NCBI GenBank assembly: GCA_050012515.1
Contig: JBEKHA010000013.1
Location: forward strand, 1,441-65,440
Direction of reading: 5' to 3'
DNA length: 64,000 bases
DNA from: Sedimentisphaerales bacterium
GTDB taxonomy: Bacteria > Planctomycetota > Phycisphaerae > Sedimentisphaerales > Anaerobacaceae
Shown here: one piece after another, positions 1-64,000 of the stretch
Layout of the letters: each line of letters starts with the position of its first letter
Position numbering within the stretch: position 1 is the first letter of the stretch
Notes under the pieces: model-generated
What the model saw: only the letters and a program-made list of their open reading frames with translations
Told to the model about the DNA's origin: nothing
Databases searched by the model: none
Translations under genes and position numbers: made by a program

Positions 1-2940
1 ACCATTGCCGACGTCCGTAGTTGTTTGGCTCAAGCTGTCGGCACAGGTCCAGACCCTCCCGATACAAAGGTTCCGCCTCGGCCAGTTTACCCTCGTCACG
101 AAGAAAATCGGCAAGGTAAGTGAGCGGAAGGACCAGATCGGGCGACGGTGGCAACTTTCTCCTGGCCTCCAGGGTTTCCCGGTACAAGGATTCCGCCTCG
201 GTCAGCTTTCCTTGATTACGGAGAATAGTGCCAAGGCCGGTTACACAAAATTGCCGACGTTCGAAGTCGTTTGGCACAAGCCGTCGGCACAGGTCCAGTC
301 CCTCGCGATACAGCGGTTCCGCCTCGGCCAGTTTGCCCTCGTCACGAAGCAAATCAGCAAAACCGGCAAGTAAATCAAGCAACTGAACGCTACCAGATTC
401 ATTACCTTTTGATTTTCTCTGGAGTTCTATTGCCTCACGGTACATTACTTCGGCCTCGGACAGTTTACCCTCTTCGCGGAGCATGGTCGCGAGTTGGTTG
501 CGCGCCCAGGCGAATTCAATTGCCCATTGGCCTTCGAGTTTGGGGATGGTTGACAGGCATTCACGAAACATGGCTTCGGCTTCGGGGAGCTTGCCCTTTT
601 TGTGCAGAACCTCGCCGAGGTAATACATGCACAAAGCACTTTCGAAAGCACCTTCTGGAGTGCTACCGAATTTCAGCCTGCCGAACGTCGCCAGGGCCTC
701 ACGCCCGAGTTGTTCAGCTTCATCCAGCTTGCCTTCATTGTTCAGCACGATCGCAAGGATCATGCTTGGGTGAGCAACCAACAGACTCTCCGAACCCACC
801 AGTTTGCGTCGCATCGCTAGAATTGGGCGGAGGGTGGTTTCAGCTTCGTCCGGTTTGCCTTCATTAAGAAGCACTAGGCCCAGCACTAATTTCGACTCCC
901 CGAGGTGCGGATCGAGACCCTCCTCGCCCAGAAGCTTTTTCTGAATCCCCACTGCCTCTCGGGCAGCGGCCTCCGCCTCCTGCAGCCTGCGTTGTCTAAA
1001 GAGTGCCCAGGAAAGATCGCTCAGTGAGTAAGCCACATCCATGGACTCATTTCCCGACAGTTTTCTCCGCATGGCCAACGCGTGACGGCACAGTTCTTCG
1101 GCTTCGGTGTACCTGCCTTGAAGCAATCGAACCTTGCCCAACGTCGCCAGACACTCAGCGACTTTGAGGTGTTCTTTGCCGAGTAGGTTGGTGCGTATCG
1201 TAAGCACCTCCAGGACCAGTGGCTCGGCTTCGGCGGGTTTCGTCTGCCATTCGAGCGCATCGGCGAGATTTTCCAAAGAGTCCGCCACGTTGGTATTCAT
1301 ATTTCCCCATAAGGCCCGCCTGAGGGCCAACGCCGCACGGTGCATCTCTTCAGCCTCGGTATATTGACCAAGCTCCATGTACACCTCGCCGATCGTGCTC
1401 CGCAAGTCCGCTTCCACCTCGGGCGAATTCTTCAAATCCTTGCCCACCCGCTCTGCAGTCTTATCCAGGAGCAGCATCGTCGTATCTCGCCCCATGGCCA
1501 CCGAGGGACCGACCCCTTTGAGCATGTCCTTCAAAAACTGCGCCACCTGCTGGCTCTTGGCCGCCTCCGCCAGGGCCTTCTTCTCAGCGGCCACGGCCTG
1601 CTGACGGTCTTGCTTTTCCTTGAAAAACATCAACGTGGACAATCCCAGACCAACCACAAGCGCCGCTGTTATCAACGCCGCCGAGGCAAAAACCAGCTTG
1701 TTTCGCCGAACCAGTTTCCCAAGACGATAAACCCTGCTCGGCGGCCGGGCCGTCACCGTCTCGTTATTCAGGTAGTTCAAAACGTCGTGCGCCAGCCCGT
1801 TGGCTGTCTCATACCGCCGTGTCCTGTCCTTTTCCAGGCACTTCATCACAATCCAGTCCAAATCCCCCCGCACCACGTGAATCAGTTGGGGCGGCTCGGA
1901 ATGACGCCGTTTGGCAATCATCGTCTGATCGTCTGCATTCAAACTGCTGATTCGAGTCGATGGTCGAAGCGGCTCCTTTTCCCGGATTATCTTCCGCATC
2001 TCGTTGAGGCCTACCGCCGCCAGCTCCTTTGCGTCAAACGGCGTCTGGCCTGTAAGCAATTCATACAGCAGAACACCCAGCGCGTAAATGTCGCTGCGGG
2101 TGTCAACGTCCAATCCGCTCATCTCCGCCTGCTCAGGACTCATATAGGCAGGCGTCCCAATAAATTGCTCGTAGGCGGTAAACAGGGTTTTATCCGTCAG
2201 CATTTGTCCCGTAGTTGCCTTGGCGATGCCGAAGTCGATTATCTTGGGCACAGGCACGCCGTCGTGTAAAGTTACAAGGATGTTCGACGGCTTTATATCG
2301 CGGTGAATTATTCCCTTCTGATGCGCATGCTGCACGGCGTGACAGATTTGAACAAAAAGTTCCAATCGCTGCTCCGTCGAAAGGTTGTTCTGGTCGCAGT
2401 AGTCGGTAATCTTAATCCCCCTCACCAGCTCCATTACGAAGTATGGTCTGCCTGTCTCGGTTGACCCGGCATCAAGAACCTTAGCAATGTTGGGATGGTC
2501 CATAAGAGCCAGAGCCTGGCGTTCGGCCTCGAAACGCGCTATAACCTGCTTGGTATCCATGCCAAGCTTGATTATCTTGAAGGCCACGCGGCGGCGAATT
2601 GGCCGTTCCTGCTCGGCCATATAGACCACTCCGCAGCCGCCTTCACCTATCAACTGAAGCAGCTTGAACCGGCCAATCTTCGTACCGGGACCTTCGATTA
2701 CTGGTGCTGTCTCAAGCGTGCTGTTTAAACCTCCCTGTGGCGACTTATGATGACCTTTGTCTTCCAAGTAAACCTTGAGTAATGCTTCGACACGAGTCAG
2801 CAGCGCTGTGTCATCTCCACAGGCAGATTTGACAAAAGCGTCCCGCTCAGAAGGCGATTCTATCCTGATTGCCTCGTTGAAAATCGACGTCAGCTTAACT
2901 CCCTGCCCGTCCGGCTGATTATTATTTTTTCCCTCGTCAT
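1..2940 (-). CDS. Ser/Thr protein kinase with C-terminal TPR repeat array (3-prime partial, runs off window start)
   Basis: My own translation of the minus strand from the ATG at 2938-2940 (GGAGGG RBS upstream). Kinase motifs seen: 'IGEGGCGVVYMA', 'HRDIKPSNIL', 'DFGIAK', 'GTPAYMSPE'. A TM segment follows, then many ~41-aa TPR-like repeats. The frame stays open to position 1. Confidence 0.9.
4..372. repeat. Near-identical 246-bp (2 x 123-bp) periodic repeats encoding TPR units
   Basis: Positions ~4-115 and ~250-361 align at about 88 percent identity at an offset of 246 bp. The intervening unit shares the core 'ttccgcctcgg'. Confidence 0.8.
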
Positions 2941-3060
2941 TGCTCACGGAAATCCCTCCGGTTAAGCAACCTATATTCGATCGATTCACCACTTATAACC
3001 GACATTTCCAATATTAAACGCTTGGCTACGCAACGGAGCATATCAATCTTTTATTCCCTC

Positions 3061-3123
3061 AAGAGGCGATTTTGATGATACTCTTGTGCCGGTATCTGTA
3101 AAGAGAAAAAAAGAGATACTTTG
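3061..3123 (-). promoter_or_regulatory. Putative sigma70-type promoter (copy A of a conserved promoter/leader element)
   Basis: Minus strand: -35 TTTACA (3097-3102), 16-nt spacer, -10 TATCAT (3075-3080). The block is about 85 percent identical to 8519-8580. A second conserved block at 3001-3028 lies in the predicted 5-prime UTR of the kinase gene. Confidence 0.45.
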
Positions 3124-3426
3124 GCAGGTTCGATGACGATAGATGGAGTGATTTATAGGGATAAACGGCTTGAGGCGATAGAGCAAAGGCTTGACCTGCA
3201 TAAATAAATGCGCTATTTCGGTCAGATTTTAGGCCGATTTCCAAAAAAAGGTCTATGGTTCACCTTGAGCCGAGTTCGTAAAAGCTCAATGGGCCGTTGG
3301 CTCCGGCGCGGTGTTAGGCCACACATCATACGACATCACTGCGAAATCTGATCCGCGCTTGGAGTGTAAAGATAGAGCCGTCTCACGCCAAGTGTCGCCG
3401 CGGAGCCGATGCATCGCCGTCGGTGG

Positions 3427-4785
3427 TCAGGCCGGTTGGGCTTCTCCTTCGTCCTGGATGTAAGTCTTACCACGATAAAACCGGCTGACGAACAGGAACA
3501 ACACTGCCGTCACCAGCATGACCTTCACAAAGAAAAAGAAATAGCTCGCACCGGTCAGTTTCAGGCTGCCGTCTGGATTTTGGATGAAGAAATTCACCCC
3601 GGCCGTGAACACGTTGCCCAGAGCAATCGAGCCGAGATAGGTGCACATGACCAGCGACTTCATTTTCTTTGGCGCTTGCGTGTAGGCAAATTCCAGGTGC
3701 GTCACCGAAAGCATCACTTCGCCCGCCGTCAGCACGACGAAGGCGAGGATTTGCCAAAGGATGTGCGGTTGCTGGCCGGCATCAATCCGCGTCTGGATCC
3801 ACCCGACAATCAGGAAGGACACGATGACCGCCCACAGGCCCGCGCCAAACCGCCGGAGCGGCGTCACTTTCACGAACCGCGCGACCGTGGGATAGATCAC
3901 GTAGGAAAACAGTGGCAGCATGATGAGGATGAAGACGGGATTCACCGTCTGGATTTGTGCCGGCAGCCAGTCAATGCCGAACAGGTGCCGGTCCATCTTC
4001 TCCGACTGCACGACCCACGAAGAGAAATTCTGCTGCCACAACGACCAGAACATGGCGGCAAACGGAACGAGAATTAACAGGTTCAGGAGCGCCTTCAGAT
4101 TTTCACGCTGGAAAAGCTCCCGCGTGTAATTGCCCAATCCGGCGGGAGGAATGTGGACGAATTTCCGGCGTCCCATCCAGAAGACCACCGTGGCGATGAG
4201 CATGGCAATGCCTGGCACGCCAAAGGCAATCCTCGGTCCCACGCGGTCCAGCAATTCAGGAATGAGAATCGTGGAAAATGCCGAGCCGAGGTTGATCGAA
4301 AAGTAGAACCAGTTGAACATTCGCGGCATCAAGTGCTGGTTGGCGGCGCCAAACTGGTCGCCCACGTTGGCGCTGACGCACGGCTTGATGCCGCCGGCGC
4401 CGAGGGCAATCAGCCCCAGCCCGAGGACGAGCCCCAGCCGGGTATCGTTCATCGCAAGGGCGAAATGGCCGAAGCAATAAACGACGGACAGAATCAGGAC
4501 GATGAGATACTTGCCGAACACCGCGTCGGCGAGGAACGCGCCGAGGATGGGCAGAAAATAGATGGCCGAAACGAACGTGTGATACCAGGCGTCGGCCTGC
4601 GCGTCGGTCATGTGATCCGGCCGGCCCTGGGTGTTCATCAGATACTGGGTCATGAAAATCACCAGGATGGAATTCATGCCGTAATAACTGAACCGCTCGG
4701 CCGCTTCGTTGCCGACGATGTAGGGAATGCCCGGCGGCATCTTGTCGGTTTTCAACGGCAAGGTGAGGTATTTGGATTTAGTCAT
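3427..4785 (-). CDS. Proton-dependent oligopeptide transporter (POT/PTR2 family di/tripeptide permease)
   Basis: 452 aa and polytopic. PTR2 signature 'GNEAAERFSYYGM' near the N-terminus. MFS-like hydrophobic pattern. Confidence 0.88.
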   Translation of the reverse strand: MTKSKYLTLPLKTDKMPPGIPYIVGNEAAERFSYYGMNSILVIFMTQYLMNTQGRPDHMTDAQADAWYHTFVSAIYFLPILGAFLADAVFGKYLIVLILSVVYCFGHFALAMNDTRLGLVLGLGLIALGAGGIKPCVSANVGDQFGAANQHLMPRMFNWFYFSINLGSAFSTILIPELLDRVGPRIAFGVPGIAMLIATVVFWMGRRKFVHIPPAGLGNYTRELFQRENLKALLNLLILVPFAAMFWSLWQQNFSSWVVQSEKMDRHLFGIDWLPAQIQTVNPVFILIMLPLFSYVIYPTVARFVKVTPLRRFGAGLWAVIVSFLIVGWIQTRIDAGQQPHILWQILAFVVLTAGEVMLSVTHLEFAYTQAPKKMKSLVMCTYLGSIALGNVFTAGVNFFIQNPDGSLKLTGASYFFFFVKVMLVTAVLFLFVSRFYRGKTYIQDEGEAQPA

Positions 4786-4854
4786 TTGGCCAGTCCCAAA
4801 TCCGCACGTCGGACGAATTTTTTTTATAGTACGGGAGCACGTATGTTAGCATCG

Positions 4855-6930
4855 CTACTTTGCTCCCGTTACCGGCTGCGCCAGGTATTGGTCCAGCCAC
4901 TCGATCCAGCGCCGATAGATGTCGCGGTAGCGGACGGGATCTTTGGGGTGGTGACCGCTGGTTGGGTAGGCGATAAACTTCGTGGGCACACCGTTGTCAC
5001 GGAGCGCGTGGTAGAGTTTATACGACTGCGTGATCGGCACCCGCTCATCGCCCGTGTCGGAAAGGATGAGCGTCGGCGTCCGGATATTGGCGGCGTAAGT
5101 AATGGGCGATTGTTCGACATAGGTTTTGGCCCGGTCGCCAACCCACGGCGAGCCGCCCAGGAGATAGCGGTCCTGAACACCGCAGTCGGACAGACTATTA
5201 TCCTCCAACCAATCCGTCACAGCCGCCCCGGCGATGGCCGTTTTCCAGACTTGATAATGCCCGACCAACCAGACGGTCATATAGCCGCCATAGGACCAGC
5301 CGGTGACGGCAATTCGGTTTGTGTCCACGAACCCGCGCTGCTCCACCGCCGCCAGCCCAGCCATCACATCCCGGCCAGGTCCGTCTCCGGTGTCATTGAC
5401 GATTGCCGTCTCATAAGCGTTCCCCAGATTATCGCTGCCACGATAGTTGGGTCGGAATACCACATACCCGTGTGCGGCGATCAATTGCCCCCATTCATTG
5501 AAAGCCTCGGTTGTGGCCCATTCGGGTCCACCGTGGATGAGCAAAACCAGCGGATACTTGTTCCCCGGCGCAAAATCAGGGGGATAAATCAAAATCCCAT
5601 CTTCGTGCCAGCCATCCGGCCCCTGCCACTCAATCGCCTCAACGTTCCCGAGCGCCAAAGCAGCAATCGGTTCGTTGAATCGCGTGAGCTGGCGCGGGGG
5701 CGCACTGGGCGAGCTCATGTAGTACAGCTCGAGCGGACTGTGTGCGTGGCTTCCCACGAACGCAATTGAGTTGTCTTTGCCCACGTTTATTTCGAAGGAT
5801 TCGGAATAAAATCCATCCGGATTGAGATTTCCAAGATCAAGCCGGCGCGCCTCGCCTTCAAGTGGCTGGAGCCAGGCCGAAACACGCGTGCCGTCATACG
5901 CCACTACCAGCAACGATTTGCCGTCGGGCATCCAAAGGGATTTCCCAATATCACGGTCGAGCGGCCGGGTGAGGTTCTTGTCTTCTCCTCCCGCTGCGGG
6001 GGCGACGTGAATCTCGCTGACGCTGGTCCATAGTCCATCACGCGGGTACGAATAGGCAATTGACGAACCGTCAGGGGAATACGCCGGCCAGCTTTCATTA
6101 GTGGTGTGTTTGGTCAGTGGCCGCGTCGCGCCGCTGGCGACATCGAGAACGTTGACGGCAATCAGATCGTTGTCACCGAAATGCGGGGTCGCCTGCCGCG
6201 TGAACGCAATCGAGTTGCCGTCGGGAGACCAAGACAAAGGTACTACGACATCTTGGACAGTCAGACTCCATGTGCCCGAGGTCAACCGGCGCGGCTGACC
6301 GCCCTGTGCCGAAATCAGCCAGATGTGCGAGGGTGTTGCTGCGGCGGCAGTAAGGAAACTATCGTCCCCAATTTCGAAGGCATCGTCGCCTTTCTCAATC
6401 TGCTGCTTGTTTTCCGGTTCGTCGGCGGTCACAAAGGCGATATCCTTGCCGTCGGGCCGCCAGGTGAAATGCTGGACGCCGTTGGTGACACTCGTGAGCC
6501 GGAGCGCATCGCCACCATTCATCGGCATGACGAAGAGCTGAGCCTTTTCTTCCTTGCCGGGCCCCGGCTTCGCGGCCTTTTCTTCCTTGCCGGGCCCCGG
6601 TTTCGCGAGAAAGGCGAGCCGGTCTCCCGAGGGTGACCAGCGTGGCTGCTCGACACCTTGCCTATCCCGTGTAAGGGTGTGTTGCCCGGCGGTGGCGATG
6701 TCCACCAGCACCAACGCGCTGTCATAGCGTTTCTCGTCGTAGTTCGGACGCGATACGACGATCACAATCGACTTGCCGTCCGGCGAAATCTGCGGATCAG
6801 AAATGCTGACCATCCTCGCTAGGTCGGCAATCGCAAAACGATTCGTTTGCGGGAGTTCTCCCCCGGATGTGTTTGCCAAAGCAAAGAATACGAGAATTGC
6901 AGAAAAAGTAGTCTTCATAGGCGTATCCAT
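4855..6930 (-). CDS. S9 family serine peptidase (prolyl oligopeptidase / acylaminoacyl-peptidase-like) with N-terminal beta-propeller, secreted
   Basis: 691 aa. Signal-peptide-like N-terminus. Propeller repeats of the 'SPDG' type. Nucleophile elbow 'GWSYGG'. C-terminal 'D...GHH'. GGAGGAG RBS 7 nt before the ATG. Confidence 0.88.
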   Translation of the reverse strand: MDTPMKTTFSAILVFFALANTSGGELPQTNRFAIADLARMVSISDPQISPDGKSIVIVVSRPNYDEKRYDSALVLVDIATAGQHTLTRDRQGVEQPRWSPSGDRLAFLAKPGPGKEEKAAKPGPGKEEKAQLFVMPMNGGDALRLTSVTNGVQHFTWRPDGKDIAFVTADEPENKQQIEKGDDAFEIGDDSFLTAAAATPSHIWLISAQGGQPRRLTSGTWSLTVQDVVVPLSWSPDGNSIAFTRQATPHFGDNDLIAVNVLDVASGATRPLTKHTTNESWPAYSPDGSSIAYSYPRDGLWTSVSEIHVAPAAGGEDKNLTRPLDRDIGKSLWMPDGKSLLVVAYDGTRVSAWLQPLEGEARRLDLGNLNPDGFYSESFEINVGKDNSIAFVGSHAHSPLELYYMSSPSAPPRQLTRFNEPIAALALGNVEAIEWQGPDGWHEDGILIYPPDFAPGNKYPLVLLIHGGPEWATTEAFNEWGQLIAAHGYVVFRPNYRGSDNLGNAYETAIVNDTGDGPGRDVMAGLAAVEQRGFVDTNRIAVTGWSYGGYMTVWLVGHYQVWKTAIAGAAVTDWLEDNSLSDCGVQDRYLLGGSPWVGDRAKTYVEQSPITYAANIRTPTLILSDTGDERVPITQSYKLYHALRDNGVPTKFIAYPTSGHHPKDPVRYRDIYRRWIEWLDQYLAQPVTGAK
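6543..6608. repeat. 33-bp in-frame tandem duplication inside the S9 peptidase gene
   Basis: The unit 'ccttttcttccttgccgggccccggYttcgcgR' occurs twice back to back. It encodes 'AKPGPGKEEKA' x2. Confidence 0.9.
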
Positions 6931-6931
6931 A

Positions 6932-8425
6932 TCACCGCTCCTCCCCCCCAGCGAATGTGGTCCACGGTTCCGAGGGGCGGCTCTGCAAAATGTCCTTCAT
7001 CCATTCATATTGCGGATGTTCCGCCAGGAATTTATGTGAATCAAAAGCCATGCCGCAGGCCGACCCCCACCGCGCCGCAAAACTCATCTGCCTGGCCATC
7101 TTTGTATCTACGACCTTCGCATCGATTGTGCCGAAGGGGCAATTCGGTTCCGTAGGCCATTGCTGAATGGGTTTGCGCTCCAGATCGCAATGGGCGCATA
7201 GTGACCGCTCGCCCGGGTGCTCTTCGCCGAGATATGCGTCGAAATGGTCGGCCTCGAACAGTTTGGCGGCTTCCACATCAATCCTGCCCGCGTACTGCGA
7301 CATGAGTTGCTTCCACCGCACGCGTCGGGCAACGTCCGATTCACGAATGTCGGTCTCGTGTAAACTGGTCTCGAACCTCAAGATCTTCAAATCCTCGGCA
7401 GCGTTGGAGCCGACAAAGTAGCCGTCGCGCTTCTTCTCAAACCCGACGTATTTCAGTCCAAGTTCAAGCCGCGCGATTTCGCCCGTGTTTACCTCGCCCA
7501 GCAGCCAAGCATTGGCAAGGCCGCCGTTGTTGCCGCGCTTCATAATGGCGCACCACTCCTCGATCGAGTTGGCATCCTGGGTGGCGCGGCGCATTCGGGA
7601 AAATTCCGGGACACCTTTTGGATCGATGCCTTCGTCGTAGGGATAAATCGTGGTCTCCGCTCCCACCAAACCCGCGTCGGTGATGAAGAAATCCGTCCCG
7701 CTGGAGATCCAGCCAGGGAAAGTTTGCATGAGGATCCGGTGGCCCTTCTCAGGGACAATGTCGATGATGACGTTTGGAAGCGGAAAGTAGTAAGAGTTCA
7801 TCGTGTTGTGTCCGAGGACAATGCCGCCGTCAGCCGTTATGCTGCCGGTGGCGATGAACGCACTGCAGGATTGATGCGCCGGATTCACTTTTCCTTCTTT
7901 GATCTTCTTCAGCTCCTCCGGCCACCAGTACCAGTCCAACTCCAGGTAGCCGTTGTACGCTATAATTTCGGCCCGCGATGAAGGAACACCAGCAGCCCGC
8001 ATACCCTCGACGATCCCATCCAGCTCGGCGAGGTTCTCCTTGTCAATCTTCCGTGCGAACATCGCGCTGGCCTTCTCCAAAAGCCAACTCCACTTCGTCG
8101 CACTCTCGTACTCCCAGTCAGTGCGGGTGGCCTTGATGCCTTGAGCGATTTCTTTGGCCAGAAGATAGCCGTGCTGGAAACCACGTTGTCGCGGGGTCCC
8201 TTCAATGTGCAAATAGACCCAGCCAGCTCTCTCGTGTCTGTTCGCCTTGCTCAGCCACGACTGCTGGACTTCGGTCAGAGAAGGGGCGGTCAACGATACG
8301 CTTTGTCGCGTATTCGCGCAACCAACGAGAAGAAATGTGATCGGCGATACTGTCAGAATGCAAAAAACCGAAACAAACAGGTAAAAACCAACCCCTCGCC
8401 CCCATCGTCGAATTTGAACGTTCAT
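6932..8425 (-). CDS. Ntn-hydrolase-like lipoprotein (peptidase C45 / phospholipase B-like family)
   Basis: The ORF is 6932..8440, but the GGAGG RBS favours the second ATG at 8425. Lipobox 'LLVGC'. Candidate N-terminal-nucleophile Cys in 'HQSCSAFIATGS'. The family call is from motif memory only. Confidence 0.6.
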   Translation of the reverse strand: MNVQIRRWGRGVGFYLFVSVFCILTVSPITFLLVGCANTRQSVSLTAPSLTEVQQSWLSKANRHERAGWVYLHIEGTPRQRGFQHGYLLAKEIAQGIKATRTDWEYESATKWSWLLEKASAMFARKIDKENLAELDGIVEGMRAAGVPSSRAEIIAYNGYLELDWYWWPEELKKIKEGKVNPAHQSCSAFIATGSITADGGIVLGHNTMNSYYFPLPNVIIDIVPEKGHRILMQTFPGWISSGTDFFITDAGLVGAETTIYPYDEGIDPKGVPEFSRMRRATQDANSIEEWCAIMKRGNNGGLANAWLLGEVNTGEIARLELGLKYVGFEKKRDGYFVGSNAAEDLKILRFETSLHETDIRESDVARRVRWKQLMSQYAGRIDVEAAKLFEADHFDAYLGEEHPGERSLCAHCDLERKPIQQWPTEPNCPFGTIDAKVVDTKMARQMSFAARWGSACGMAFDSHKFLAEHPQYEWMKDILQSRPSEPWTTFAGGEER

Positions 8426-8518
8426 TCGATTTTCCTCCATACTAAAGTATCAACTGACATTCCCATATTAAACGCTGGGCTACCCAGCCAAGCCCTCTTT
8501 GCCTTTTGCCCCCCAGCC

Positions 8519-8580
8519 AAAGGCGATTTTGAGGATACCCTTTTGCCGGTGTCTGTCAAGAGAAAAAATCGAGGTATTTT
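8519..8580 (-). promoter_or_regulatory. Putative sigma70-type promoter (copy B of the conserved promoter/leader element)
   Basis: Minus strand: -35 TTGACA (8554-8559), 16-nt spacer, -10 TATCCT (8532-8537). Conserved with 3061-3123. The second conserved block 8456-8482 matches 3001-3028. Confidence 0.45.
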
Positions 8581-8946
8581 ACCGCCTTCTGTAAAAATAT
8601 TCATCCCACTCATCAGGCAGCCCAGTAGTATAAAAAATTTCGCCCGATGTTAAGTCCTTCGAACAGCTGTTCTTACAAGCAGCTTATTTCATTGAAATTT
8701 GTCGACTTCCCCTCGGAGAACAGAACACACAGTCTCGGTATCGTATCTCTGGACAGAACCAGGCACCGCTCATCCAGAGAGCTAGTGACCTTCCCCCCAA
8801 AAACTGGTCCATTCCAAATGAGATTAAATTTTTTATAATCTCATTTTTGGAAAGGATTCGGAAATGCAAAAGACCAGGACACAAGTTTTTGTCCGAGATG
8901 TGCTGTGCATTTTCGCCGTATACGGGAGCACTTTTCAGATAGCAAC

Positions 8947-10620
8947 TCACTTAGCTTTCAACAGACCGTATGGGTTAGGGATAACCACTCCGTCTTGGAT
9001 AAAATAATCATTGGGGTTAGAACTCGGCCCACCACCTCTACATGCCTCCATAGCTGTTTTAACCGTTTTCCTATCAACCTCATTGGATGACAAGGCGAGC
9101 GCAACAGCCATTTCGAGGGCGTCGAGTCCATCATCAAAATTCCCCTTCGGGAAATAACGGCACTCTTCCAACAGTTGCCTGTGCCTTTTGCTGAATTGAA
9201 GTGAACCGCCCTTTGTCCAGACCTTCATGCCCTTAATCCTCGCTATCTTGTTACCCCTACTGGTAATCGGCTCAACCCTTATTCTGATACCGAGATTCCT
9301 CGCCTTCTCCTCCACAAGCCCGACAAGTACCTTTTGAAAATTATTCGCTTCGATGCCGAACTTTACAAAGTTGTATCTTGTGGCGTACGCCAGGATATCA
9401 CCTACAATTTCGTCCACCGGCCGGCGCTTGATATCCGCGACAATTACAAAGAATGTTTTGCTGGCTCCTTTTACTCTCGCCAGGACTATTATGGCCGAAA
9501 AGTCCCCCTTGTTGACGCTCTCTCCAAGGCTCGGGTCGCAGGCACCGTAGAATTCCACATCGTTGCCGAACGACCTTAATAAATCATCCAGGGACCTCCC
9601 ATTCTCATCCCAGTAATGAAACTCGTCTGTATTAAAGGTAATCCGGCTAGGATCCAGCGGCATATTTTGCATTTCACTCAGGAAGCTGTACCCGTTTTGC
9701 TCGCGCATACACATTAGTTCATAGAGCGTATGCCGTTCCGGCCACAAAAGCACGGCACCCCTGTCCATTTCGGCCTTGCTTGCCATATAATACTTCACTG
9801 CCCCTTCAGGTCCAAAAACGTCCCCATAGCCCTGCTTGCTATTGTAAATGTCGCTCCAATGACCCCACAGGTCCATGCGATCAGGCATCTGCTCGATAGC
9901 GGCGTAGCGCATCTGGATCCACTGGTTTCCCTTTGACTCGCTCATGTAATCGCCCAGGAGACAATGAGGATGATAGAGGTTGCCGATGAAAATGAAATTT
10001 GTCTTCTCGGAACCTGCCATAAGGATAGATTTCTCAAAGATATCCTTCAGCTTCTCCCGCGATTCAGACGAGAAGGTGTTATCAGCATTTTCAAGGTCGT
10101 CTGCGATAATCAGGGTGGGCCTGTCTGCGCCCGAGCGTCTCCCCCTAATTTTCTGACCCGACCCGAGGGCCAGCACCTGAATCTTGTTTCCGGTTACGAT
10201 ACTTTCCTTGTGCCAGTGTGCCAACCTCGATAAAGCGCTTGTCTTGCAAATCTCAGGAAAAGCCCTCACAAGCTCGTCGTTATCCATAAGCTCCTTTTTG
10301 ATGTTGGCTAAAATCTGTGTTACCTGCGATGCCGTATGGGAAACAAGCACGATAAAACGCTCCTTCTCATAGCAAATACAATAGAGGACGTAGATCAGGG
10401 TAATCAGTGTTGACTTGCCGAACCCCCGCGGTGCGGCTATCACCACTTTCCTGCCGCGTTTATTTGTAATGGCATAAAGTGTGTTGTAGATGTCCCTGTG
10501 GGCCTTTGAGGTCTTATACCCAAGATAATGCGGCAGAAACAGCTTTGCGAACGCCAATATCGACTTGCTGCCCTGCTCCCTCTTAATCCGTATCGCCTGA
10601 TCCAATAAATCATTCTTCAT
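8947..10620 (-). CDS. Phage terminase large subunit
   Basis: Walker A-like 'AAPRGFGKST'. Walker B 'LIIADDLE'. C-terminal RNaseH-like nuclease region ('FYGACDPS'). AAGGAG RBS before the ATG at 10620; the track ORF starts earlier, at 10680. Confidence 0.8.
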   Translation of the reverse strand: MKNDLLDQAIRIKREQGSKSILAFAKLFLPHYLGYKTSKAHRDIYNTLYAITNKRGRKVVIAAPRGFGKSTLITLIYVLYCICYEKERFIVLVSHTASQVTQILANIKKELMDNDELVRAFPEICKTSALSRLAHWHKESIVTGNKIQVLALGSGQKIRGRRSGADRPTLIIADDLENADNTFSSESREKLKDIFEKSILMAGSEKTNFIFIGNLYHPHCLLGDYMSESKGNQWIQMRYAAIEQMPDRMDLWGHWSDIYNSKQGYGDVFGPEGAVKYYMASKAEMDRGAVLLWPERHTLYELMCMREQNGYSFLSEMQNMPLDPSRITFNTDEFHYWDENGRSLDDLLRSFGNDVEFYGACDPSLGESVNKGDFSAIIVLARVKGASKTFFVIVADIKRRPVDEIVGDILAYATRYNFVKFGIEANNFQKVLVGLVEEKARNLGIRIRVEPITSRGNKIARIKGMKVWTKGGSLQFSKRHRQLLEECRYFPKGNFDDGLDALEMAVALALSSNEVDRKTVKTAMEACRGGGPSSNPNDYFIQDGVVIPNPYGLLKAK

Positions 10621-11293
10621 TTTTATTCTCCTTATGTTCGATTTCTTTTTTCTGTTTTTCCGCCAGCTTCTTTGTCTCATTAATCACTTCCGCCTTCTCC
10701 AACCGCCCCGAAAGCGCCTTTACCTCTTCGGCAAGCTCCGGCGTATATGTGCCGGTGTCTATTGCGACGCTTTCAATCTCCGAAAGCATCCTTCTTGCCT
10801 CAAGCACCGACTCCCCTGCCTCTTCGACAGCGATATGATGGTAGAGCTCGCCGGCAATTTCCTGGGGTTTAAGAGGCAAATAACCCAAGGTCTGCAGCTT
10901 TTCGACAAGCTCCTTGAGTATCTTCCAGCCGGCAAATTCCGCCTGAATCTTCTCAGCAGCTGCAGTATCTTTGGCTCGCGCCAAGCGTACCAGGAAACTG
11001 TGATGATTCATCGCCTTGTTAAACACCTCGCCTACAAACTGCTTTGCGAATTCAATGTTAGGCACCATCTCATTTCGTGCACGTATGTCTTTCACGTCCC
11101 TGATAACAGTTCTCTCGCTGACTTTCAGGACCTGGCCGATTTGCGGATAGGTGTACCCTTCAGCGATAAGCAGCTCAACACACTGCTGACGGCATTGCTT
11201 GTCGAGCAGCTTCGGGTCAGTTAGCCCGGAGTTTATTTCCTGAAGTATTTGTAAGGCAGACCTTTCGTTATCATTTGCATTATTCGCACCCAT
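10610..11293 (-). CDS. Terminase small subunit-like HTH protein
   Basis: N-terminal HTH 'YPQIGQVLKVSERTVIRDVKDI' and a coiled-coil C-terminus. It lies immediately upstream of, and overlaps, the TerL start. AGGAGG RBS before the ATG at 11293. Confidence 0.55.
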   Translation of the reverse strand: MGANNANDNERSALQILQEINSGLTDPKLLDKQCRQQCVELLIAEGYTYPQIGQVLKVSERTVIRDVKDIRARNEMVPNIEFAKQFVGEVFNKAMNHHSFLVRLARAKDTAAAEKIQAEFAGWKILKELVEKLQTLGYLPLKPQEIAGELYHHIAVEEAGESVLEARRMLSEIESVAIDTGTYTPELAEEVKALSGRLEKAEVINETKKLAEKQKKEIEHKENKNEE

Positions 11294-11294
11294 C

Positions 11295-12560
11295 TTAATC
11301 CTCCTTGAAATAACGCTTACGTATGTCAGTAGAAACCTTGTCCTTGCCAGCATAAGAGATATAACGATGCACAATTGCATCGCAATAACGAGAATCTATT
11401 TCAAGGCCATAGCAGCGACGGCCGAGACCTTCGGCGGCAATAAGCGTCGAGCCTGAACCCAGGAACGCATCCAGGACGATGTCGCCTTTGACCGAACTGT
11501 TTATTATCGCACGCTGCGCCAGTGCGATTGGCTTCTGCGTGGGGTGAATATAATTTTTATTTGCGTCGCGTTTTACCTCCCAGACGGTGCTTTCGCTCGT
11601 TGAGCCAAACCAGCGGTGGCTGCCGTTATTTTCGAGCCAGGCGTAAAGACAAAACTCTGCTTGCTCATGATAATCACCGAATGACATGGCAAAATTCGGC
11701 TTGGCCCAGACAATAACCGAAGCGACGTGGAAACCTAGCTCCTCGAGCTGGGCATGCATGGGTCCGAAGTTTTTGTGCCCGTTCCAGATGTAGGCAGCCG
11801 CTCCCCTGTCCATAAATTTCACTATATGGGAGAATACCTTGCGAAGCAGGTCACTGTATTCCAGCTCGCCTATGTTGTCACCATGTATCTGTGCCCATCG
11901 GCAGGATTTCCTGGTGCAGGCATTGGGATTGGGTCTATCGCCAGCCACGTAGGCGACGTTATAAGGCGGATCCGTATGAACCAGACCTACTTTTTCCACC
12001 GATATAAGGCGTTCGAGATTTTCCAGAACCGAGCAGTCTTCGCAGAGGATTTTATGAGGACCAAGTTCGATAAGCTCACCTTTTTGGGTGACGGGCTCAA
12101 TTATGGATTCAGCTACCCCCTCGGTATCAAAATCGTCCTCCCCTCCTGTCTCCAGATAGCGGTCGATGAGCTGACCGATTTCAACAGGAGTAAAACCCGT
12201 CGTCCCTACGTCCAGGTAGGGAACCCTTGTAAGCTCATCTAGTAGCAAGGCCAGCTTTTCCTTGTCCCAAGACCCCTGTACCTTATTTAATGCCAAGTTA
12301 AGGGCTTTTTCTTTTTCAAGTGGCAGGTCAACAACACTCACCTCGATTTCCGTGCAGCCCTTCCGCACCAGGATCTTAAATCGCTGGTGGCCGCCAACGA
12401 GGTTTTTAGTACGCCGGTTCCAGACAAGCGGCTCTACAAGCCCGAAACCGTCGATACTCGCCTCGATCTGCTTGTACTCCGGATCATCCGGCTGCAAATC
12501 CTTGCGAGGGTTGTGTGGTGCAGGATTAATTTCGCTGATTGGTATTTTCTTGATTTCCAT
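11295..12560 (-). CDS. ParB-like nuclease domain fused to a DNA N6A/N4C methyltransferase
   Basis: N-terminal 'INPAPHNPRK...GGHQR' (ParB/Srx type). Methyltransferase motif IV 'DPPYN' precedes motif I 'DAFLGSGST'. RBS before the ATG at 12560. Confidence 0.85.
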   Translation of the reverse strand: MEIKKIPISEINPAPHNPRKDLQPDDPEYKQIEASIDGFGLVEPLVWNRRTKNLVGGHQRFKILVRKGCTEIEVSVVDLPLEKEKALNLALNKVQGSWDKEKLALLLDELTRVPYLDVGTTGFTPVEIGQLIDRYLETGGEDDFDTEGVAESIIEPVTQKGELIELGPHKILCEDCSVLENLERLISVEKVGLVHTDPPYNVAYVAGDRPNPNACTRKSCRWAQIHGDNIGELEYSDLLRKVFSHIVKFMDRGAAAYIWNGHKNFGPMHAQLEELGFHVASVIVWAKPNFAMSFGDYHEQAEFCLYAWLENNGSHRWFGSTSESTVWEVKRDANKNYIHPTQKPIALAQRAIINSSVKGDIVLDAFLGSGSTLIAAEGLGRRCYGLEIDSRYCDAIVHRYISYAGKDKVSTDIRKRYFKED

Positions 12561-12620
12561 GTTTGTCTCCTTTCTGTATGTTTTCATTATGTAAGTATTC
12601 ATTTAAACTAAAAAAATATA

Positions 12621-13424
12621 TTACACATTTATACCCGCTTGCCTATCTTCATTCTCCAGTTCGCTAGCCATCTTAACCCACTCTAGCTGGGAAATTTCTT
12701 TCTTCCTAAGGCCCTCAACCGCAGTTTTAGTAGTGGCCTCCATCATCTTAAGACCCAAACTGACGCTATAAGCCAGCATTTTTTTCTCTTTTTCGAGCCC
12801 CTTATCCACTACCTCGTACCGGAGGGCATGGTCTCGTATTTTTTCATTAATCTCAAAGTATTTCCTACAATTGCATTTTGCTTCTTCCTCTATCCGGCCA
12901 AACACCTCGCTTAGTACCCCGTCTTCGCCGACTCCGTACCGCTCAATTAACATCCGCTTGGCAACTCGATAATTTATAAAAAAACCTTCATCTCTTATTA
13001 ACGGGTTAACAAATAAGCTGGTACTTGCCAGATAGTTAAGTTTATTCAGCTCCCTCACCACCTGCTCGTCCTTGGCAATCCTCTCAAAGCTTAGGCCCTT
13101 GACATCTTTCAATTCTATTATCAAACCAAGGTAAGCTATAATCTCCTTCGGATAAAATACCGTTCTGCCCTTTAATTTTTTGAGCTTTTCCGGAAAACGT
13201 TCCAACAGGATTTTCCTGATTTTTCTGTTAACATATACGTGGTTAGCCTTAATAACAGGCGGCGGCAAAAGACCGTGTCTGGCACCGAGATTATGAAACC
13301 AAAAGCGCGTCTTCTTTTTGCTCTTCAAAAAATCTTCAACCCGCTTTGCGGTAACCAACTCTTTTCTATAGTCAACCATAGTGGCTCTTTTACAAATGAA
13401 TTCCTTCATAATGAAAGTAATCAT
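12621..13424 (-). CDS. Hypothetical protein (possible regulator, divergent from the recombinase)
   Basis: Clean ORF with an AGGA RBS before the ATG at 13424. No motif recognised. Confidence 0.5.
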   Translation of the reverse strand: MITFIMKEFICKRATMVDYRKELVTAKRVEDFLKSKKKTRFWFHNLGARHGLLPPPVIKANHVYVNRKIRKILLERFPEKLKKLKGRTVFYPKEIIAYLGLIIELKDVKGLSFERIAKDEQVVRELNKLNYLASTSLFVNPLIRDEGFFINYRVAKRMLIERYGVGEDGVLSEVFGRIEEEAKCNCRKYFEINEKIRDHALRYEVVDKGLEKEKKMLAYSVSLGLKMMEATTKTAVEGLRKKEISQLEWVKMASELENEDRQAGINV

Positions 13425-13674
13425 ATATTTTCCTTCGGCATCTGTCAACCCTTTTCTTTAATTTTTTTGTGCCGGCTGTTGGGTGTGGGTAAAGTCAGAC
13501 GTATCAACGCCGAATCAGCAGATTAGCATAAATCTTGCGAACTGACGGCAAAAACCGCATTATTGGCGCAAAAACGGCGATATATCAGCTAAATATCGGC
13601 CTAATCAACTTGATATAAGCCCGCATATAGAGCCCATATAGGGGGTAATATTAACCCTTTTATGGAGGCTTATT

Positions 13675-15507
13675 ATGATAAGGGCCAACACCGAACAACG
13701 CCCGCTAAACCGGGCCGTCGGCTACGTCCGCCGGTCCACAGACCGGCAGGAACAATCCATTCCCGACCAGAAAAAAGCCATAGAAAACTACGTCGCCGAG
13801 CACGACCTGCGCCTTACGAAGTTCTACGTGGATGATGCCATAAGCGGCACATCCACCATTGGCAGACGAGCCTTTCAGCAAATGATTGCGGATGCCCAGA
13901 AAACAAACAGTCAATTCGACAAGATAGTAGTCTATGATGTGAAACGTTTCGGCAGAATTGATAACGATGAGGCGGGCTACTATCGTCACATCCTAAGGAC
14001 CAATGGAGTTGAAGTTATCTACGTCTCCGAGAATTTTAACGGTGATGTCACCGATGACCTGCTTCGACCGGTCAAGCAATGGCAGGCAAGGCAGGAATCC
14101 AAAGATTTATCGAAGGTAACTATCAGAGGCCTACTTTCAAAGGTCGAAGGCGGCTGGTGGATGGGAGGCACACCCCCCTACGGCTATGACCTGCGATACG
14201 AAAACGCCGAGGGCAAGTTTTTATTCATAATACGCTTTATGCCAGATGGCTCAAAACAGCTTCTCGACAAACAAGGCAACGTAACCCGAACCCTAACCAG
14301 GGGTGAATCACTCAACATATCCAAACGTGACCAGGCAAAACTTATATTCAGTGATAACCAGCGAGTAAAAGCAGCCAGACAAATCTTCCAGATGTATGCA
14401 GAGCAAGGCAAAGGTTACAAATCCCTTGCAGATACCCTCAATCAACAAGGCATCCCTACGCCAAGAGGACCACAATGGGCGCACATCTATCGAGGCAAGT
14501 GGACCGATACAACCATAAGGGCCATCCTGGTCAATCCTATTTATGCCGGGGATATGGTCTGGAATCGTCGAACCGATGCACGCTTCCACAGGATAAGCCA
14601 GGGCCGGGCCATAGACCGTGAAAATGTACACGGGGCGAGGTTGGTACCTAATGATCAAAGCGACTGGATTGTCATTCGAGATGCCCACCCCGCATTGATA
14701 AACAGGCGCCTGTTTGAACAAGCCAAGCAACGGCTTGAAAATCATCCCAAGGCAATTGAGCAAAAACAAAACACCCACGGCAGGACATGGAACGGCCAGC
14801 GGAGCAGGTTCATACTCTCCGGGCTTTTAAGATGCGCCCTGTGCGGCAACCGTTATCAGGGAGTTACCCGTGAGAAAGGGGAAAAACGGCTGGATGGCAC
14901 AAGAATCAAAAACTACTACTATGGCTGCGGCGGCTATATAACCAAGGGCACAACCATCTGCCAGATTAATGCCATTCCAAAAGAGGTGCTCGAATCGAAA
15001 GTCATCGAAACGGTGCTGGACTTTTATAAGCCGTATCTTGAAAAAGATGGCCGATTGAAGCTCGCTGAGGCCGTAAAGGCCCAGACGGGCGCAGAAAAAG
15101 AAGACATCGCCTCAGCACGCCAAAGGGCACAGGCTGAATTGGAAAATATAACCAAAATCATAAATAACCTCTTAGACAATCTTACAGAAACCAACCGTGA
15201 GCACGTAGATAAACGGCTCAACGAACTGACCACCAAAAAGCAGCAAATTGAAGCCCGGCTGGAAGAACTGGAGCGACTGTCGCTGTCGCAGGCCGAGATA
15301 GATACGATAGTAGCCGATGGTATGCGGTTTTTAGCAGGGCTGGATTTTACCCTCCGTAACGGCCTGCCTGAAGAGAAACTGACCGCCCTGCGCCAATGTA
15401 TCGAAAAAATACATATCAATAAGCCTGCCAAGAAAGCTGTTTTGACAATTCGGCTGGTTCCGGTAGGTGGTCTTAACGCAGTCCAGGAAAGAAACATTTC
15501 TATATAG
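13675..15507 (+). CDS. Large serine recombinase (phage-type integrase)
   Basis: 'AVGYVRRSTDRQ' resolvase catalytic-Ser motif. Recombinase domain. Zn-ribbon 'CALCGN...YYYGCGGY..C'. Long coiled-coil. GGAGG RBS. Confidence 0.92.
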   Translation: MIRANTEQRPLNRAVGYVRRSTDRQEQSIPDQKKAIENYVAEHDLRLTKFYVDDAISGTSTIGRRAFQQMIADAQKTNSQFDKIVVYDVKRFGRIDNDEAGYYRHILRTNGVEVIYVSENFNGDVTDDLLRPVKQWQARQESKDLSKVTIRGLLSKVEGGWWMGGTPPYGYDLRYENAEGKFLFIIRFMPDGSKQLLDKQGNVTRTLTRGESLNISKRDQAKLIFSDNQRVKAARQIFQMYAEQGKGYKSLADTLNQQGIPTPRGPQWAHIYRGKWTDTTIRAILVNPIYAGDMVWNRRTDARFHRISQGRAIDRENVHGARLVPNDQSDWIVIRDAHPALINRRLFEQAKQRLENHPKAIEQKQNTHGRTWNGQRSRFILSGLLRCALCGNRYQGVTREKGEKRLDGTRIKNYYYGCGGYITKGTTICQINAIPKEVLESKVIETVLDFYKPYLEKDGRLKLAEAVKAQTGAEKEDIASARQRAQAELENITKIINNLLDNLTETNREHVDKRLNELTTKKQQIEARLEELERLSLSQAEIDTIVADGMRFLAGLDFTLRNGLPEEKLTALRQCIEKIHINKPAKKAVLTIRLVPVGGLNAVQERNISI

Positions 15508-15512
15508 CTCAA

Positions 15513-15530
15513 ACGGAGCTTTTCCTCCGT
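15513..15530 (+). terminator. Hairpin downstream of the recombinase gene
   Basis: acggag-cttttc-ctccgt, a perfect 6-bp stem 6 nt after the stop. There is no strong U-tract. Confidence 0.3.
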
Positions 15531-15547
15531 AATCGAGCTTAATAGAA

Positions 15548-15571
15548 AACCTCCGACCTCCGGGTTATGGG
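15548..15571. repeat. 24-bp direct repeat identical to an internal part of tRNA-Met (distal att site)
   Basis: 'aacctccgacctccgggttatggg' is identical to 27378-27401, checked base by base. It overlaps an 8-bp inverted repeat ttatgggg/ccccataa at 15564-15584. Confidence 0.85.
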
Positions 15572-15758
15572 GCGGCTCCCCATAAAACGCCCATATGCGT
15601 CTGGAAATATATTTGCAGCAAGGATTGGTGGCGATGATGATTTCGCCGGGGGTAAAAACTACCTAAACAGAAGGTGAGAGCCAAGTAGGGCTTGCGGATA
15701 GTGCAAATACGGTTGGAAATAAAGCGTTTTTTGCGAGAGACGTGATACTTTAAAGCAA

Positions 15759-18700
15759 TTATTTGGTGCTGAAAATTTCAAGTACTTTTAAGCATATCGA
15801 TCCGGTAGGGAGTTTTGCTTGAACTTGTTCTTCTACCTGTTTGCCCAATAAAGCACGTGCAATTGGAGTCCTTTCGTTCACAATACCAAAATCGGGATTT
15901 GATTCGCCTTTACTAATGCTCACCTCCAAAATGTCATTAGGATTCTGCAAGTCCATATACCTTACAGTATCGCCTACCTTCACAACAACAGAACTACCCA
16001 CCTCCGGTTTGCTCATCTTCCACATGTCGTCAGAGAAAGGCTGGTCAAGTGTATTTGCAGATAATGGCATGATACCTCTATCTTCGAGGAGGTTCCATAA
16101 AGGAGCCAAAGCATTTGCCGGATCCATATAAAACGATGAACCTCTAACTCGATAGAATACCCATTTGCACCGTTCAAGCATTCGTTGCCGCTGCATATCC
16201 TGCTCGTATCGGTCAGCGCCGTGGAATTCGTCCCCGTCGCACTCGACAGCTAACCGAGACTGATGTCCTTCGATGACCAAATCTATGAACTTGCCAGCGA
16301 CCTCAAACTGTGGGATTACTCTGTACCCCTTACCTGCGATTTCAAGAGCAACATCAACTTCAAACCAGCTTTCGAATGGTGATGGTGGTTTTTCAATCGC
16401 CCGGTTTGCATTAAGTGCCGTTTTTTTCAAAGTAGCAATATCTAAACCAGCGATTGATTGCACCCTCGTTTCCTCAAAGAACTCCAGCAAGCGCCTCCGC
16501 AAACATTTTGTACTGAGGTCATTGCGAGTTACAGAGTGAAACAGCCACATTTGATCTCTTGCGCGGCTTGCAGCGACATTGAATCGTCTTTCATCGTCAG
16601 CATCACCCATTACACCGATTTGTTCATTCGGAGCCGCAACCATCGAAAGAAACATTACGTCTCGTTCATCACCTTGAAAGCTATACGGGTTGCCGCAGAT
16701 AAGACGACGGTTTTCCATCTCACTGGCCCCAAGGCGCTCGAGGAGCATAGACTCAATCAATTTTGCTTGCTGTTCACCCTGCAATACCACAACGCCCATT
16801 GATTTGCTTGAGTATTGAGGATCATTACAACAATCCACAATGCGCTGAACAATTTCTTCTGCCTCAGGCCGATTGGTAACGTTGGCATTCGAACCTTGTC
16901 GATGACCTTTTTGAATGAAAACGTTCTCCAAAGGCTTTAATCGATTGGGTGGATATTGCCTCAATGGTATTAGGGGAGTGGACGAATAACATAAATCATT
17001 GCTGAAGTGAATGATTTCCGGCATACAACGGAAGTGTTCCCGCAAAGCTACCCTGCGAGTCCCATATCTGAGTTTTCCGTGACTGAAGAGGCTGCTTTCT
17101 ACACCGAAAGAATCTTTAAAGCGAAAATCATGTAGAAACTCCTCCATTAGCCGATAAACAGCATCACGTGGGATACCAACTGCGTCAGGGCTGATTTGCT
17201 TGTCATCGCCGACGATGATTATCTTGCGACCTAAGTAAAATAAGGGTAGAGATTCAGGTCCACACTGTGATGCCTCATCAACAATGATTGTATCGAACAT
17301 TTCAGGTTTGGGGTCAACGGTATCCCAAACCCTATGGAGTGGCATAACCCAGGCAGGTACAACATCCACACATTCATTCAAATGTTTCTGAGCATCGCGG
17401 CGATGTCTTGGAGCGTGTTTGCCCGTACCCTTACCAAGTTTTCTAATAGACTGTTGCCAAGCTTCAAGGTGACGAAGATGTACTTCCTCCATACGCTTAA
17501 AACAAAATGACCATGCCCGTAAAGATGCAATCGCGGATATTCGTTTTTCTATGTCATTTTCTACCTGACGAACACGTCTTTCAATACTAAGAAGGTCATC
17601 CTTATTCAGATAATTGTTGAGATATACTTTGGCCTGAGCCCATTGCCAAGCTTTGGAGAGCTGAGGCAATCGAGAGTCCCAAACCGATTCATTAGGTGTT
17701 TCTTGCAAGCTGTGCGCAAAACGAGGCGCCAATTCTTTAATTTGTTTAAGAAACAAATCTGCCCATCGTACGACCTGAGCGGCTTTATCGATTTTATCAA
17801 TATCATGTTTCGCGCGAAGCAGTTCTTCAGAATCGTGTGACCTAATCGCTTGGAGAGATTTGTTAACAACTGAATGGGCATTCGACCTCATCGACAGGTC
17901 AAGCAAGTGATTTTCCCAAGATTCAATCTTTGCAGTGACACTTTGTTTCTGAAACAAAGCGAGAACTCGCTGACAAGATACAAACATTTTATTTAAATAG
18001 GAATCGTCGTGCCATACTGGTTCTGGAATGTTGCCACAAAGCGCAAGATGCTCTTTACATTGCTTAACAAAATCCTGGAGTTCGAATGCTTGATTAAGTA
18101 GGTTTTTACGATGTTTGAGTTCCGCTATCTGAAAACTTATTGGGTGACTATTTTCCGGAAAATACGGAGTCCAAGAGTCCCAAGCATTCTGTAGTGCTTT
18201 CTCCAATTCAAGGTTATTTACGAGATCCCGAATAGTTTCCAAGGTACGACATTGTTTGCTGTTAACAAAAACAGATTCTAATATATAACGACGTTGCCTT
18301 ACTACTTTGGGACGGAATACTGCCCATCCCAGAGAGGAACCAGATTCCAGGTGCGTTTTGAGGATTTTAGCGTCCTCAAGCAGGTGCGTTCGATTTATGT
18401 TTTCCGGCGAAACAATGGGCGCAAGTCCTTTTCGTTCTTCGTATAGATCTAACGATTCTGAGGTCAAACAACCAAGGTCCCACCAACGACTGTGATTTCC
18501 AGAAAGAATATCCTGCACGCATCTTGAAACCCATGATTCAGTATTGCTGCGAAGGTGCGTGACAGAGTCGTTCAATTGCTTAATGCTCTCGAGGAGAGCC
18601 CTCACATCAGATTCTTTACAGGAGGAAAGATGGTCATAAATGATCTTGTCGGAATTAGGAGCAAGAGCTTCAATTTGGTTACAGAATTGTTGCTCCTGCC

Positions 18701-20486
18701 TCACGGCGTTCTCAAAATCTTCTTGTTGAGGCAAGTCCTTATTTGGATCAGGGATGAAATGTGCAAGATCTTTTCGGCGTTCGGGTGTCAGTTTGCGAAG
18801 AATGGTCAAGAGTCGCGTGAGATGATGAACCTCGAAAGGGCATTCTTTTTCGCTTGGGACTGGATCATCAAGCCAATTGAATAGCGGTTCGTTTTTGAGA
18901 ACAGTTCTTGCGATTTGGGCTGCTGTACCCTGATATGACCCGTTCGCAATGACCTGAGTATGGGTCTCGGATTCACGAATATCACGAATACGCCTTTCCA
19001 ACTGTGCCTTCTCTTGGCGAAGTTCTTTTAATTGAGCACTCATTCTTTCGCACTCACCGTGTCGGATTAGATTTTCTGTGTCCCATTCGTCATGTTTACT
19101 CAAAATGCGTCCAACACTTGCTTCTAGCGATCGCTGCTCATCGATTCCCTGACCGAGCAGATTAACGCATAAAGGTCGAATTTCCTCGGGGAGCAATCCT
19201 TCTAATACATGAAGCGCGCGAGGGGTTTTTGCGGTGACCAATACACGATGATCAGTAGCGAGAAGATGACAAATTAAATTTGCGATTGTGTGTGATTTTC
19301 CGGTACCAGGTGGGCCTTGGACAAGAATTCCGGTCGATTTTCTAAACTTTTCAATGATATGTCGCTGTTCATCATTTGCTGGTTTTGGAAAATATACCTC
19401 CGTGTCAATCATATCGGTTTCGAAATCATCATCCGGTTTATCTTGATGGTCTGCCGTATTCGGTATCTCTGCAAGATCTGCGAATTCCGATGGGATTCTT
19501 CCGCCTTGCTCAATAGATTGTTTCATATTCTTTAATATCTCAGTTAGCCCTCTGATAGATCTCTTACGAAGAATTAAGGCCGGTGCATATTGTACGATGG
19601 GTTTCACTGAGAGTGGTTCGCTTGCAGGTTCAATGACCTCACGGTATTCGCCATCAGGTTTAATCGAATGGACGAGTCCTTTTAAGACAGATTCGATAGA
19701 CGCTTGTTCCCAAGGGTCGTCATGAGTTCCCTGCAAACCTTCTTTGGCTGCGCGTTCCGCACCCGCAGGATGTTCTTCGACATCGAGCATATCAATTTCT
19801 ATGGTAAGTTGGGCGCCTTCTCTGGCCGGATGAATTGTGAAACGGCCGAGAGACGCTTCGAATTCAAGAGTGGCTTTTGCAGTTATTAAATGTCGCCTCA
19901 CATGCTGATTCTGAGGTGTTTGCCAGCATAAAAGCCCGAGACCAACCACAAGCTCATATTCCTCACCTAAACGTTTTTGCTCCTGGTATATTGTAAAAAG
20001 CTGCGAATATACTTTATGAATTGTTTCCCATTTTTTGTATAAATGAGACCAAGGCATCCAATTTCGTTCTATGTAGTTCTGCCATGCGTTAGCAACTTCA
20101 GGATAGTCAGCCAATTTTTCTGTCTTCGTAATGAACGCCAATTCCGAAGAACCTTTTGTCCATGCAGGATTTGGCTCCTGCTTTGTGATCTCATCGTGTA
20201 AAGCGGGAATATCCGTTGTCAGGTGAAGCGACTCTTGTATTACCCAATCACGGCAAACTTTTGGGATAGTTGGCAATTGCGGTTCTTTAGCAGTCTGCAC
20301 CTCTATCCATACATCAGGGTCGTGTTCTTCTTCTGGCCCCCAGAGACGAGTATAGCACCCCTTTTCGTGTGGGATCTCATGTAGCCACAGGACTCGCTCA
20401 TATTCACTGAAGTCCCTTATTATGCGAGATCGCAAATGGGCAATACGTATCAGATATTCAACCAATCTAACAGCTTTTTCGCTCAT
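15759..20486 (-). CDS. 1575-aa SF1 (Upf1/Dna2-like, AAA_11/AAA_12 type) helicase fused to a Vsr/DUF559-like endonuclease and a GreA/GreB C-terminal-like domain
   Basis: Walker A 'GPPGTGKS' (nt 19293-19316, aa 391). Walker B 'VDEASQ' (aa 1070), after a ~650-aa coiled-coil insert. 'FRCMPEI' and 'NVAASRAR' helicase motifs. Nuclease-like 'FIDLVIEG...AVECDGDEFH' (aa ~1372-1455). C-terminal 76 aa include 'TPIARALLGKQVEEQVQAKLPTG', which is GreA-C-like. Confidence 0.85.
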   Translation of the reverse strand: MSEKAVRLVEYLIRIAHLRSRIIRDFSEYERVLWLHEIPHEKGCYTRLWGPEEEHDPDVWIEVQTAKEPQLPTIPKVCRDWVIQESLHLTTDIPALHDEITKQEPNPAWTKGSSELAFITKTEKLADYPEVANAWQNYIERNWMPWSHLYKKWETIHKVYSQLFTIYQEQKRLGEEYELVVGLGLLCWQTPQNQHVRRHLITAKATLEFEASLGRFTIHPAREGAQLTIEIDMLDVEEHPAGAERAAKEGLQGTHDDPWEQASIESVLKGLVHSIKPDGEYREVIEPASEPLSVKPIVQYAPALILRKRSIRGLTEILKNMKQSIEQGGRIPSEFADLAEIPNTADHQDKPDDDFETDMIDTEVYFPKPANDEQRHIIEKFRKSTGILVQGPPGTGKSHTIANLICHLLATDHRVLVTAKTPRALHVLEGLLPEEIRPLCVNLLGQGIDEQRSLEASVGRILSKHDEWDTENLIRHGECERMSAQLKELRQEKAQLERRIRDIRESETHTQVIANGSYQGTAAQIARTVLKNEPLFNWLDDPVPSEKECPFEVHHLTRLLTILRKLTPERRKDLAHFIPDPNKDLPQQEDFENAVRQEQQFCNQIEALAPNSDKIIYDHLSSCKESDVRALLESIKQLNDSVTHLRSNTESWVSRCVQDILSGNHSRWWDLGCLTSESLDLYEERKGLAPIVSPENINRTHLLEDAKILKTHLESGSSLGWAVFRPKVVRQRRYILESVFVNSKQCRTLETIRDLVNNLELEKALQNAWDSWTPYFPENSHPISFQIAELKHRKNLLNQAFELQDFVKQCKEHLALCGNIPEPVWHDDSYLNKMFVSCQRVLALFQKQSVTAKIESWENHLLDLSMRSNAHSVVNKSLQAIRSHDSEELLRAKHDIDKIDKAAQVVRWADLFLKQIKELAPRFAHSLQETPNESVWDSRLPQLSKAWQWAQAKVYLNNYLNKDDLLSIERRVRQVENDIEKRISAIASLRAWSFCFKRMEEVHLRHLEAWQQSIRKLGKGTGKHAPRHRRDAQKHLNECVDVVPAWVMPLHRVWDTVDPKPEMFDTIIVDEASQCGPESLPLFYLGRKIIIVGDDKQISPDAVGIPRDAVYRLMEEFLHDFRFKDSFGVESSLFSHGKLRYGTRRVALREHFRCMPEIIHFSNDLCYSSTPLIPLRQYPPNRLKPLENVFIQKGHRQGSNANVTNRPEAEEIVQRIVDCCNDPQYSSKSMGVVVLQGEQQAKLIESMLLERLGASEMENRRLICGNPYSFQGDERDVMFLSMVAAPNEQIGVMGDADDERRFNVAASRARDQMWLFHSVTRNDLSTKCLRRRLLEFFEETRVQSIAGLDIATLKKTALNANRAIEKPPSPFESWFEVDVALEIAGKGYRVIPQFEVAGKFIDLVIEGHQSRLAVECDGDEFHGADRYEQDMQRQRMLERCKWVFYRVRGSSFYMDPANALAPLWNLLEDRGIMPLSANTLDQPFSDDMWKMSKPEVGSSVVVKVGDTVRYMDLQNPNDILEVSISKGESNPDFGIVNERTPIARALLGKQVEEQVQAKLPTGSICLKVLEIFSTK

Positions 20487-20782
20487 AAATGGCGCTGCCC
20501 AACTAAAACCTCTGCGTTAAGACCTCCTGACATAACAATAAAGATTATCGTCTTTTTTCGCCAATCAGTCAAGAACGATAAGATGATAACGCTGAAGTAT
20601 GGCGTAGGTGCTTATTTTCAATACTGTAAACGGCAAAATTGGCCAGCAAGGTAGGGCAAATCGCAAACCCCCGATTGCGGTCCCATATAGGGTCATAAGT
20701 TTAAGGAATAAAAAGACAAAAGTAAAGCAAAAGTGACATTAAACCGGACATTAATAAAAGCTACATTATTCAGTTTTATATT

Positions 20783-21403
20783 TCATCTATCCGTTAGCCC
20801 CAATTCGATTATGCTATTGACCACCTCTTTGAGCTTGATAGCCTCAACGCATTCGCTATCCTTTGATGGTAAATCTTCCAAAAGGAGCAAGAAGGGACTT
20901 AGCGTTCTTTTATCGATCTTTGCAGGTGCCAGCTTCATTGCCTTGACAAATTTAGTGTTATTGATAATACTAATCCAGCCACTTATCCGCCTTAATTCAG
21001 CTACGACTTCTTCCCCTATAAGAGATTTTAACTGCTCGGGGTCATCTCGTTTCTTAAGTTGCTCAAACTCAATTAGTTCTATATAGGCGGGGATCACTTT
21101 ATTATGCACGGCTGTACACAGCTCTTCTCGAGTCTTGGCTATCGATTGGGAATCGCTCCTGAGTTCATTTATCAGCCTTAGCGCAACCTGTTTAGAACTC
21201 TCCAAGATGTCATTATATGTCGCTCGTTTTATTTGAAGTTTCTCAAGATTTTCACCGGCATATCTGAACGCTTCTTCCTTGAACTTGGCTGTCTCGGCTT
21301 TTAATTTGCCAATCTCGACCTTGACACGCCATTGCTTCCCAAACCAGCCTACAAGCCCCCCTACGCCTACACAAATCGCGTTTAGCCAAAGGAGACCCAT
21401 CAT
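20783..21403 (-). CDS. Hypothetical membrane-anchored coiled-coil protein
   Basis: 206 aa. N-terminal TM 'LLWLNAICVGVGGLVGWF'. The start overlaps the upstream stop (TAATG). Confidence 0.6.
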   Translation of the reverse strand: MMGLLWLNAICVGVGGLVGWFGKQWRVKVEIGKLKAETAKFKEEAFRYAGENLEKLQIKRATYNDILESSKQVALRLINELRSDSQSIAKTREELCTAVHNKVIPAYIELIEFEQLKKRDDPEQLKSLIGEEVVAELRRISGWISIINNTKFVKAMKLAPAKIDKRTLSPFLLLLEDLPSKDSECVEAIKLKEVVNSIIELGLTDR

Positions 21404-21660
21404 TATTTACCTTCTAACTCTCTCTTGAGGTCCTGCATGACCCTGTCGAAATCATCCGATGACGACCTCTTTTCAATAATCTGGCCTTCTGAAAAAGAAG
21501 TAACTATCGAAAGAGCTATGATAATTTTATTATATGGAGTACCGGATGCTTGCTGATAGGACTGGTATAACCTGCTTGCTTCCTGTTCAGTCAGCTTTCT
21601 GCCTGCCAGCTTTTCAGCAGCTTCCCTTAATAATCGCCTGATCTCATACTCACTTGACAT
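21403..21660 (-). CDS. Hypothetical small protein (85 aa)
   Basis: AAGGA RBS 8 nt upstream of the ATG. Translationally coupled to the 206-aa gene. Confidence 0.55.
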   Translation of the reverse strand: MSSEYEIRRLLREAAEKLAGRKLTEQEASRLYQSYQQASGTPYNKIIIALSIVTSFSEGQIIEKRSSSDDFDRVMQDLKRELEGK

Positions 21661-22025
21661 GGCTCAATCCTTTCACAAAATGGTTTTTCTTTGCGTGCTC
21701 CAATACGAACACTACTATCTCTGCCCATAACACAGCATCTTCCAAAAGACCCTCTATGTTGCAGCAATTTCCCGACCCCACAATACCCCAAACCCTGTCT
21801 TTCGTCAATAATCGCTTTGCCCGCAAGGCTGGATTAACCCGGCTTTGCCTTGGGAAAGGCAAAAATGGAACTGTCATGTATCTAAGAGAAGAGGTTGTTG
21901 CCTATGAAAAACAAAGGCTGATTTCGACAAAATAAAAATCAAAGAAATCAGCAAAATCAAAATAAATCAAATATTTCAAAACTGCCCCGGTTTTGTGATC
22001 GCAAGTCCTTTTCCGGGGTAGTTGT

Positions 22026-23012
22026 CTACACAATATTAGATAAATCTGCCAGATATTTCCTCGTGTATCGTTTTGTTTTGGTATGCTCCCAAGTTTTCCT
22101 TATTCCAATTATAGAATTTATTGTTAGAGTCGCCCCAGCTGCGGCCTCTACAGCACAAGCTAAGAGACTCGAAGGGTCCTGGATAAAAAGACTCAATCCT
22201 AAACCAAATTGAATCCCTTCTCCTCCAAGTTGTACAATCTCATCTGAATATTGTTGAAAGATGCTGTCCCTTCTATCTAAGAATCCGCGATCAGCTTTGC
22301 CTTGCTCAAGATCATCAAAATATTTGTCCAACTCGTCGTGAAAAGCATGCAAGCGTTCTTTGAATCCTTTGCAGTTTCTGAATTGAATGATTCGATCTAG
22401 ACTGATTTGATGAAGATTTTTAGGTATTTTTAGCTTTAACAGTCCTTTGGCAATATCAATTTTTTCAGCTAGCTTCTTGTTGGGTCTGCGAGCAATACAT
22501 TCGAGTTCGTAGTACTCTTTGTAATCTGTTATTGGAGGTAATGATTTATCGTCTCCCATGATTTGTGCCAATAGAGACATGTACAAGAACCCCAAAGTAT
22601 TAGGTATAGCAATACCCTCCGAAACATTCCTCCCAAAACTGTTTTCAATACAATATCTTTCAAAATCATAGGAATATTTCTCGCTGTATATAGTACATTT
22701 CTGGTTTGATGGCGCTCTCCAATGGTTAATAAAGTCTGGCTCTTTAATTATCCCTGAATATACCTTGGGTTTTTTCACAACTTCTTCTATAACCCTTATT
22801 GCATCCAATGAAGCTAACCATGCATCCTCAGGCGTCGGATAAAGAGGCTCTAGGAGATCTGTTTCATTAAATACCTTTACATGCTTATCGCTAAGCTCTT
22901 TTTGTGCCGACCATGGGATTATGGGTTTTAGTTTGTCTATATAAAGAAGCGCAAACTTCAGCCAATCATCACTTTGAACTTCAAAACTAGGATAGTATAG
23001 TAATTTTTTCAT
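22026..23012 (-). CDS. Hypothetical 328-aa protein, third gene of the Gabija-like operon
   Basis: Starts 12 nt after the gajB-like stop. N-terminal 'LLYYPSFEVQSDDWLKFALLYIDKL' (I recall a DUF6236-like family; unverified). Hydrophobic C-terminal segment 'GLGLSLFIQDPSSLLACAVEAAAGATLTINSIIGI'. Confidence 0.65.
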   Translation of the reverse strand: MKKLLYYPSFEVQSDDWLKFALLYIDKLKPIIPWSAQKELSDKHVKVFNETDLLEPLYPTPEDAWLASLDAIRVIEEVVKKPKVYSGIIKEPDFINHWRAPSNQKCTIYSEKYSYDFERYCIENSFGRNVSEGIAIPNTLGFLYMSLLAQIMGDDKSLPPITDYKEYYELECIARRPNKKLAEKIDIAKGLLKLKIPKNLHQISLDRIIQFRNCKGFKERLHAFHDELDKYFDDLEQGKADRGFLDRRDSIFQQYSDEIVQLGGEGIQFGLGLSLFIQDPSSLLACAVEAAAGATLTINSIIGIRKTWEHTKTKRYTRKYLADLSNIV

Positions 23013-23024
23013 CTATCGGATCTC

Positions 23025-24998
23025 CTATACTTTAAGAATTAACCAACCATTGCCACTGAAAGCTTTGGGATCAAACCTATCCTTGTGAACTGCGAAACAT
23101 AATAAGTGCGTAGGTCGAGAAAAACCAACATAGACCATTCTCGCGCTTTGTTTTGTCCTATCACTAACCTTATCAGCTATTGTTTGGCCAGCAAACTGTT
23201 CTTTTAACCGTTGAGATTCATAAGATTTCGCATTTTCCCCATTGCCATCTTTATAATAATAGCTTTCCAAATATAGTGTTGCTGTATGTGTTTGGCCTTT
23301 TACAGAATGTACAGTTCCGATCTCAACGGCAATATCAGTCTTTTGACACCGATATATGTTATTTTTGGGTTTGGCATCGCTAGATTTGTCGGATGGTTCC
23401 GATATTGTCAGTGAGCTTTCGTCATTCACGAACTCAAACGATTTTTCTAAATTCCTTCCAAAACAATTCACAAATTGAGGGATAATATTCTTTATGTCAG
23501 AAAAGGCGTGATTAATTTTCTCTGAATAGATATCCCGGCACCAGTGGAAAAGTAGTAATCGAAAATCTTCATAGAAGCCTGTGTGTTCGTCCTTTAAATG
23601 TTTCTGCAAACTACCAATAGAAAAGTATCCGGTTTTGCTTTCAGGATTTTTTACTTGTTCTAAACGTAAAACTTTCAAAAAAGCATTCAAGATACTCTTG
23701 TAAATACTTTCTATGCCGTCTTTTTGTGAACCTTCTTTTTTTGCGAATAGCAGATAGCTTTTAAAGTTAGGATAGTCTGTTTTTGACTTAAAGGCATTTG
23801 TTTCAAAGTCAGGCCAATAATTTTTCAACCCAAATTTCCCGTCCTCACCTTTTCTCCATGCAATAGCTTTGATGGGATATTCGTAGTTCTCCGGGATTTT
23901 CCCACCATCTATATATTTCCTTACCAGTTCACAAAACTTTGGTAAAACATTCGATATTGAATTATCGTCAAAGACAATTACATGAGGAGGTAGGGCATCC
24001 TCTTGTGCATTTCTTCCCACAATCGGCTCACGTGGCATTCCAAATGGCTCAACTATTTTCGCAATCATTGATGATAACCGGCGGCTTCCAGTTATGGGAA
24101 GAACAGTTGCCCTGCTTATCCAAATATCGTCAAGCTTGATATCTCCAGAAAATATGGCCTGATTCTTATCGCCAATTCGCTGGTAAATGGAAGAACTATT
24201 GACATCATTAAAAATTTGTTCGAGTAAATTATACTGATGATAGTCCATATCCTGCATTTCATCGACAAAGGCATACCGAAATCGCTGCTGAAGTAAACGT
24301 TGCAATATGGGGTTTAATTTTATTGCTTTCAATGCCAATACGTAAGCATCATCGTAACATAAGATGCCTTTTTCTCTTAGTGCTTGCTTCATTTCGAGTA
24401 ATGATATGTATGTGTCACTATTTCTGTCTTTCAAAGGAAATCTATAATTGGCAATCACTAATTCATCGTTCTCGTTTAGACGGGATTCGTATAGAACGTC
24501 TCCTTTCTGGTAAGGATGATTGTCCAGCCATGCATAAGCTTTAGCAGGAATGTAAATATTCTCATTGTAACTCTCGTCATCAATTCGCCATGGTCTTTTA
24601 CCATACTTCTGCGTGTAATGCGGAATAGCCAAGAAAATATCAGCAAAGGTTTGAATAGTTCCAACAAAGTTCGGATATGCAAAGAGCTTAGGACAGTATT
24701 GGCCGATTCTCTTTTTTATTTCGTTAACCGCAGCATTAGTATGGGAGATTACAAGAATCCCCGAACCTTCTTCGAATGGTAAATGCCTTTCTAGTATTAG
24801 AAGTTTTGCAAGAAGAACGGTTGTCTTGCCGCTTCCCGGAACTGCTTGTAAGTCAATTGTTTCCAAATTTTTTATAAAGGCCTTGCGTTCATTGCGATCA
24901 TCGTCAAATGCTCCCCCCTTACCGAACAGGATCATTTCTGCGTGGGCAATGTCATTATCATTTATTTCTATCTTAGGCCGTGACATATTTAATAGCAT
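23025..24998 (-). CDS. gajB: UvrD/PcrA-like SF1 helicase (GajB-like)
   Basis: 'AVPGSGKTT' Walker A. 'FVDEMQD' Walker B. C-terminal 'TVHSVKGQTHTA'. Overlaps the end of the OLD-nuclease gene. An alternative ATG exists at 24986. Confidence 0.8.
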   Translation of the reverse strand: MLLNMSRPKIEINDNDIAHAEMILFGKGGAFDDDRNERKAFIKNLETIDLQAVPGSGKTTVLLAKLLILERHLPFEEGSGILVISHTNAAVNEIKKRIGQYCPKLFAYPNFVGTIQTFADIFLAIPHYTQKYGKRPWRIDDESYNENIYIPAKAYAWLDNHPYQKGDVLYESRLNENDELVIANYRFPLKDRNSDTYISLLEMKQALREKGILCYDDAYVLALKAIKLNPILQRLLQQRFRYAFVDEMQDMDYHQYNLLEQIFNDVNSSSIYQRIGDKNQAIFSGDIKLDDIWISRATVLPITGSRRLSSMIAKIVEPFGMPREPIVGRNAQEDALPPHVIVFDDNSISNVLPKFCELVRKYIDGGKIPENYEYPIKAIAWRKGEDGKFGLKNYWPDFETNAFKSKTDYPNFKSYLLFAKKEGSQKDGIESIYKSILNAFLKVLRLEQVKNPESKTGYFSIGSLQKHLKDEHTGFYEDFRLLLFHWCRDIYSEKINHAFSDIKNIIPQFVNCFGRNLEKSFEFVNDESSLTISEPSDKSSDAKPKNNIYRCQKTDIAVEIGTVHSVKGQTHTATLYLESYYYKDGNGENAKSYESQRLKEQFAGQTIADKVSDRTKQSARMVYVGFSRPTHLLCFAVHKDRFDPKAFSGNGWLILKV

Positions 24999-26796
24999 CG
25001 ATGAGATATTTTATTGCCTGATCATTTTCATCAATCGCTATAGCTGCTATATCTTGCTCAATTATCTGAGCTAATTTGTAGGCTATTTCGGTTTTGTCCA
25101 GAGTTCTCTTTATCAGCTTATCTGACAGACCTTGTTCAAAAGTGCAGTCTTCAATAATATTGGGGTGAACTATTCTAACAACTGATTCAAATGCAGCTGA
25201 CAGAGAGCTCGACTTACTGATACAGTATTCTAATGTCCAATGAGGAGAGGGAAATGTTTTCACTTTCTGTCCATTGTATTTGGCCTTTATTTCCGCTGTT
25301 TTAATCTCCTTTTGTGTCTTCCCGTTCGATGTAATATTCTCATCTTCCGGCTTCACGTCCAGATCCGTTATCACTGCGATAGGGACATTCATTTCTTGCC
25401 CATCTTTTCGCCGGAATATCTTTGCATATCGCAAAAAGGCCATGTTGCCGACATTGATGATGGAAACCCCCTTCTGCGTCAAATCTATGCCGACTTTCTT
25501 TGCCAGAACCGGCAAGAGCAACTCCTCAGACCATCCCTCAACGAGAATAACTCCTTTGGCAAAAAAGAGATTTGCCTTTGTTACATCAAGGAATCTTTCA
25601 AGAAATACATAATCATCGTCTTCCAGTTCAGTAAGCTTCTTCCTCATCGGAAAGGCCCGCTTGTCATGACAAATGATAAGATTATCCAACTCGACCTTTG
25701 ATGCAAGATTAGGACTGTGAGTAGTCAGTATGATTTGAACACCCTTGTTCTGCTTTATAAATTCCTCAAAAAACTCAATAACTCGTAATTGGGCCTGAGG
25801 ATGAAGATGCGCTTCAAGTTCTTCGATTAATGCGAGTCGCAATCCTGTCCAGTTCTGTCTTTTTAGATTTAATAGTTCAGCAGCAATAAAAAGTAGATTC
25901 TGACTTCCAAGGCCAAGCTTATCATCGCTCAAGGAAAGTTTGAACTGTTCGAGAATATTTTTTAGTTCCCTGTCTATAACATCAAAGTCTGCCTGATATT
26001 GTTCTTCTTCAAAAAATTGCTTAATCATATCCTGCAAATCTGCTCGAATACTTTCTCCTTCGTTTTTGTTTCCTGAACCCTTATCTTTAGGATTTTCCTT
26101 TGTCACAGGATAAAATCTATCTTGGTATGGACATGGAGTTTCAGTGCAATCTTTGGGTTTGTAATCCTTTTTAAAGTATTTCTTGAACAGGCAATTCCAA
26201 CAGCGAGCCAATAATGTTAATGTATGCCCTTTTTCTTTACCCTTGAAGGCATGATGTCCGGAAAGAATTTGAGACAGGCGGGAATTTCTTTTGGGAACAA
26301 GTTCCGATTTCGCATCCCGAAGAGGTTTTAAGTATGTCGTCCTTAAATAATCACGTGCTTCCGCTGTAAACAAAGCCCCATCATCGTCCGCTCCAGCCCG
26401 GACGTCATAATGCAATCGCTCGTTTCCCTTCTTGCTGGCATCCAAGATAACTTTAAGATATGGCTTTGCAGCTTCTCCCATACCTTCCATTCCCAGCCAT
26501 TCGATAAAGTGCATAGCCTCGTTGTCAGACAATTCATCAAAACGACACTCGATCCTTAATCTCTCTGTATTGTTGTGGAAGTCATCGGCAATCAACCTTA
26601 CCCACTCGCTGCTATGTGTATCCAGCACAAACTTAATAGCATCGATGATTGCTGTCTTACCTGAATCGTTAGCTCCTATCAGGACATTAAGCCCTTTAGT
26701 AAAAGACACAATAAGATCAGGTTTTGTTAAATCTAGTTTGCTATTTCCTGAACCAAATTTCCTAAAGTTCCACAATTTAATGTTTGAGAGGTACAT
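24973..26796 (-). CDS. gajA: OLD-family ATPase/Toprim endonuclease (GajA-like)
   Basis: 'IKLWNFRKF...LIGANDSGKTAIIDAI' ABC-ATPase N-terminus. 'LALIEELEAHLHP' Walker B / D-loop. Toprim 'ILVEGWSEE'. The first ATG is at 26796; the track uses a TTG at 26805. Confidence 0.85.
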   Translation of the reverse strand: MYLSNIKLWNFRKFGSGNSKLDLTKPDLIVSFTKGLNVLIGANDSGKTAIIDAIKFVLDTHSSEWVRLIADDFHNNTERLRIECRFDELSDNEAMHFIEWLGMEGMGEAAKPYLKVILDASKKGNERLHYDVRAGADDDGALFTAEARDYLRTTYLKPLRDAKSELVPKRNSRLSQILSGHHAFKGKEKGHTLTLLARCWNCLFKKYFKKDYKPKDCTETPCPYQDRFYPVTKENPKDKGSGNKNEGESIRADLQDMIKQFFEEEQYQADFDVIDRELKNILEQFKLSLSDDKLGLGSQNLLFIAAELLNLKRQNWTGLRLALIEELEAHLHPQAQLRVIEFFEEFIKQNKGVQIILTTHSPNLASKVELDNLIICHDKRAFPMRKKLTELEDDDYVFLERFLDVTKANLFFAKGVILVEGWSEELLLPVLAKKVGIDLTQKGVSIINVGNMAFLRYAKIFRRKDGQEMNVPIAVITDLDVKPEDENITSNGKTQKEIKTAEIKAKYNGQKVKTFPSPHWTLEYCISKSSSLSAAFESVVRIVHPNIIEDCTFEQGLSDKLIKRTLDKTEIAYKLAQIIEQDIAAIAIDENDQAIKYLIDAIKYVTA

Positions 26797-26855
26797 AATA
26801 ATCAAAGCTCACATTATCTTGTTCTCTTATCATTAATACTTCCGTATCTAGCTAT

Positions 26856-27152
26856 TTAAGCTGTGTTCTTGAGTATTTGCTTTACACAAAATTCCACACA
26901 ATCCGTCATTGTTTCTGGTACCAAAGCCGCATGGTGTCTTCTACAAATCTCCGGTGAATTTCCCATTAACGCAGATATCTTATACAATGATTCACCTTTC
27001 ATTGCAAGTTGACTTCCAAAAGTGTGTCTGTAATCCAAGCAATTCCACTGCAAACTTGCTTTTTCATTAGCGTTTCTTAGATCACTGCTAAAATTATCTA
27101 GATCATACCTCTTGCCCTGAGGCGATGGGAAAAACCACTTCCCCGTAACGGG
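26856..27152 (-). pseudogene. Truncated tyrosine recombinase (integrase) C-terminal fragment
   Basis: The frame is open only from 27152. Box II-like 'YRHTFGSQLAMKG...ALMGNSPEICRRHHAAL' is present. The N-terminal ~250 aa are missing. A His sits where the catalytic Tyr is expected. Confidence 0.75.
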
Positions 27153-27370
27153 TTAAAATCCGAGACAAAACGAAAAGAGATAACTCCCTTTGAGCAGGAA
27201 GTTATCTCTTTAAACCAATAGCGGGGGATGTCTTCGTATCACCGACTTGTTAAAATGGGCAAGGTCGGAGGTTCGTAACGGGTGAAAAGCAAGATTTCAA
27301 AAAAAGAGATAACTCTTTGGTAAACAAGATGTTACAAAAAAGTTATCTCTGCAAACCACTAGCGGGGGGA
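27144..27370. repeat. Two degenerate tandem copies of the tRNA 3-prime end, its terminator hairpin and the island junction (att scars)
   Basis: Unit 1 (27144-27228) and unit 2 (27274-27370) share 'cgtaacgggtKaaaaKc...aagagataact..gttatctct..aaaccaMtagcggggg'. An inverted T-arm fragment 'ggtcggaggttcg' lies at ~27263-27275. Confidence 0.7.
27299..27350 (-). terminator. Rho-independent terminator of tRNA-Met
   Basis: 9-bp stem agagataac/gttatctct with a long loop, followed by a U-tract on the minus-sense transcript. Confidence 0.55.
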
Positions 27371-27433
27371 GGATTCGAACCTCCGACCTCCGGGTTATGG
27401 GCCCGACGAGCTACCAGACTGCTCTACCCCGCG
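27360..27433 (-). tRNA. tRNA-Met (CAT), initiator-like
   Basis: Hand-folded cloverleaf. Acceptor CGCGGGG/CCCCGCU with a 1:72 mismatch. Three consecutive G:C pairs close the anticodon stem. The loop is CCCAUAA. The T-arm is GGAGG-TTCGAAT-CCTCC. No CCA is encoded. Confidence 0.85.
27378..27401. repeat. 24-bp direct repeat (proximal att core inside tRNA-Met)
   Basis: Identical to 15548-15571. It spans the anticodon loop to the 5-prime strand of the T-stem. Confidence 0.85.
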
Positions 27434-27486
27434 GTCATTTGAAAAATAATACCACCAAACTGCCTTTCCAGCAAGAATAAAACCGG

Positions 27487-27903
27487 TTACAGATTTTTCC
27501 TGATTTTATCGGCAATTATTTCCACCTGGCCGGGTCTGTATTTATATGAAGGCCACTGCGCAAAAACGCCATCACCTGTCTTACGCGGCACTATATGAAA
27601 ATGCAAATGGTCAACAACCTGCCCAGCAGCCCTGCCGTTGTTGCACAGCACATTGTACCCATCAGCATCAACAGCCAAAGCGACCGCGCCGGCAATCCTG
27701 CCCAAACGAGTCCAGATTTGTCCCAGCAGCTCAGGCGGACAGCTATGCACTTTTTCAACATGCTGACGAGACATCACGAGTGTATGGCCATCACTGACTG
27801 GACCGATATCGAGAAAAGCGACAACAACCTCGTCCTCGTAGATTTTGGCCGACGGTATCTGGCCCGACGCTATTTTGCAGAAAATGCAATCCTGAACGCC
27901 CAT
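27487..27903 (-). CDS. HIT family (histidine triad) nucleotide hydrolase
   Basis: 138 aa. 'CIFCKI' N-terminus and the 'HLHFHIVPR' triad. Confidence 0.9.
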   Translation of the reverse strand: MGVQDCIFCKIASGQIPSAKIYEDEVVVAFLDIGPVSDGHTLVMSRQHVEKVHSCPPELLGQIWTRLGRIAGAVALAVDADGYNVLCNNGRAAGQVVDHLHFHIVPRKTGDGVFAQWPSYKYRPGQVEIIADKIRKNL

Positions 27904-27937
27904 TGTCTGACTCCCTCACCGAATAATCAACAACGGC

Positions 27938-28429
27938 TTACTGCTGTGCGCCTGCCGCGGCGGTTTTGGCCTTTTTGCCGGCTTTGGAGTGCTCGCCTTT
28001 TTCGCCCTTATGCTTTTTCTCAACGTGCTCAGCACCAACCAACTGAAGCAAAACCAGCTCGCCGTTATCACCCAGCCGTCTTTTCGCCAGGTGAATAATT
28101 CGCGTATATCCGCCTTTCCTGTCCAAATACCGCGGACCAAGCTCACTGAACAATTTGCCTATAATCGTGCCCTTGCGAACCTGCTGGCCGTCTTCATCCT
28201 TGAATATGTTACGGTCGCCCAACTGCGAAATTGCCTGTCGTCTCGCCGCCAGCGTTCCTTTCCTGGCCAGCGTAATCAGCTTCTCGGCAAAACCTTTTAC
28301 TTCCTTTGCCTTCCGGATAGTCGTCGAAATCGTTTCATGCTCAAAAAGCGCTACCGCTAGATTGCGACGTAACGCAATGCGATGCTCGCTTGTTCGACTC
28401 AATTGTCTGCCTGCGACTCTGTGACGCAT
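27938..28429 (-). CDS. rplQ: 50S ribosomal protein L17
   Basis: 'MRHRVAGRQLSRTSEHR'. Lys/Ala-rich C-terminal tail. Confidence 0.95.
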   Translation of the reverse strand: MRHRVAGRQLSRTSEHRIALRRNLAVALFEHETISTTIRKAKEVKGFAEKLITLARKGTLAARRQAISQLGDRNIFKDEDGQQVRKGTIIGKLFSELGPRYLDRKGGYTRIIHLAKRRLGDNGELVLLQLVGAEHVEKKHKGEKGEHSKAGKKAKTAAAGAQQ

Positions 28430-28447
28430 AAACTTAAAAACCCCTTT

Positions 28448-28460
28448 CCGCCTTCGGCGG
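28448..28460 (-). promoter_or_regulatory. Stem-loop between rpoA and rplQ (possible attenuator)
   Basis: The minus-sense RNA reads CCGCC-GAAG-GCGG followed by 'aaaggggttttt'. Confidence 0.25.
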
Positions 28461-28506
28461 ATAAATTACCGCCTCGCCGCAAAAACGCGAAGCTAAATAC
28501 TCAAAA

Positions 28507-29505
28507 TCATTCTATTCCAGTCATTCCCAGCGACAAGCCGAGGTCCGCGAGCTTTCTCTTGACCTCGCGCAAGCTGGTTTTGCCGAAACTGCGAACTTCA
28601 AGCAGTTCCGCCTCTGTCATTTTGGCAAGCTGTCTGACGGTTTCAATTTTAACCGATTCAAGACAGTTGTTCGCCCGAACTGAAAGCTCAAGCTCCTGTA
28701 TGGGCATATTCAGTTTGGTCTGCATTTCTTCGCCAACCTTGGGCTGCGGCTGGTCAACCGCAACATCACCCGACACAGTTTCGGTTCCTATTTCGCTGTA
28801 TTGCACAAACGGATTAATGTGTTTGCGCAGAATCTTGGCTGCCTCGACCATCGCCATATCCGGCGTAATTGCCCCGTTAGTCCATATCTCAAGTATCAGC
28901 CGGTCATAATCTGTTTTTTGCCCGACTCGAGTATCCTCTGTGATGTACCGCACCCTGGTAACCGGTGAATATGCCGCATCAATTACTATTCTGCCAATTT
29001 CCTGCTCGTATCTGTCGGCCACTGCAAGCCGTTCCGCAGCGGGCACATAACCACGGCCGCTTTCAACCACCATCTCTATCTCAAAATTCACGTCTTCTGT
29101 CAGGGTGGCTATCACTTTGTCCTTATCAATGATTTCTATTGCGGGGTCGGCAACGATATCGGCCGCAGTCACCACGCCGGCTTTATTGGCCGTAACCTTC
29201 ATGATCTTCGGCCCTTCCGCCTGAAGCCGGACCGTCAGATTCTTGATGTTCAGGACAATATCCGTCATGTCTTCCATTACGCCCTTTATCGAGGTAAACT
29301 CATGGTTGACCCCCGCTATCTTTATGGAAGTAACCGCGCTGCCTTCAAGCGAGCTGAGCAAGACCCGCCTCAGGCTGTTGCCAATTGTCGTGCCTAAACC
29401 TCGCTCGAACGGCTCGACATAAAATTTCCCATATCTGTCGTTCGCTATCTTACTGTCGCGCTCGACACGAGTCGGTAACTCAAGACCACGCCATGTAATT
29501 CGCAT
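28507..29505 (-). CDS. rpoA: DNA-directed RNA polymerase subunit alpha
   Basis: NTD and CTD are recognisable ('ELSVRANNCL'). GAGGAGG RBS before the ATG at 29505; the track ORF starts at 29559, inside rpsD. Confidence 0.95.
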   Translation of the reverse strand: MRITWRGLELPTRVERDSKIANDRYGKFYVEPFERGLGTTIGNSLRRVLLSSLEGSAVTSIKIAGVNHEFTSIKGVMEDMTDIVLNIKNLTVRLQAEGPKIMKVTANKAGVVTAADIVADPAIEIIDKDKVIATLTEDVNFEIEMVVESGRGYVPAAERLAVADRYEQEIGRIVIDAAYSPVTRVRYITEDTRVGQKTDYDRLILEIWTNGAITPDMAMVEAAKILRKHINPFVQYSEIGTETVSGDVAVDQPQPKVGEEMQTKLNMPIQELELSVRANNCLESVKIETVRQLAKMTEAELLEVRSFGKTSLREVKRKLADLGLSLGMTGIE

Positions 29506-29536
29506 ACTGGCCTCCTCAAAATCAGCCAATTCAAAC

Positions 29537-30169
29537 CTATCTCGAACAGAACTCAACAACCAACTGCTCCTCTACCGGGATTTGAACATCATCCCTTGTT
29601 GGAACCGCCACTATCGTCGCCTCCGGCTTATCACGGTCGAGCTGCAGCCAGCCCTGGGTCGTGAAATTAGGATTCAGCGCCAATTGCTGTTTAATTTCCT
29701 TAACACTCTTTTCCGAACTTTTTACCGTAATCTTGTCGCCAACATCCAAGCTGAAATCCGGTAAGTCAACCTTGTGCCCGTTGACAAGAACGTGCCCATG
29801 AGTAATCAATTGCCGGGCGGCCTTCCGCGACGGCGCAAAATTCAATTTGTATACCACGTTATCCAGGCGTCTTTCCAAAAGCTGCAGCAGCATCTGGCCT
29901 GTGTTGCCTTTCATCCGTTCGGCCTGGTGGAAATAGCGTATAAACTGACGTTCCCAAATGCCGTAGTATCGCTTGACTTTCTGCTTTTCATGAAGCCGGA
30001 CTCCGTATTCGCTCGGCCGCCCCCGCCGCCAGCCGTGCATTCCCGGCGCCAAATTCTTCTGCTTTTTCTCCACTGGGCATTTCGCCGTCTCACACCTGCC
30101 GCCCTTAAGCATCAGCTTGATGCCTTGTCGGCGGCAATTCTTACAAGATGATCCAAGATAACGTCCCAT
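29537..30169 (-). CDS. rpsD: 30S ribosomal protein S4
   Basis: 'MGRYLGSSCKNCRRQG' and an S4 domain. Confidence 0.95.
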   Translation of the reverse strand: MGRYLGSSCKNCRRQGIKLMLKGGRCETAKCPVEKKQKNLAPGMHGWRRGRPSEYGVRLHEKQKVKRYYGIWERQFIRYFHQAERMKGNTGQMLLQLLERRLDNVVYKLNFAPSRKAARQLITHGHVLVNGHKVDLPDFSLDVGDKITVKSSEKSVKEIKQQLALNPNFTTQGWLQLDRDKPEATIVAVPTRDDVQIPVEEQLVVEFCSR

Positions 30170-30220
30170 TTGTTTCTGCCAAGCTCCTAATATATTTTAA
30201 TTAAAAACATTGTTTTCAAG

Positions 30221-30601
30221 CTACACGCGCCTGCGTTTAGACGGTCTGCACCCGTTATGGGGCAGAGGCGTAACGTCTTCAATTGACGATATGCGCAACC
30301 CCGCCTGTTGCAGCGCGGCAATCGCTGATTCACGTCCCGGGCCGGGGCCTTTAACCCTTACCTCGACCTCGCGGACTCCGTTGCGCATCGCAGTGCTGGC
30401 CGCACGCTGGGCCGCCTGCGAGGCGGCAAAAGGCGTGCTCTTACGAGCGCCTTTGAATCCGACGCAACCGGCGGAACTGGTGCAAATCGCGCCGCCTTCA
30501 ACGTCCGTTATTGTAATCAGCGTATTGTTGAACGACGCCTTTATGTGAACAATCGCCTTTGCTATGTTCTTCCTGACTTTACGTTTTACCACATTTGCCA
30601 T
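30221..30601 (-). CDS. rpsK: 30S ribosomal protein S11
   Basis: '[17 protein letters not shown]'. Confidence 0.96.
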
Positions 30602-30642
30602 TATTCAAAAAACTCCGCGAATAAAATTATGAAAATAAAAAA

Positions 30643-31029
30643 CTATCCTCTCATTTCCTTCACGCCCTTCTTCCCGGCAACGGTCTTCCTCGGCCCTTTG
30701 CGCGTCCTGGCATTGGTCCGTGTCCGCTGGCCGTGAACAGGCAGTCCTTTTCTGTGACGAATGCCCCTGTAACAGCCAATATCACGCAAACGCGCGATAT
30801 TCTGAGTTACCTGCCTGCGAAGCTGTCCGCCTACAACGTAACTGCGCTCGATAATCTGTGTTATTCGGCTCAGCTCATCTTCGGTCAGTTTGCCGGCAGG
30901 GGTATTTATGTCAACCTTCGCCTCTTTAAGAATTTCCACGGAGGTATGCCTGCCTATGCCGTAAACATAAGTCAGCGCAATCCACATCGCCTTCTGATTC
31001 GGAATATCAATACCAACTACACGCGGCAT
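30643..31029 (-). CDS. rpsM: 30S ribosomal protein S13
   Basis: '[13 protein letters not shown]...[15 protein letters not shown]'. Confidence 0.96.
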
Positions 31030-31070
31030 ATCTGCTCCTTATAAATTGCCTTCGGGCCGTGACCGCCAAG

Positions 31071-31184
31071 CTACCCTTGTCTCTGTTTATGACGGGCGTT
31101 GCTGCAAATCACGCGCACCACGCCTTTACGACGCACAATCTTGCAATTCTCACAAATTCGTCTTACTGAGCTTCTTACTTTCAT
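31071..31184 (-). CDS. rpmJ: 50S ribosomal protein L36
   Basis: Not in the ORF track because it is under 60 aa. My translation: [37 protein letters not shown]. Confidence 0.92.
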
Positions 31185-31223
31185 TTCCTAAATCCGCCTT
31201 GCACAAAAAACGATACTAATCGT

Positions 31224-31439
31224 CTAATTTCTCAAAACAATCCGCCCCCTGTTCAGGTCATAGGGCGACATTTCTACCGTTACCGTATCACCAGGCAGTA
31301 TCCGGATAAAATGCATCCGCATCTTGCCCGAAACATGTGCCAGAATCTGATGCCCATTCTCGAGCTTGGCTCTGAACATCGCATTCGGCAGCGCTTCGAG
31401 CACTTCTGCCTGCAATCTTATTGCGTCTTTCTTGGTCAT
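31224..31439 (-). CDS. infA: Translation initiation factor IF-1
   Basis: S1-like 71-aa protein with '...[17 protein letters not shown]'. Confidence 0.96.
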
Positions 31440-31442
31440 ACG

Positions 31443-32228
31443 TTATTTTAACTTTAACGTCAAAACCTCACATCCGCGGCCGGTTATCGCTATCGTATGC
31501 TCATAATGAGCCGAAAACTTCCCGTCAGCAGTTACAACCGTCCAGCCGTCTTTAAGCGTCCGAACGCTGCTAACGCCGGAGTTAATCATCGGCTCAACCG
31601 CCAGAATCATTCCTTCCGCCAGGACTATGTCGTTGGCCAACAGCTCTTTGCTGACGAAATTCGGCACTCTCGGCTCTTCGTGCATCTGGGTTCCGATTCC
31701 GTGCCCGACAAACTCGGTCACAACCGAAAAGCCGGCCGACTCAGCCATTTTCTGCATTTCGCCCGCTATTCTGCTCCAGCGAACTCCGGGGGCCGCCATT
31801 TTTATCGCCAAATCAAGCGCACCTTTGGTGATATCCATCAGCCGGCGATGTTCATCAGATATTTCGCCGATAGCGATCGTAACAGCCGCATCTCCGCAAT
31901 ATCCTCGAAGCCGCACGCCGAAGTCGATACTCAGAATATCGCCTTGTTTAAGCGTTACTTGTTTCGATGGTATCCCGTGAACCACCTGCTCGTTAATGGA
32001 AGCACAAATCACGCCTGGAAACGGCATTTTCGCATACGGGCTGCGAACCCCTCTAAACAAGGGTTGTGCCCCCGCCTGCGCGGTCATATCTGTCGCCACT
32101 TCATCCAAGTAAGCTGTGCTCACCCCGGGCCTGGCAATCTCTTGCAATTTTGAAAGAACGTCGGCTACAACGACGCCTGCATCCCGCATCAATCCAATTT
32201 CACGTCTGCTGCGAAGCGTTATAGCCAT
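31443..32228 (-). CDS. map: Type I methionine aminopeptidase
   Basis: 261 aa with 'VVHGIPS', 'DFG', 'GHGIG' and 'EPM'. Confidence 0.94.
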   Translation of the reverse strand: MAITLRSRREIGLMRDAGVVVADVLSKLQEIARPGVSTAYLDEVATDMTAQAGAQPLFRGVRSPYAKMPFPGVICASINEQVVHGIPSKQVTLKQGDILSIDFGVRLRGYCGDAAVTIAIGEISDEHRRLMDITKGALDLAIKMAAPGVRWSRIAGEMQKMAESAGFSVVTEFVGHGIGTQMHEEPRVPNFVSKELLANDIVLAEGMILAVEPMINSGVSSVRTLKDGWTVVTADGKFSAHYEHTIAITGRGCEVLTLKLK

Positions 32229-32243
32229 TTAAAAAACCACACA

Positions 32244-32891
32244 CTACGCCAACGGGGCCAATTTACGGAATATCAGGTCCCTTACGTTTTCTGCTTCTTC
32301 GTTGGCGTCAATGTCAAATACGGTATTTTTCCGCTTATAGTAATCAACCAACGGCGCCGTTTGCTCGTTATAATTTTTCAGCCGGGTTATAACAACCTCA
32401 GCAGTATCATCAGGCCGCTGCAAAAGCAAACTGCCGTCCTTGTCGCATTTCCCGTCAACACGGGGCTTCAAATTTTCAATATGATAAACCGCGGCACATT
32501 TCGGGCAAATCCTTCTGCCGGTTATCCGCCGGATAATAATTTTCTCGTTCACCTGCAGATTCAAAACCGCGTCTATCTTCTGCTTCCTGCTTTCAAGCGC
32601 CTTGTCAAGGTTCTCCGCCTGTTTTACCGTGCGAGGAAAACCATCAAGCACGTAACCGCCTGCCGGCACCCTGGCGATTTCATCAATCATCATATCAATA
32701 ATAATATCATCCGGCACTAACGCCCCGGAATCCATAAACTGCTGCGCCTTTTTACCCAGCGCCGTTCCCTGTGCCCTGTGACGCCTGAGTATATCGCCGC
32801 TTGACAAATGCAGCAAATGATACTTTTCAACTATATACTTGCACTGCGTACCCTTGCCGGCACCAGGAGCACCCAGCAGCACAATTCTCAT
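32244..32891 (-). CDS. adk: Adenylate kinase (Zn-lid type)
   Basis: 'LLGAPGAGKGTQ' P-loop. The lid is 'CPKCAAVYH...DGKCDKDG'. Confidence 0.95.
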   Translation of the reverse strand: MRIVLLGAPGAGKGTQCKYIVEKYHLLHLSSGDILRRHRAQGTALGKKAQQFMDSGALVPDDIIIDMMIDEIARVPAGGYVLDGFPRTVKQAENLDKALESRKQKIDAVLNLQVNEKIIIRRITGRRICPKCAAVYHIENLKPRVDGKCDKDGSLLLQRPDDTAEVVITRLKNYNEQTAPLVDYYKRKNTVFDIDANEEAENVRDLIFRKLAPLA

Positions 32892-34273
32892 GAATACGCT
32901 CCTTTTATCCTGCCGGTCTCACTGAATCCCTCATAGCTGTGCATAAGCAAACTGGCTTCTATTCTCTGGACGAGGTCAAGCGAAACACTGACGACAATCA
33001 ACAGTCCCGTCCCGCCCAAAAACGTTGCCACTCGCCAGTCAACCCCCAGAAGCACCATCACCACCGACGGCACAACCGCAATTACAGCCACAAATGCTCC
33101 GCCATAATACGTTACCCTGGTCATTACCGTCTCAAGATATTCCGCAGTTCTGCGCCCCGGGCGTAATCCGGGAATAAAGCTGCCCGAATCACGAAGGTTC
33201 TTCGCAAGGTCTTTGGGCTGGAACTGAACGGAAACCCAGAAGTATGCGAACAGGAATATCAGAACCATATATATGATGTTGTAGGTGAACGCGTGCGGGC
33301 GCAGCGAATTTTGGAGCGCTATAAAGAACCCTGAGCGTCCAACCGCCTCTATACGTGCCAGTTGAACCACAATGACCGGCAAAAAGGACATAAAAGCCGA
33401 AGCAAAGATAATCGGCATCACGCCGCCGTGGTTTACACGCAAAGGAAGGTAATGTCTCTGGCCGCCATACATCCGGTGACCACGCATCATTTTTGCCTGC
33501 TGAACGGGTATGCGCCTTTGCCCCTGTGTTATCAGGATTGCCCCTGCAACGACAAACACAAACGCTCCGATAAGGAACAGAACCTTCGTCGGACCAATGC
33601 TGCCCGCAGGTGCAGCTACGTCAAATGAAACGCTCATCGCAAGTTTGCGTAATGCCCAGGGCATACGCGAAATAATTCCGGCCATAATAATCAAGCTTAT
33701 GCCGTTGCCTATGCCGTATTCGTCAATCTGCTCACCGAGCCACATCAGGAATATCGTCCCGGCGGTCATACCAACAATGCCCATAATCGCCGCCTGAACA
33801 TGCATTCCCGGATACATAAATCCTCGCATACCCAGCAGACGCATATACATCAACCCCTGGAGAATGCAAATCGGCACCGTCAAGTACCGCGTGTATTCCT
33901 GTATCTTCTTATAGCCGGTCTGCCCTTCCTGACGCAGTTTTTTCAACGCCGGCACCACTTCCTGCACCAGCATCAAAATAATCGACGCCGTGATATAAGG
34001 CATAATACCAAGACCGAACAAGCTGCTGTTGTCAAGGTTGCCGCCCGTGAACATCTGCATCATTTCGGCGGCTCGTCCCAGCGGGCTTTCCGTATCACGG
34101 GCGCCTGCCGCATCCGCTATCGCACCGATATCAAACCCCGGTATCGGGATATGAAAACCTATGCGATAAATACACAACATGCCCAGCGTGAACAACAGTT
34201 TGTTCCGCAAATCGACTATCTTGAATATATTGACTACTGTTTTAAGTATCATCGTTCTATCGACCGACAACAA
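32888..34273 (-). CDS. secY: Preprotein translocase subunit SecY
   Basis: 10-TM pattern with 'IYRIGFHIPIPG'. The start is ambiguous: TTG at 34273 or ATG at 34252. Confidence 0.93.
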   Translation of the reverse strand: MLSVDRTMILKTVVNIFKIVDLRNKLLFTLGMLCIYRIGFHIPIPGFDIGAIADAAGARDTESPLGRAAEMMQMFTGGNLDNSSLFGLGIMPYITASIILMLVQEVVPALKKLRQEGQTGYKKIQEYTRYLTVPICILQGLMYMRLLGMRGFMYPGMHVQAAIMGIVGMTAGTIFLMWLGEQIDEYGIGNGISLIIMAGIISRMPWALRKLAMSVSFDVAAPAGSIGPTKVLFLIGAFVFVVAGAILITQGQRRIPVQQAKMMRGHRMYGGQRHYLPLRVNHGGVMPIIFASAFMSFLPVIVVQLARIEAVGRSGFFIALQNSLRPHAFTYNIIYMVLIFLFAYFWVSVQFQPKDLAKNLRDSGSFIPGLRPGRRTAEYLETVMTRVTYYGGAFVAVIAVVPSVVMVLLGVDWRVATFLGGTGLLIVVSVSLDLVQRIEASLLMHSYEGFSETGRIKGAYS

Positions 34274-34297
34274 TCCTGAAAATTTATGAACATCGCG

Positions 34298-34741
34298 TTA
34301 CGCAACCTGCACTGTTCCTCCGCAACCGGTAATTTTCTGCTCGGCGGCCTTGCTGAACTTATGGGCCGTAACCTGCAAACGTTTAGTCAAAGCTCCGCCT
34401 CCGAGAATCTTTACCTTGCTTGTGCTTCTGTCTATCAGGCCTACGTCTGAAAACTGCTGTAAACCAACGACGCTGCCGTCTTCAAATCTCTCTAACTGAG
34501 ATACGTTCACAACCTCATACCTCTGGGCAAACTGGACATTACTAAAGCCCCGCTTGGGCATACGCCTGAAGATAGGTATCTGTCCGCCTTCTCGATATCC
34601 TGACCTGTCCGCGCCCGACCTGCTCAAGCTGCCCTTGTGTCCCCGGCCGCACGTCTTGCCGTTACCGCTGCCAGAACCTCTGCCCAGACGCTTACGCGAT
34701 TTATGTTTACCCGCAACAGATGTTATTTGCCACTCGTACAT
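34298..34741 (-). CDS. rplO: 50S ribosomal protein L15
   Basis: 'RKRLGRGSGSGNGKTCGRGHKG'. Confidence 0.95.
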   Translation of the reverse strand: MYEWQITSVAGKHKSRKRLGRGSGSGNGKTCGRGHKGSLSRSGADRSGYREGGQIPIFRRMPKRGFSNVQFAQRYEVVNVSQLERFEDGSVVGLQQFSDVGLIDRSTSKVKILGGGALTKRLQVTAHKFSKAAEQKITGCGGTVQVA

Positions 34742-34747
34742 CTACAA

Positions 34748-35266
34748 TCACCACCTTTTTACCGGCTGCACTTCAACGCCTCTAAGCTGCTCAATCACTT
34801 CTTTGGTGCGCAGCTTCATCAAGCCGTCCATCGTGGCCTTAAGAACATTTTTGGCTGACGTGCTGCCGTACACCTTTGTCAGCACATCCTGAACACCCGC
34901 GTATTCCAGCACCGCTCGTGCGCTCAAACCGGCAATAACGCCCGTTCCCGGACTCGCCGGAACTAATGTTACCCGCGTCGAGCCGAATTTCCCCATCACC
35001 TGATGAGGAAGCGTGCGACCCGTAAGCGGAACCTTACGCAGGTCCTTCTTGGCTTCTTTTATGCCTTTCTCAACCGCCTGCGGAACTTCGTTGGCCTTCG
35101 CGTAACCGATGCCGACTGTTCCTGCCCGGTCGCCAACCACCACCAAAGCCCCGAAGCTGAATCTTCGCCCGCCTTTTACTACTTTGGCGCAGCGATATAT
35201 CTTTACCACCGTATCTTCCAACGGCGACTCTTCCTGCTCCATCGGTCTACCTGGTTCTGCTGCCAA
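34748..35266 (-). CDS. rpsE: 30S ribosomal protein S5
   Basis: '[19 protein letters not shown]'. Confidence 0.95.
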
Positions 35267-35297
35267 TTTTTTTCTCCAGAATTACCGTGTTACTATT

Positions 35298-35663
35298 TTA
35301 AAATGCCAGTCCTGCTTTTCTGGCTGCGTCCGCCAAACTTTTTACTCTGCCGTGATATTTATACGACCCTCTGTCAAAACACACACACTTGATGCCCACG
35401 CCCATCGCCTGCTTGGCAATCGCTTCGCCAATTATTTCCGCCGCCTTCTTGTTGCCCGTCTTGGCGATTTTGTCTCGCAGCGTTTTCGACTTGGTGCTGG
35501 CCGAAGCGAGAGTCAGGCCCGCAACATCGTCTATGATCTGGACGTATATATGCCTGCTCGAGCGAAATACCGACATTCTCGGCCGCTCAGGCGTTCCATT
35601 CAATTTTTTGCGCACATGAAACTTGCGTCTCCGTGCGGCTCTTTGTACATTTTTCCATCTCAT
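35298..35663 (-). CDS. rplR: 50S ribosomal protein L18
   Basis: '[20 protein letters not shown]'. Confidence 0.95.
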
Positions 35664-35688
35664 TACTTATCAACCAAACCTTAATTAA

Positions 35689-36270
35689 TTATGCTGTGCC
35701 TGAAGTAAATGTCTTGCCGACCTTGCGTTTCACAACTTCACCTGAGAAACGAATTCCCTTGCCCTTATACGGTTCGGGTGGTCTTACCTTACGCACGTCC
35801 GCGGCAAACCTGCCCAGAACACATTTATCCACCGACGTTAAAGTAAATTTCGCCGGCGTATCATCGCCCCTGGTTGCCGCCACGTCTATTTTCACTTTAA
35901 CGCCCTTCGGTATCTCTATATCTATCGGGTTGGCATAACCTACCTGAAGGACCAATTTACCGCCCTGCTCCTTGACGGTGTAGCCGGTTCCAAATATTTC
36001 GAGCTTCTTCTCAAACCCTTTGCTGACACCCTCAACCATATTGGCCAATATCGCCCGCATTGTCCCGTGAAGCTGTTTATCTTCCCGTATCTGCGGGTTC
36101 TTGTTGCCGACCAGGATGTTACCCGTGGCGCTATCGAGCTTGACTTCTATCTGCGGGCGGCAGGCAATTTCTATATTGCCTAACGGCCCGGAAATCCTGA
36201 CCTGTCCGCTCTTCTGCTCGAACTTCACGCCGGAAGGAACACTTATTGGTTTTTTACCTATACGACTCAT
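35689..36270 (-). CDS. rplF: 50S ribosomal protein L6
   Basis: 'MSRIGKKPISVPSGV'. The ATG overlaps the rpsH stop (TGATG). Confidence 0.94.
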   Translation of the reverse strand: MSRIGKKPISVPSGVKFEQKSGQVRISGPLGNIEIACRPQIEVKLDSATGNILVGNKNPQIREDKQLHGTMRAILANMVEGVSKGFEKKLEIFGTGYTVKEQGGKLVLQVGYANPIDIEIPKGVKVKIDVAATRGDDTPAKFTLTSVDKCVLGRFAADVRKVRPPEPYKGKGIRFSGEVVKRKVGKTFTSGTA

Positions 36271-36668
36271 CAACGCACCGTACAAATTATTTCGCCGCCG
36301 ATTTTTGCCTGCCGACAGCTCTTGTCACTCATCATTCCCTTGCTCGTCGATATTATGGCTATACCCATACCGTTCAAAACATATGGCAAATCATCAACCG
36401 ACGAATAAACCCGACGACCGGGTTTGCTTATTCTCTTTATTTCTTCAATAACCGACCGGCCCGTCTGGTCGTATTTCAGCGTAATCCGCAATATCCCCTG
36501 CGTAGCGTCATCTACCTTCTCGAAGTCCTCTATGTAACCTTCCGTCTTCATCACGGCCGCTATCGACATGCAGACCTTAGAGGCCCTTATGTTCACCTTC
36601 TCGCTCATTATCCGAGCGGCGTTGCGAACTCGCGTCAACATATCAGCTATTGGATCACTCAAGCTCAT
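36270..36668 (-). CDS. rpsH: 30S ribosomal protein S8
   Basis: 'MSLSDPIADMLTRVRNA'. Confidence 0.96.
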   Translation of the reverse strand: MSLSDPIADMLTRVRNAARIMSEKVNIRASKVCMSIAAVMKTEGYIEDFEKVDDATQGILRITLKYDQTGRSVIEEIKRISKPGRRVYSSVDDLPYVLNGMGIAIISTSKGMMSDKSCRQAKIGGEIICTVR

Positions 36669-36708
36669 ATTTTTTCTCTTAATTCTCCAGTCGGCTCAAC
36701 CGGCGCCT

Positions 36709-36894
36709 TTACCAGCTCGCCTTTTTTACTCCGGGTATCTTGCCTTCGTTAGCAAGCTTCCGAAAGCAAATCCGGCAAAGCTTAAACTTTTGATAAACAG
36801 CTCTGGCCCTGCCGCAAATCTCACAACGAGTGTACTTCCTCACTTTGAACTTCGGTTTCGATCTTGCCTTATTAACAAGGGCCTTTGTTGACAT
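36709..36894 (-). CDS. rpsN: 30S ribosomal protein S14 (type Z, zinc-binding)
   Basis: 61 aa with '[10 protein letters not shown]...CRIC'. Confidence 0.95.
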
Positions 36895-36935
36895 AGTTAC
36901 CTGCTAAAAATCCTTAATTTGTTCTATAAATCCGG

Positions 36936-37511
36936 TTAATCCTGATCATCTTTCGACTTCGAATCGGTTTTCAATGCCTTGAACGGCATACCAAACAGCG
37001 CCAGCATGCGCCTCGCCTCATCATCGCTCCTGGCCGTCGTTACAAACGTGATATTCATGCCCTGCTGGAACTCGACCTTCACCGGGTTGATTTCCGGGAA
37101 AACCGTCTGTTCGCTCAGTCCCATCGAATAAGCGCCTCTGCCGTCAAAACCGTTTCGGTTAAGCCCGCGAAAATCTCTTACCCGCGGTATCGCCAAACTG
37201 ATAAGCCGGTCAAGAAACTCATACATTCGTTCACCGCGCATCGTAACCTTCAAACCGGTTTCCTGACCCGCGCGAACTTTGAAATTCGAGACGCTCTTCT
37301 TGGCCTTGCACACTAACGGCATCTGTCCTGTTATCAATGTCAGGTCGGCTTTGGCCAGCTCAATATACTTTTTATCCGTCACCGCTTTGCCGACGCCCAT
37401 CGAAACGACTATTTTCTCTAAGCGGGGCACCGCCATCCGGTTCTTATACCCGAACTCTTTTACCAGTTCCCCGACTACCTTCGATTTGTATAAATCTTTC
37501 AAACGCGCCAT
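36936..37511 (-). CDS. rplE: 50S ribosomal protein L5
   Basis: '[13 protein letters not shown]...[13 protein letters not shown]'. Confidence 0.95.
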
Positions 37512-37527
37512 CGTTATTTACCGTTGC

Positions 37528-37866
37528 TCATTTCTTTTTTGGATGTCTGATTACGCTTATTTTTGTGCCGTCTTCGGCCACTCTCAGCTTGCCGCCGTTG
37601 CTGCCAACCTCAAAATGAACCCGGCTCGCCTTCGATGTCTTCGGGTTGACCGGCAAAACGTTGCTTACGTGTATCGGCTGCTCGATATTTATCCGACCGC
37701 CCGAAGGACTCTTTCGCGACGGCTTAACATGCTTCTTCGCCAGGTTGATGCCCTGAAGGATGACCTTGTTCTCATCCCGCATCACGCGAAGCACCTTGCC
37801 CGTTGTGCCTTTGTGGTCGCCGGCTATCACCTGTACCATATCATCTTTTTTAATGTGCATCGCCAT
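37528..37866 (-). CDS. rplX: 50S ribosomal protein L24
   Basis: KOW motif 'IKKDDMVQVIAGDHKGTTGKV'. Confidence 0.94.
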   Translation of the reverse strand: MAMHIKKDDMVQVIAGDHKGTTGKVLRVMRDENKVILQGINLAKKHVKPSRKSPSGGRINIEQPIHVSNVLPVNPKTSKASRVHFEVGSNGGKLRVAEDGTKISVIRHPKKK

Positions 37867-37879
37867 CTGCTGTATCCCG

Positions 37880-38266
37880 TTAAACTACCTCGCTTGCCAG
37901 CGAGATTATCTTCATATAGTTCTTTTCACGAAGCTCACGGGCAACCGCGCCGAAAATACGGGTGCCTATCGGGTTGCCTTCGGCGTCAATCATAACCGCC
38001 GCGTTGGTATCGAACCGCACGTAACCCCCGTCGGGACGCCTTATCGGCTGCTTGGTGCGAACGATAACGCACTTGTGAACCTTCTTGTTATCGAGCTGGC
38101 AGGTGGGCAACCATTTCTTTATCGCCACACACACGATGTCCCCGACGCTTGCTACTGCACGCGTGAACTTGCCCCTGGCGCCGCTCTTGCCTAAAACCCT
38201 GATGCACTGTGCTACCTTGGCGCCAGAGTTATCAGCTATAAACAACATTGTTTCTTGTTGTATCAT
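37880..38266 (-). CDS. rplN: 50S ribosomal protein L14
   Basis: '[17 protein letters not shown]'. Confidence 0.96.
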
Positions 38267-38280
38267 CTTTTACTTTCCAG

Positions 38281-38553
38281 CTATTGTTGCGGCAGTTCCT
38301 GGGCCGCTTTCGTTATAATGCGCACGAGGCGCCACCTTTTGGTTTTGCTGTACGGCCTGCACCCGGTAACTTCAACCACGTCACCCACGCCGGCAGCATC
38401 TTGCTCATCATGAACAGCCAGCCGGGTCCGCCTTTTGAGCGTCTTGCCATACTTAGGATGCCTGTACACGTAATCTACGGCAACCTTTATGGTTTTGCTG
38501 CTGCCCTTGCTTATCACTACCGCTTCTGTCGTTTTTACCTTGTGTTCCTGCAT
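38281..38553 (-). CDS. rpsQ: 30S ribosomal protein S17
   Basis: 'VVISKGSSKTIKVAVDYVYRHPKYGK'. Confidence 0.94.
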   Translation of the reverse strand: MQEHKVKTTEAVVISKGSSKTIKVAVDYVYRHPKYGKTLKRRTRLAVHDEQDAAGVGDVVEVTGCRPYSKTKRWRLVRIITKAAQELPQQ

Positions 38554-38575
38554 CCTTCTTTCCTTAACGGAGGCC

Positions 38576-38779
38576 CTATTGTTTTTTGGCCTCTATTTGA
38601 CGCTGACGTAATACCGTCTTTATTCTCGCTACTTCACGACGCGCGTTAATCGCCGCCCGGCAATCCTGCAGCTTTTCTGTCGTCGCCTGCGAACGTAAAT
38701 CAAACACGTGCCGCTGCAATTCCTGAATTTTGCTCTCAAGCTCATCCGTACTCATTTCACGATAAACTTGTGCTTTCAT
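38576..38779 (-). CDS. rpmC: 50S ribosomal protein L29
   Basis: 67 aa with 'ELQRHVFDLRSQ'. Confidence 0.92.
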   Translation of the reverse strand: MKAQVYREMSTDELESKIQELQRHVFDLRSQATTEKLQDCRAAINARREVARIKTVLRQRQIEAKKQ

Positions 38780-38789
38780 CTGTTTACCC

Positions 38790-39212
38790 TTATCCCACCG
38801 TGCGTCTGCGACGGATTAATCTGCATTTCATCGGCATCTTGTGCGCCACACGCAACAACGCCCGTTTAGCAATTTCCTCGCCAATACCGCTGACTTCAAA
38901 CAAAACCGCGCCTGGTCTGACTCGCGCCACCCAGAACGCCGGCTCACCTTTACCTTTACCCATTCGCGTCTCAAGCGGCTTGGCGCTTACCGGCTTGGCC
39001 GGGAATACCCTTATATAAACTTTGCCTTCACGCTGCAGATAATGCGTCGCCGCAACTCGGCCGGCCTCTATTGTCTTGCCTTCGAGCCAGCACTGTTCCA
39101 GCGACTGCAAACCGTATTCGCCGAACGCAACATAATTCGCCCTGGCAGCGTTGCACTTCATCTTGCCGCGCTGGCTTTTACGGTATTTCACTCTTTTCGG
39201 CATCAATGCCAT
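38790..39212 (-). CDS. rplP: 50S ribosomal protein L16
   Basis: 'MPKRVKYRKSQRGKM'. Confidence 0.96.
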   Translation of the reverse strand: MALMPKRVKYRKSQRGKMKCNAARANYVAFGEYGLQSLEQCWLEGKTIEAGRVAATHYLQREGKVYIRVFPAKPVSAKPLETRMGKGKGEPAFWVARVRPGAVLFEVSGIGEEIAKRALLRVAHKMPMKCRLIRRRRTVG

Positions 39213-39272
39213 TTTGTAAACCCTACGTTAAAACCTAAATATCAAATCTTTAAAATTACGTATCTTAAACCG

Positions 39273-40064
39273 TTAACCTGCCTGAGGACTTCCGCCTTCA
39301 GTCGGCGCCGCACCGGTATCCGCCGGTGGACTGCTCGCACGCCTCGGCCTACTCGAACCTTCGCCGCCGCCACCCTCGCCGCGACCGAACGGCTTACGCC
39401 TCGGCGCCTGTTTGACAACAATCGCCTCGCCGAAAAGACCGCGATGTACCCACACCTTGATACCTATCGTCCCGTATGTCGTCTCAGCACGGGCCTGAGC
39501 ATAATCAACATCCGCGTCCAGAGTATGAAGCGGGATACTTCCCTTCCTCTGCGTCTCACGCCGGGCTATTTCGGCTCCGCCTAACCGGCCTGAGCATAAA
39601 ATTTTCACGCCCTTGGCGCCGGCGTTCATCGCCGACTCGCAGAACTGTTTCATCGTGCGCCTGAATGACGCCCGCTTGCAAAGCTGCTCAGCAATCGCTT
39701 CGCCAATCAAAAATGCGTTCAGGTCCGGGTCTTTCACTTCAACAACGTTGACTGTAACCTTCCGGCCGGTCAACGCTTCTATTTCTTCACGCAGCTTGTC
39801 AACCTCACCGCCTCGCGGGCCGATTACCACGCCAGGCCTTGCGCTGTGCAGCGTTACCGTTACCTCATTGCGGGTCCTTATGATTTCCGTCTTCGCGACG
39901 CCGCCCTTGGGCATCTGCCGGTTGAATTTCTTGTCGATGAACTTGCGAATTTTCTGGTCCTCAACAAGAAACGTCCCGTAGTCCGCCTTCGACGCAAACC
40001 ACGTGCTGTCCCAGCCCCTGGTTATGCCTGTCCTGAAACCTATTGGCGATACCTTCTGACCCAT
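39273..40064 (-). CDS. rpsC: 30S ribosomal protein S3 (with Gly/Pro/Ser-rich C-terminal tail)
   Basis: 'MGQKVSPIGFRTG' begins at the ATG at 40064; the track ORF extends further, to 40124. KH domain present. Confidence 0.94.
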   Translation of the reverse strand: MGQKVSPIGFRTGITRGWDSTWFASKADYGTFLVEDQKIRKFIDKKFNRQMPKGGVAKTEIIRTRNEVTVTLHSARPGVVIGPRGGEVDKLREEIEALTGRKVTVNVVEVKDPDLNAFLIGEAIAEQLCKRASFRRTMKQFCESAMNAGAKGVKILCSGRLGGAEIARRETQRKGSIPLHTLDADVDYAQARAETTYGTIGIKVWVHRGLFGEAIVVKQAPRRKPFGRGEGGGGEGSSRPRRASSPPADTGAAPTEGGSPQAG

Positions 40065-40090
40065 AATTAAATTCGCCTTTAAATCTGCCC

Positions 40091-40639
40091 TTATGGCTGC
40101 GAAACCGTAATATATATATGACAACCTTTTTTAGTGAGAGAATGAGCTCTGCCTCTGTCCTTGGCTATCCACCGCTTGGTGCCGATTCTGACGCCCGCGT
40201 CATCAACACGCGCCTCACTTATATAAAGATTATCCACGTCTGCTTCCTGCTCATCCGCGTCGGCTATCGCCGCACGAAGCGCCTTGCTTATCATTTCCGC
40301 GGCACGCTTCCGCGTGAACTTCAAAATATCCAGCGCGTCCTGCACCTTCCGGCCCGCTATCAACTGCGTAACCAGCCGTGCCTTGCGCGGAGCAAACGGT
40401 GCGTATCTGCAGGTTGAACACCAGCCGGCAATGTCATTCGGCTCAACACCCAGTGCCGTCGCCAGACGCTTTACGTCTTCGGTGCTGGGTATCGGCTTGA
40501 ATAAACCGTGCTGCCAGTTCTTTACAGCCGATATCGCGTCCTGCTTATCAAGCCCCGCCCTTACAAGCTGGCCGCCTAATTGCTCCACGCTAACTTTGCG
40601 CTCTTTACTGATTTTTTTCAATTTTTCTGGGTTCAACAT
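40091..40639 (-). CDS. rplV: 50S ribosomal protein L22 with a ~70-aa N-terminal HTH-like extension
   Basis: The core 'RYAPFAPRKARLVTQLIAGRKVQDALDILKF' starts near aa 72. The ATG lies 14 nt after the rpsS stop. Confidence 0.88.
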   Translation of the reverse strand: MLNPEKLKKISKERKVSVEQLGGQLVRAGLDKQDAISAVKNWQHGLFKPIPSTEDVKRLATALGVEPNDIAGWCSTCRYAPFAPRKARLVTQLIAGRKVQDALDILKFTRKRAAEMISKALRAAIADADEQEADVDNLYISEARVDDAGVRIGTKRWIAKDRGRAHSLTKKGCHIYITVSQP

Positions 40640-40653
40640 ATCTATTCAAAACC

Positions 40654-40947
40654 TTACTCTGCCGGTGCCGCCGTCTCTTCTTCTACTTTCCTTGTTGAAT
40701 GTCCTCTGAATACCCTGGTCGGCGAAAATTCCCCGAGCTTATGACCAACCATATCCTCGGTAACATAAACTTTGTGGAACATTTTGCCGTTATGCACCAT
40801 AAATGTATAACCAATGAATTCCGGAATTATCGTGCACCTTCGTGCCCAGGTCTTTATCGGCTCGCGTAATCCGGTCTGTATCTGCTTGTTGACCTTTGCA
40901 AACAGTTTCACGTCAACGTATGGCCCTTTTTTCAGCGATCTTCCCAT
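40654..40947 (-). CDS. rpsS: 30S ribosomal protein S19
   Basis: '[12 protein letters not shown]...HNGK'. Confidence 0.96.
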
Positions 40948-40993
40948 TCGATTTCCTCAGGCCGGTCAACCGGCCTCGATAACATCCTTCACA

Positions 40994-41845
40994 TCAAATT
41001 TCCACTTGTCCATGTGCGCTGCTCTTGCGTCTCCGGATAATTCGCTTGCTGCTGACTTTTCTCGGGCATCTTGTTTTTCCGCCCTTTGCCAGCACGCCGG
41101 TCGGTGAGCAGGGATGACGTCCGCCGTTGCTCCTGCCTTCGCCGCCGCCCATCGGATGCGCTACCGGGTTCTGTGCCTTGCCGCGAACGTGGCCTCTGCG
41201 GCCTTTATGTCTTGTCCGCCCCGCCTTGCCCCACCGGATATTCTGGTAGTCGGAATTGCCCAGCTTGCCTATCGTCGCGCGACATTCCTTGCGCACCATT
41301 CTCATTTCGCCGCTGGGCAGTTGAAGCGTTACCCAGTCGCCTTCTTTCGCGATTATTCTCGCCGCTGAGCCGGCAACACGCACTAACTTGCCGCCCTGTC
41401 CGGCTGTCATTTCGACATTATGAACTTCAAGGCCGCTCGGAATCGCCTCTAACGGCATCGCGTTGCCGACTTTCGGCTCGCAAACCATACCGCTCTCAAC
41501 TTTATCGCCCAGCTTAATGCCTTCCGGGGCCAGTATGTATCGTTTTTCGCCGTCAACGTAGTGCAGCAATGATATATAACAATTCCTGTTCGGGTCATAT
41601 TCCACGCTTGCCACGCTCGCGCCGACGCCGTCTTTGTCTCTCTTAAAATCAATGAGGCGGTAAATCTGTCTCGCACCGCCTCCTCTGAACCGAACCATAG
41701 TCATACCGCTGTGGTTTCTGCCGCCTGATTTCTTTATGCGAATACACAGTGACTTTTCCGGCCTGTCAGTTGTCAGCTCGGCAAAATCATTTACTGAGCT
41801 GTTTCTGCGCCCTGCACTTGTCGGCTTGTATATTTTAATTCCCAT
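40994..41845 (-). CDS. rplB: 50S ribosomal protein L2
   Basis: 'MGIKIYKPTSAGRR...GGGEGR'. Confidence 0.96.
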   Translation of the reverse strand: MGIKIYKPTSAGRRNSSVNDFAELTTDRPEKSLCIRIKKSGGRNHSGMTMVRFRGGGARQIYRLIDFKRDKDGVGASVASVEYDPNRNCYISLLHYVDGEKRYILAPEGIKLGDKVESGMVCEPKVGNAMPLEAIPSGLEVHNVEMTAGQGGKLVRVAGSAARIIAKEGDWVTLQLPSGEMRMVRKECRATIGKLGNSDYQNIRWGKAGRTRHKGRRGHVRGKAQNPVAHPMGGGEGRSNGGRHPCSPTGVLAKGGKTRCPRKVSSKRIIRRRKSSAHGQVEI

Positions 41846-41863
41846 ATTGCTTTGCTCTCTTTA

Positions 41864-42142
41864 TTAGAACAGGTCTATATGATAATCGGGCTTAAGGTAC
41901 ACCACGGCCTTTTTCCAGTCCTGTGTGAAACCCATTGTCCTGCCTTTGCGCCTGAATTTGCCTTTTCTGTTCGCGGTCCTTACCTTGTCAACCTTCACTG
42001 CGTACAGCCGCTCAACAGCGCCTTTAATCTGCATCTTGTTGGCGTCCTTGTTCACTTCGAACGCGTATGCGCTTATTTTTCCCGCAAGGTGCGTACCCTG
42101 CTCTGTAATCAACGGTTTAACTATAATATTATGGTCTTTCAT
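41864..42142 (-). CDS. rplW: 50S ribosomal protein L23
   Basis: 'IIVKPLITEQG...FEVNKDANK'. Confidence 0.93.
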   Translation of the reverse strand: MKDHNIIVKPLITEQGTHLAGKISAYAFEVNKDANKMQIKGAVERLYAVKVDKVRTANRKGKFRRKGRTMGFTQDWKKAVVYLKPDYHIDLF

Positions 42143-42153
42143 AATACCGGCAG

Positions 42154-42789
42154 TTAATTTTCACCTGATTCATTCTTGTTCATAAGGGACATAAACGCCT
42201 CTTTGGTAAACAACAGTTTTGTATGCCTGCAAATATCCCCCGCATTTGACTCCGCCGCCAGGAGCACCGACACCTTCGGTATATTTCTCGCTGAGCGCCA
42301 AAGCGTATCGTTGTGCTCGCCGATTATCACAAGACAACTGCGTTCTATTTTAAGATTTCCGAGTATATTCGCAAAATCCTTCGTCTTCGGCTTCTCAAAC
42401 GCAAGCTGGTCAACGACAACAACGTTATTGCTCAAAAGCTTCGACAGTATCGCCGAATCTCTCGCTAATTTCTTCTGCTTTTTGGGCATGTCCTGACTGA
42501 AGTCCCTCGCTTTTTTCGCGAATGTTACACCGCCGCCGACTCTTTTAGCCGTCCTGATTGTGCCGGCCCTGGCGTTACCGGTATGCTTCTGTGCGTATAT
42601 CTTGCGGGTCGAACCTTCAATCTGCCCCCTGCCCTTTGTCGCCGCAGTGCCCACCCGTTTGTTCGCGTTGTACATTACTATTGCCTGCTTCAGCAGTGCG
42701 TATCTCACGCGCCCGCCGAACGCCGACTCTGCGACCTTCAGGCTGCCGACTTCTTTACCGCTCTTATCATATACAGGCAAGCTTATCAT
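42154..42789 (-). CDS. rplD: 50S ribosomal protein L4
   Basis: 'QKHTGNARAGTIR'. Confidence 0.94.
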   Translation of the reverse strand: MISLPVYDKSGKEVGSLKVAESAFGGRVRYALLKQAIVMYNANKRVGTAATKGRGQIEGSTRKIYAQKHTGNARAGTIRTAKRVGGGVTFAKKARDFSQDMPKKQKKLARDSAILSKLLSNNVVVVDQLAFEKPKTKDFANILGNLKIERSCLVIIGEHNDTLWRSARNIPKVSVLLAAESNAGDICRHTKLLFTKEAFMSLMNKNESGEN

Positions 42790-42810
42790 CTGCTAATCCC
42801 TGTGCCCAAC

Positions 42811-43464
42811 CTATACCTTATTCTTCTGTGAAGTTCTAACTACGACATAACCGCCCGAAGGCCCGGGTACTGAACCTTTTACTACGAGCAGATTATTTTC
42901 CGGATCTATTGAAACAAGCTGATGTGTTTTGACTGTGATTCTCTTGGCCCCCATGTGTCCGCCCATCTTTTTACCCTTCTTTATGTCACCGCCGTGACCA
43001 CGGTCGGTTCCATAACCCGCCTGCGAACCCGGCGAACGGTGCTTGCGTTCTGTGCCGTGCGAACCAGGCATACCGCCGAAATGGTGTCGCTTCATCGGGC
43101 CTGCAAATCCCTTGCCTTTGCTCGTCCCGATGACATCGACAAATTTCGTTTCCGCGAATGTCGTTACCGTTACCGCGTCGCCCGGATTCACTTCCGCCTT
43201 CGCATCGCCGATAAGACGCATTTCCCTGATAAACCTTTTGGGGGCCGTCTTGGCCTTCTCAGCGTGTGCAATCGCGGCCTTGGTGCTGCGCGACGCTTTC
43301 ACGTCGTCAAATCCGAGCTGAACCGCGTTATAGCCGTCTGTCTCAACGGTCTTTACCTGCATAACGACACAGGGGCCGGCCTGTATTACTGTAACGGGCA
43401 ACAGCCGTTCCTTCTCATCGTAAACCTGTGTCATTCCAACTTTTTTTCCAAGCAGCATTGCCAC
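42811..43464 (-). CDS. rplC: 50S ribosomal protein L3
   Basis: 'LLGKKVGMTQVY...GKGFAG'. Confidence 0.95.
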   Translation of the reverse strand: MAMLLGKKVGMTQVYDEKERLLPVTVIQAGPCVVMQVKTVETDGYNAVQLGFDDVKASRSTKAAIAHAEKAKTAPKRFIREMRLIGDAKAEVNPGDAVTVTTFAETKFVDVIGTSKGKGFAGPMKRHHFGGMPGSHGTERKHRSPGSQAGYGTDRGHGGDIKKGKKMGGHMGAKRITVKTHQLVSIDPENNLLVVKGSVPGPSGGYVVVRTSQKNKV

Positions 43465-43494
43465 TTTTATCTTCCCTGTTACTGACCTGCTTTA

Positions 43495-43809
43495 TTATGC
43501 CTTGATTTTTACGAAAACACCGGCAGGCACAACCAGCCGGTTAAGAACCTCAACCGTCCGTGCATTCGCCTCGCGAATATCAATCAGACGCTTGTGTGTT
43601 CGCAACTCAAATTGTTCACGTGATTTCTTGTCGATATGCGGGCTTCTCAGCACGGTGTATCTTTCGATGCGTGTCGGCAGGGGAATGGGACCGCTGATAC
43701 GAGCATTGGTCCTTCTGGCGTGTTCCACTATTTCCTTTGCGGATGCATCCAGAATCCTGTGGTCGTATGCTTCCATCCTTATTTTTATTCTTTCTGTTTC
43801 ACCGGCCAT
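43495..43809 (-). CDS. rpsJ: 30S ribosomal protein S10
   Basis: '[14 protein letters not shown]...GPIPLPT'. Confidence 0.96.
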
Positions 43810-44306
43810 AATACTGTGCCCAAATTCTTAGTATTGTTACAACCTGTTTTTTCACACCTTTGACCGCGACTACTATACTTCTGCTGTCACTGCACCGACA
43901 AAAACACCCCTGCGGTTTCAGCGCTCTATCATGCCTTCTTGGCAGGAAGGACCTGATTTGGTCATCAAACACCCGCGGTCACAGGCATCCAACGCCACAA
44001 TCGCCTTCCTTAACGAATCGGGGTTCTAATCCTTTTGGACAAAGCTGCCTAGCCATCAGCCGACAACTCATCCCAGCTCTTACGGGGTTTATTGGCAACC
44101 CCTGCTGTACCCCTTAATTAAACCAATCAACCAATCAAACCGTCCTTGACGACCACGATTCGCAAGACGTGTTACAGCCCAACTCGTCAATCGCAAAGCC
44201 ATCCCTGGCGATGCTCGCTACGGCTGAAAGATTAGCAATTTAACATACAGCCCGACTTACGTCAACCAGCAAATTACAAAAATTTTTCAAAGAAATTAAT
44301 ATTTTT

Positions 44307-46385
44307 TTACAGCGATATAACCTGTTCAGCAATCTGTTCGGGCACTTTCTCGTAACTTAAGGGCTCCATAGTAAACGTGCCTCTACCGGCCGTTGCACTT
44401 CTTATCTCGCTGGAATACCCGAACATCTCGGACAATGGGACCTTAGCGTCAATTGTCCGCGTTTTTCCGTGAATTCTGCTGTCTGTGATAAATCCCCTCT
44501 TGGAAAGCAAGCTGGCCTGGATAACCCCGAAATGGGCCTCCGGAACAATAACCTCAATCTTCATAACCGGCTCCAAAAGTATCGGGCCGGCCTTTTCGAG
44601 AGCTGCCTTAATCGCAATCGCCGCCGCCTGCTCAAATGCAATATCCGATGAATCCACAGTATGATATGAGCCGTCAATTAACGTAACTTTAATCCCCATA
44701 ACGGGATAGCCCGCTAAAGTGCCCGTCCCAAGGGCATCTTCAACCCCCTTCTCGACAGCCCCGACATACTCTCTGGGCACCCTGTCTCCACCTGCCTCAT
44801 TGATAAACTCCATCTCCCTGCTCAAGTGTCCGTCTTCGCCAAATAATGGCTCAACCTTCAAAACAACATGCCCATATTGCCCCCTTCCCCCAGTTTGACG
44901 CACAAACTTGCCTTCCGATTCGGCTTGTTTGGTAATCGCCTCTTTATATGCCACACGAGGCCTGCCAACCTTGATATCTACCCCTTTTTCATTCATCAGC
45001 TTGTGCTGCAGAATCTCAAGATGAAGCTCGCCCATACCGCTGATAATCATTTGACCGGTTTCGTGGTCAACCTTCGATTCAAAAGTCGGGTCTTCCCGCC
45101 GCAATGCTGCAAGGGCGTCGCCCAGCTTATTTTTATCGCCGGCCGTCTTCGGCTCTATCGACATACTTATTACCGTCTGCGGGAAAGTAATACTGGCAAG
45201 CAGTACCGGATGCTTCGGGTCGCTCAGCGTGTCGCCCGTAATTGTATGTTTAGGACCAACCACGGCCATTATGTCACCTGCATGGGCCTCTTCGAGAATT
45301 TTGCGGTCGTTGGCGTGCATCTCGAACATTCGCGTGATATTTTCCCGCTTGTCGCGAGTAACATTGAGCACCCTGCTGCCCGACTTCAATGTCCCCTGGT
45401 ATATTCTTATAAAATTCAGGTCACCGTGCGGCTCGCTGATAATCTTAAAGGCAAGAGCCACTAAACTGCCTTTCGGGTCGCACTTGACCGGGATTTTCTT
45501 TTCCTCGTCGCCGGGCGCATGGGCAATAATCGGCGGTTTTTCCATCGGCGAAGGCAAATATGCCACAACCCCGTCCAGCAGTTTCTGAATGCCGATATAC
45601 TGCAAAGCAGACCCGCAAAATACAGGATGCAGCTTGCCGGCAATTGTCCCCTTCCTTATCGCCCTGTGAATCAGCTCCTCCTCAATGGGCTTGTCGTGGA
45701 CGTATTTATCCATCATTTCTTCATCATGCTCGGCCGCGTGCTCAAGCAGCGTGTGCCTGGCCTGCTCCACTTTGCTGCGGTACTCCGCGGGAATCTCGAC
45801 CTCCTCGAAATCAGCCCCCAGCTTTTTCGTATTGAAAATAACCGCGTGCATCTTGATTAAATCTATAACCCCGGTAAACGTGTCTGAAGCCCCTATTGGA
45901 AGCTGCACAACAAGGGGATTGGCAGCGAGTTTTTCCCTGATGCTGTCAACGCTCATTTCAAAATCCGCGCCGACCTTGTCCATCTTGTTGATAAAGCAAA
46001 GGCAGGGCACGCCGTATTTCTGTCCCTGTCTCCAGACCGTCTCGCTCTGCGCCTGCACGCCTTCGCTGCCGTCAAAAACAATCACGGCCCCGTCAAGCAC
46101 TCTCAGCGACCTCTCCACTTCCGCCGTAAAATCAATATGTCCCGGCGTATCAATAAGGTTGACTTCCGCCCCGGCCCACGGGAATCTTGTCGCCGCCGAC
46201 GTAATGGTTATCCCTCTTTTTTGCTCTTCTTCGAGGTAGTCCATCACCGCCGTGCCGTCGTGAACCTCGCCCATTTTGTAGGTCTTGCCGGCGTAATAAA
46301 GAACTCGCTCCGACACCGTCGTTTTGCCGGCGTCAATATGAGCGATAATGCCTATATTGCGTATTTTCTTAAGCTCTTCTAACAT
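44307..46385 (-). CDS. fusA: Elongation factor G
   Basis: 'NIGIIAHIDAGKTT', 'DTPGHIDF', 'NKMD'. Confidence 0.97.
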   Translation of the reverse strand: MLEELKKIRNIGIIAHIDAGKTTVSERVLYYAGKTYKMGEVHDGTAVMDYLEEEQKRGITITSAATRFPWAGAEVNLIDTPGHIDFTAEVERSLRVLDGAVIVFDGSEGVQAQSETVWRQGQKYGVPCLCFINKMDKVGADFEMSVDSIREKLAANPLVVQLPIGASDTFTGVIDLIKMHAVIFNTKKLGADFEEVEIPAEYRSKVEQARHTLLEHAAEHDEEMMDKYVHDKPIEEELIHRAIRKGTIAGKLHPVFCGSALQYIGIQKLLDGVVAYLPSPMEKPPIIAHAPGDEEKKIPVKCDPKGSLVALAFKIISEPHGDLNFIRIYQGTLKSGSRVLNVTRDKRENITRMFEMHANDRKILEEAHAGDIMAVVGPKHTITGDTLSDPKHPVLLASITFPQTVISMSIEPKTAGDKNKLGDALAALRREDPTFESKVDHETGQMIISGMGELHLEILQHKLMNEKGVDIKVGRPRVAYKEAITKQAESEGKFVRQTGGRGQYGHVVLKVEPLFGEDGHLSREMEFINEAGGDRVPREYVGAVEKGVEDALGTGTLAGYPVMGIKVTLIDGSYHTVDSSDIAFEQAAAIAIKAALEKAGPILLEPVMKIEVIVPEAHFGVIQASLLSKRGFITDSRIHGKTRTIDAKVPLSEMFGYSSEIRSATAGRGTFTMEPLSYEKVPEQIAEQVISL

Positions 46386-46469
46386 CTGTTTGTCGTCACT
46401 AAAAAAATTTCAATAAAAAAAACTGCCACGGTTGACCATAAGGCACCATGGCAGTTCAATACGTCCTTG

Positions 46470-46943
46470 CTACCACGCGAAATGAGCAAACGCCTTGTTG
46501 GCGTCCGCCATCTTGTGCACGTTTTCCCTCATCATCATTGCGCCGCCTTTTTTGTTGTAGGCCTCAATCAGCTCCGCCGCCAGGCGTTCGCACATCGGCT
46601 TGCCTTTCGCGCCTCTCGATGCATCGAGTATCCATCGTATCGCCAGCGATTGCTGACGCTTCGAGCTTACCTGCATCGGGACCTGGTAACTTGCCCCGCC
46701 GACGCGCTTGCTGCGAACCTCAATCGCCGGCTTGACGTTATTCACCGCGGCCTCGAAAACCTCAATCGCCGGAGCGGCCTTTTCCTTCTCGGCTATTATA
46801 TCTATCGCATCGTAAAATATCCGCTGCGCAACGCTCTTTTTGCCTGCCCACATCAGGCAATTGATAAATTTCCCCGCCAGCCGGCTGTTATATTTGCCGT
46901 CGGCCTTCAGCTGCTCTTTTGACGCTGTTGCTTTTTTTGCCAT
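46470..46943 (-). CDS. rpsG: 30S ribosomal protein S7
   Basis: 157 aa. S7 pattern ending '...[13 protein letters not shown]'. Confidence 0.96.
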
Positions 46944-46985
46944 TCTTTTGTTCCTCGATACCCTTACTCAAACCTTAAAAGTAAA

Positions 46986-47357
46986 TTATTTGCCTTTCTT
47001 TGCGCCGTATTTGCTTCTGCCCCGCCTGCGATTGGCGACGCCCGCGCAATCCAGCACCCCGCGAATTATATGGTAACGCACGCCGGGCAAATCACGCACA
47101 CGGCCCCCTCGTATCATTACCGTGCTGTGTTCCTGCAGGTTGTGGTCTATTCCCGGTATATAAGCCGTTACTTCCTTGCCGTTGGTCAGCCGAACACGAG
47201 CCACCTTACGCAAAGCCGAATTGGGCTTCTTGGGAGTCATCGTCCGGACAATCAGGCATACCCCTCGTTTCTGGGGCGACCCGCTTATGTCCGACCGTCT
47301 TTTCTGGCCTTTCGATTTGGCTCTCGGGTTTCTTACCAACTGGTTCATTGTCGCCAT
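46986..47357 (-). CDS. rpsL: 30S ribosomal protein S12
   Basis: '[12 protein letters not shown]...[10 protein letters not shown]'. Confidence 0.97.
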
Positions 47358-47385
47358 AAATCTGTCACTCCAACGTCTATAAAAA

Positions 47386-50300
47386 CTACTTAATGCCCAG
47401 GGCTTCCTTCATCTTGGCTTCCTTCTGGGCTTCCGCCGCCTTGCCTTCTTCAATTTCACTCACTTCTTTGAATTCCTTGGGCAACGGCGCCTCGGCAAGG
47501 TGTTTAACCTTCAATTCCAGATATGGCTTAAACGCCGTGCCTGCCGGTATCAAATGCCCAAGTATCACGTTCTCTTTCAAACCGGCGAGTTTGTCTATGT
47601 TACCACCTAACGCCGCTTCGGTCAATATCTTTGTCGTCTGCTGGAAGCTGGCTGCGGCGATAAAGCTGTCCGAACGCAGCGATGCCTTGGTAATACCCAA
47701 AAGCAGCGTCTTGGCTGTTGCCATTTTCGGTTTTTTGCCCTTCGCCGGCTCGCCGCCGATTAATTCAACCTTTTCGTTGATGGTCGCCAGCTTGGCCTTA
47801 TCTATGACCTGACCTTCTTTAAGCTCATGCGCCTCGCCCGCGCTGGCTATCTTGATGCTTTCATTGAGCCGCGTGTTTTCCCTGCGGAACTCAAATTTGT
47901 CAACCACTTCGCCAGGTAAAAACTCGCTGTCGCCCACCGACTCAATCTCAATCTTTCGCATCATCTGTGAACATATAATCTCGATATGCTTGTCGTTGAT
48001 ATTGACGTTCTGCGAACGATAAACGTTCTGAATTTCGCCAATCAAATATCTCTGCAGCGACTCTTCGCCCTTAATCCGCAGAATATCATGCGGAACCAGC
48101 GGGCCGTCGGTCAGCGTGTCGCCTGCCTCGACCATATCGCCCGTGTGAACATTCAAATGCCTGTCACGCGGCACGTGGTGTTCCTTTTCCATACCGGATT
48201 CGGAACGAATAATAATCGTCATCTTGCCCTTGCGCTTGTCGCTCTTGAGCTCAACGCGTCCGCTGATTTCCGCTATGGCCGCCGGGTCTTTGGGCTTGCG
48301 TGCCTCGAATACTTCCGTAACTCGCGGCAAACCGCCCGTGATATCCTGCGTTCCGCCCGTGGCTCTGGGCTGATGAGCAAGCAGCTGGCCCGCCTGGACC
48401 TGCTGGCCTTCCGTAACCTCTATTCGGGCGCCCGCGGGCAGATAGTGAACGTCAAGAATCTTGCCTTGGGCATCCTCAATCATAATCTGCGGGTGCTTAT
48501 CACCCTTGTGCTCGATTATGACCGGCTTATTGCCCAGCTGGCCTTTGCGCTCCTCTTCAAGCCGAATCGTCTCGCCTTCGATAATATCCACAAAGCGGAT
48601 TAAACCCGAAACCTCCGCCAATATCGGCGTGCGGTGCGGGTCCCACTCAAACAGCAGCGCCCCGCTTTTTACCTCTTCATTATTTTTCACTCTGACAATC
48701 GCGCCGTAAGGAACCTTGAACTTGTCAAGCTCGCGGTCCTTGTCATCCAGGATAGCAATCTCACCGTTACGCTTCAGGGCAACCGCCCTCGTACTGCCGT
48801 CCTCAGCAGTAAACACTACCGCGTTTAAATCGCGATAAAGTATTTTGCCCGGCTGAGTCGCTCTCTGCTCACGCTCCAGAATGGCACGAGAGGCAATACC
48901 GCCGGTGTGGAACGTTCGCAGTGTCAACTGTGTGCCCGGCTCGCCGATTGACTGGGCGGCTATAATCCCAACGGGCAGGCCTTCTTCAACAAGCTGCCCA
49001 GTGCTCATATCCCAGCCGTAACACTTCGCGCACATCCCGAACGGACTGTCGCACGTCAGCGGACTTCTGACCCTGATTGCGTCAAGCCCAAGCGCCTCAA
49101 TCTTCACGGCCGCGTCAGGCGTTATGACCTCATTTTCCCGGACAATCATCTCATCGGTAATCGGGTTGCGGATGTTGTCCCTTGCGGTCCTGCCGATAAT
49201 AAGCTGCGTCAAAGGCACATCAACCTGCTCGCCCCTGGCGACTGTGCTCTTGGTAATACCCTGCAGCGTCCCGCAATCCCTCTCGGTAATTATCATATTC
49301 TGAGCAACATCTATAAGTTTGCGGGTAAGATAACCCGAGTTGGCTGTCTTCAACGCCGTATCCGCAAGACCTTTTCTGGCGCCGTGCGTCGAGCTGAAAT
49401 ACTCGAGAACCGTCAATCCCTCGCGGAAGTTCGACTTAATCGGTGTCTCGATAATCTCGCCGCTGGGTTTGGCCATCAACGCTCGCATACCGGCAAGCTG
49501 CTGAATCTGGTCAACGCTGCCTCTCGCGCCGGAGATACTCATCATATAAATCGGGTTCAGATATTCTCTGATATTTAACCTTGGCACAGATCTTTCCGGA
49601 TATGCATATGCACGCATTAAATTATTTTTAATAATTTTCCAATCGATCTGATTGAATTGTTCATCTAACTCTGGGAAAAAAGTAAATTCTAAATTCTTTT
49701 TTATATAATCAATCGCACTAATATCATCCAACTTTTCAATTTTTTTAACAGCTTTATAAAGGCTATTATCTTTATTCTGAACAGTGTCTTTAATGCGATC
49801 CCAGCCACGATTGGTATATCCAATCCACTCTACTTTTTCGCTTTCTTTATTCCGGAAAACGATTATGCCTGGCTTGGAAGTTTCACTTCCACGAGACACA
49901 CTCGGATCGGAATACCATTTTGTGCCTGCTTCAATTGCCTTTCGGCATCTTTCAACGAATTGATCAGCTTTCTCGTTTTTAGATCTTACATTGTCAATAT
50001 CGTCTTCGTAATCTTCCTTGAGACCCTTCATCATTTCGCTCGTTACCGCGACACGAGAATTAGTCCAGGCATCAATAACCTGGTTGTACCGCTCGCCCTC
50101 GGTCAATACGCCGGCCTGATAGTTCTTCAGCACTTTCTTAACACGTTTTTCAGTCTCTTCGATGATGATTTCTTTTTTGTCCGGAATCTTCAAATCCATT
50201 ATGCCGAAGCTCAGCCCCGACAAGGTCGCATGCCTGAATCCTTTTTCTTTAATCTTGTCCAACAAATCAACCGTCGCCGCACTGCCGGCAATCGCGTAAC

Positions 50301-52122
50301 AATCGCTGATTACCTGGCTCAACGGCTTCTGTCCCATCGTCCCATTGTAGAATGGCATCTTCGCAGGCAAAATATCGTTGAAAATACACCTGCCGGCTGT
50401 CGTCTCAACCACGATTGGCTTTGAAATCTCCTTACTCTTTAAATCTCTCGCCTTTTCGCCTTCCTTAATCACCGGCTTGGTAATCCGGACCTTAATTTTG
50501 GCGTGCAGGGCAATCTTGCCCATATCACAAGCAAGCATCGCCTCGAACGTATCACGGAACGCCATCCCTTCGCCCTTCTGGCCCGAAAGCATACTGGTCA
50601 GATAGTAATTGCCCAGCACCATATCCTGAGAAGGCCCGACCATCGGCGAACCGTTGGCAGGCGAGAAAATATTGTTCGTGGTCATCATCAGCGTATGGGC
50701 TTCGGTTTGTGCCTCGACGCTCAACGGCAGATGCACCGCCATCTGGTCGCCGTCGAAGTCCGCGTTGAACCCTTTGCAGGCCAGCGGATGCAGCATAATC
50801 GCGTTGCCTTCCACCAGCACCGGCTCAAACGCCTGAACACCCATCCTGTGCAGCGTCGGCGCACGGTTCAGCAGCACGGGGTGCTCGTGAATCACTTCTT
50901 CGAGAATATCCCATATCTGCTCGCCGCGGCGCTCAATCATTTTCTTGGCGCTCTTAATTGTGTCCGCAAGCCCGCTTTGTTTGAGCCGGCGGATAATAAA
51001 CGGCTGATACAATTCCAGCGCAATTCTCTTCGGCAGCCCGCACTGGTGCAATCTCATCGTCGGCCCTATTACAATAACCGAACGCGCCGAATAATCTACT
51101 CGCTTGCCAAGCAGGTTTTCCCTGAATCGTCCCTGCTTGCCTTTTATCATATCGCTCAAGCTCTTCAACGGCCTGTTGTTGCTCCCCAGCACCGGCCTTC
51201 TGCACCTGCCGTTGTCCATAAGAGAATCGACCGCCTGCTGAAGCATTCGCTTTTCGTTGCGAATAATAACTTCAGGAGCGTTGAGGTCCATTAGTTTTTT
51301 CAACCGGTTGTTACGGTTGATTATACGCCTGTAAAGGTCGTTCAAATCGCTCGTCGCGAAATTGCCGCTTTCAAGCAGCACCAGCGGACGCAAATCGGGC
51401 GGTATGACCGGAATCACCTCAAGAACCATCCACTCCGATTTATTATTGCTGTTCTTTATCGCGTCGATTGTCTTGAGACGCTTGCTAAGGTCTTTCATTC
51501 GCTGAACCGAGCTTGTCTTGCTTATCGCTGTTCGCAGCTCAGTGCTGATGCCGTCCAAATCAAGCCGGGTAAGCAGGGTTTTTATCGCCTCGCCGCCCAT
51601 CGCAACCTTGAAACTGCTGCCGTACTTGGTGGTGGCGTCGCGGCATTCCTCTTCCGAAAGCAGTTGCCCGAGTTTGAGCGGGCTTGGGCCGGGGTCGGTA
51701 ACCAGGTAATCCTGGTAATAGATTACCTTCTCAAGGTCCATTCCCTTCATTCCAAGAACCGTCCCCAGCTGATTCGGAACTGCCTTGAAAAACCATATAT
51801 GAACGCACGGAGAGGCAAGATTGATATGCCCCATTCTCTTGCGGCGAACCCTGCTGTGCGTAACCTTCACCCCGCAGCGGTCACAGATGATACCTTTATA
51901 TTTCGTCCCTTTATACTTGCCGCATGCGCATTCCCAGTCCCGCTCCGGTCCGAATATACGTTCGCAGAAAAGACCATCCTTCTCAGGCCTGTACGTTCGG
52001 TAATTGATTGTTTCGGGCTTGCGAACCTCGCCGAACGACCAGCTGCGAATATCATTGGGACCGGCAAGCGAAATCTTGACCGAACCGTAATCATTTATCC
52101 GATCATAGATATTGCTTATCAT
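47386..52122 (-). CDS. rpoC: DNA-directed RNA polymerase subunit beta-prime (1578 aa)
   Basis: Zn finger 'CECGKYKG..C..CGV'. 'NADFDGDQM' active site. Bridge helix. Trigger loop with an SI3-like insert. One additional low-GC insert, described separately. Confidence 0.97.
49561..50020 (-). other. Low-GC in-frame insertion (~135-150 aa) in rpoC, directly after the secondary-channel rim helices
   Basis: It lies between '[11 protein letters not shown]...SEMMKGL' and '[15 protein letters not shown]', where E. coli has only ~24 aa. The DNA is visibly AT-rich compared with flanking rpoC. Confidence 0.75.
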
Positions 52123-52191
52123 TTATCTCTGGCTCCTTAATGACACTATTGCCAATATAATCAACAAGGGTTCCCGACACTCTATTAACCT

Positions 52192-55100
52192 TTACAAAGT
52201 TGCTGTTCCGCCCAGCCGTTTCTTTTCGAGCTGGATATTCAGACCCAGCCCTCTTATTTCATTGCAAAGCACATCAAACGACAGCGGCGTCCCGGCTTCG
52301 AGCGTATTTTGCCCCTTTACCATCGACTCGTATATCTTGGTGCGGCCTTCGACATCGTCGCTCTTGACCGTAAGCATTTCCTGCAGTGTATAAGCTGCGC
52401 CGTAACCTTCCAGCGCCCACACTTCCATTTCGCCGAACCTCTGTCCGCCGGTCCTCGCCTTGCCGCCCAATGGCTGCTGCGTTATCAAGCTGTAAGGCCC
52501 CGTCGAACGAGCGTGAATCTTGTCGTCAACCAGATGATGCAGTTTCATAATATAGATAAACCCAATCGTCGCCTGCTGGTCGAACGGTTCCCCCGTCCGC
52601 CCGTCATACAATTGCGTCTTCAGTGACTTGGGAACCTGCACAAAAAGCTCATCATCCGCGGGGGCCTGGTCCGCTTTCTCAAGCTCAATCTTTCGACGAG
52701 CCATCAATCTGTTGGCCTCCTCGGTCAGGTCCCTGATGTCCTGCTCCTTGGCGCCGTCGAATACAGGCGTAACTGCCGTAAAGCCCAATACCTTTGCCAC
52801 CCAGCCCAGATGCGTCTCAAGAATCTGGCCGACGTTCATTCTGCTCGGCACACCCAGCGGGTTGAGCAGTATGTCAATCGGCGTGCCATCCTCAAGGAAC
52901 GGCATATCTTCCTGCGGCAACACCTTCGCGATAACGCCTTTGTTGCCGTGGCGACCCGCAATTTTGTCTCCAATCGACATAATCCGTTTGGTCGCGACAT
53001 ATATTTTGACCATTTCGATAACGCCGCTGGGAAGCTCATCGCCGTGTTTCAGCCGTTCGACTCGCTTTTTGGCTTCCTCATCGAGCGCTTTTATTTTCTC
53101 AATAAACTTATCCGCCAGCTTCTCGACCTTTTCCCGCATCGTGGCCGGCTTTACCCATTTTACATCCCAGTTGGTAACCTGCTCGTAAACAACCTCGTCA
53201 TCTTCGCTGATGCCGGCCTTTTGTCTGCTGGACGGGTCAACAATATCGACCTCGAATTTCTCATGAATCGCGGTCACCATCTGCCTGAATATCACGCACT
53301 GCTGTGACCGTATACCTTTTTCAATTTCTCTTATCTGGGCGTTAAGCGCCTTTTTGCCCTCTTCGCCGCCTGCCCCTCGCCGCACAAAACGCTCGGTTTT
53401 AATGACGACGCCTTCGTAACCGTTGGGCAGCTCAAGCGAATCATTCTTAACGTCTTCGCCGGCCCTGCCGAATATCGCATGCAGCAGTTTTTCTTCCGGT
53501 GTAAGCTCGGTCTTGCCCTTCGGCACAACCTTGCCCACCAGGATATCGCCCGGCTGAACTCTCGTGCCCTCCTGAACCACGCCGTGCTCGTCAAGATTAC
53601 GCAGCGCTTTTTCGCTTACGTTTGGTATATCGTTGGTGAATTCTTCCTTGCCCAGCGGCGTCTCGCGTATCTCGGCGTCAAATTCATTGATATGAATACT
53701 TGTGAAACTGTCATTCCTGACTAATCGCTCGCTGACAATGATGGCATCCTCGAAGTTGAATCCTTCGTATGACATAAACGCGCAAAGCACGTTCCTGCCC
53801 AGTGCAAGCACACCGTTTTCAGTGCCGCCGCCGTCGGCCAGCGTCTGGTCTTTCTCAACCCTTTGTCCAAGTTTGACAATCGGCCTCTGGTTAAGACACG
53901 TCCGCTCATTCAAGCCGAAGTATTTCTCCAGCTTGTATTCATCCGTATGATTAATTACAACCTTAGTGGCATCAACCGCGGTAACTGTCCCCGCCTTTTG
54001 CGCCCGCACAACCATACTCGAATACCGCCCCGCCATCTCTTCCATACCCGTCTGAACAAGCGGCGCCTGGCACTTCAACAACGGCACCGCCTGGCGCTGC
54101 ATGTTTGAACCCATCAGCGCCCTGTTCGCGTCGTCATGCTCGAGGAACGGTATCAGCGCAGCCGACAAACCCACAATCTGCTTGGGCGAAACATCGACGT
54201 AGTTCACCTCGTCGTGTCCTACCTGTGCAAGCTCGCCCTGCTGTCGTGCCAGCACCATGCCTTCCGGTATCCTGTTTGTTTCCGGGTCAACCGCGCTTGG
54301 CGGAGCAAATATCGCTTTCATTTCCTCATCCGCCCGCAGGAACGCGACGCTTCCCGTAACTTTGCCCTTGTCAACCTTGTAATAAGGCGACAGCAGGAAT
54401 CCGTATTCGTCAACCGTGGCGAATATCGCCAGCGAGCTGATAAGACCAATGTTTGTGCCTTCCGGCGTTTCTACCGGGCAAATCCTGCCGTAGTGACTGA
54501 TATGAACGTCGCGAACCTCAAAGCCCGCGCGTCTTCTGTTCAAACCGCCCGGCCCAAGCGCCGACAAACGTCTTTCGTGTGTCAACTGGCTAAGCGAATT
54601 GGTCTGGTCAACTATCTGGCTCAGCTCGCCTCGTCCGAAGAAAAAGTTTATGCTGCTCGATACGCTCTTCGAGTTGACAAGGTCCGCTATCCGCAATGGC
54701 TGCTCGCCTTCCTTCATCGTGCTCATTCGTTCCTGCACGGTCTTGCGAAGCTTTAAAAGCCCCTTGCGAATTTCGCCGCCCGCCAGCTCATCAATTGTTC
54801 TCAGCCGACGGTTGCCCAGATGGTCGATATCGTCAACCTCGCCCTCGTTGTTACGCAGCCCGATTATATATTTCACCGCGTTGATGAAATCCTCGGCCCG
54901 CAGCGTCATTTCCGTAAGGGCAACGCTTTGCCCGAATTTACGATTCAGCCGGAACCTGCCCACTTTGCCTAACCGGTACCGGTTGACATCAAAGAATTTC
55001 TCATCGAAAAATTGTTTGGCCTTTTCCTGGTTGGCAGGATTGCCGGGCCGCAACCTGACGTAAAACTTCAATAACGCCTGCTCATGATTCTTGCAGTCGT

Positions 55101-56757
55101 CTTCCGCAAGCGTATTGAACACCAGCGCATCACACGACCCTTCGACTACCTCGATACGCTTTAACTCGCCTTGCTGATCCTTCTGGGTTCTAGGGTATTC
55201 TAGGCCAATTTTCTTATAATATTTTTCTGGTTCTTCGTCCTGGAGTTGTCGCCCTATATCCCATAAAGGAGCATCCAATTCCCCTGGATATTCGGGATTC
55301 AGTTTAGCTGCGATTTCTTGGACACTTTTTCTGTCAATTTCTGTAAGTTCTCTGCCCGCAAGACATCTCTCTCTAAGCTTTATCTCTGAAACAAAGCCGT
55401 ATTTTGCCATTGACCTTGCAACATGTCTATCCACAGCCACAGGAATATTTTCTGGATCTTTAAAAGGACCTGCTGTGAACTCGAATGATTTAGAATTCCT
55501 ATGAAGAATATTAACCAAGAGGGGGGCTATCTTATGTTCACCCACATAATCGATATCAGCGAGGGCAGCAATTACGTCCTTCGCACTTCTGCCTGCCCAA
55601 AAGGATACAACGTCACCATTAAAATCATCTACAACTTTCTTACAGAAGTCTTTTATTGCTTTCGCCGCACCTCCTGAAGCCAAACCACTGATGAGTCCTT
55701 TTATTTCTTCAATGGTACGCTCCTTAATATCTGAAACTTCAAGGCTTCCAAAAGAATCTTTCATCTTTTTCGGCACAGAAAATGAATCTTTAGCCTCAAT
55801 CGGTCGCATACAAAAGACTGCTATGACAAGAGCGAGAGGGTTTGTTCTAACCAACTTAAGATCTGCCTTATCATCTACTTCAAAAAAGTCGGGAAGCTTC
55901 TTGCCATATCTCAAGAGAGCATTTACGACGCTACTTTTGGGTACTCTTTCTTCTGTCACACCAGAAATATTGGCTTGCTGAATAATCGAAACCTTGTCGC
56001 CGATTTGCGCGCCCGCTTTTACGATGATTTCGCCGCTTTCGGTATCGACGATATCTCGCACCACCCACATATCAGGCGAAAGCTTGTTCTTCTGCACCTC
56101 TTTGGTTTCGTAAAACCGCCTGATTATCTGTTCGGTCTCGCTGAAATCGGCGCTTAATGCACGCAGGAAAATCGTCGCGGGAATCTTGCTCGACTGGTCG
56201 ATTTTCACAACCAGAACGTCTTTGTGTGTAACGCTGATTTCTATCCAGCTTCCGCGTTCCGGGATAATTCTGCCCCCGTGAAGTATGCGGTCGCCTTCTT
56301 TGCTCTCTACGAGGAAATCAACGCCGGGACTTCTGTGAAGCTGGCTTACGATAACCCTTTCGGCCCCGTTGATAATGAACTCACCGCCGCCAATCATGAC
56401 GGGTATTTCGCCGAGATATATCGCCTGTTCGGCTATGTCCTGTCCGTCCTTGTTGCGAAGCCGGCAGGTAATCTTCAGCGGATAACCGTACGTCAGGCGA
56501 AGCTGCCTGCATTCGTTTATGCTGTACCTCGGCTGCTCAAGCTCATAGTAAAGGTACTCAAGGATTATCCCTTTGTCGTAGCTCTCTATCGGGAAGGTTT
56601 CCCGAAACAGCTCTTCCAGACCCCTGTTGGCGCGCTTTGTCGGCTGCGCGTCCATTTGCAGAAACTCTCCGTAGCCCTTCCTCTGCACGACAACAAGGTC
56701 AGGGATTTCGACTTTCTCCCGCATTTTGCCGAAATTACGAACTTTCAATTCAGCCAT
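52192..56757 (-). CDS. rpoB: DNA-directed RNA polymerase subunit beta (1521 aa)
   Basis: Canonical conserved regions: '[15 protein letters not shown]', 'GRHGNKGV', '[13 protein letters not shown]', '[14 protein letters not shown]'. One low-GC insert, described separately. Confidence 0.97.
55165..55965 (-). other. Low-GC in-frame insertion (~265 aa) in rpoB with HhH-GPD (EndoIII-like) motif landmarks
   Basis: It lies between 'IIQQANISG' and 'LKRIEVVEG'. HhH '[17 protein letters not shown]' (nt 55501-55560). '[12 protein letters not shown]' loop. '[10 protein letters not shown]' (nt 55381-55440). Confidence 0.6.
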
Positions 56758-56835
56758 TTTTCAGTCCCGAATTAAACGGCAATCGTTAAATTGTCCGATT
56801 TTTTATTTTTGGCCCTTTTGGGGCACAATTAATAT

Positions 56836-57246
56836 TTAGGCGATTTCCACCGTTGCTCCGGCGCTTTCGAGCTGCTTTTTGGCGGCCTCTGCCTCGTCCT
56901 TGCTTACGCCGGTCTTTACCGGTTTCGGTGCGCCGTCAACAAGGTCCTTCGCTTCTTTGAGGCCCAGTGATGTCAATGCTCTGACTTCCTTGATGACCTG
57001 AATTTTCTTTTCGCCGGCTGCCTTGAGAATAACGTCAAACGTGCTCTTCACCGGTGCTGCCTCAGCCGCTGCTGCCGCCGGGCCTGCCATCATTACCGCG
57101 CCGCCCGCTGCCGGCTCTATGCCGTACTCTTCCTTAAGATAGTCGCCAAGCTCCTTGGCCTGCATCAGCGTCAGCTTTACAATCGCGTCGCCAAGCTTCT
57201 TTGTTTCATCGCTGAAGCTCTTTGCCTGTTTTGTTTCTTCTGCCAT
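56836..57246 (-). CDS. rplL: 50S ribosomal protein L7/L12
   Basis: Ala-rich hinge, then '[19 protein letters not shown]'. Confidence 0.96.
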
Positions 57247-57358
57247 GTTCGTTAAACTCCTATATCAATTCGCCCGATGGTAGCCGGAACTACGCCGTCC
57301 CGTTTAATCCCTTAGGGAGCAGCCACCTGAGCTGTTTGTATTCGTTTTGAGCCGCCTC

Positions 57359-57901
57359 TTACGCGGCCTTGGTCTCCGATTTTTCGCCTTTGTCCACAAT
57401 TGTCTTTATACAGCCGGCAATTCTTCCCGCAGGTCCGCCAATCGCCCCGGCCAATCTCGCGGCCGGCGACTTGGCCAGCATAATAATCCGTGCCTGCAAT
57501 TCCACCCGGCTCGGCATCTTTGAAAGACCCAATGCCCCCTTGTCATCCAGTGATGCGCCTTCGAGATACGCGCCTTTTATATGAATCGCCTTAACCTTGC
57601 CTGTCCAGACGCTCAATTCCTTTGCGACATCGACTATGCTGTCGCCGCCGTACGCGACCACGCAGGGGCCGACGAAAAGCGACGCCGCTTTATCCATCTT
57701 CAGCTTCGCCAGCGTCCTTTTCATAAGGGCATTCTTGACGACCAACAGCTTAATGCCCTTGCTCTTGAGCGCGCCGCGCATCACGTTGTTATCAACGCCG
57801 TTTACTTTCTGCGTGCTGACAACGATGAAATCGGTAACCTTTTCGTTAACGATTCTTTTTTCCAGCTCCGAACACAGTAAATCTTTTACGAACTTGCTCA
57901 T
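57359..57901 (-). CDS. rplJ: 50S ribosomal protein L10
   Basis: 180 aa. Position and the pattern 'LRGALKSKGIKLLVVKN'. Confidence 0.93.
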   Translation of the reverse strand: MSKFVKDLLCSELEKRIVNEKVTDFIVVSTQKVNGVDNNVMRGALKSKGIKLLVVKNALMKRTLAKLKMDKAASLFVGPCVVAYGGDSIVDVAKELSVWTGKVKAIHIKGAYLEGASLDDKGALGLSKMPSRVELQARIIMLAKSPAARLAGAIGGPAGRIAGCIKTIVDKGEKSETKAA

Positions 57902-57929
57902 ATTTTCACCTGCCTGATTCTTTCACAAA

Positions 57930-58610
57930 CTATACGGCAATCAACACGCCCGGGCTCATTGCCGCGTGAATGCTGATTTTCTTAATATACGTTCCTTTTG
58001 AGCTTACCGGCTTAATCCTCTTGATATGCGCTATAACCGCATCGATATTATCTATCAGCTTCTGCGCGTCAAAACTCACCTTGCCGACCACAACGTGGAC
58101 GTTTCCGCCCGTGTCGTTTTTGAATTCGACCTTTCCCGCCGCGAACTCACGCACCGCGGTAGCAACGTCGGCAGTTACCGTGCCGTTTTTGGGTGAGGGC
58201 ATCTTGCCCTGCGGACCAAGAACCCGGCCCAGCTTGCCTACCTTGCCCATAACCTTCGTTGAGGCAATCGCCACGTCGAAATCCGACCAGCCGCCTGTAA
58301 CCTTTGCAATCAGCTCATCGACACCTACCTCGATGGCGCCTGCCTGTTTGGCTGCGTCAGCGTCTGCTCCTTCGCAGAACGCAATGACTTTCTTTTGCTG
58401 ACCTATCCCGTGAGGCAGCGATAGTGCGCCGCGTATAATCTGGTCCGACTGCTTCGGGTCGATACCCAGCCAGAATATTAACTGGACCGTCTGGTCAAAT
58501 TTCGTTGAGTTAAACGTCTTAACCTTTGCCACCGCCTCAGCCAGAGCAACCGGCGTATCGCTGGTATTCTCTGCGTCTTTGCGGTATCTTTTGCCTCTGG
58601 TAATCGTCAT
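57930..58610 (-). CDS. rplA: 50S ribosomal protein L1
   Basis: 'RGALSLPHGIGQ...LGPQGKMPSPKNGTV'. Confidence 0.95.
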   Translation of the reverse strand: MTITRGKRYRKDAENTSDTPVALAEAVAKVKTFNSTKFDQTVQLIFWLGIDPKQSDQIIRGALSLPHGIGQQKKVIAFCEGADADAAKQAGAIEVGVDELIAKVTGGWSDFDVAIASTKVMGKVGKLGRVLGPQGKMPSPKNGTVTADVATAVREFAAGKVEFKNDTGGNVHVVVGKVSFDAQKLIDNIDAVIAHIKRIKPVSSKGTYIKKISIHAAMSPGVLIAV

Positions 58611-58649
58611 AATTTTATTTCTCTAATCGCCTTTTTTTTACTCTTAATA

Positions 58650-59105
58650 TTAATCAACAACGTCAACGCCCATACTGCGAGCTGTGCCGCGGATAATCTT
58701 CGCCGCCTGGTCCAAACTGTAAGCGTTGAGGTCCTTCATCTTTGCCTGTGCAATCTGCCGAACCTGTTCGGCCGTTACCTTGCCGACCTTTTCCTTGTTC
58801 GGCGTGCCGCTGCCCTTGGCAACGCCCGCCGCCTGTTTAAGCAATACCGCCGCCGGAGGACTCTTCACCTCGAAGGTGAACGTCTTGTCCGTAAATACGG
58901 ATATCACCACCGGCACAGTCGTCCCATTCAGCTCTTTTGTCCGCTCGTTGAACTGCGAGACAAACTGCCCGATATTGACGCCGTGCTGGCCAAGCGCAGG
59001 ACCGATCGGCGGGGCCGGGGTCGCCTGCCCGCCGGGCGCCTGCAGTTTTATCTTAACCAATAATTCTTTTACGCCGCCTCTTGCTGCCGGTTTTTCCTTT
59101 GCCAT
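58650..59105 (-). CDS. rplK: 50S ribosomal protein L11
   Basis: '[16 protein letters not shown]'. Confidence 0.96.
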
Positions 59106-59148
59106 TATTCAACCTCAAAACACGTCGCACTTCTTCGCCGAACAGGCC

Positions 59149-59691
59149 TTATGCCTTTTCAATCTGCCAATATTCGATATCCAGCGGAGTGCTTCGCCCG
59201 AATATTTCAACAATAACCTTTACAATGCCTCTGTCCTGGTCAATCGCCTCAACTGTTCCCTCGAAGCTCTCGAACGGACCTTCACGAATCTTAATCTGGT
59301 CACCCTTCTTGAAATCAACCTTGATGCTCGGCGCCTCTTCGGGCTTTTCAACTTCCTGCATCATCTTGGCGACATCGGTATCCCGCATCGCCGTCGGAAC
59401 GCCTTCCGTTCCGACAAAATCGCCGACGCCTGGAATTTCTTTTATCGCAAACCACACTTTTTCCTGAACCTTTCCGTCTTCGGCGGTATTCATTTCCATA
59501 AAAACGTAGCCGGGGTACAGCTTTCGCTTATGAACGGTCTGCTTATTGCCGCGAACCTTCTTGACCCTTTCGACAGGAACTTCTATCCTGCCGATAATGT
59601 CCGTCAGGCCGGCCGCGCTGACCTTCTGCGAAAGCACCTCTTTAACGTGCATCTCTTTATTGGATGCGACTCTCAGCACGTACCATTTCAT
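59149..59691 (-). CDS. nusG: Transcription termination/antitermination factor NusG
   Basis: 'MKWYVLRVASNKE' NGN domain. KOW 'FKKGDQIKIREGPFESFEG'. The track start at 59709 is a TTG; the ATG at 59691 is preferred. Confidence 0.93.
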   Translation of the reverse strand: MKWYVLRVASNKEMHVKEVLSQKVSAAGLTDIIGRIEVPVERVKKVRGNKQTVHKRKLYPGYVFMEMNTAEDGKVQEKVWFAIKEIPGVGDFVGTEGVPTAMRDTDVAKMMQEVEKPEEAPSIKVDFKKGDQIKIREGPFESFEGTVEAIDQDRGIVKVIVEIFGRSTPLDIEYWQIEKA

Positions 59692-59747
59692 TAAAACGCC
59701 CCGACTCAATTACAAAAACGGCTTAAAACGGGTTTACGCCCGCGTTT

Positions 59748-60128
59748 TTACTGCACCAACCATGTAACGGACAACTGTAAAACAAAATCCGCGACGCCCA
59801 GCAGTACCGCCAGGAGAATCACCACCGAAATCACAACAATCGTCGAAACTGTTACTTCCTGTCTTGTTGACCAGTTTACTTTTTTCATTTCGCCTTCAGC
59901 GGCAATCATAAAATCCGCTATGCTTGGCCTGTTCATCAGCCACATAATCAAAACGCACAGGCCGATAAACACTCCGACAGGCACCATCGTCGAAACCCAC
60001 AGGCCGATATCCGCCGCATCGAGTGTTCGGTAAAGCGAAAAACACCCTATCGCCACTATCAGCGCACCGCTCAGGACGGTAAACATCCGCGTATATTTGC
60101 CCTGACCTTTTTTATATACAGTCATCAT
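59748..60128 (-). CDS. secE: Preprotein translocase subunit SecE (3-TM form)
   Basis: Position between tRNA-Trp and nusG. C-terminal 'EMKKVNWSTRQEV' followed by a TM segment. Confidence 0.88.
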   Translation of the reverse strand: MMTVYKKGQGKYTRMFTVLSGALIVAIGCFSLYRTLDAADIGLWVSTMVPVGVFIGLCVLIMWLMNRPSIADFMIAAEGEMKKVNWSTRQEVTVSTIVVISVVILLAVLLGVADFVLQLSVTWLVQ

Positions 60129-60246
60129 AATGCACCTGATTCCTTGCCTGAACGCTTTTCTGCCATCCCTGCCTTGCCCGCCAATAACCCCAATACTTTA
60201 CCAGGATAAAAGCGGTAGCTTTCGAGCGTCGGCGGCTGGCCCATAT

Positions 60247-60319
60247 CAGGCCAGAAGGGAATCGAACCCCCAACCTTCGGTTTTGGAGACCGACGCTCTG
60301 CCAATTGAGCTACTGGCCT
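60247..60319 (-). tRNA. tRNA-Trp (CCA)
   Basis: Hand-folded: AGGCCAG acceptor, anticodon loop CUCCAAA, T-loop TTCGATT. Confidence 0.9.
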
Positions 60320-60344
60320 ATCATTGTCTCTGTACCAACCCGTA

Positions 60345-60512
60345 TTACTTACGCTTCAGCTTATGAGTCGTATGTTTACGCTCGAACTTGCAGTACTTCT
60401 GCAGCTCCAGCTTCGGAGTGCCTTCAGCGACGCTGATATTGGTCCTGTAGTTTCGCTGCCCGCAGTCCTTGCATTCAAGCCAAACAAATTCTCTTTTACT
60501 TTTCTTAGCCAT
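60345..60512 (-). CDS. rpmG: 50S ribosomal protein L33
   Basis: Not in the ORF track (55 aa). My translation: MAKKSKREFVWLECKDCGQRNYRTNISVAEGTPKLELQKYCKFERKHTTHKLKRK. Confidence 0.92.
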   Translation of the reverse strand: MAKKSKREFVWLECKDCGQRNYRTNISVAEGTPKLELQKYCKFERKHTTHKLKRK

Positions 60513-60544
60513 ACGACCCTGCTGTATCGTCCTTTATTCGTTCA

Positions 60545-61771
60545 TTAACCGATAACTTTGGTTACAACGCCGGCGCCGACGGTTCTGCCGCCTTCACGAA
60601 TAGCGAACCTCAGGCCTTCTTCCATCGCGATGGGCGATATAATCTCGACTTCCATAGCGATGTTATCGCCGGGCATACACATCTCAGCGGGCTTGCCTTC
60701 TCGGCTCTGAATGAGCTTGACTGAACCCGTTACGTCTGTCGTCCTGAAATAGAACTGCGGCTTATATCCCGGGAAGAACGGGGAATGTCTTCCGCCTTCC
60801 TCTTTCGTTAGGACGTAAACCTCAGACATGAAATGCGTGTGCGGCGTAATGCTTCCCGGCTTGGCAATGACCTGTCCGCGTTCGAGGTCTTTCTTTTCGA
60901 CGCCTCTAAGCAGCAATCCAACGTTATCGCCCGCCTGGCCTTCATCCAGCGTCTTGTTGAACATCTCAACGCCGGTAACAACCGACTTGCGAATATCCGG
61001 TGAAAGCCCGATTATGGACACTTCTTCGCCGACCTTCACAACGCCTCTCTCAATTCTTCCTGTACCGACTGTTCCCCTGCCCTTAATGCTGAATACGTCT
61101 TCAACGGGCATAAGGAACGGCTTATCAACCTGTCTTTGCGGAATTGGAATATACTCATCCATCGCTTTGAGCAGCTCAATTATCGGCTTACAAGCCGGGT
61201 CATCTATTGACTTGGCGGCAAGGGCCGCGGTCGATGAACCTCGAATAATCGGCGTCGTGTCGCCTGGGAACTCATATTTATTCAGGAGGTCTCTTACTTC
61301 CATCTCGACCAGGTCAACAAGCTCCTTGTCATCGACCAGGTCAACCTTGTTCAGGAATACTACAACCTTCGGCACGTTTACCTGACGGGCAAGCAATATG
61401 TGCTCGCGGGTCTGGGGCATCGGGCCGTCATAAGCGCTGACCACAAGAATTGCTCCATCCATCTGGGCGGCGCCGGTAATCATGTTCTTCACATAATCGG
61501 CGTGGCCCGGACAGTCAACGTGGGCATAATGCCTGTTTGCTGTCATATACTCGACGTGCGCGGTCGCAATCGTCAAAATCTTTGTCGGGTCACGTCGGCC
61601 CTGCGACTCCGAGGCCTTCGCTATGTCATCATAGCTCTTAAACTTAGAAAATCCCTGCAGTTCCATTACCTTGGTCATCGCCGACGTCAGCGTCGTCTTG
61701 CCATGGTCGACGTGTCCAATCGTGCCGACGTTGACGTGGGGCTTAGTTCTCTCAAATACCGCCTTAGCCAT
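60545..61771 (-). CDS. tuf: Elongation factor Tu
   Basis: '[10 protein letters not shown]', 'DCPGHADY', 'NKVD'. Confidence 0.98.
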
Positions 61772-61914
61772 GGTTTTACAAACCTCCTATCATTTGTTTC
61801 CTTTTAGTTTCCGTTTACTGTCCTACGCCGTTTTTAAATTTACGTTTTTATAAAATCAACTCACAGCCGACTCCGGCCACCAAGCCAACACGCCGGCCTG
61901 AAAACTCTGCACTT

Positions 61915-61987
61915 AGCTGCTGATGGGATTTGAACCCATGACCTCGTCCTTACCAAGGACGCACTCTACCAACTGAGCTACAGCAGC
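61915..61987 (-). tRNA. tRNA-Thr (GGT)
   Basis: Hand-folded: GCTGCTG acceptor, anticodon loop TTGGTAA, T-loop TTCAAAT. Confidence 0.9.
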
Positions 61988-62274
61988 AGTTTAATTAAAC
62001 ACAACTCCTGCGCCGCGCAAAAACACGGGCAGGAACTAAAAATAGTCCCTGCGCCCGGCTGCAGGCCTCTAAAACCACGCCGTCTTTGCCTTAAACCCGG
62101 CTTTTGACAGCCACCAATCCGTTATTAAACTAATGTGAGTAGGGTAGTTTACAAAAATCCGGGGTAATCTGCAAACACAAAAAACAAAAAAATAATATTT
62201 TTTTTAGGCCCCCCTCCGCCTCCCGGGTTTTCAGATATTACTTTACCCCCCGACTAACGCCGATATCAGTATTG

Positions 62275-64000
62275 TTATCCGCCCGTATTTGGGTCCTCGG
62301 CCAAATCAAACCGTTTACTCCATCGGGCCAGGCTTTGACGCCATAAAGGCCGCTGTTCAGCAGATGCCTTGATCCCCCGCAGCGATTTCAAAACCATATT
62401 GGGCTCTGCCCCCCCTGACGGATTATCCAGAAACGCATCTATAGAGCGAACAACCGCGCTGTTGCTACCTAAGTCCTTTTCCAGTAAGGAATTGCCCACA
62501 AGCAGTGTCGCCGCCTCTACCTTTGGCCAGCGCAGATACACATTTATTAATTGCCCTAAAATTATTTCCTTTTGCTCTTTGGTCTTGGCGGATTCCCGCA
62601 ATTTACCAAGATACTCCGCCGCCTGCTCAAATTGCCCCGACTTTGCATAAAGCTGGGCAAGTTTTTCCCTTGCGGTTTTCACCATATCCGCCTTGTTTTC
62701 AGCAGCCGCCTTGCGTTCCACAAGCTCGAAAAACGATACATACTGCTCATCTGGCAACTTCCCATTCCCATTGACCGACTGAGAATTAAACTTGCCGACC
62801 CAGCCCTCAATAACATTTGTATCGCAGTTGTTAAATATATCCAGCATCGCCTGCCACGCCAATTTCCCCTCTGAATTAGCCCCCACCTTATCCCACAACC
62901 ACAAAAGGTCGTCTTTACCTCCTACGTCCCCGGCAAGGTCCATAACCCTGTCTCTGACTATCTGGCTCTTGTCATTGACAAAATCCTTTGCCAGCAGTTT
63001 TAGCGCCCTTGGCTTGTCAACGCATATAAGCCCGTCAACCGCCGCCTCCCTTACTATGTCGCTTTCATCATTTAATGCCTGTTCGAAAATCGAAGCGAAT
63101 CGTCTGGCTGACTCCGGCTTATAGGCGCTTTGTCCGCACAATCTCGCCATCGTCCCTAACAAATCGCCTCGCAAAGTGCTGTTGCTGTTCTGCTTTTCGC
63201 GGTTGTATCTTTCCACAAGCATATCCATATATCTGGCGACATCGTCATCCGAAAGTCCGCCCGGCTCAATCAATTTCCTGATTACATCCGCTCCCCTGTG
63301 CGCCTTTTTAGCATCCTCGTCATTGAGGTATCCGGCCGCCCATTCCAGCGTCTGCTTTCGAAGCTCAGGAGAAAGCTGGCTGCCTGAGGTCGGAACAAGC
63401 GCATAATGGCATGCCGCTCCAAGTGCGACAAACAACTCTATCTTAACCTCTTCGTCCTGCTCAACCTTGAATTGCTCCGCCAGCCGTTCCGCAGAGCTTA
63501 ATTCGCCCGTCAGCGAAAGCAGTTTCGCCGTCGCAAGACGAACATCCCTGTTGTCGCTGGAAACCAGCTTTACCAAAACCGGCCCAAGTTCCGCGGGCAG
63601 TTTCGATTGTGTCCCAATCCGCCACTGCGACACCTTATCCAGCGCCCACAGCCGAATCATAGATTCAGAATTGTTCAATTGTTCTATCAGGAATTTACCT
63701 CGCTGCCCATCGTCGCTGATTCCTTCATATATCCTGTCCAGCGAACCTAAATAAAGCTTTCGCCACTGGTCACGTTCTTTCTCCAGGTCGTTTACACGTG
63801 ATTCCTGCCGAATAAGCCAGTCCCGCTGAAACTGTTCCATTCCCCTCGTTCGCAAATCGTTCAATATCTGCGCACGTCTCCTCGCGTCCCTGCTAACGGG
63901 TACGCCTAACGACTGAAGCGCATCACCTGCGGCACCTGAAACCTGTTTATCCTTGTCCTCCACAAGCTCGGCTATCCGCGTTATAGCTCTTATATCGAGC
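62275..64000 (-). CDS. HEAT/TPR-like repeat protein (5-prime partial)
   Basis: Alpha-helical repeat protein. The frame stays open upstream of the track's GTG at 63963 through the window end. Confidence 0.7.
   Translation of the reverse strand, partial: LDIRAITRIAELVEDKDKQVSGAAGDALQSLGVPVSRDARRRAQILNDLRTRGMEQFQRDWLIRQESRVNDLEKERDQWRKLYLGSLDRIYEGISDDGQRGKFLIEQLNNSESMIRLWALDKVSQWRIGTQSKLPAELGPVLVKLVSSDNRDVRLATAKLLSLTGELSSAERLAEQFKVEQDEEVKIELFVALGAACHYALVPTSGSQLSPELRKQTLEWAAGYLNDEDAKKAHRGADVIRKLIEPGGLSDDDVARYMDMLVERYNREKQNSNSTLRGDLLGTMARLCGQSAYKPESARRFASIFEQALNDESDIVREAAVDGLICVDKPRALKLLAKDFVNDKSQIVRDRVMDLAGDVGGKDDLLWLWDKVGANSEGKLAWQAMLDIFNNCDTNVIEGWVGKFNSQSVNGNGKLPDEQYVSFFELVERKAAAENKADMVKTAREKLAQLYAKSGQFEQAAEYLGKLRESAKTKEQKEIILGQLINVYLRWPKVEAATLLVGNSLLEKDLGSNSAVVRSIDAFLDNPSGGAEPNMVLKSLRGIKASAEQRPLWRQSLARWSKRFDLAEDPNTGG

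What the first reader, a model, noticed from the sequence alone, without database searches (positions are those of the whole stretch)
15759..20486. Giant helicase / Vsr-like nuclease / GreA-C fusion as a candidate stand-alone defence protein
The 1575-aa ORF sits at the distal end of the tRNA island. Its domain order is:

- a DUF4011-like N-terminal region ('YELVVGLGLLCW...')
- a Upf1/Dna2-type SF1 helicase split by a ~650-aa coiled-coil (Walker A at aa 391, DEASQ at aa 1070)
- a Vsr/DUF559-type PD-(D/E)xK-like module ('KFIDLVIEGHQSRLAVECDGDEFH', nt 16122-16373)
- a terminal 76-aa domain matching the GreA/GreB C-terminal domain

Helicase-nuclease fusions of this kind recur in defence islands (Nhi-like and Mokosh-like logic). 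This exact architecture is not one I can assign to a named system. It has its own ~300-bp upstream spacer, so it is probably an independent transcription unit.
Basis: partly seen in the sequence, partly recalled or inferred. Interest (0 to 1): 0.72.

Follow-up and report, generated by a model that had tools for sequence, protein, structure and literature searches.

The report
Mobile helicase-nuclease with an RNA-polymerase-docking tail
A 1575-residue stand-alone helicase-nuclease sits in a tRNA-linked genomic island and belongs to a large unnamed family whose swappable C-terminal tail is here the part of transcription factor GreA that grips RNA polymerase, so it is a plausible but untested anti-phage enzyme that may act at transcription complexes.

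Summary
The ORF (15759-20486, minus strand, 1575 aa) is real. Three of the four reported modules are confirmed:
- an Upf1/Sen1/Dna2-type SF1 helicase, with Walker A at aa 391-398 and DEASQ at aa 1070-1074, split by a ~590-aa all-helical insertion;
- an MTES_1575 (Vsr-like) nuclease;
- a GreA/GreB C-terminal domain.

The "DUF4011-like" N-terminus is not confirmed. It is a well-folded domain with no Pfam match and no PDB fold match, and it defines a large family: 1471 clusters at 50% identity and at least 591 species across many phyla.

The gene is stand-alone, with no conserved neighbour in about 80 loci. It also looks mobile:
- here it lies in an 11.8-kb low-GC segment with Gabija, bounded by a 24-nt tRNA-Met direct repeat;
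- elsewhere it lies in a Mu-like prophage, in a restriction/GmrSD island and on plasmids.

It falls far below the NCBIfam cut-offs for ProA and Hhe.

The new point is that the C-terminal tail is an exchangeable module. It is mostly winged-helix, but recurrently Gre-CTD. One lineage carries a full sigma-70 factor and one protein carries an RpoA alpha-CTD.

My best reading is a single-protein defence nuclease tethered to RNA polymerase. Neither the function nor the docking has been tested. I class it as a new variant of a known kind, interest about 0.64.

The parts
15759..20486 (-). Whole ORF, 1575 aa plus stop codon: stand-alone helicase-nuclease with a Gre-CTD tail
   Evidence: full-length homologues at ~50% identity
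19452..20486 (-). N-terminal signature domain (aa 1-345). Alpha/beta fold with a 48-residue helix and many invariant Trp residues. No Pfam family and no PDB fold match
   Evidence: AF2 pLDDT 82.8; Foldseek best E 0.49; phmmer found 1471 clusters, always at the N-terminus of 1450-2030-aa proteins; no DUF4011 hit
19146..19391 (-). Start of helicase RecA1 (aa 366-447), including the Q-motif region and Walker A GPPGTGKS (aa 391-398, nt 19293-19316)
   Evidence: Pfam AAA_11, AAA_30 and AAA_19; invariant columns
17376..19145 (-). All-alpha insertion of ~590 aa inside RecA1 (aa ~448-1037), conserved across the family
   Evidence: AF2 secondary structure and pLDDT 80-90; conserved Trp and Cys columns; same position as the 'large helical insertion after Walker A' described for CnuH helicases (PMC11090510)
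16467..17375 (-). Rest of RecA1 plus RecA2 (aa 1038-1340): DEASQ (aa 1070-1074, nt 17265-17279), GDDKQISP, QGDERD and RRFNVAASRARD motifs
   Evidence: Pfam AAA_11 and AAA_12; best PDB sequence hits Sen1, Upf1/Nam7, Dna2; Foldseek Setx/Sen1 2.7e-10
16089..16364 (-). MTES_1575 / Vsr-like PD-(D/E)xK nuclease (aa 1375-1466) with its catalytic residues intact
   Evidence: Pfam 6.8e-28; D1402, E1415 and H1422 invariant
15993..16055 (-). Predicted disordered linker (aa ~1478-1498). It is longer and acidic in most homologues
   Evidence: pLDDT <50; tails listed
15774..15986 (-). GreA/GreB C-terminal globular domain (aa 1501-1571), the proposed RNA-polymerase docking module
   Evidence: Pfam 36 bits against a cut-off of 26.9; NCBIfam GreA models down to 4.5e-8; E. 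coli GreA 1GRJ residues 89-155; Foldseek GreA/Gfh1
20487..20782 (-). 296-bp upstream spacer with a promoter-like site at 20544-20572
   Evidence: a consensus match only, not above chance for the region
15548..15571 (.). Distal copy of the 24-nt direct repeat AACCTCCGACCTCCGGGTTATGGG, marking the far boundary of the 11.8-kb segment that carries the gene
   Evidence: sequence
27378..27401 (.). Proximal copy of the same 24-nt repeat, inside tRNA-Met (27360-27433, minus strand)

Best explanation
The gene encodes a stand-alone, horizontally mobile helicase-nuclease. It belongs to the Upf1-like group that also contains the anti-phage proteins Hhe, ProA and MkoA/MkoC and the CoCoNuT helicase CnuH. 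Within that group it forms its own large family, defined by a unique N-terminal domain.

The most likely role is defence against phages or other mobile DNA.

Proposed mechanism, step by step:
1. The C-terminal Gre-CTD, on a flexible linker, docks the enzyme on the beta-prime rim helices at the secondary channel of host RNA polymerase. This is inferred from homology.
2. The N-terminal domain and/or the helical insertion hold the enzyme inactive until a signal of infection or of an abnormal transcription complex appears. This step is pure inference and the trigger is unknown.
3. The SF1B motor translocates 5'->3' on single-stranded DNA or nascent RNA. This is inferred from intact motifs and from the similarity to Sen1, Upf1 and Dna2.
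4. The Vsr-like nuclease cuts the nucleic acid at or near the transcription complex. This is inferred from intact catalytic residues. The result would be destruction of transcribed invader DNA or a block on its expression.

In relatives the tail is exchanged for other modules: winged-helix domains, a whole sigma-70 factor, an alpha-CTD. The tail therefore looks like a targeting adaptor rather than part of the catalytic core.
For: Shown by the tools:
- Domain content, with invariant helicase and nuclease residues.
- The helicase is of the Sen1/Upf1/Dna2 type.
- The Gre-CTD is genuine.
- There is no conserved partner gene.
- The family is large and spread across many phyla at ~35-55% identity: at least 591 species and 1471 clusters.
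- The gene's GC content departs from its flanks.

Mobile or defence contexts:
- tRNA-Met repeat-bounded segment with Gabija.
- Mu-like prophage.
- Position between a DNA methylase and portal/terminase genes in IMG/VR contigs.
- Island with PLD-SNF2, an Eco57I-type RM gene, NucS-like and GmrSD genes.
- Fragmented integrase plus Phd/ParE.
- Plasmid copies, two of them interrupted by IS elements.
- Defence hits among the nearest neighbours: Avs4, CBASS cyclase, DrmD, DpdF, PsyrT, ZacA, type I REases, SoFic.

Closest profiles:
- All are anti-phage families: ProA, Hhe, PDC-S37, MkoA/C.

Tail exchange:
- 56 Gre, 73 'W' winged-helix-like, 30 DUF3320-type, 1 sigma-70 and 1 alpha-CTD among 200 proteins.
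- Tail types interleave on the core tree, with about 52 changes.
- Sigma70 r2+r3+r4 and RNA_pol_A_CTD both score above the Pfam cut-offs. RpoD models reach 258 bits.
- The sigma-fused protein is identical on 7 contigs from different samples.

Literature:
- The Gre globular domain gives high-affinity binding to the beta-prime rim helices, and the SF1 NTPase HelD uses a Gre-like arm to act on RNA polymerase (PMC7749165).
Against: - There is no experimental evidence for any member of this family.
- Docking to RNA polymerase was not tested; no complex model could be run.
- Most tails in the family are winged-helix-like and have no demonstrated link to RNA polymerase.
- The sigma-70 fusion is one lineage. 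The alpha-CTD fusion is a single protein on a single 7-kb contig, and no second example of either was found.
- Several homologues lie among ordinary housekeeping genes.
- The frequency of defence genes among neighbours has no matched control.
- No full-length copy occurs in cultured phage genomes.
- The trigger and the way self is told from non-self are unknown.
Confidence: 0.5

Rival explanations
1. Housekeeping or accessory transcription-associated genome maintenance. The enzyme would be a bacterial counterpart of Sen1/senataxin, HelD or Mfd that is recruited to stalled or backtracked RNA polymerase through the Gre-CTD. It would remove the polymerase or R-loops, and the nuclease would process the DNA.
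For: - The best structural relatives of the motor are Setx/Sen1, including a Sen1-Pol II pre-termination complex.
- HelD is a precedent for an SF1 NTPase with a Gre-like element acting on RNA polymerase.
- Several homologues sit among housekeeping genes, for example next to tig/clpP/dnaA and scpAB.
- The whole protein is highly conserved, with 63% mean column identity.
Against: - The distribution is patchy, with no synteny anywhere.
- Copies are carried by prophages, islands and plasmids, and some are interrupted by IS elements.
- The gene's GC content departs from its flanks.
- The tail is exchanged rapidly.
- All the nearest named families are anti-phage.
Confidence: 0.14
2. Integrated-decoy sensor. 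The Gre-CTD, sigma-70 and alpha-CTD tails would not tether the enzyme to RNA polymerase. They would instead mimic host transcription components that phage proteins bind or modify. Capture of such a phage protein by the tail would switch on the helicase-nuclease.
For: - The tails are exchangeable and interleave on the core tree, as expected of a specificity module under an arms race.
- Sigma-70 region 4 and the alpha-CTD are classical targets of phage take-over proteins such as T4 AsiA and Alt/ModA (my own knowledge, not checked here).
- The flexible linker suits a bait.
Against: - The sigma tail keeps regions 2, 3 and 4 at 46-47% identity to primary RpoD, which is more than a bait for a region-4 binder would need.
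- I know of no phage factor that targets the Gre globular domain.
- Most tails are winged-helix domains.
Confidence: 0.12
3. A weapon or fitness factor of a mobile element rather than host immunity. The gene would be cargo of prophages or islands, used for superinfection exclusion, competition between elements, or host transcription shut-off during induction.
For: - It lies inside a Mu-like prophage after the early/middle region.
- It lies next to portal and terminase genes in IMG/VR contigs.
- In the window it abuts a phage-like remnant, whose ParB-methylase has a homologue beside the giant gene in L094/L095.
Against: - Only 10 of 2.9 million viral contigs carry it and no cultured phage does, whereas most copies are chromosomal.
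- Superinfection exclusion by a prophage is in practice the same as defence, so this rival overlaps the main explanation.
Confidence: 0.1
4. The Gre-like tail has nothing to do with RNA polymerase. It would be a small beta-rich, FKBP-like module reused as a generic nucleic-acid- or protein-binding domain, and the enzyme would work like Hhe-type proteins whatever its tail.
For: - The Pfam score is modest (36 bits).
- Homologues with no tail, or a very short one, exist: 30 of 200.
- The most common tails are winged-helix-like.
Against: - The most conserved Gre-CTD motif (S/T-P-I-A-x-A-L-L-G ... P-x-G) is retained, and the tail aligns over almost the whole E. coli GreA CTD.
- Two other transcription-machinery modules occupy the same position in relatives.
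Confidence: 0.14

Closest known systems
Hhe (single-protein anti-phage system: DUF4011 + SF1 helicase + Vsr-like nuclease; NCBIfam NF042953, PADLOC PDLC02194)
   Same: - A giant stand-alone protein.
- A Upf1-like SF1 motor followed by an MTES_1575/DUF559-type nuclease.
- Family relatives carry the DUF3320 winged-helix tail typical of this group.
   Different: - Only the C-terminal ~430 residues match (137 bits against a cut-off of 2000).
- The N-terminal domain is not DUF4011.
- There is a 590-aa helical insertion.
- The tail is Gre-CTD.
ProA anti-phage protein (NCBIfam NF058533) and PADLOC candidate PDC-S37
   Same: These are the best-scoring profiles. The match runs through the helicase, the insertion and the nuclease: aa 347-1463 for ProA and aa 349-1468 for PDC-S37.
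   Different: - Scores are 195 bits against a cut-off of 1500 for ProA, and 193 bits for PDC-S37.
- The first ~625 ProA profile positions and the last ~200 are unmatched.
- Five distant family members also fail the ProA cut-off.
- I could not find a paper describing either system in the held library.
CoCoNuT type III-B CnuH (PMC11090510)
   Same: A Upf1-like SF1 helicase with a large helical insertion right after Walker A, fused directly to a Vsr-like nuclease.
   Different: CoCoNuTs are McrBC-type operons (CnuB/CnuC plus CnuA). Here there is no conserved neighbour at all. The N-terminal domain and the tail also differ.
Mokosh MkoA / MkoC
   Same: Homologous helicase core (PADLOC MkoC 4e-41, MkoA 1e-30). 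A defence logic that combines a helicase with a nuclease.
   Different: Mokosh uses a PLD nuclease, either fused or as the partner MkoB. This protein has no PLD domain and no partner. The match is to the helicase part only.
HelD (RNA polymerase recycling NTPase; PMC7749165)
   Same: An SF1 NTPase combined with a Gre-derived element that contacts the secondary-channel side of RNA polymerase.
   Different: - HelD is UvrD-like (SF1A).
- Its Gre-like part includes the coiled coil that enters the channel.
- It has no nuclease and is a housekeeping factor.
- Here only the globular Gre-CTD is present, at the C-terminus.
Sen1 / senataxin, Upf1, Dna2 (eukaryotic SF1B helicases)
   Same: They are the closest solved structures of the motor. 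Dna2 also combines an SF1B motor with a PD-(D/E)xK nuclease, and Sen1 acts on RNA polymerase.
   Different: Identity is about 20% and confined to the RecA domains. The accessory domains, the order of domains and the biological setting all differ.
GreA / GreB / Gfh1 / Rnk
   Same: The C-terminal globular domain is homologous over its whole length.
   Different: There is no N-terminal coiled coil with an acidic tip, so no transcript-cleavage function is expected. The domain is an appendage of a 1500-aa enzyme.

Membership tests
Upf1-like SF1B helicases | Two RecA domains with motifs I, II (DEAxQ), III (GDxxQLxP), V and VI, and accessory domains inserted in RecA1 | tested here: met
   AAA_11 and AAA_12 hits; motifs invariant; PDB sequence and fold matches to Sen1, Upf1, Dna2, IGHMBP2 and Aquarius
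Upf1-like SF1B helicases | 5'->3' translocation on single-stranded nucleic acid | not testable with these tools
   Needs biochemistry
Hhe | Whole-protein score above the NCBIfam equivalog cut-off (2000 bits) | tested here: not met
   137.4 bits, matching only aa 1040-1468
Hhe | N-terminal DUF4011 domain | tested here: not met
   No DUF4011 hit for the query (E<=1) or for 40 diverse N-domains (E<=0.1)
Hhe | SF1 helicase followed by a Vsr-like nuclease in a single stand-alone protein | tested here: met
ProA (NF058533) | Whole-protein score above the equivalog cut-off (1500 bits), with full-length coverage of the 1903-position profile | tested here: not met
   194.7 bits, profile positions 626-1699 only; five other family members score 168-232 bits
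PADLOC PDC-S37 | Full-length match to the 1550-position profile | tested here: inconclusive
   193 bits over profile positions 273-1339. PADLOC gives no cut-off in this tool. The score per residue is low, so this is a relative rather than a member
Mokosh | PLD-family nuclease, either fused (type II MkoC) or as the partner MkoB | tested here: not met
   No PLD domain in the protein; no conserved partner
CoCoNuT type III-B | Operon with McrB-like GTPase CnuB, McrC-like CnuC and coiled-coil CnuA | tested here: not met
   No recurrent neighbour in about 80 loci. The window neighbours are unrelated ORFs and Gabija
GreA/GreB transcript cleavage factors | N-terminal antiparallel coiled coil with acidic tip residues | tested here: not met
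   Only the C-terminal Pfam domain matches. GreA NCBIfam models match profile positions ~84-157 only
GreA/GreB transcript cleavage factors | C-terminal globular domain | tested here: met
   36 bits against a cut-off of 26.9; E. coli GreA residues 89-155; Foldseek matches to GreA and Gfh1
GreA/GreB transcript cleavage factors | Binding of the globular domain to the beta-prime rim helices of RNA polymerase | not testable with these tools
The property is taken from PMC7749165
Anti-phage defence system (generic) | Enrichment next to known defence genes and on mobile islands | tested here: inconclusive
   Window island with Gabija; RM/GmrSD island; prophages; about 10 or more of 129 nearest neighbours are strong PADLOC hits. 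There is no matched control, and several contexts are housekeeping
Anti-phage defence system (generic) | Protection against phage when expressed | not testable with these tools
   Needs an experiment

The most novel reading that the evidence does not exclude
This would be a previously unrecognised class of immunity coupled to RNA polymerase. A large family of single-protein helicase-nucleases would use interchangeable modules borrowed from the transcription machinery to ride on, or replace parts of, the host RNA polymerase. Those modules are the Gre globular domain, a complete sigma-70 factor and an alpha-CTD. The act of transcribing an invading genome would then deliver a DNA- or RNA-destroying motor to that genome, giving transcription-dependent targeting without a guide RNA.
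Probability: 0.27. Interest if true: 0.85.

Novelty: new variant of a known kind. Interest (0 to 1): 0.64.

Why it matters
If the reading is right, three things follow.

- A large and widespread protein family would gain a testable function. It comprises about 1500 clusters at 50% identity, spans bacteria from more than a dozen phyla plus at least one archaeon, and is annotated today only as "AAA domain-containing protein".
- Defence nucleases could be aimed at invaders through the host's own RNA polymerase. So far that principle is known mainly from type III CRISPR systems, which need a guide RNA.
- The exchangeable tail offers a natural experiment: swap Gre-CTD, sigma-70 and winged-helix tails on one core and ask what each does to targeting.

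The N-terminal domain is confidently modelled but has no solved structural relative, so it is also a candidate new sensor fold.

Tried and rejected
- **DUF4011 assignment of the N-terminus.** Rejected after Pfam scans of the query and of 40 diverse members, and after a Foldseek search.
- **A conserved partner gene or operon.** None was found by all-against-all BLAST of the neighbours of about 80 loci. The four small ORFs upstream and Gabija are therefore not part of this system.
- **Membership in Hhe, ProA, Mokosh or CoCoNuT.** Rejected on cut-offs or on missing components.
- **Literature on ProA, PDC-S37 or this architecture.** Four searches found nothing relevant. One further search was wasted because 'GreA' matched 'great'.
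- **Profile search with the full-length alignment.** It failed because the profile exceeded 1200 positions. I reran it with the N-domain alone.
- **More sigma-70-fused or alpha-CTD-fused members.** None was found. P0271 shares only the terminal winged helix with P0220.
- **Resolving the integration history at tRNA-Met.**
  - The 24-nt repeat is clear.
  - No integrase lies inside the 11.8-kb segment, and the large serine recombinase lies 40 nt outside it.
  - The expected displaced tRNA 3' end is absent.
  - I leave open whether there are two tandem elements or one composite element.
- **Comparison of the window's terminase-like gene with L094.** The ORF I picked was not homologous. Only the ParB-methylase is shared.
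Full report
**1. The observation**

The ORF at 15759..20486 on the minus strand is the longest in the region (1575 aa, ATG start).
- AAA_11 at aa 370-528, plus a second stretch after the insertion.
- AAA_12 at aa 1130-1315.
- The MTES_1575 restriction-endonuclease-like domain at aa 1375-1466 (97 bits, cut-off 38).
- The GreA/GreB C-terminal domain at aa 1501-1571 (36 bits, cut-off 26.9).

Further support for those modules:
- Walker A (GPPGTGKS, aa 391-398), DEASQ (aa 1070-1074) and the later SF1 motifs are invariant in an alignment of 40 full-length homologues.
- So are the nuclease residues D1402, E1415 and H1422.
- The tail aligns with residues 89-155 of E. coli GreA.
- In the AF2 model the tail is matched by Foldseek to GreA and Gfh1.
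- NCBIfam GreA models match only their C-terminal halves. The coiled coil that carries out transcript cleavage is therefore absent.

Two points of the description need correction.
- The N-terminal 345 residues are not DUF4011.
  - Neither the query nor 40 diverse family members hit that Pfam family.
  - All matches to ProA, Hhe and PDC-S37 begin at about residue 347.
  - A confident model of residues 1-375 (pLDDT 82.8, pTM 0.72) has no fold match in the PDB (best E 0.49, TM below 0.12).
- The segment that splits the helicase is a ~590-residue all-helical insertion (aa ~448-1037) predicted with pLDDT 80-90. I did not test whether it is a true coiled coil.

The 1575-aa start codon is supported by conservation of residues 7-60, although one database gene call (P0001) starts 62 codons later.

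**2. What surrounds it in the window**

Low-GC region:
- GC falls from 0.51-0.56 in the flanks to 0.37-0.48 between about 8.6 and 27.3 kb.
- On one side lie tRNA-Met (27360-27433), a HIT-family gene, rplQ, rpoA and rpsD. On the other lies a phospholipase-B-like gene.

The 24-nt repeat and what it encloses:
- A perfect 24-nt direct repeat occurs at 15548-15571 and, inside tRNA-Met, at 27378-27401. By my estimate the chance of such a match in 64 kb is of the order of 1e-5.
- The 11.8 kb between the copies holds the giant gene, four ORFs with no Pfam or PADLOC match (206, 85, 75 and 328 aa) and a complete Gabija system (GajB E 1e-223, GajA E 2e-211).
- No integrase lies inside this segment.

Beyond the distal repeat:
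- A large serine recombinase ends 40 nt outside the distal repeat.
- It is followed by a ParB-methylase, an HTH protein and a terminase-like gene, which together look like a phage-like remnant.

The exact integration history could not be resolved. The gene is nevertheless clearly part of the accessory, mobile fraction of this genome. The 296-bp spacer upstream contains one well-placed promoter-like site, but the scan as a whole is at chance level.

**3. The family**

Size and spread:
- Full-length homologues are abundant, with more than 100 at 50-55% identity over the whole length.
They come from Planctomycetota, Desulfobacterota, Nitrospirota, Acidobacteriota, Chloroflexota, Bacillota, Actinomycetota, candidate phyla and one archaeon.
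- The N-terminal domain alone retrieves 1471 clusters at 50% identity (881 at E<=1e-10). It is always at the N-terminus of proteins of about 1450-2030 residues. This domain is the signature of the family.

Naming:
- None of five distant members reaches the ProA or Hhe cut-offs.
- RefSeq calls the plasmid copies only "AAA domain-containing protein" or "DUF3320 domain-containing protein".

**4. Stand-alone and mobile**

- An all-against-all comparison of about 1000 ORFs flanking about 80 homologues found no shared neighbour. The best family occurs in 4 loci.
- The 129 nearest neighbours fall into 128 different Pfam families.
- None of the window's neighbours recurs elsewhere.

Contexts seen in detail:

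| Context |
|---|
| Housekeeping genes: tig/clpP/dnaA; scpAB/rluB; sugar metabolism |
| Mu-like prophage, directly after the repressor-transposase-Gam-GemA-Mor region and before the portal and head genes |
| IMG/VR viral contigs, between a D12 methylase and portal/terminase genes |
| Fragmented tyrosine integrase with Phd/ParE |
| Island with a PLD-SNF2 protein, an Eco57I-type RM enzyme, HsdR-N, NucS-like and GmrSD genes |
| Plasmids, including two copies interrupted by IS elements |

- Among the 129 nearest neighbours, strong PADLOC hits (E<=1e-15) include two type I restriction enzymes, two SoFic, Avs4, PsyrT, a CBASS cyclase, ZacA, DrmD, DpdF and several PDC candidates.
- That is roughly 10 or more proteins, well above the 1-2% I would expect for random genes. 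The background figure is my own estimate, and I had no matched control.
- The gene's GC is more than 3 points below its flanks in 27 of 58 loci and more than 3 points above in 6.
- Taken together this is the profile of a horizontally transferred accessory gene with a moderate association with defence genes. It is not the profile of a syntenic housekeeping gene.

**5. The exchangeable tail**

After the nuclease domain and a linker (acidic in most members), the family carries different C-terminal modules.

Counts in 200 full-length proteins:

| Tail type | Number |
|---|---|
| 'W' type, ~85 aa, winged-helix-like, no Pfam family | 73 |
| Gre-CTD | 56 |
| DUF3320-type winged helix | 30 |
| None or short | 30 |
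| Other | 9 |
| Sigma-70 factor | 1 |
| RpoA alpha-CTD | 1 |

Counts in the less biased set of 80 cluster representatives:

| Tail type | Number |
|---|---|
| DUF3320-type | 30 |
| W type | 17 |
| Gre-CTD | 3 |

The two rare tails:
- **Sigma-70 (P0126, 1987 aa).**
  - It matches Sigma70_r2, r3 and r4 above the Pfam cut-offs and RpoD models at up to 258 bits.
  - It is 46-47% identical to primary sigma factors.
  - The protein is found unchanged on 7 contigs from different samples, so it is not an assembly artefact.
- **Alpha-CTD (P0220).** It scores 65 bits against a cut-off of 23.8, but it rests on a single protein on one contig.
- I found no second example of either.

On a neighbour-joining tree of the core, tail types interleave, with about 52 parsimony changes and about 15 for Gre. 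This is a rough tree. The tail therefore behaves as a frequently swapped adaptor.

Three different pieces of the transcription apparatus appear at the same position. This is the main reason to think that the Gre-CTD here is used for what it does in Gre factors, namely binding the beta-prime rim helices of RNA polymerase (PMC7749165).

**6. Mechanism**

What is shown:
- An intact SF1B motor of the Sen1/Upf1/Dna2 type.
- An intact Vsr-like nuclease.
- A genuine Gre globular domain on a disordered linker.
- A conserved, structurally unassigned N-terminal domain.
- A conserved helical insertion.

What is inferred:
- The tail docks the enzyme at the secondary-channel rim of RNA polymerase.
- The motor moves 5'->3' on single-stranded DNA or nascent RNA.
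- The nuclease cuts nearby.
- The N-terminal domain and/or the insertion sense the trigger and keep the enzyme off in uninfected cells.

I give this RNA-polymerase-tethered defence reading a probability of about 0.5. The rivals and their weights are:

| Rival | Weight |
|---|---|
| Sen1/HelD-like maintenance factor | 0.14 |
| Integrated-decoy sensor in which the tails bait phage proteins that attack the transcription machinery | 0.12 |
| Mobile-element weapon (largely overlaps defence) | 0.10 |
| Tail with no link to RNA polymerase | 0.14 |

**7. Comparison with known systems**

- The general plan of an SF1 helicase, a Vsr-like nuclease and C-terminal winged helices has been known since the description of MTES_1575 (PMC3710099). 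It is also the plan of Hhe.
- A large helical insertion after Walker A and a direct fusion to a Vsr-like nuclease are described for CoCoNuT type III-B CnuH (PMC11090510).
- This protein fails the membership tests for Hhe, ProA, Mokosh and CoCoNuT, either on score cut-offs, on the N-terminal domain or on missing partner genes.
- It works like these systems in outline. It differs in its family-specific N-terminal domain and in a tail taken from the transcription machinery.
- HelD is the nearest precedent for an SF1 NTPase that uses a Gre-like element on RNA polymerase. However, HelD is UvrD-like, lacks a nuclease and uses the Gre coiled coil, which is absent here.

**8. Verdict**

- I class it as a new variant of a known kind: a Hhe/ProA-like single-protein helicase-nuclease.
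- The added observation, that the family swaps its C-terminal adaptor among winged-helix, Gre-CTD, sigma-70 and alpha-CTD modules, gives a specific and testable hypothesis of immunity coupled to RNA polymerase.
- Everything about function remains inference from sequence, predicted structure and genomic context.

Noticed in passing
window 23025-26805 (minus strand): A complete Gabija system lies directly next to tRNA-Met: GajB at 23025-24998 (PADLOC E 1e-223) and GajA at 24973-26805 (E 2e-211).
   Followed up: partly
window 20783-23012 (minus strand): Four consecutive ORFs (206, 85, 75 and 328 aa) lie between Gabija and the giant gene. They have no Pfam or PADLOC match and no relatives beside any of the 80+ homologues. 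They are unassigned island cargo and could be a separate unknown system.
   Followed up: partly
window 8947-15507: A phage-like remnant lies just outside the distal 24-nt repeat: a terminase-like gene (8947-10680), an HTH gene (10610-11380), a ParB-N6 methylase (11295-12602), an unknown ORF (12621-13448) and a large serine recombinase (13675-15507, plus strand). A 31%-identical ParB-methylase (E 6e-60) lies next to the giant-gene homologue in viral contigs L094/L095.
   Followed up: partly
window 27199-27246 versus 27340-27387: A degenerate (79%) 48-nt copy of the tRNA-Met 3' end plus its downstream flank lies 141 nt from the real one. It probably marks an earlier integration or excision event at this tRNA.
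   Followed up: no
window 15565-15585: A perfect 8-bp inverted repeat (TTATGGGG-CGGCT-CCCCATAA) straddles the end of the distal 24-nt repeat, 40-80 nt from the stop codon of the serine recombinase. It could be a recombination site. No run of T follows it on the giant gene's strand, so it does not look like a typical terminator.
   Followed up: no
P0126 locus L096 (gene at 8001-13964): The sigma-70-fused family member sits in a dense defence island, with a PLD-SNF2 protein and an Eco57I-type RM enzyme upstream and HsdR-N, NucS-like, GmrSD and DUF6884 genes downstream. The same arrangement recurs on contigs from different samples.
   Followed up: partly
proteins P0302, P0303, P0320, P0352 and others: A family of ~440-aa planctomycete proteins combines an RpoA alpha-CTD-like domain with TPR repeats. 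Their alpha-CTD is 58-64% identical to the one in the P0220 tail, so that tail may derive from them rather than from RpoA itself.
   Followed up: no
plasmids CP029776.1 (Deinococcus) and CP021182.1 (Rhizorhabdus): The plasmid-borne family members in these two records are interrupted by IS701 and IS1380 transposases, which suggests the gene is dispensable.
   Followed up: no
window 28000-64000: GC skew is strongly negative (about -0.2) across the ribosomal-protein/rpoA/secY region, where nearly all genes are on the minus strand. The tRNA-Trp and tRNA-Thr genes at 60-62 kb fit the usual tuf/secE/nusG neighbourhood.
   Followed up: no

Follow-up and report, generated by a model that had tools for sequence, protein, structure and literature searches.

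The window analysed here, a stretch of 64,000 nucleotides from a Sedimentisphaerales bacterium, carries the genes for the two largest subunits of RNA polymerase (RNAP) in their canonical context, L10-L7/L12-rpoB-rpoC-S12-S7-fusA, which is syntenic with that of relatives. Each of the two genes contains an in-frame insert, and the features of interest, delimited in part by comparison with the related sequences L001 and L077, are as follows:

47386..52122, minus strand: rpoC, encoding beta-prime, 1578 aa (ORF list, translation, Pfam Rpb1 domains 1-5).
49567..50001, minus strand: the RpoC insert, 145 codons, RpoC aa 708-852 (aligned with L001 and L077 as DNA and as protein).
50002..50265, minus strand: hyper-diverged 5' flank, RpoC aa 620-707, coding for the rim helices as far as the insert (nucleotide divergence).
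52192..56757, minus strand: rpoB, encoding beta, 1521 aa, host gene of the partner insert (ORF list, translation, Pfam).
55168..55971, minus strand: the rpoB insert, 268 codons, RpoB aa 263-530 (a clean gain of 268 aa relative to L001 and L077).

In rpoC, 145 codons take the place of three (GSA) in relatives, a net gain of 426 nt or 142 aa. The DNA alignment sets L001 ...KEDKKDD-GSA-YLNP... against ...KEDYEDD-[IDNVRS...LNIRE, 145 aa]-YLNP in the window, the insert itself reading IDNVRS.../[10 protein letters not shown]...PRLNIRE. The insertion site is a surface loop with the second rim helix before it and the conserved IYMMxxSGARGS block after it; it falls between the equivalents of E. coli beta-prime 704 and 719, directly behind the rim helices. 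RpoC aa ~705-852 do not align to solved bacterial beta-prime chains and both flanks do, so that the insert is an in-frame segment between conserved RNAP blocks, as lineage-specific insertions of RNAP are. A preliminary description of this DNA had placed a low-GC, in-frame insertion of rpoC at this position after the rim helices, and alignment, GC3 and the open frame bear it out; the strings that it quoted are all present in the translation. The extra segment that it put at ~160 aa exists, but that figure covers the whole linker, about 152 aa, and the insert is 145 aa long.

The insert has a GC content of 0.34 and a GC3 of 0.29, compared with a GC3 of 0.64-0.65 for the rpoC core, and this shift in composition is real and located at synonymous sites. 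The rpoB insert had likewise been called AT-rich, and low GC3 is indeed common to both (0.33 in the rpoB insert versus 0.64). The composition matches that of mobile DNA nearby, namely the Gabija genes, whose GC3 is 0.33-0.39. The frame of the RpoC insert is free of stop codons, against 8 and 20 in the two alternative frames; as none of 20,000 composition-matched shuffles was open, its openness is well beyond chance. From this open frame we infer that the insert is a translated domain, incorporated into RNA polymerase.

Could AT-rich reads of another organism have been chimerically joined into the rpoBC operon during assembly or binning? The data are metagenome-derived, in relatives the contigs often end within rpoB or rpoC, and the contigs that carry the inserts are perhaps not independent of one another. 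Against such an artefact, which we consider exceedingly improbable, both inserts are exact multiples of three, are open in the host frame and have collinear host sequence on either side. The exact 1578-aa RpoC occurs on two contigs, one of them JGI 3300040758 Ga0439235_0000065 (221,884 bp), and the exact 1521-aa RpoB on three, possibly not independent assemblies in either case; in addition, a homologous rpoB insert is found at the same site in an unrelated metagenome-assembled genome (MAG). With the frame intact across both inserts, and with identical proteins recurring on two and three contigs, we do not take the RpoC insert for an accident of assembly.

A fixed linker of 35 aa occupies the RpoC site in 72 of the 74 scorable relatives from Sedimentisphaerales and Planctomycetota, and the near relatives at the top of the matches listed have an RpoC of 1434-1436 aa. 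The closest contig, L077 (96.4-97.7% nucleotide identity), has neither the RpoC insert nor the 268-aa insert in rpoB, and both are also missing from L001 (95% nucleotide identity), against which rpoC outside the insert shows 95.2% nucleotide identity, a dS of 0.20 and a dN/dS of 0.05. Judged from the scorable relatives and the nearest contig, the RpoC insert thus lacks the lineage-wide presence of RNAP lineage-specific insertions. It was seen solely in the window's own protein, in scans of sequence collections that are poorly sensitive below about 70% identity. The preliminary description had allowed that the segment might turn out to be a widespread, GC-typical insertion of relatives; it is not, because both inserts are absent from L001 and L077. 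Given that relatives about 97% identical in DNA are without both inserts, this RNA polymerase has apparently gained surface domains very recently, and we conclude that the RpoC insert reached the genome very recently from foreign AT-rich DNA.

The sequence next to the insert may hold a trace of how it arrived. The 264 nt immediately upstream diverge from L001 and L077 by 13-22%, where most of the operon diverges by 1-5%, and the codon differences number 22 synonymous and 10 non-synonymous in 88 codons. This flank, with a host-like GC3 of 0.61, reaches at most 90% amino acid identity to any of 120 relatives, compared with 98-100% for neighbouring 100-aa blocks. The pattern suggests that flank and insert were imported jointly from a related donor that has not been sampled. 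Accelerated evolution could be responsible instead of import, and the flank has probably either come in with the insert or adapted to it.

The partner insert in rpoB has a clearer ancestry. Outside the insert, RpoB is 97.6% identical in amino acids to the 1253-aa RpoB of L001, and the insert maps between Pseudomonas beta ~295 and ~342, in the beta lobe, nested in the Si1 region. The insert has a free-standing homologue, P0146 (E 3.8e-11), and its family profile, A3, matches endonuclease III (1orn) with an E-value of 1.2e-8 over profile positions 34-243, about 190 residues. The helix-hairpin-helix (HhH) and the VDxH(V/I)xR Asp motif are kept ([11 protein letters not shown]...[10 protein letters not shown]), so that the insert has what characterises the HhH-GPD/endonuclease III superfamily: the HhH, a Gly/Pro...Asp motif and homology to EndoIII/MutY. 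The single-sequence Pfam HhH-GPD score is 22.7 bits, below the cut-off of 26.2, and the structure model has a pLDDT of 37. The Fe-S loop, C-x6-C-x2-C-x5-C in the free-standing relatives, is gone, and an unrelated acidic tail is in its place. By motif and profile, the rpoB insert is a captured endonuclease-III/HhH-GPD-like domain minus its Fe-S loop. It has a history beyond this genome, with free-standing EndoIII-like relatives and a homologue at the same RpoB site on the contig L080 of a second planctomycete MAG, CAYMYK01 (SRP214966_co5_301, labelled 'uncultured Pirellulales'), with an RpoB core that has visibly diverged further, to an identity of roughly 80% as read from the translation. The L080 contig starts inside the rpoB insert and ends before the rpoC site, and a look-up of exact sequences found no RpoC of that lineage. 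The preliminary description had suggested a coordinated acquisition, which may have occurred; both inserts together were seen in one genome, and no similarity was found between the RpoC and rpoB inserts, or between the inserts and the neighbours of P0146.

No such ancestry emerged for the RpoC insert. Searches of Pfam, PHROGs, PADLOC and PDB sequences returned no homologue, the sole entry being Trep_dent_lipo (E 0.0015, 18 bits, cut-off 25.3). A word-indexed search of 5.8 billion proteins and tblastn against phages and plasmids gave no match, and scans of metagenomes, GTDB genomes and viral contigs gave none by exact 8-mer peptides, an approach that is probably blind near 60% identity. A full HMMER search of 1.84 billion representatives matched two repeat proteins. 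One, an ankyrin protein, is noise; the other, P0145, has a 97-aa repeat and is plausible by eye, and was rejected because its E-value is inflated by the repeats and its hhalign probability is 6%. A single-sequence AF2 model, with a pLDDT of only 64, is a mixture of helix and strand in the order H-(disordered)-E-E-H-H-H-E-H, which is not a beta-sandwich. The Foldseek search proposed in the preliminary description was run with this model and yielded no fold match; no fold had been recognised in that description either. On the model, the RpoC insert remains an orphan, predicted alpha/beta domain.

The precise in-frame entry of AT-rich segments into highly conserved genes is also what a selfish mobile element would leave, whether of the homing-endonuclease, MITE/RPE or intein kind, and whether kept in the protein or spliced out. 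Weak Foldseek matches of low probability to phage GIY-YIG and intron-associated endonucleases point the same way, and by eye the RpoC insert has a GII-x10-WIG motif that resembles GIY-YIG. In spite of this, a profile built from 13 phage GIY-YIG domains scores the insert at 0.7 bits, a value equalled or exceeded by 629 of 2000 shuffles, BLASTP against I-TevI gave nothing, and, by eye, both catalytic Tyr positions and the His are replaced. Inteins begin with Cys, Ser or Thr, end in His-Asn and are followed by Cys, Ser or Thr. In the insert, the first residue is Ile, or Tyr with a shifted boundary, the last four are NIRE and Tyr comes next, and Pfam gives no Hint/intein match. Group I and group II introns have a conserved RNA core and need not preserve the frame; an Rfam search up to an E-value of 1 found no intron and two snoRNA matches at noise level. 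Neither terminal inverted repeats nor a target-site duplication were found at the insert, the flanks of which show just 4-8 nt of microhomology, and neither the window nor 0.75 Mb of related loci contains a second copy. With no homing-endonuclease or transposon signature in the insert, no match in Pfam, PHROGs or PADLOC, and two inserts that are unrelated to each other, a mobile element of this sort is already largely refuted and has very little left to recommend it.

What the RpoC insert may do is read from its position. The preliminary description had held that it lies where Gre/DksA-type factors dock, and by position the site does border the docking surface of DksA, TraR and Gre-type factors (PMC9239242; bioRxiv 10.64898/2026.02.09.704077). 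The rpoB insert, in the Si1 region of the beta lobe, is in another wall of the secondary-channel docking site, and both Si1 and Si3 are known to mediate DksA and TraR action there (PMC9239242; bioRxiv 10.64898/2026.02.09.704077). In another reading, the insert may be a neutral or slightly deleterious passenger, foreign coding DNA that entered a permissive loop of an essential gene through illegitimate recombination, has no function in transcription and would persist in one population just because it is harmless. Its occurrence in a single genome lineage, its orphan sequence and partly disordered prediction, and a composition that has not been ameliorated, as befits a very young insertion, all fit a passenger. 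The loop tolerates change, since the relative P0062 has an unrelated, GC-typical gain of 22 aa at the same insertion point. On the other hand, two events in the two largest subunits, in walls of the same pocket, are unlikely as independent neutral accidents, and the other genes of the syntenic block of roughly 25 kb have products of near-identical length in relatives. The rpoB insert, furthermore, has been retained at its site in a second, more diverged lineage, and the clustering of substitutions around both junctions also speaks against a passenger. On this evidence we regard a passenger as unlikely.

We favour instead, as the likelier account though with some reserve, a surface module, recently introgressed and translated, by which the docking site of secondary-channel factors would be remodelled, its function being read from its position. 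The structural and evolutionary part of this explanation we hold with considerable confidence; the functional part is tentative and, taken by itself, rather doubtful. The insert would have entered through recombination, by one of two routes. Either a related, unsampled planctomycete whose rpoC already contained the insert may have donated that allele, or illegitimate recombination may have brought the insert in, with local adaptation ensuing. The first route would account for the hyper-diverged, GC-normal tract of 264 nt over the rim helices. Recombination with local alleles may later have trimmed the donor flanks, as one would expect had selection acted on the insert itself. The module would fold by itself into a small alpha/beta domain, with a helix and a disordered linker as its tether, and together with the insert in the beta lobe it would reshape a three-walled pocket made of the rim helices, Si1 and Si3. 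The users of this pocket would include Gre/DksA/TraR-type factors as well as hijackers of RNA polymerase encoded by phages or plasmids. What would most likely change is the choice of docking factors, through the exclusion of hostile ones or the recruitment of a new partner. The two inserts might also touch each other or occlude the channel.

RNAP inserts are usually seen as ancient and clade-defining, with an obscure origin. Here, two of them have been caught close to the moment of acquisition, both still bear the composition of a foreign source, and the origin of one leads back to a family of free-standing endonuclease-III-like proteins. Alleles that lack the inserts and are 96-98% identical allow the enzyme to be compared directly with and without each module, which makes the origin and the selective value of RNAP insertions experimentally tractable. 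An EndoIII-like DNA-binding domain in the beta lobe, if that is what the rpoB insert is, would add a new type to the accessory domains of RNAP. These observations also raise the possibility that the entrance of the secondary channel is a battleground shaped by mobile elements. More speculatively, RNAP accessory domains may spread horizontally as modules, with foreign open reading frames captured in frame at the walls of the docking pocket, moved by recombination of rpoB and rpoC, and selected by phage or plasmid hijackers of RNAP or by RNAP-docking defence proteins. A candidate for the latter is a 1575-aa helicase-nuclease (window 15759-20486), whose gene lies about 30 kb from the inserts and whose C-terminal domain is of the Gre type. 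We think it improbable that this scheme holds; if it were true, the modules would be the 'armour' of an arms race, or a built-in factor, on the core transcription enzyme.

How do the two inserts compare with known systems? Lineage-specific insertions of RNAP were reportedly catalogued by Lane and Darst in 2010, among them beta Si1, beta Si2 and beta-prime Si3 of E. coli and the beta-prime non-conserved domain of Thermus. Those known are old, shared by whole clades and native in composition, and SBHM/BBM2 repeats make up many of them. The inserts described here are like them in being extra surface-exposed modules, in frame between conserved segments and presumably independently folding. The RpoC insert differs in that a single lineage has it and sequences of 96-98% nucleotide identity do not, in its foreign GC3 and, as modelled, in an orphan alpha/beta fold; at its site, no comparable insert occurs among the solved bacterial beta-prime chains compared residue by residue. 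The rpoB insert shares with the endonuclease III/MutY HhH-GPD glycosylases a match of the family profile, the HhH and the Asp motif, and differs from them in being embedded in RpoB and in the acidic tail that replaces the Fe-S loop. Inteins and Rickettsia palindromic elements are in-frame selfish insertions in essential conserved genes, with a composition unlike that of the host gene. The RpoC insert likewise preserves the frame of an essential gene and has a distinct composition, but it has no splicing motifs, palindromic or repeated ends or multiple copies, and its 435 nt encode a predicted folded domain. Finally, the RpoC insert adjoins the same surface, the rim helices and the entrance of the secondary channel, as GreA/GreB, DksA, TraR, Gfh1, Rnk and the Gre-like arm of HelD (PMC9239242; bioRxiv 10.64898/2026.02.09.704077; HelD, PMC7749165). 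It has no coiled-coil or Gre/DksA signature in Pfam (GreA_GreB, GreA_GreB_N and zf-dskA_traR gave no match at E-values up to 10), nor is it predicted to extend to the active site. Those factors are separate proteins that enter the channel with a coiled coil, whereas the RpoC insert is a covalent part of beta-prime.

The rpoC gene of the window lies in a minus-strand operon of canonical order (L10-L7/L12-rpoB-rpoC-S12-S7-fusA), and in the loop after the RpoC rim helices there is a foreign, translated-looking module, accompanied by a second foreign module in the Si1 region of RpoB. The features concerned are the following.

47386-52122, minus strand: rpoC, 1578 aa
49567-50001, minus strand: RpoC insert, 145 codons in place of 3 (GSA), by nucleotide alignment against L001
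50002-50265, minus strand: hyper-diverged tract 5' of the RpoC insert, 264 nt, RpoC aa 620-707, encoding the rim helices
52192-56757, minus strand: rpoB, 1521 aa
55168-55971, minus strand: rpoB insert, RpoB aa 263-530, within the region aligned to Si1 of the beta lobe

When RpoC residues 575-974 were aligned with solved structures, E. coli and Francisella beta-prime could be followed up to RpoC residue ~704, through the end of the rim-helix region, and again from RpoC residue ~853, at the block (F/L)N(S/P)IYMM...SGARGS; the unaligned segment falls between about 704 and 719 in standard E. coli beta-prime numbering. Against L001, a Sedimentisphaerales contig that was the nearest full-length relative at that stage, the net gain is 426 nt. 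The nucleotide and structure alignments bear out the coordinates and description of the rpoC insertion in the preliminary description, all of whose peptide strings were found in the window translation; its length of ~160 aa holds for the whole linker, the insert proper being 145 aa.

The low GC content said to be common to both inserts is borne out at third codon positions: GC3 is 0.29 in the RpoC insert where the two rpoC core halves have 0.64-0.65, and 0.33 in the rpoB insert versus 0.64. Since the shift sits at synonymous sites, it is not due to amino-acid composition. In the host frame the RpoC insert is free of stops, the other two frames having 8 and 20, and none of 20,000 same-composition shuffles stays open; by these measures it behaves as coding sequence of an AT-rich source. 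The frame is kept in both rpoB and rpoC, which argues strongly against a chimeric assembly. The exact 1578-aa RpoC is recorded on two contigs and the exact 1521-aa RpoB on three.

A full-length RpoC search places the source organism in Sedimentisphaerales (Planctomycetota). Among the matches listed, the nearest RpoC proteins share 93-98% identity and measure 1434-1436 aa, ~142 aa less than the window's. The insertion is not a widespread, GC-typical trait of relatives, the alternative named in the preliminary description: the GERYN...IYMM linker is exactly 35 aa in 72 of the 74 matches from which it could be extracted, one of 177 aa being found in the window RpoC only, and both inserts are absent from the best comparator, the ENA contig L077, at 96.4-97.7% DNA identity across the operon. 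Synonymous divergence from L001 is ~0.20, with a dN/dS of 0.05. Over a syntenic block of ~25 kb, the products of the other genes are of the same or nearly the same length as in relatives, so that the large indels are confined to the two RNAP subunits. Another Sedimentisphaerales-like RpoC, P0062 (L078:2660-7042, JGI 3300032053), carries at exactly the same loop an unrelated insertion of 22 aa, PACVKCEPYLVMSQDDKKKAATWQMRDTKYE, with a CxxC and host-typical GC3 (0.58 vs 0.56); the loop after the rim helices is therefore a permissive insertion point.

Searches of the RpoC insert against Pfam, PHROGs, PADLOC and PDB sequences gave no match. The insert shows no similarity to the rpoB insert, and neither the window nor 0.75 Mb of related loci contains another copy. 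A self-splicing intron (no Rfam intron), an intein (no intein termini) and a repeat or transposon element (neither terminal inverted repeats nor a target duplication) were each rejected. So was P0145, a 97-aa-repeat protein from an exhaustive HMMER search, as a homolog (hhalign probability 6%). By-eye resemblance and low-probability Foldseek matches had pointed to a GIY-YIG homing endonuclease; a purpose-built profile gives 0.7 bits, equalled or exceeded by 629 of 2000 shuffles, and this candidate too was rejected. AlphaFold2 without an alignment predicts, with moderate confidence (pLDDT 64, pTM 0.54), a chain that opens with an N-terminal helix and ~20 disordered linker residues, continues through a beta-hairpin and three helices, and closes with a strand and a C-terminal helix; the Foldseek check proposed earlier returned no significant structural neighbor in PDB or BFVD. 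For now the insert is an orphan domain with respect to contig scans keyed on exact 8-residue peptides and protein databases of cluster representatives, from which an insert-bearing RpoC of ~60% identity could escape.

The rpoB insert falls between Pseudomonas beta ~295 and ~342. A free-standing homolog, P0146 (245 aa), aligns to 85% of the insert at 29% identity (E 3.8e-11), and others occur in MAGs of Chloroflexota, Lentimicrobiaceae and Vicinamibacteria. The free-standing relatives have a C-x6-C-x2-C-x5-C motif (Fe-S loop) at their end, and a four-sequence family profile matches endonuclease III (1orn) over nearly full length (E 1.2e-8). Judged by sequence, the insert belongs with the endonuclease-III/HhH-GPD-like domains; HhH and VDRHV motifs are still present in the RpoB copy, but its Fe-S loop has given way to an acidic tail. 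The P0146 locus (L006:6820-7557, JGI 3300032053) has defense-like neighbors (HATPase_c_3, radical SAM, PDDEXK_3, an AbiEii fragment and a nucleotidyltransferase); the same metagenome is the source of P0062 and of L067, a relative of the Gre-domain helicase described below.

A homologous insert occupies the same RpoB site in the MAG contig L080 (CAYMYK010000252.1, L080:3-3098, GTDB 'uncultured Pirellulales'), which starts inside the insert and covers RpoC only to residue ~290, short of the RpoC insert site. The last 43 residues of the insert are 61% identical to the window's, and the RpoB core that follows is, from a reading of the translation, roughly 80% identical. The rpoB insert is thus present in at least two planctomycete lineages. 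The distance between these carriers greatly exceeds that between the window and relatives lacking the insert, a distribution for which horizontal movement within rpoB is a better explanation than vertical inheritance followed by massive loss.

Compared with L001 and L077, rpoB and rpoC of the window population are mosaics, with blocks that differ by 7-11% interspersed among blocks that differ by 0-2%. The most diverged block, the rim-helix tract, adjoins the RpoC insert and differs by 13-22% from both, versus 1-5% across most of the operon. Its 88 codons hold 22 synonymous and 10 non-synonymous differences (gene-wide in rpoC, about 12% and 2.4% of codons), its GC3 is host-like (0.61), and it reaches at most 90% amino-acid identity to any of 120 relatives, adjacent blocks reaching 98-100%. 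The flank 3' of the insert is ordinary from the first base on. At the rpoB insert, five substitutions fall in the 15-30 nt after it (SEIKK to GELKR) and none in the left flank. The simplest reading of the diverged flanks is import on donor tracts: both inserts would have arrived by recombination from a related, unsampled donor already bearing them in its own rpoB and rpoC, the donor flanks then being trimmed by recombination with local alleles. Alternatively, residues packing against the new domain could have adapted faster locally, which is compatible with import. The amino-acid changes in the tract are concentrated where rim helix 1 begins and rim helix 2 ends, two stretches that probably meet at the base of the antiparallel coiled coil, beside the insertion point. 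The earlier interpretation mostly stands, and part of the origin is now clear: the RpoC insert appears to be foreign DNA of recent arrival, probably introduced by recombination.

A mobile or defense island (~8900-27200), with a low-GC part at ~12.5-27.2 kb (GC ~0.38-0.42), adjoins the ribosomal-protein cluster. It includes the following.

8947-10680: terminase-like gene
11295-12602: ParB_N and N6/N4 DNA methylase
13675-15507: large serine recombinase
15759-20486, minus strand: 1575-aa protein with SF1 helicase (AAA_11/AAA_12), MTES_1575 restriction-endonuclease-like and C-terminal GreA/GreB C-terminal domains
23025-24998 (GajB) and 24973-26805 (GajA): complete Gabija system (E down to 1e-223)

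GC3 of the Gabija genes (0.33-0.39) is similar to that of the RpoC insert. The 1575-aa protein matches PADLOC candidate PDC-S37 and Mokosh MkoA/MkoC; its GreA/GreB domain (PF01272) scores 36 bits (cut-off 26.9), and only about 4 of 56 metagenomic relatives (~53% identity) reach into it. It is through their C-terminal domain that Gre factors bind the beta-prime rim helices, which lie beside the RpoC insert.

TraR and its phage homologs make contacts with Si3, with Si1 and with the rim helices of the secondary-channel entrance; RNAP without Si1 gives no response to TraR (PMC9239242). The window RpoC also has a Si3-like trigger-loop insertion (SBHM-type Pfam matches at aa 1216-1343). Of the three walls of a TraR-type docking pocket, two would bear the new modules, which probably alter the set of proteins able to dock: hostile factors may be kept out, or a new factor may be offered a landing surface. 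The EndoIII-like module may also provide an extra contact with DNA close to the downstream duplex. Our confidence is high in what is said here about structure and evolution, and low to moderate in the functional claim, that modules at the docking pocket change factor access.

The RpoC insert is neither an intein, an intron, a repeat element nor a homing endonuclease, and the closest category is that of the lineage-specific sequence insertions of bacterial RNAP. Those are defined by clade-wide presence, whereas this insert is strain-level, compositionally foreign and apparently introgressed. Their usual fold is SBHM/BBM2, a type to which the insert does not seem to belong as far as the AlphaFold2 model tells. 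Its site is free of inserts in the solved structures compared, and beta carries a captured DNA-glycosylase-fold domain as its partner.

Follow-up and report, generated by a model that had tools for sequence, protein, structure and literature searches.

A recently acquired HhH-GPD domain inserted in frame into the RNA polymerase beta subunit of a Sedimentisphaerales bacterium

INTRODUCTION

Lineage-specific insertions in RNA polymerase (RNAP) are usually seen as ancient, clade-defining, and of two folds, BEAN in the beta subunit and HABAS in beta-prime. The rpoB gene on a 64,000-nucleotide stretch (here called the window) of a contig from a sediment planctomycete (Sedimentisphaerales) carries an insert that breaks all three expectations: its fold is that of a repair/defence enzyme, it is found at strain level, and its foreign codon usage is intact. 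It is also accompanied by a second foreign insert in beta-prime and by a related, permuted insert in a sister strain. How did such a domain come to reside in an essential polymerase subunit, and what might it do there?

RESULTS

rpoB contains an 804-bp foreign reading frame

A first-pass annotation had described a canonical rpoB with an extra block of ~265 amino acids. The gene and the block are located as follows.

52192..56757, minus strand: rpoB coding sequence (CDS), host of the insertion, a 1521-aa open reading frame (ORF)
55171..55974, minus strand: HhH-GPD-encoding in-frame insertion, 804 bp, 268 codons, RpoB aa 262-529

The rpoB gene is an intact ORF in which all six RpoB Pfam domains were found, and its product is identical to NCBI MGD0573449.1, from a Sedimentisphaerales MAG. 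The same 1521-aa protein is encoded on three contigs of different sizes from JGI and NCBI. The extra block was confirmed and delimited exactly (codons 262-529, 804 bp), its edges being ambiguous by 8 bp because of an 8-bp direct repeat, and its neighboring segments are contiguous in every other RpoB examined, as had been proposed from comparison with E. coli beta. That the block stays open in frame also held: it has zero stops across 268 codons (probability of being open by chance, P = 6e-9 at the composition of the block), and the other five frames contain 4 to 28 stops.

The block had been described as AT-richer than its surroundings and as resembling an AT-rich island elsewhere in the window. 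Both observations agree with our measurements. GC is 0.39-0.42 within the block versus 0.50-0.56 in the flanks, and GC at third codon positions (GC3) is 0.33 versus 0.64 in the remainder of rpoB; genes of the island, a defence island at ~13.6-27 kb of the window, have GC3 values of 0.33-0.39. The block derives from an AT-rich foreign gene pool of the same composition as this defence island. No coding-strand terminator-like site was found in the block, and disruption of rpoBC expression was rejected on that ground; no second copy of the block is present within the window. The block is real coding sequence and specifies a complete 268-residue HhH-GPD (EndoIII/MutY-type) domain in the RpoB frame.

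Four independent routes identify the insert as an HhH-GPD domain

The NCBIfam model TIGR03252 matched the insert with 40.3 bits (E = 2.3e-10) against an equivalog cut-off of 136.5 bits, a relationship that is significant by sequence and short of equivalog membership; the best free-standing homologs score 95-107 bits against the same model. Exhaustive HMMER searching recovered 179 free-standing proteins that match the insert end to end (best E = 2.6e-17), and a word-indexed search with the insert alone returned no homologs. A profile of the insert's family matched solved EndoIII structures (1p59/1orn) at E = 2e-9. An AlphaFold (AF2) model of the insert was all-helical (pLDDT 89.4, pTM 0.87), and every Foldseek match to it in the PDB at E <= 1e-3 was an HhH-GPD enzyme. 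The top matches were EndoIII, MutY, OGG1, MIG, and DUF2419, with a target TM of 0.67 to 1orn, and the top BFVD match was a viral EndoIII.

The insert is predicted to adopt the two-lobed all-alpha fold of the HhH-GPD superfamily, in which a six-helix barrel is joined to an N/C-terminal helical domain, and it has the HhH motif, then a loop, then the invariant Asp, with Tyr in place of the first hairpin Gly. Because TIGR03252, the homologs, the family profile, and AlphaFold with Foldseek agree, we conclude that the rpoB insert is an HhH-GPD domain, as the first-pass annotation had suggested. Of the searches that it recommended, AlphaFold plus Foldseek matched only HhH-GPD enzymes in the PDB and BFVD, and the alternative that it named, a known BBM/SBHM (BEAN/HABAS) insertion fold, was not seen in the all-helical block. 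The HMMER search with Pfam PF00730 gave a divided answer: the insert alone scored 22.9 bits (E = 1.1e-4), under the gathering threshold of 26.2, and its free-standing homologs exceeded that threshold (27.7-29 bits).

The domain keeps its landmarks in order and has lost the Fe-S cluster

Alignment to E. coli EndoIII (EcNth) and to the family located the following segments.

55504..55563, minus strand: helix-hairpin-helix segment, 20 residues (alignments)
55531..55533, minus strand: Lys409, aligned with E. coli EndoIII K120
55447..55494, minus strand: private loop extension between HhH and Asp, 16 residues (alignment)
55411..55440, minus strand: Asp-bearing 10-residue motif (VAVDRHV) (alignments)
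55429..55431, minus strand: Asp443, aligned with the catalytic Asp, EcNth D138, family-invariant
55336..55386, minus strand: private 17-residue insertion (alignment)
55246..55302, minus strand: best-conserved family block, 19 residues, directly before the Fe-S motif in the family
55171..55245, minus strand: C-terminal linker, 25 residues, in place of the family's Cys4 Fe-S loop (alignments)

The EndoIII landmarks occur in the order first read from the sequence: a 32-residue stretch, then the HhH segment, then the Asp motif. The Asp of the motif likened to IAVDTHIFRV is retained as Asp443, aligned with D138, and His445 and Arg448 are likewise kept. The Lys proposed as the equivalent of K120 is Lys409, in a register made uncertain by a one-residue insertion in the hairpin, which reads YVG in the insert and GxG in the family. 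A "Gly/Pro loop" had been counted among the landmarks; we correct this to a private 16-residue loop extension, distinct from the canonical GPD loop. It makes the HhH-Asp loop 16 residues longer than that of EcNth and longer than that of any family member.

The reported absence of an Fe-S Cys cluster was borne out. The Cys-X6-Cys-X2-Cys-X5-Cys loop of EndoIII/MutY is missing with all four of its Cys: the columns that hold them reach 90% conservation or more across 127 diverse members, and the insert has Q/K/K/Y or gaps there. About 40% of family-conserved positions are gone. Of 63 columns conserved in the subfamily alignment, the insert has 29 and members have 48-63; the LHR motif, E62, and R186 are among the losses. 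In the diverse set it keeps 20 of 35 conserved positions, fewer than any of the 127 members, and the lost positions include the first hairpin Gly, D56, W65, D178, V188, and R223. The insert has a pI of 6.1 versus a family median of 9.25 and a net charge of ~0 versus a family median of +9. Judged by these alignments, no other member seen of this otherwise Fe-S-containing family is as degenerate as the insert. Its degenerate YVG hairpin and its charge close to neutral make a role in DNA binding less likely and to that extent count against the explanation that we favor below.

The insert lies in the beta-lobe SI1 module

Mapped to E. coli beta, the insertion site corresponds to approximately residues 327-329, inside beta-i4 (residues 225-343) and at its C-terminal edge, a recognised RpoB insertion site. 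In this lineage the beta-lobe SI1 (beta-i4) module consists of a single BBM2/BEAN unit, and it is the last loop of that unit that houses the insert. Beta-i4 is known as "dispensable region I" and tolerates insertions; it is directed toward the downstream duplex, with a gap of ~15 A in E. coli, and T4 Alc has been proposed to bind near it (PMC2939025). The betalobe-Si1 forms a wall of the downstream channel and contacts TraR (PMC6970531). The insert has neither the BEAN/BBM2 fold nor the clade-wide distribution of lineage-specific insertions. The first-pass annotation knew of no RNAP insertion with a glycosylase fold, and our literature searches likewise found no description of one.

The insertion is very recent

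Comparison with relatives identified the following features at the junctions.

55974..55981, minus strand: left copy of the 8-bp direct repeat TCAGCAAG, at the junction
55170..55177, minus strand: right copy of the 8-bp direct repeat TCAGCAAG, at the junction
55156..55170, minus strand: five host-like codons with clustered substitutions relative to relatives, 3' of the insert

An alignment of RpoB from related genomes, proposed earlier as a means of dating the insertion, limited the block to one strain-level lineage. The block is missing in the close relatives L014 (~97%, about 96-98% nucleotide identity), L001 (~95%), and L002 (~87%) and in all of the 120 nearest RpoBs, and since these are without it, the block is a strain-level acquisition. 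The three relatives and all other Phycisphaerae RpoBs are empty at the same site, which reads TCAGCAAAG in relatives and TCAACAAAG in L014. The rpoB flanks are otherwise at background divergence (3-4% from relatives). In the first window past the 3' junction, divergence is 0.16 against a background of ~0.03; the codons at 55156..55170 are GGC GAG TTA AAG CGT (GELKR), and those of relatives are AGC GAA ATA AAG AAA (SEIKK). The block entered an otherwise native rpoB backbone very recently.

Import within a long recombination tract from a divergent rpoB was rejected, given that the flanks are at background divergence save for ~15 nt at the 3' junction. Ancestral presence followed by precise loss in the relatives was rejected as unparsimonious, given their common empty site.

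No other RNAP with the rpoB insert was found among 5.8 billion protein clusters, the GTDB representatives, and a JGI metagenome scan, and no other locus bearing this insert or those described below was found in the GTDB species representatives, the JGI scan, GenBank phages, or IMG/VR; such scans are non-exhaustive for the rpoB-insert locus, as the JGI scan missed the source contig, which an exact-sequence look-up in JGI found. The rpoB insert is represented by one allele only, and a search for a direct donor of the block found none, the best identity being 38%. Like the absence of the insert from other RNAPs in these collections, both points also count against the explanation that we favor.

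rpoC and a sister strain carry companion inserts

A second insertion lies in the neighboring gene.

47386..52122, minus strand: rpoC CDS, a 1578-aa ORF
49564..50010, minus strand: companion foreign in-frame insert in rpoC, RpoC aa 705-853

The rpoC insert places 447 bp where there were 21 bp (net, +142 aa), has a GC3 of 0.30, and is missing in L014, L001, and L002. Its site corresponds to approximately E. coli beta-prime 703-715, past the secondary-channel rim helices. It gave no Pfam, PHROG, or PADLOC match, and its single-sequence AlphaFold model (pLDDT 60) was too poor for a structure search. The sister strain L001, in an independent ENA assembly, has a third insert, in frame in the beta-prime SBHM region, that is a circularly permuted homolog of the rpoC insert (z = 10.3).

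Over ~20 kb of shared core genes, no large indels other than these three inserts occur: two sister strains have foreign in-frame domains in rpoB/rpoC, three in all, and the neighboring core genes, at least 15, have none. No transposon-like termini are common to the three, and the only repeat seen is the 8-bp one described above for rpoB. With three insertions in two strains, it could still be that surface loops of RNAP simply tolerate such events, and selection need not be involved.

Relatives of the insert occur in defence-island and phage contexts

Circumstantial evidence places the insert's family, free-standing Fe-S glycosylase-like proteins, in defence-island and phage contexts; the defence context comes from three sampled homolog neighborhoods. 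Three distant free-standing HhH-GPD relatives are on viral contigs (IMG/VR loci), and DUF6884, the fusion partner of some homologs, matches PADLOC PDC-M57A. The rpoB insert itself matched nothing in PADLOC or PHROGs. Domains of this kind have been recruited to phage defence elsewhere. END nucleases have an inactivated EndoIII/Ogg-like C-terminal sensor domain that recognizes hypermodified DNA (PMC12191111), and the HhH glycosylases Dag1/Dag2 cleave 7-deazaguanine phage DNA (bioRxiv 10.1101/2025.10.29.685425).

DISCUSSION

Our preferred explanation, which we hold at about even chances, is that this recent foreign graft of an Fe-S-less HhH-GPD domain serves RNAP as a surface module in conflict between phage and host. 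With GC3 unameliorated and flanks that differ by 3-4%, too little time has probably passed since the insertion for the domain to have diverged in place. We infer that the Fe-S-less variant pre-existed in the donor, which would point to a specialised, non-canonical function and not to decay. The degenerate state of the insert speaks against an ordinary repair glycosylase. A conflict-related sensor or docking module appears likelier than a housekeeping glycosylase. In one version, the insert would sense or bind DNA of the downstream duplex that is unusual or modified; it would then resemble the inactivated EndoIII sensors of END nucleases and act in cis as a counterpart of T4 Alc, for which reading of C versus 5-hmC from this face of RNAP has been proposed. 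Sensing of lesions or modified bases ahead of the polymerase, an idea already raised from the sequence, would fit the geometry of the insert. In another version, factors that use the beta-lobe/secondary-channel face would find in the insert a docking or shielding surface. The beta-prime insert by the rim helices and the sister-strain insert suggest recurrent selection for RNAP grafts. A bolder extension, which we regard as doubtful, is that RNAP serves as a chassis: domains from the defence pool would be grafted repeatedly onto its downstream and secondary-channel loops, with the HhH-GPD graft reading, or cutting, modified phage DNA as transcription proceeds. This extension draws on one species-level Sedimentisphaerales population and three sites (SI1 in beta and, in beta-prime, the SBHM region and the loop past the rim helices). 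It would also take the circular permutation between the rpoC insert and that of L001 as a hint of a dedicated or otherwise unusual way of insertion, such as sampling of a tandem or circular donor, and not of isolated accidents.

The insert could instead be a tolerated passenger, a real and recent horizontal domain that entered a dispensable RpoB loop by illegitimate recombination, is of no use, has either no effect on fitness or a slightly harmful one, and will probably disappear. We consider this unlikely, while recognizing how much it would explain: beta-i4 tolerates insertions as "dispensable region I" (PMC2939025), the insert is limited to one strain-level lineage with unameliorated GC3, the 8-bp microhomology/direct repeat and junction-proximal substitution clusters are typical of error-prone repair, and the domain is degenerate. 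However, what was inserted matches a whole structural domain: it starts close to the N-terminal helix, extends as far as the last conserved block, has the Fe-S loop trimmed, and folds confidently in the model, none of which would be expected of a random fragment. Its divergence is older than the insertion, and more than one assembly has the allele with the insert as its consensus. Also against a passenger are the three in-frame foreign domains in rpoB/rpoC of sister strains, with none in at least 15 core genes nearby. An active transcription-coupled glycosylase, monofunctional or with lyase activity, that clears damaged or modified bases from the downstream duplex would be in keeping with the fold, which is intact in the model, and with Asp443 and Lys409, which align with EndoIII D138 and K120, together with the retained His445 and Arg448. 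Fe-S-free HhH-GPD enzymes exist, such as OGG1 among the structural matches; AlkA is another HhH-GPD enzyme without an Fe-S cluster. Such an activity nonetheless seems improbable for a domain that lacks all four Fe-S Cys, each of them at least 90% conserved among family members, that no longer has 15 of the 35 conserved positions, the first hairpin Gly among them, and whose net charge is ~0 versus +9. Dag1/Dag2 offer a precedent for HhH glycosylases that cleave 7-deazaguanine phage DNA (bioRxiv 10.1101/2025.10.29.685425). SI1 is directed toward downstream DNA, but in E. coli it is ~15 A from it (PMC2939025), and abasic sites or nicks ahead of a polymerase on its own template would be hazardous.

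Two further explanations would remove the domain from the mature enzyme or from the genome altogether. The source is a metagenome-assembled contig, the block has a foreign composition, and the insert was seen in no other genome, all of which could arise if assembly or binning had chimerically joined a foreign fragment into rpoB. Such an artefact is very improbable, since the block is exactly 804 bp with both junctions in frame and no stops in 268 codons (P = 6e-9), its boundaries fit a whole protein domain with linkers, its site is a known permissive loop, and the identical 1521-aa protein occurs on three contigs (JGI and NCBI). There are, besides, a second in-frame insert in rpoC and an analogous in-frame insert of a related family in L001, an independent ENA assembly. 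A self-removing element, either an intein or a self-splicing intron, would leave mature RpoB without the block. In-frame insertion in an essential conserved gene is the classic niche of inteins, and inteins are known from RNA polymerase genes (PMC1635734). We nevertheless judge this explanation negligible. No Hint/intein Pfam match appeared even at E <= 10, and the modeled fold is all-helical HhH-GPD and not Hint. The junctions (QQ/ANISG...DQQ/GELKR) are without the N-terminal Cys/Ser, the C-terminal His-Asn, and the +1 Cys/Ser/Thr, and the site is a variable surface loop and not a conserved active-site motif; an intein was rejected by the absence of Hint and by the junction residues. A group I/II self-splicing intron was rejected by the lack of any Rfam intron match (E <= 1, 49000..56800), and an intron would have no need to stay open in frame, as the block does.

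Should it be functional, the domain would represent the first case of a base-recognition module within the transcribing enzyme and would offer a handle on the coupling of transcription to recognition of damaged or phage-modified DNA. Even as a passenger, it is domain accretion in an essential enzyme caught in progress, with insert-free alleles for comparison that make early multi-domain protein evolution experimentally approachable.

Several known systems share features with the insert. Inteins in RNA polymerase genes are, like it, in-frame, sporadic, and horizontally acquired in an essential polymerase gene; the insert differs in having no Hint domain or splice residues and a non-conserved site, and it is expected to persist in the mature protein. 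EndoIII (Nth)/MutY and the TIGR03252 proteins have its fold (TM of 0.67 to 1orn), its HhH segment, and the Asp D138, with which Asp443 aligns, as Lys409 does with K120 in an uncertain register; the insert has no Fe-S Cys, a YVG hairpin, two private loop insertions, and a near-neutral charge; Nth and TIGR03252 proteins are free-standing, and the insert is embedded in RpoB and scores below the Pfam and NCBIfam curated cut-offs. END nucleases and Dag1/Dag2 are cases of HhH-superfamily repair domains recruited to defence, and the insert's family occurs in defence-like and phage-like neighborhoods. Their domains are nuclease-fused or free-standing and that of the insert is grafted into RNA polymerase; END domains are without catalytic residues and the insert keeps Asp and Lys, the likeness to END and Dag being one of description only. 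T4 Alc is a module at the beta2/SI1 face of RNAP, as is proposed for the insert, and has been proposed to tell modified from unmodified cytosine in downstream/non-template DNA during elongation (PMC2939025). Alc is a separate phage protein that acts in trans against the host, whereas the insert is covalent in host beta, and no homology is implied. Closest in position are beta-SI1/beta-i4 and the other BEAN (BBM2) inserts, which are likewise extra, independently folded in-frame domains in beta-lobe surface loops at insertion-tolerant sites and can contact regulators such as TraR/DksA. The known beta inserts are BEAN/BBM2 and their distribution tracks bacterial phylogeny (PMC11515920); the insert described here, in contrast, is all-helical HhH-GPD, belongs to one strain-level lineage, is still foreign in codon composition, and counts among its relatives free-standing proteins from defence and phage settings.

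An AT-rich block lies in frame within rpoB

Within the minus-strand operon tuf-(rpmG)-secE-nusG-rplKAJL-rpoB-rpoC of the window, rpoB retains all RpoB Pfam domains (6/6). Protein alignment revealed one extra block relative to the nearest relatives, which are continuous at the site (...KVSIIQQS-EIKKIEVVEGS...), and DNA-level comparison with relatives gave its limits:

52192..56757, minus strand, rpoB; uninterrupted 1521-aa ORF
55171..55974, minus strand, rpoB insert; exactly 804 bp, 268 codons

Because an 8-bp direct repeat (TCAGCAAG) is present at both junctions, the insert boundary is ambiguous by 8 bp. The first-pass annotation had described an in-frame, AT-rich block in rpoB, and our measurements confirmed it. 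GC drops from 0.50-0.56 to 0.39-0.42 over ~55250-56000, and GC3 is 0.33 in the insert versus 0.64 in the rest of rpoB and 0.62-0.64 in rpoC, tuf, and rplA. The insert frame is open (chance P = 6e-9 given base composition), with 4 to 28 stops in the remaining five frames.

An intein or intron reading of the block is excluded by sequence. Pfam gave no Hint/intein signal, and the junction residues are unsuited to an intein; Rfam gave no intron match in the region, and the coding strand has no terminator-like site within the block. It is also unlikely that a chimeric assembly put a foreign block into rpoB, since such an error is not expected to place a complete domain exactly, in frame, and free of stops in a permissive loop, and the same 1521-aa protein is found on three contigs of differing lengths in JGI and NCBI data.

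The rpoB insert is an HhH-GPD domain

Four routes agree in identifying the insert as an HhH-GPD (EndoIII/MutY-type) domain. Among profiles, TIGR03252 ("HhH-GPD-type base excision DNA repair protein"; NCBIfam) matched with E = 2.3e-10, and Pfam PF00730 matched slightly below its 26.2-bit threshold (22.9 bits, E = 1e-4). Exhaustive HMMER searching of 1.84 billion representatives returned 179 homologs (best, 2.6e-17 with 38% identity), all free-standing proteins of 200 to 790 aa aligning end to end with insert residues ~14-243; none of the 179 was an RpoB. These homologs exceed the Pfam HhH-GPD threshold, and some have the EndoIII Fe-S motif. Profile searching added 218 family members, named at source "uncharacterized HhH-GPD family protein," "endonuclease III," or "iron-sulfur cluster loop." Against solved structures, the family profile aligned along the entire domain with EndoIII (1p59/1orn, E = 2e-9), with MutY next. 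An AlphaFold2 model built from the homolog alignment was confident and all-helical (pLDDT 89.4, pTM 0.87), and its Foldseek matches in the PDB at E ≤ 1e-3 were exclusively HhH-GPD enzymes: EndoIII 1orn (target TM 0.67), MutY/MUTYH, OGG1, thymine glycosylase 1kea, and the queuine-salvage enzyme DUF2419. The top viral structural match was EndoIII of Halogranum tailed virus 1. The landmarks that the first-pass annotation had mapped onto E. coli EndoIII (EcNth) were upheld in the multiple alignment, as was its view that the Fe-S cysteine cluster is absent; its Gly/Pro loop, however, proved to be a 16-residue extension private to the insert.

The insert is degenerate relative to its family

Compared by sequence with its Fe-S family, the insert is degenerate. 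The C-terminal four-Cys motif, strongly conserved in the free-standing proteins, has lost 4/4 Cys; the insert tracks the family closely until that point, where a 25-residue linker back into RpoB replaces the motif. Of 63 columns conserved at ≥85% in 85 members, 29 are retained in the insert, versus 48 to 63 (median, 60) in members. With 127 diverse representatives, it retains 20/35 columns at the 80% level and 14/25 at the 90% level, and none of the 127 scores as low. Against this set the insert lacks, among other residues, D56, W65, D178, V188, R223, and the GxG hairpin's first Gly, where it has Tyr; the subfamily alignment adds the "LHR" motif, E62, and R186. Two loop insertions occur in the insert alone, and its net charge is -2 (pI 6.1) versus a family median of +9 (pI 9.25). 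Retained residues include Asp443 (RpoB numbering; family invariant, aligned with EcNth D138), His445, Arg448, and Lys409 (aligned with K120, in a register made uncertain by a one-residue insertion in the hairpin).

The insertion is recent and horizontally derived

The analyses show a genuine HhH-GPD domain, acquired recently by horizontal transfer and carried in frame on beta-lobe SI1. It is absent, with an identical empty site, from the syntenic relatives L014 (~96-98% nucleotide identity), L001 (~95%), and L002 (~87%), from 120/120 nearest RpoBs, and from the sole site-spanning member of the RpoB's 90% cluster. Compared with L001, the rpoB flanks show background divergence of ~3% on both sides, bar five codons directly 3′ of the insert (55156-55170; GGC GAG TTA AAG CGT versus AGC GAA ATA AAG AAA in relatives); it follows that the block was added to a native rpoB rather than arriving within a long foreign tract. 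As the insertion is very young and its GC3 is not ameliorated, the domain's strong divergence from its family must predate insertion. The Fe-S-less, low-charge variant must have pre-existed in an unsampled donor.

The window sequence is 100% identical to contig Ga0439235_0000065 of JGI metagenome 3300040758, which collection scans by peptide pattern missed and exact look-up finds. A Sedimentisphaerales MAG is the source of the NCBI entry for the insert-bearing RpoB (MGD0573449.1); this public record is annotated only as "DNA-directed RNA polymerase subunit beta," and HhH-GPD is absent from the precomputed Pfam annotation. In L001, L002, and L014 (ENA ERZ25039519, ERZ25039480), rpoB, rpoC, tuf, and fusA are split into several gene calls by frameshifts, which are probably long-read homopolymer errors. 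Many database RpoB entries are "partial" because of such frameshifted calls, and searches at the protein level could miss alleles with the insert for this reason.

Analogous grafts occur in rpoC

Grafts analogous to the rpoB insert occur in beta-prime:

47386..52122, minus strand, rpoC; carries a second in-frame foreign insert
49564..50010, minus strand, rpoC insert; 447 bp in place of 21 bp, net +142 aa, GC3 0.30
L001 17072-17656, L001 rpoC insert; ~192 codons, AT-rich (GC 0.44), open in frame

The window's rpoC insert maps to ~E. coli beta-prime 703-715, the loop directly after the secondary-channel rim helices. It is missing in L014, L001, and L002, whose sequence at the site is KEDKKDDGSAYLNPIY, and had no match in Pfam, PHROG, or PADLOC. 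The L001 insert occupies a third site, ~RpoC aa 1219 (equivalent to window 48460-48467), and is not in the window, L014, or L002. Its sequence shows homology to the rpoC insert of the window as a circular permutation (z = 10.3, 2000 shuffles; collinear controls, z ~0-0.9). The rpoB, rpoC, and L001 inserts are the sole large indels over ~20 kb of shared core genes.

At all three junctions, substitutions cluster in a few host-like codons (SEIKK to GELKR at 55156-55170, KKDD to YEDD at 49999-50010, and GKI to GRI near L001 17640-17656), and flanks beyond are at background divergence. These clusters could reflect error-prone repair synthesis or rapid linker adaptation.

The donor family and an island in the window have defence associations

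None of three free-standing homologs sampled for their neighbourhoods is in a housekeeping repair locus: one adjoins a helicase/PLD-nuclease operon and toxin-antitoxin genes, another overlaps a Ser/Thr kinase gene beside an SNF2 helicase, and the third is within a phage-like run of small ORFs. Three family members are carried by IMG/VR viral contigs. DUF6884 (PF21818) is fused to many homologs, and DUF7669 to others. The DUF6884 partner hits PDC-M57A, listed by PADLOC as a candidate for defence (E = 5e-27), as well as the phage family phrog_5935 and, weakly, DpdC of the 7-deazaguanine DNA-modification system.

The window also contains a mobile defence island:

13675-26805, AT-rich island; GC3 0.33-0.39
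13675-15507, plus strand, large serine recombinase
15759-20486, minus strand, 1575-aa helicase-REase protein; SF1 helicase (AAA_11/AAA_12), REase_MTES_1575 nuclease, and C-terminal GreA/GreB domain
23025-24998, UvrD helicase, member of the Gabija-like pair
24973-26805, Gabija-like OLD-TOPRIM/AAA_15 ATPase

Island GC3 equals that of both window RNAP inserts, bearing out the compositional likeness proposed earlier for the rpoB block. Island ORFs 20783-21403 and 22026-23012 had no Pfam match. The GreA/GreB domain of the 1575-aa protein (aa 1501-1571) scores 36 bits, over the Pfam cut-off; such domains normally dock at the RNAP secondary channel, and the same window has RNAP inserts flanking that channel.

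Possible roles on the beta lobe

SI1/beta-i4 is formed by a BBM2 unit, and the insertion point maps to ~E. coli beta 327-329, in the turn that precedes the unit's final strand. Since the site is inside this unit, the block is a domain nested within a resident insertion domain. In E. coli, insertions and deletions are tolerated in beta-i4, which points to the downstream duplex across a gap of ~15 A; it has been proposed that phage T4 Alc binds near it and reads C versus 5-hmC (PMC2939025). [quoted passage not shown] Among related folds, the HhH-superfamily glycosylases Dag1/Dag2 defend against 7-deazaguanine phages (bioRxiv 10.1101/2025.10.29.685425), and END nucleases use inactivated EndoIII domains as sensors of hypermodified DNA (PMC12191111).

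We infer that mature beta keeps the insert, which would form a module on the enzyme's surface. Its most likely role would not depend on canonical repair chemistry and would belong to phage-host conflict: it would either read or bind unusual DNA in the downstream duplex, or offer a docking or shielding surface on the beta-lobe/secondary-channel face. That the domain is a tolerated passenger in RpoB is plausible. An active transcription-coupled glycosylase is possible because the catalytic-position Asp and Lys are kept.

Comparison with known systems

As a module that may work like a lineage-specific RNAP insertion, the rpoB insert differs from that class in being without the BEAN fold and without clade-wide distribution (class features, PMC11515920). 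It shares the HhH-GPD fold with EndoIII/MutY but is not a member of that Fe-S family proper, and it scores under the curated cut-offs of both PF00730 and TIGR03252. In the literature searched, no RNAP with an insert of glycosylase fold was described.
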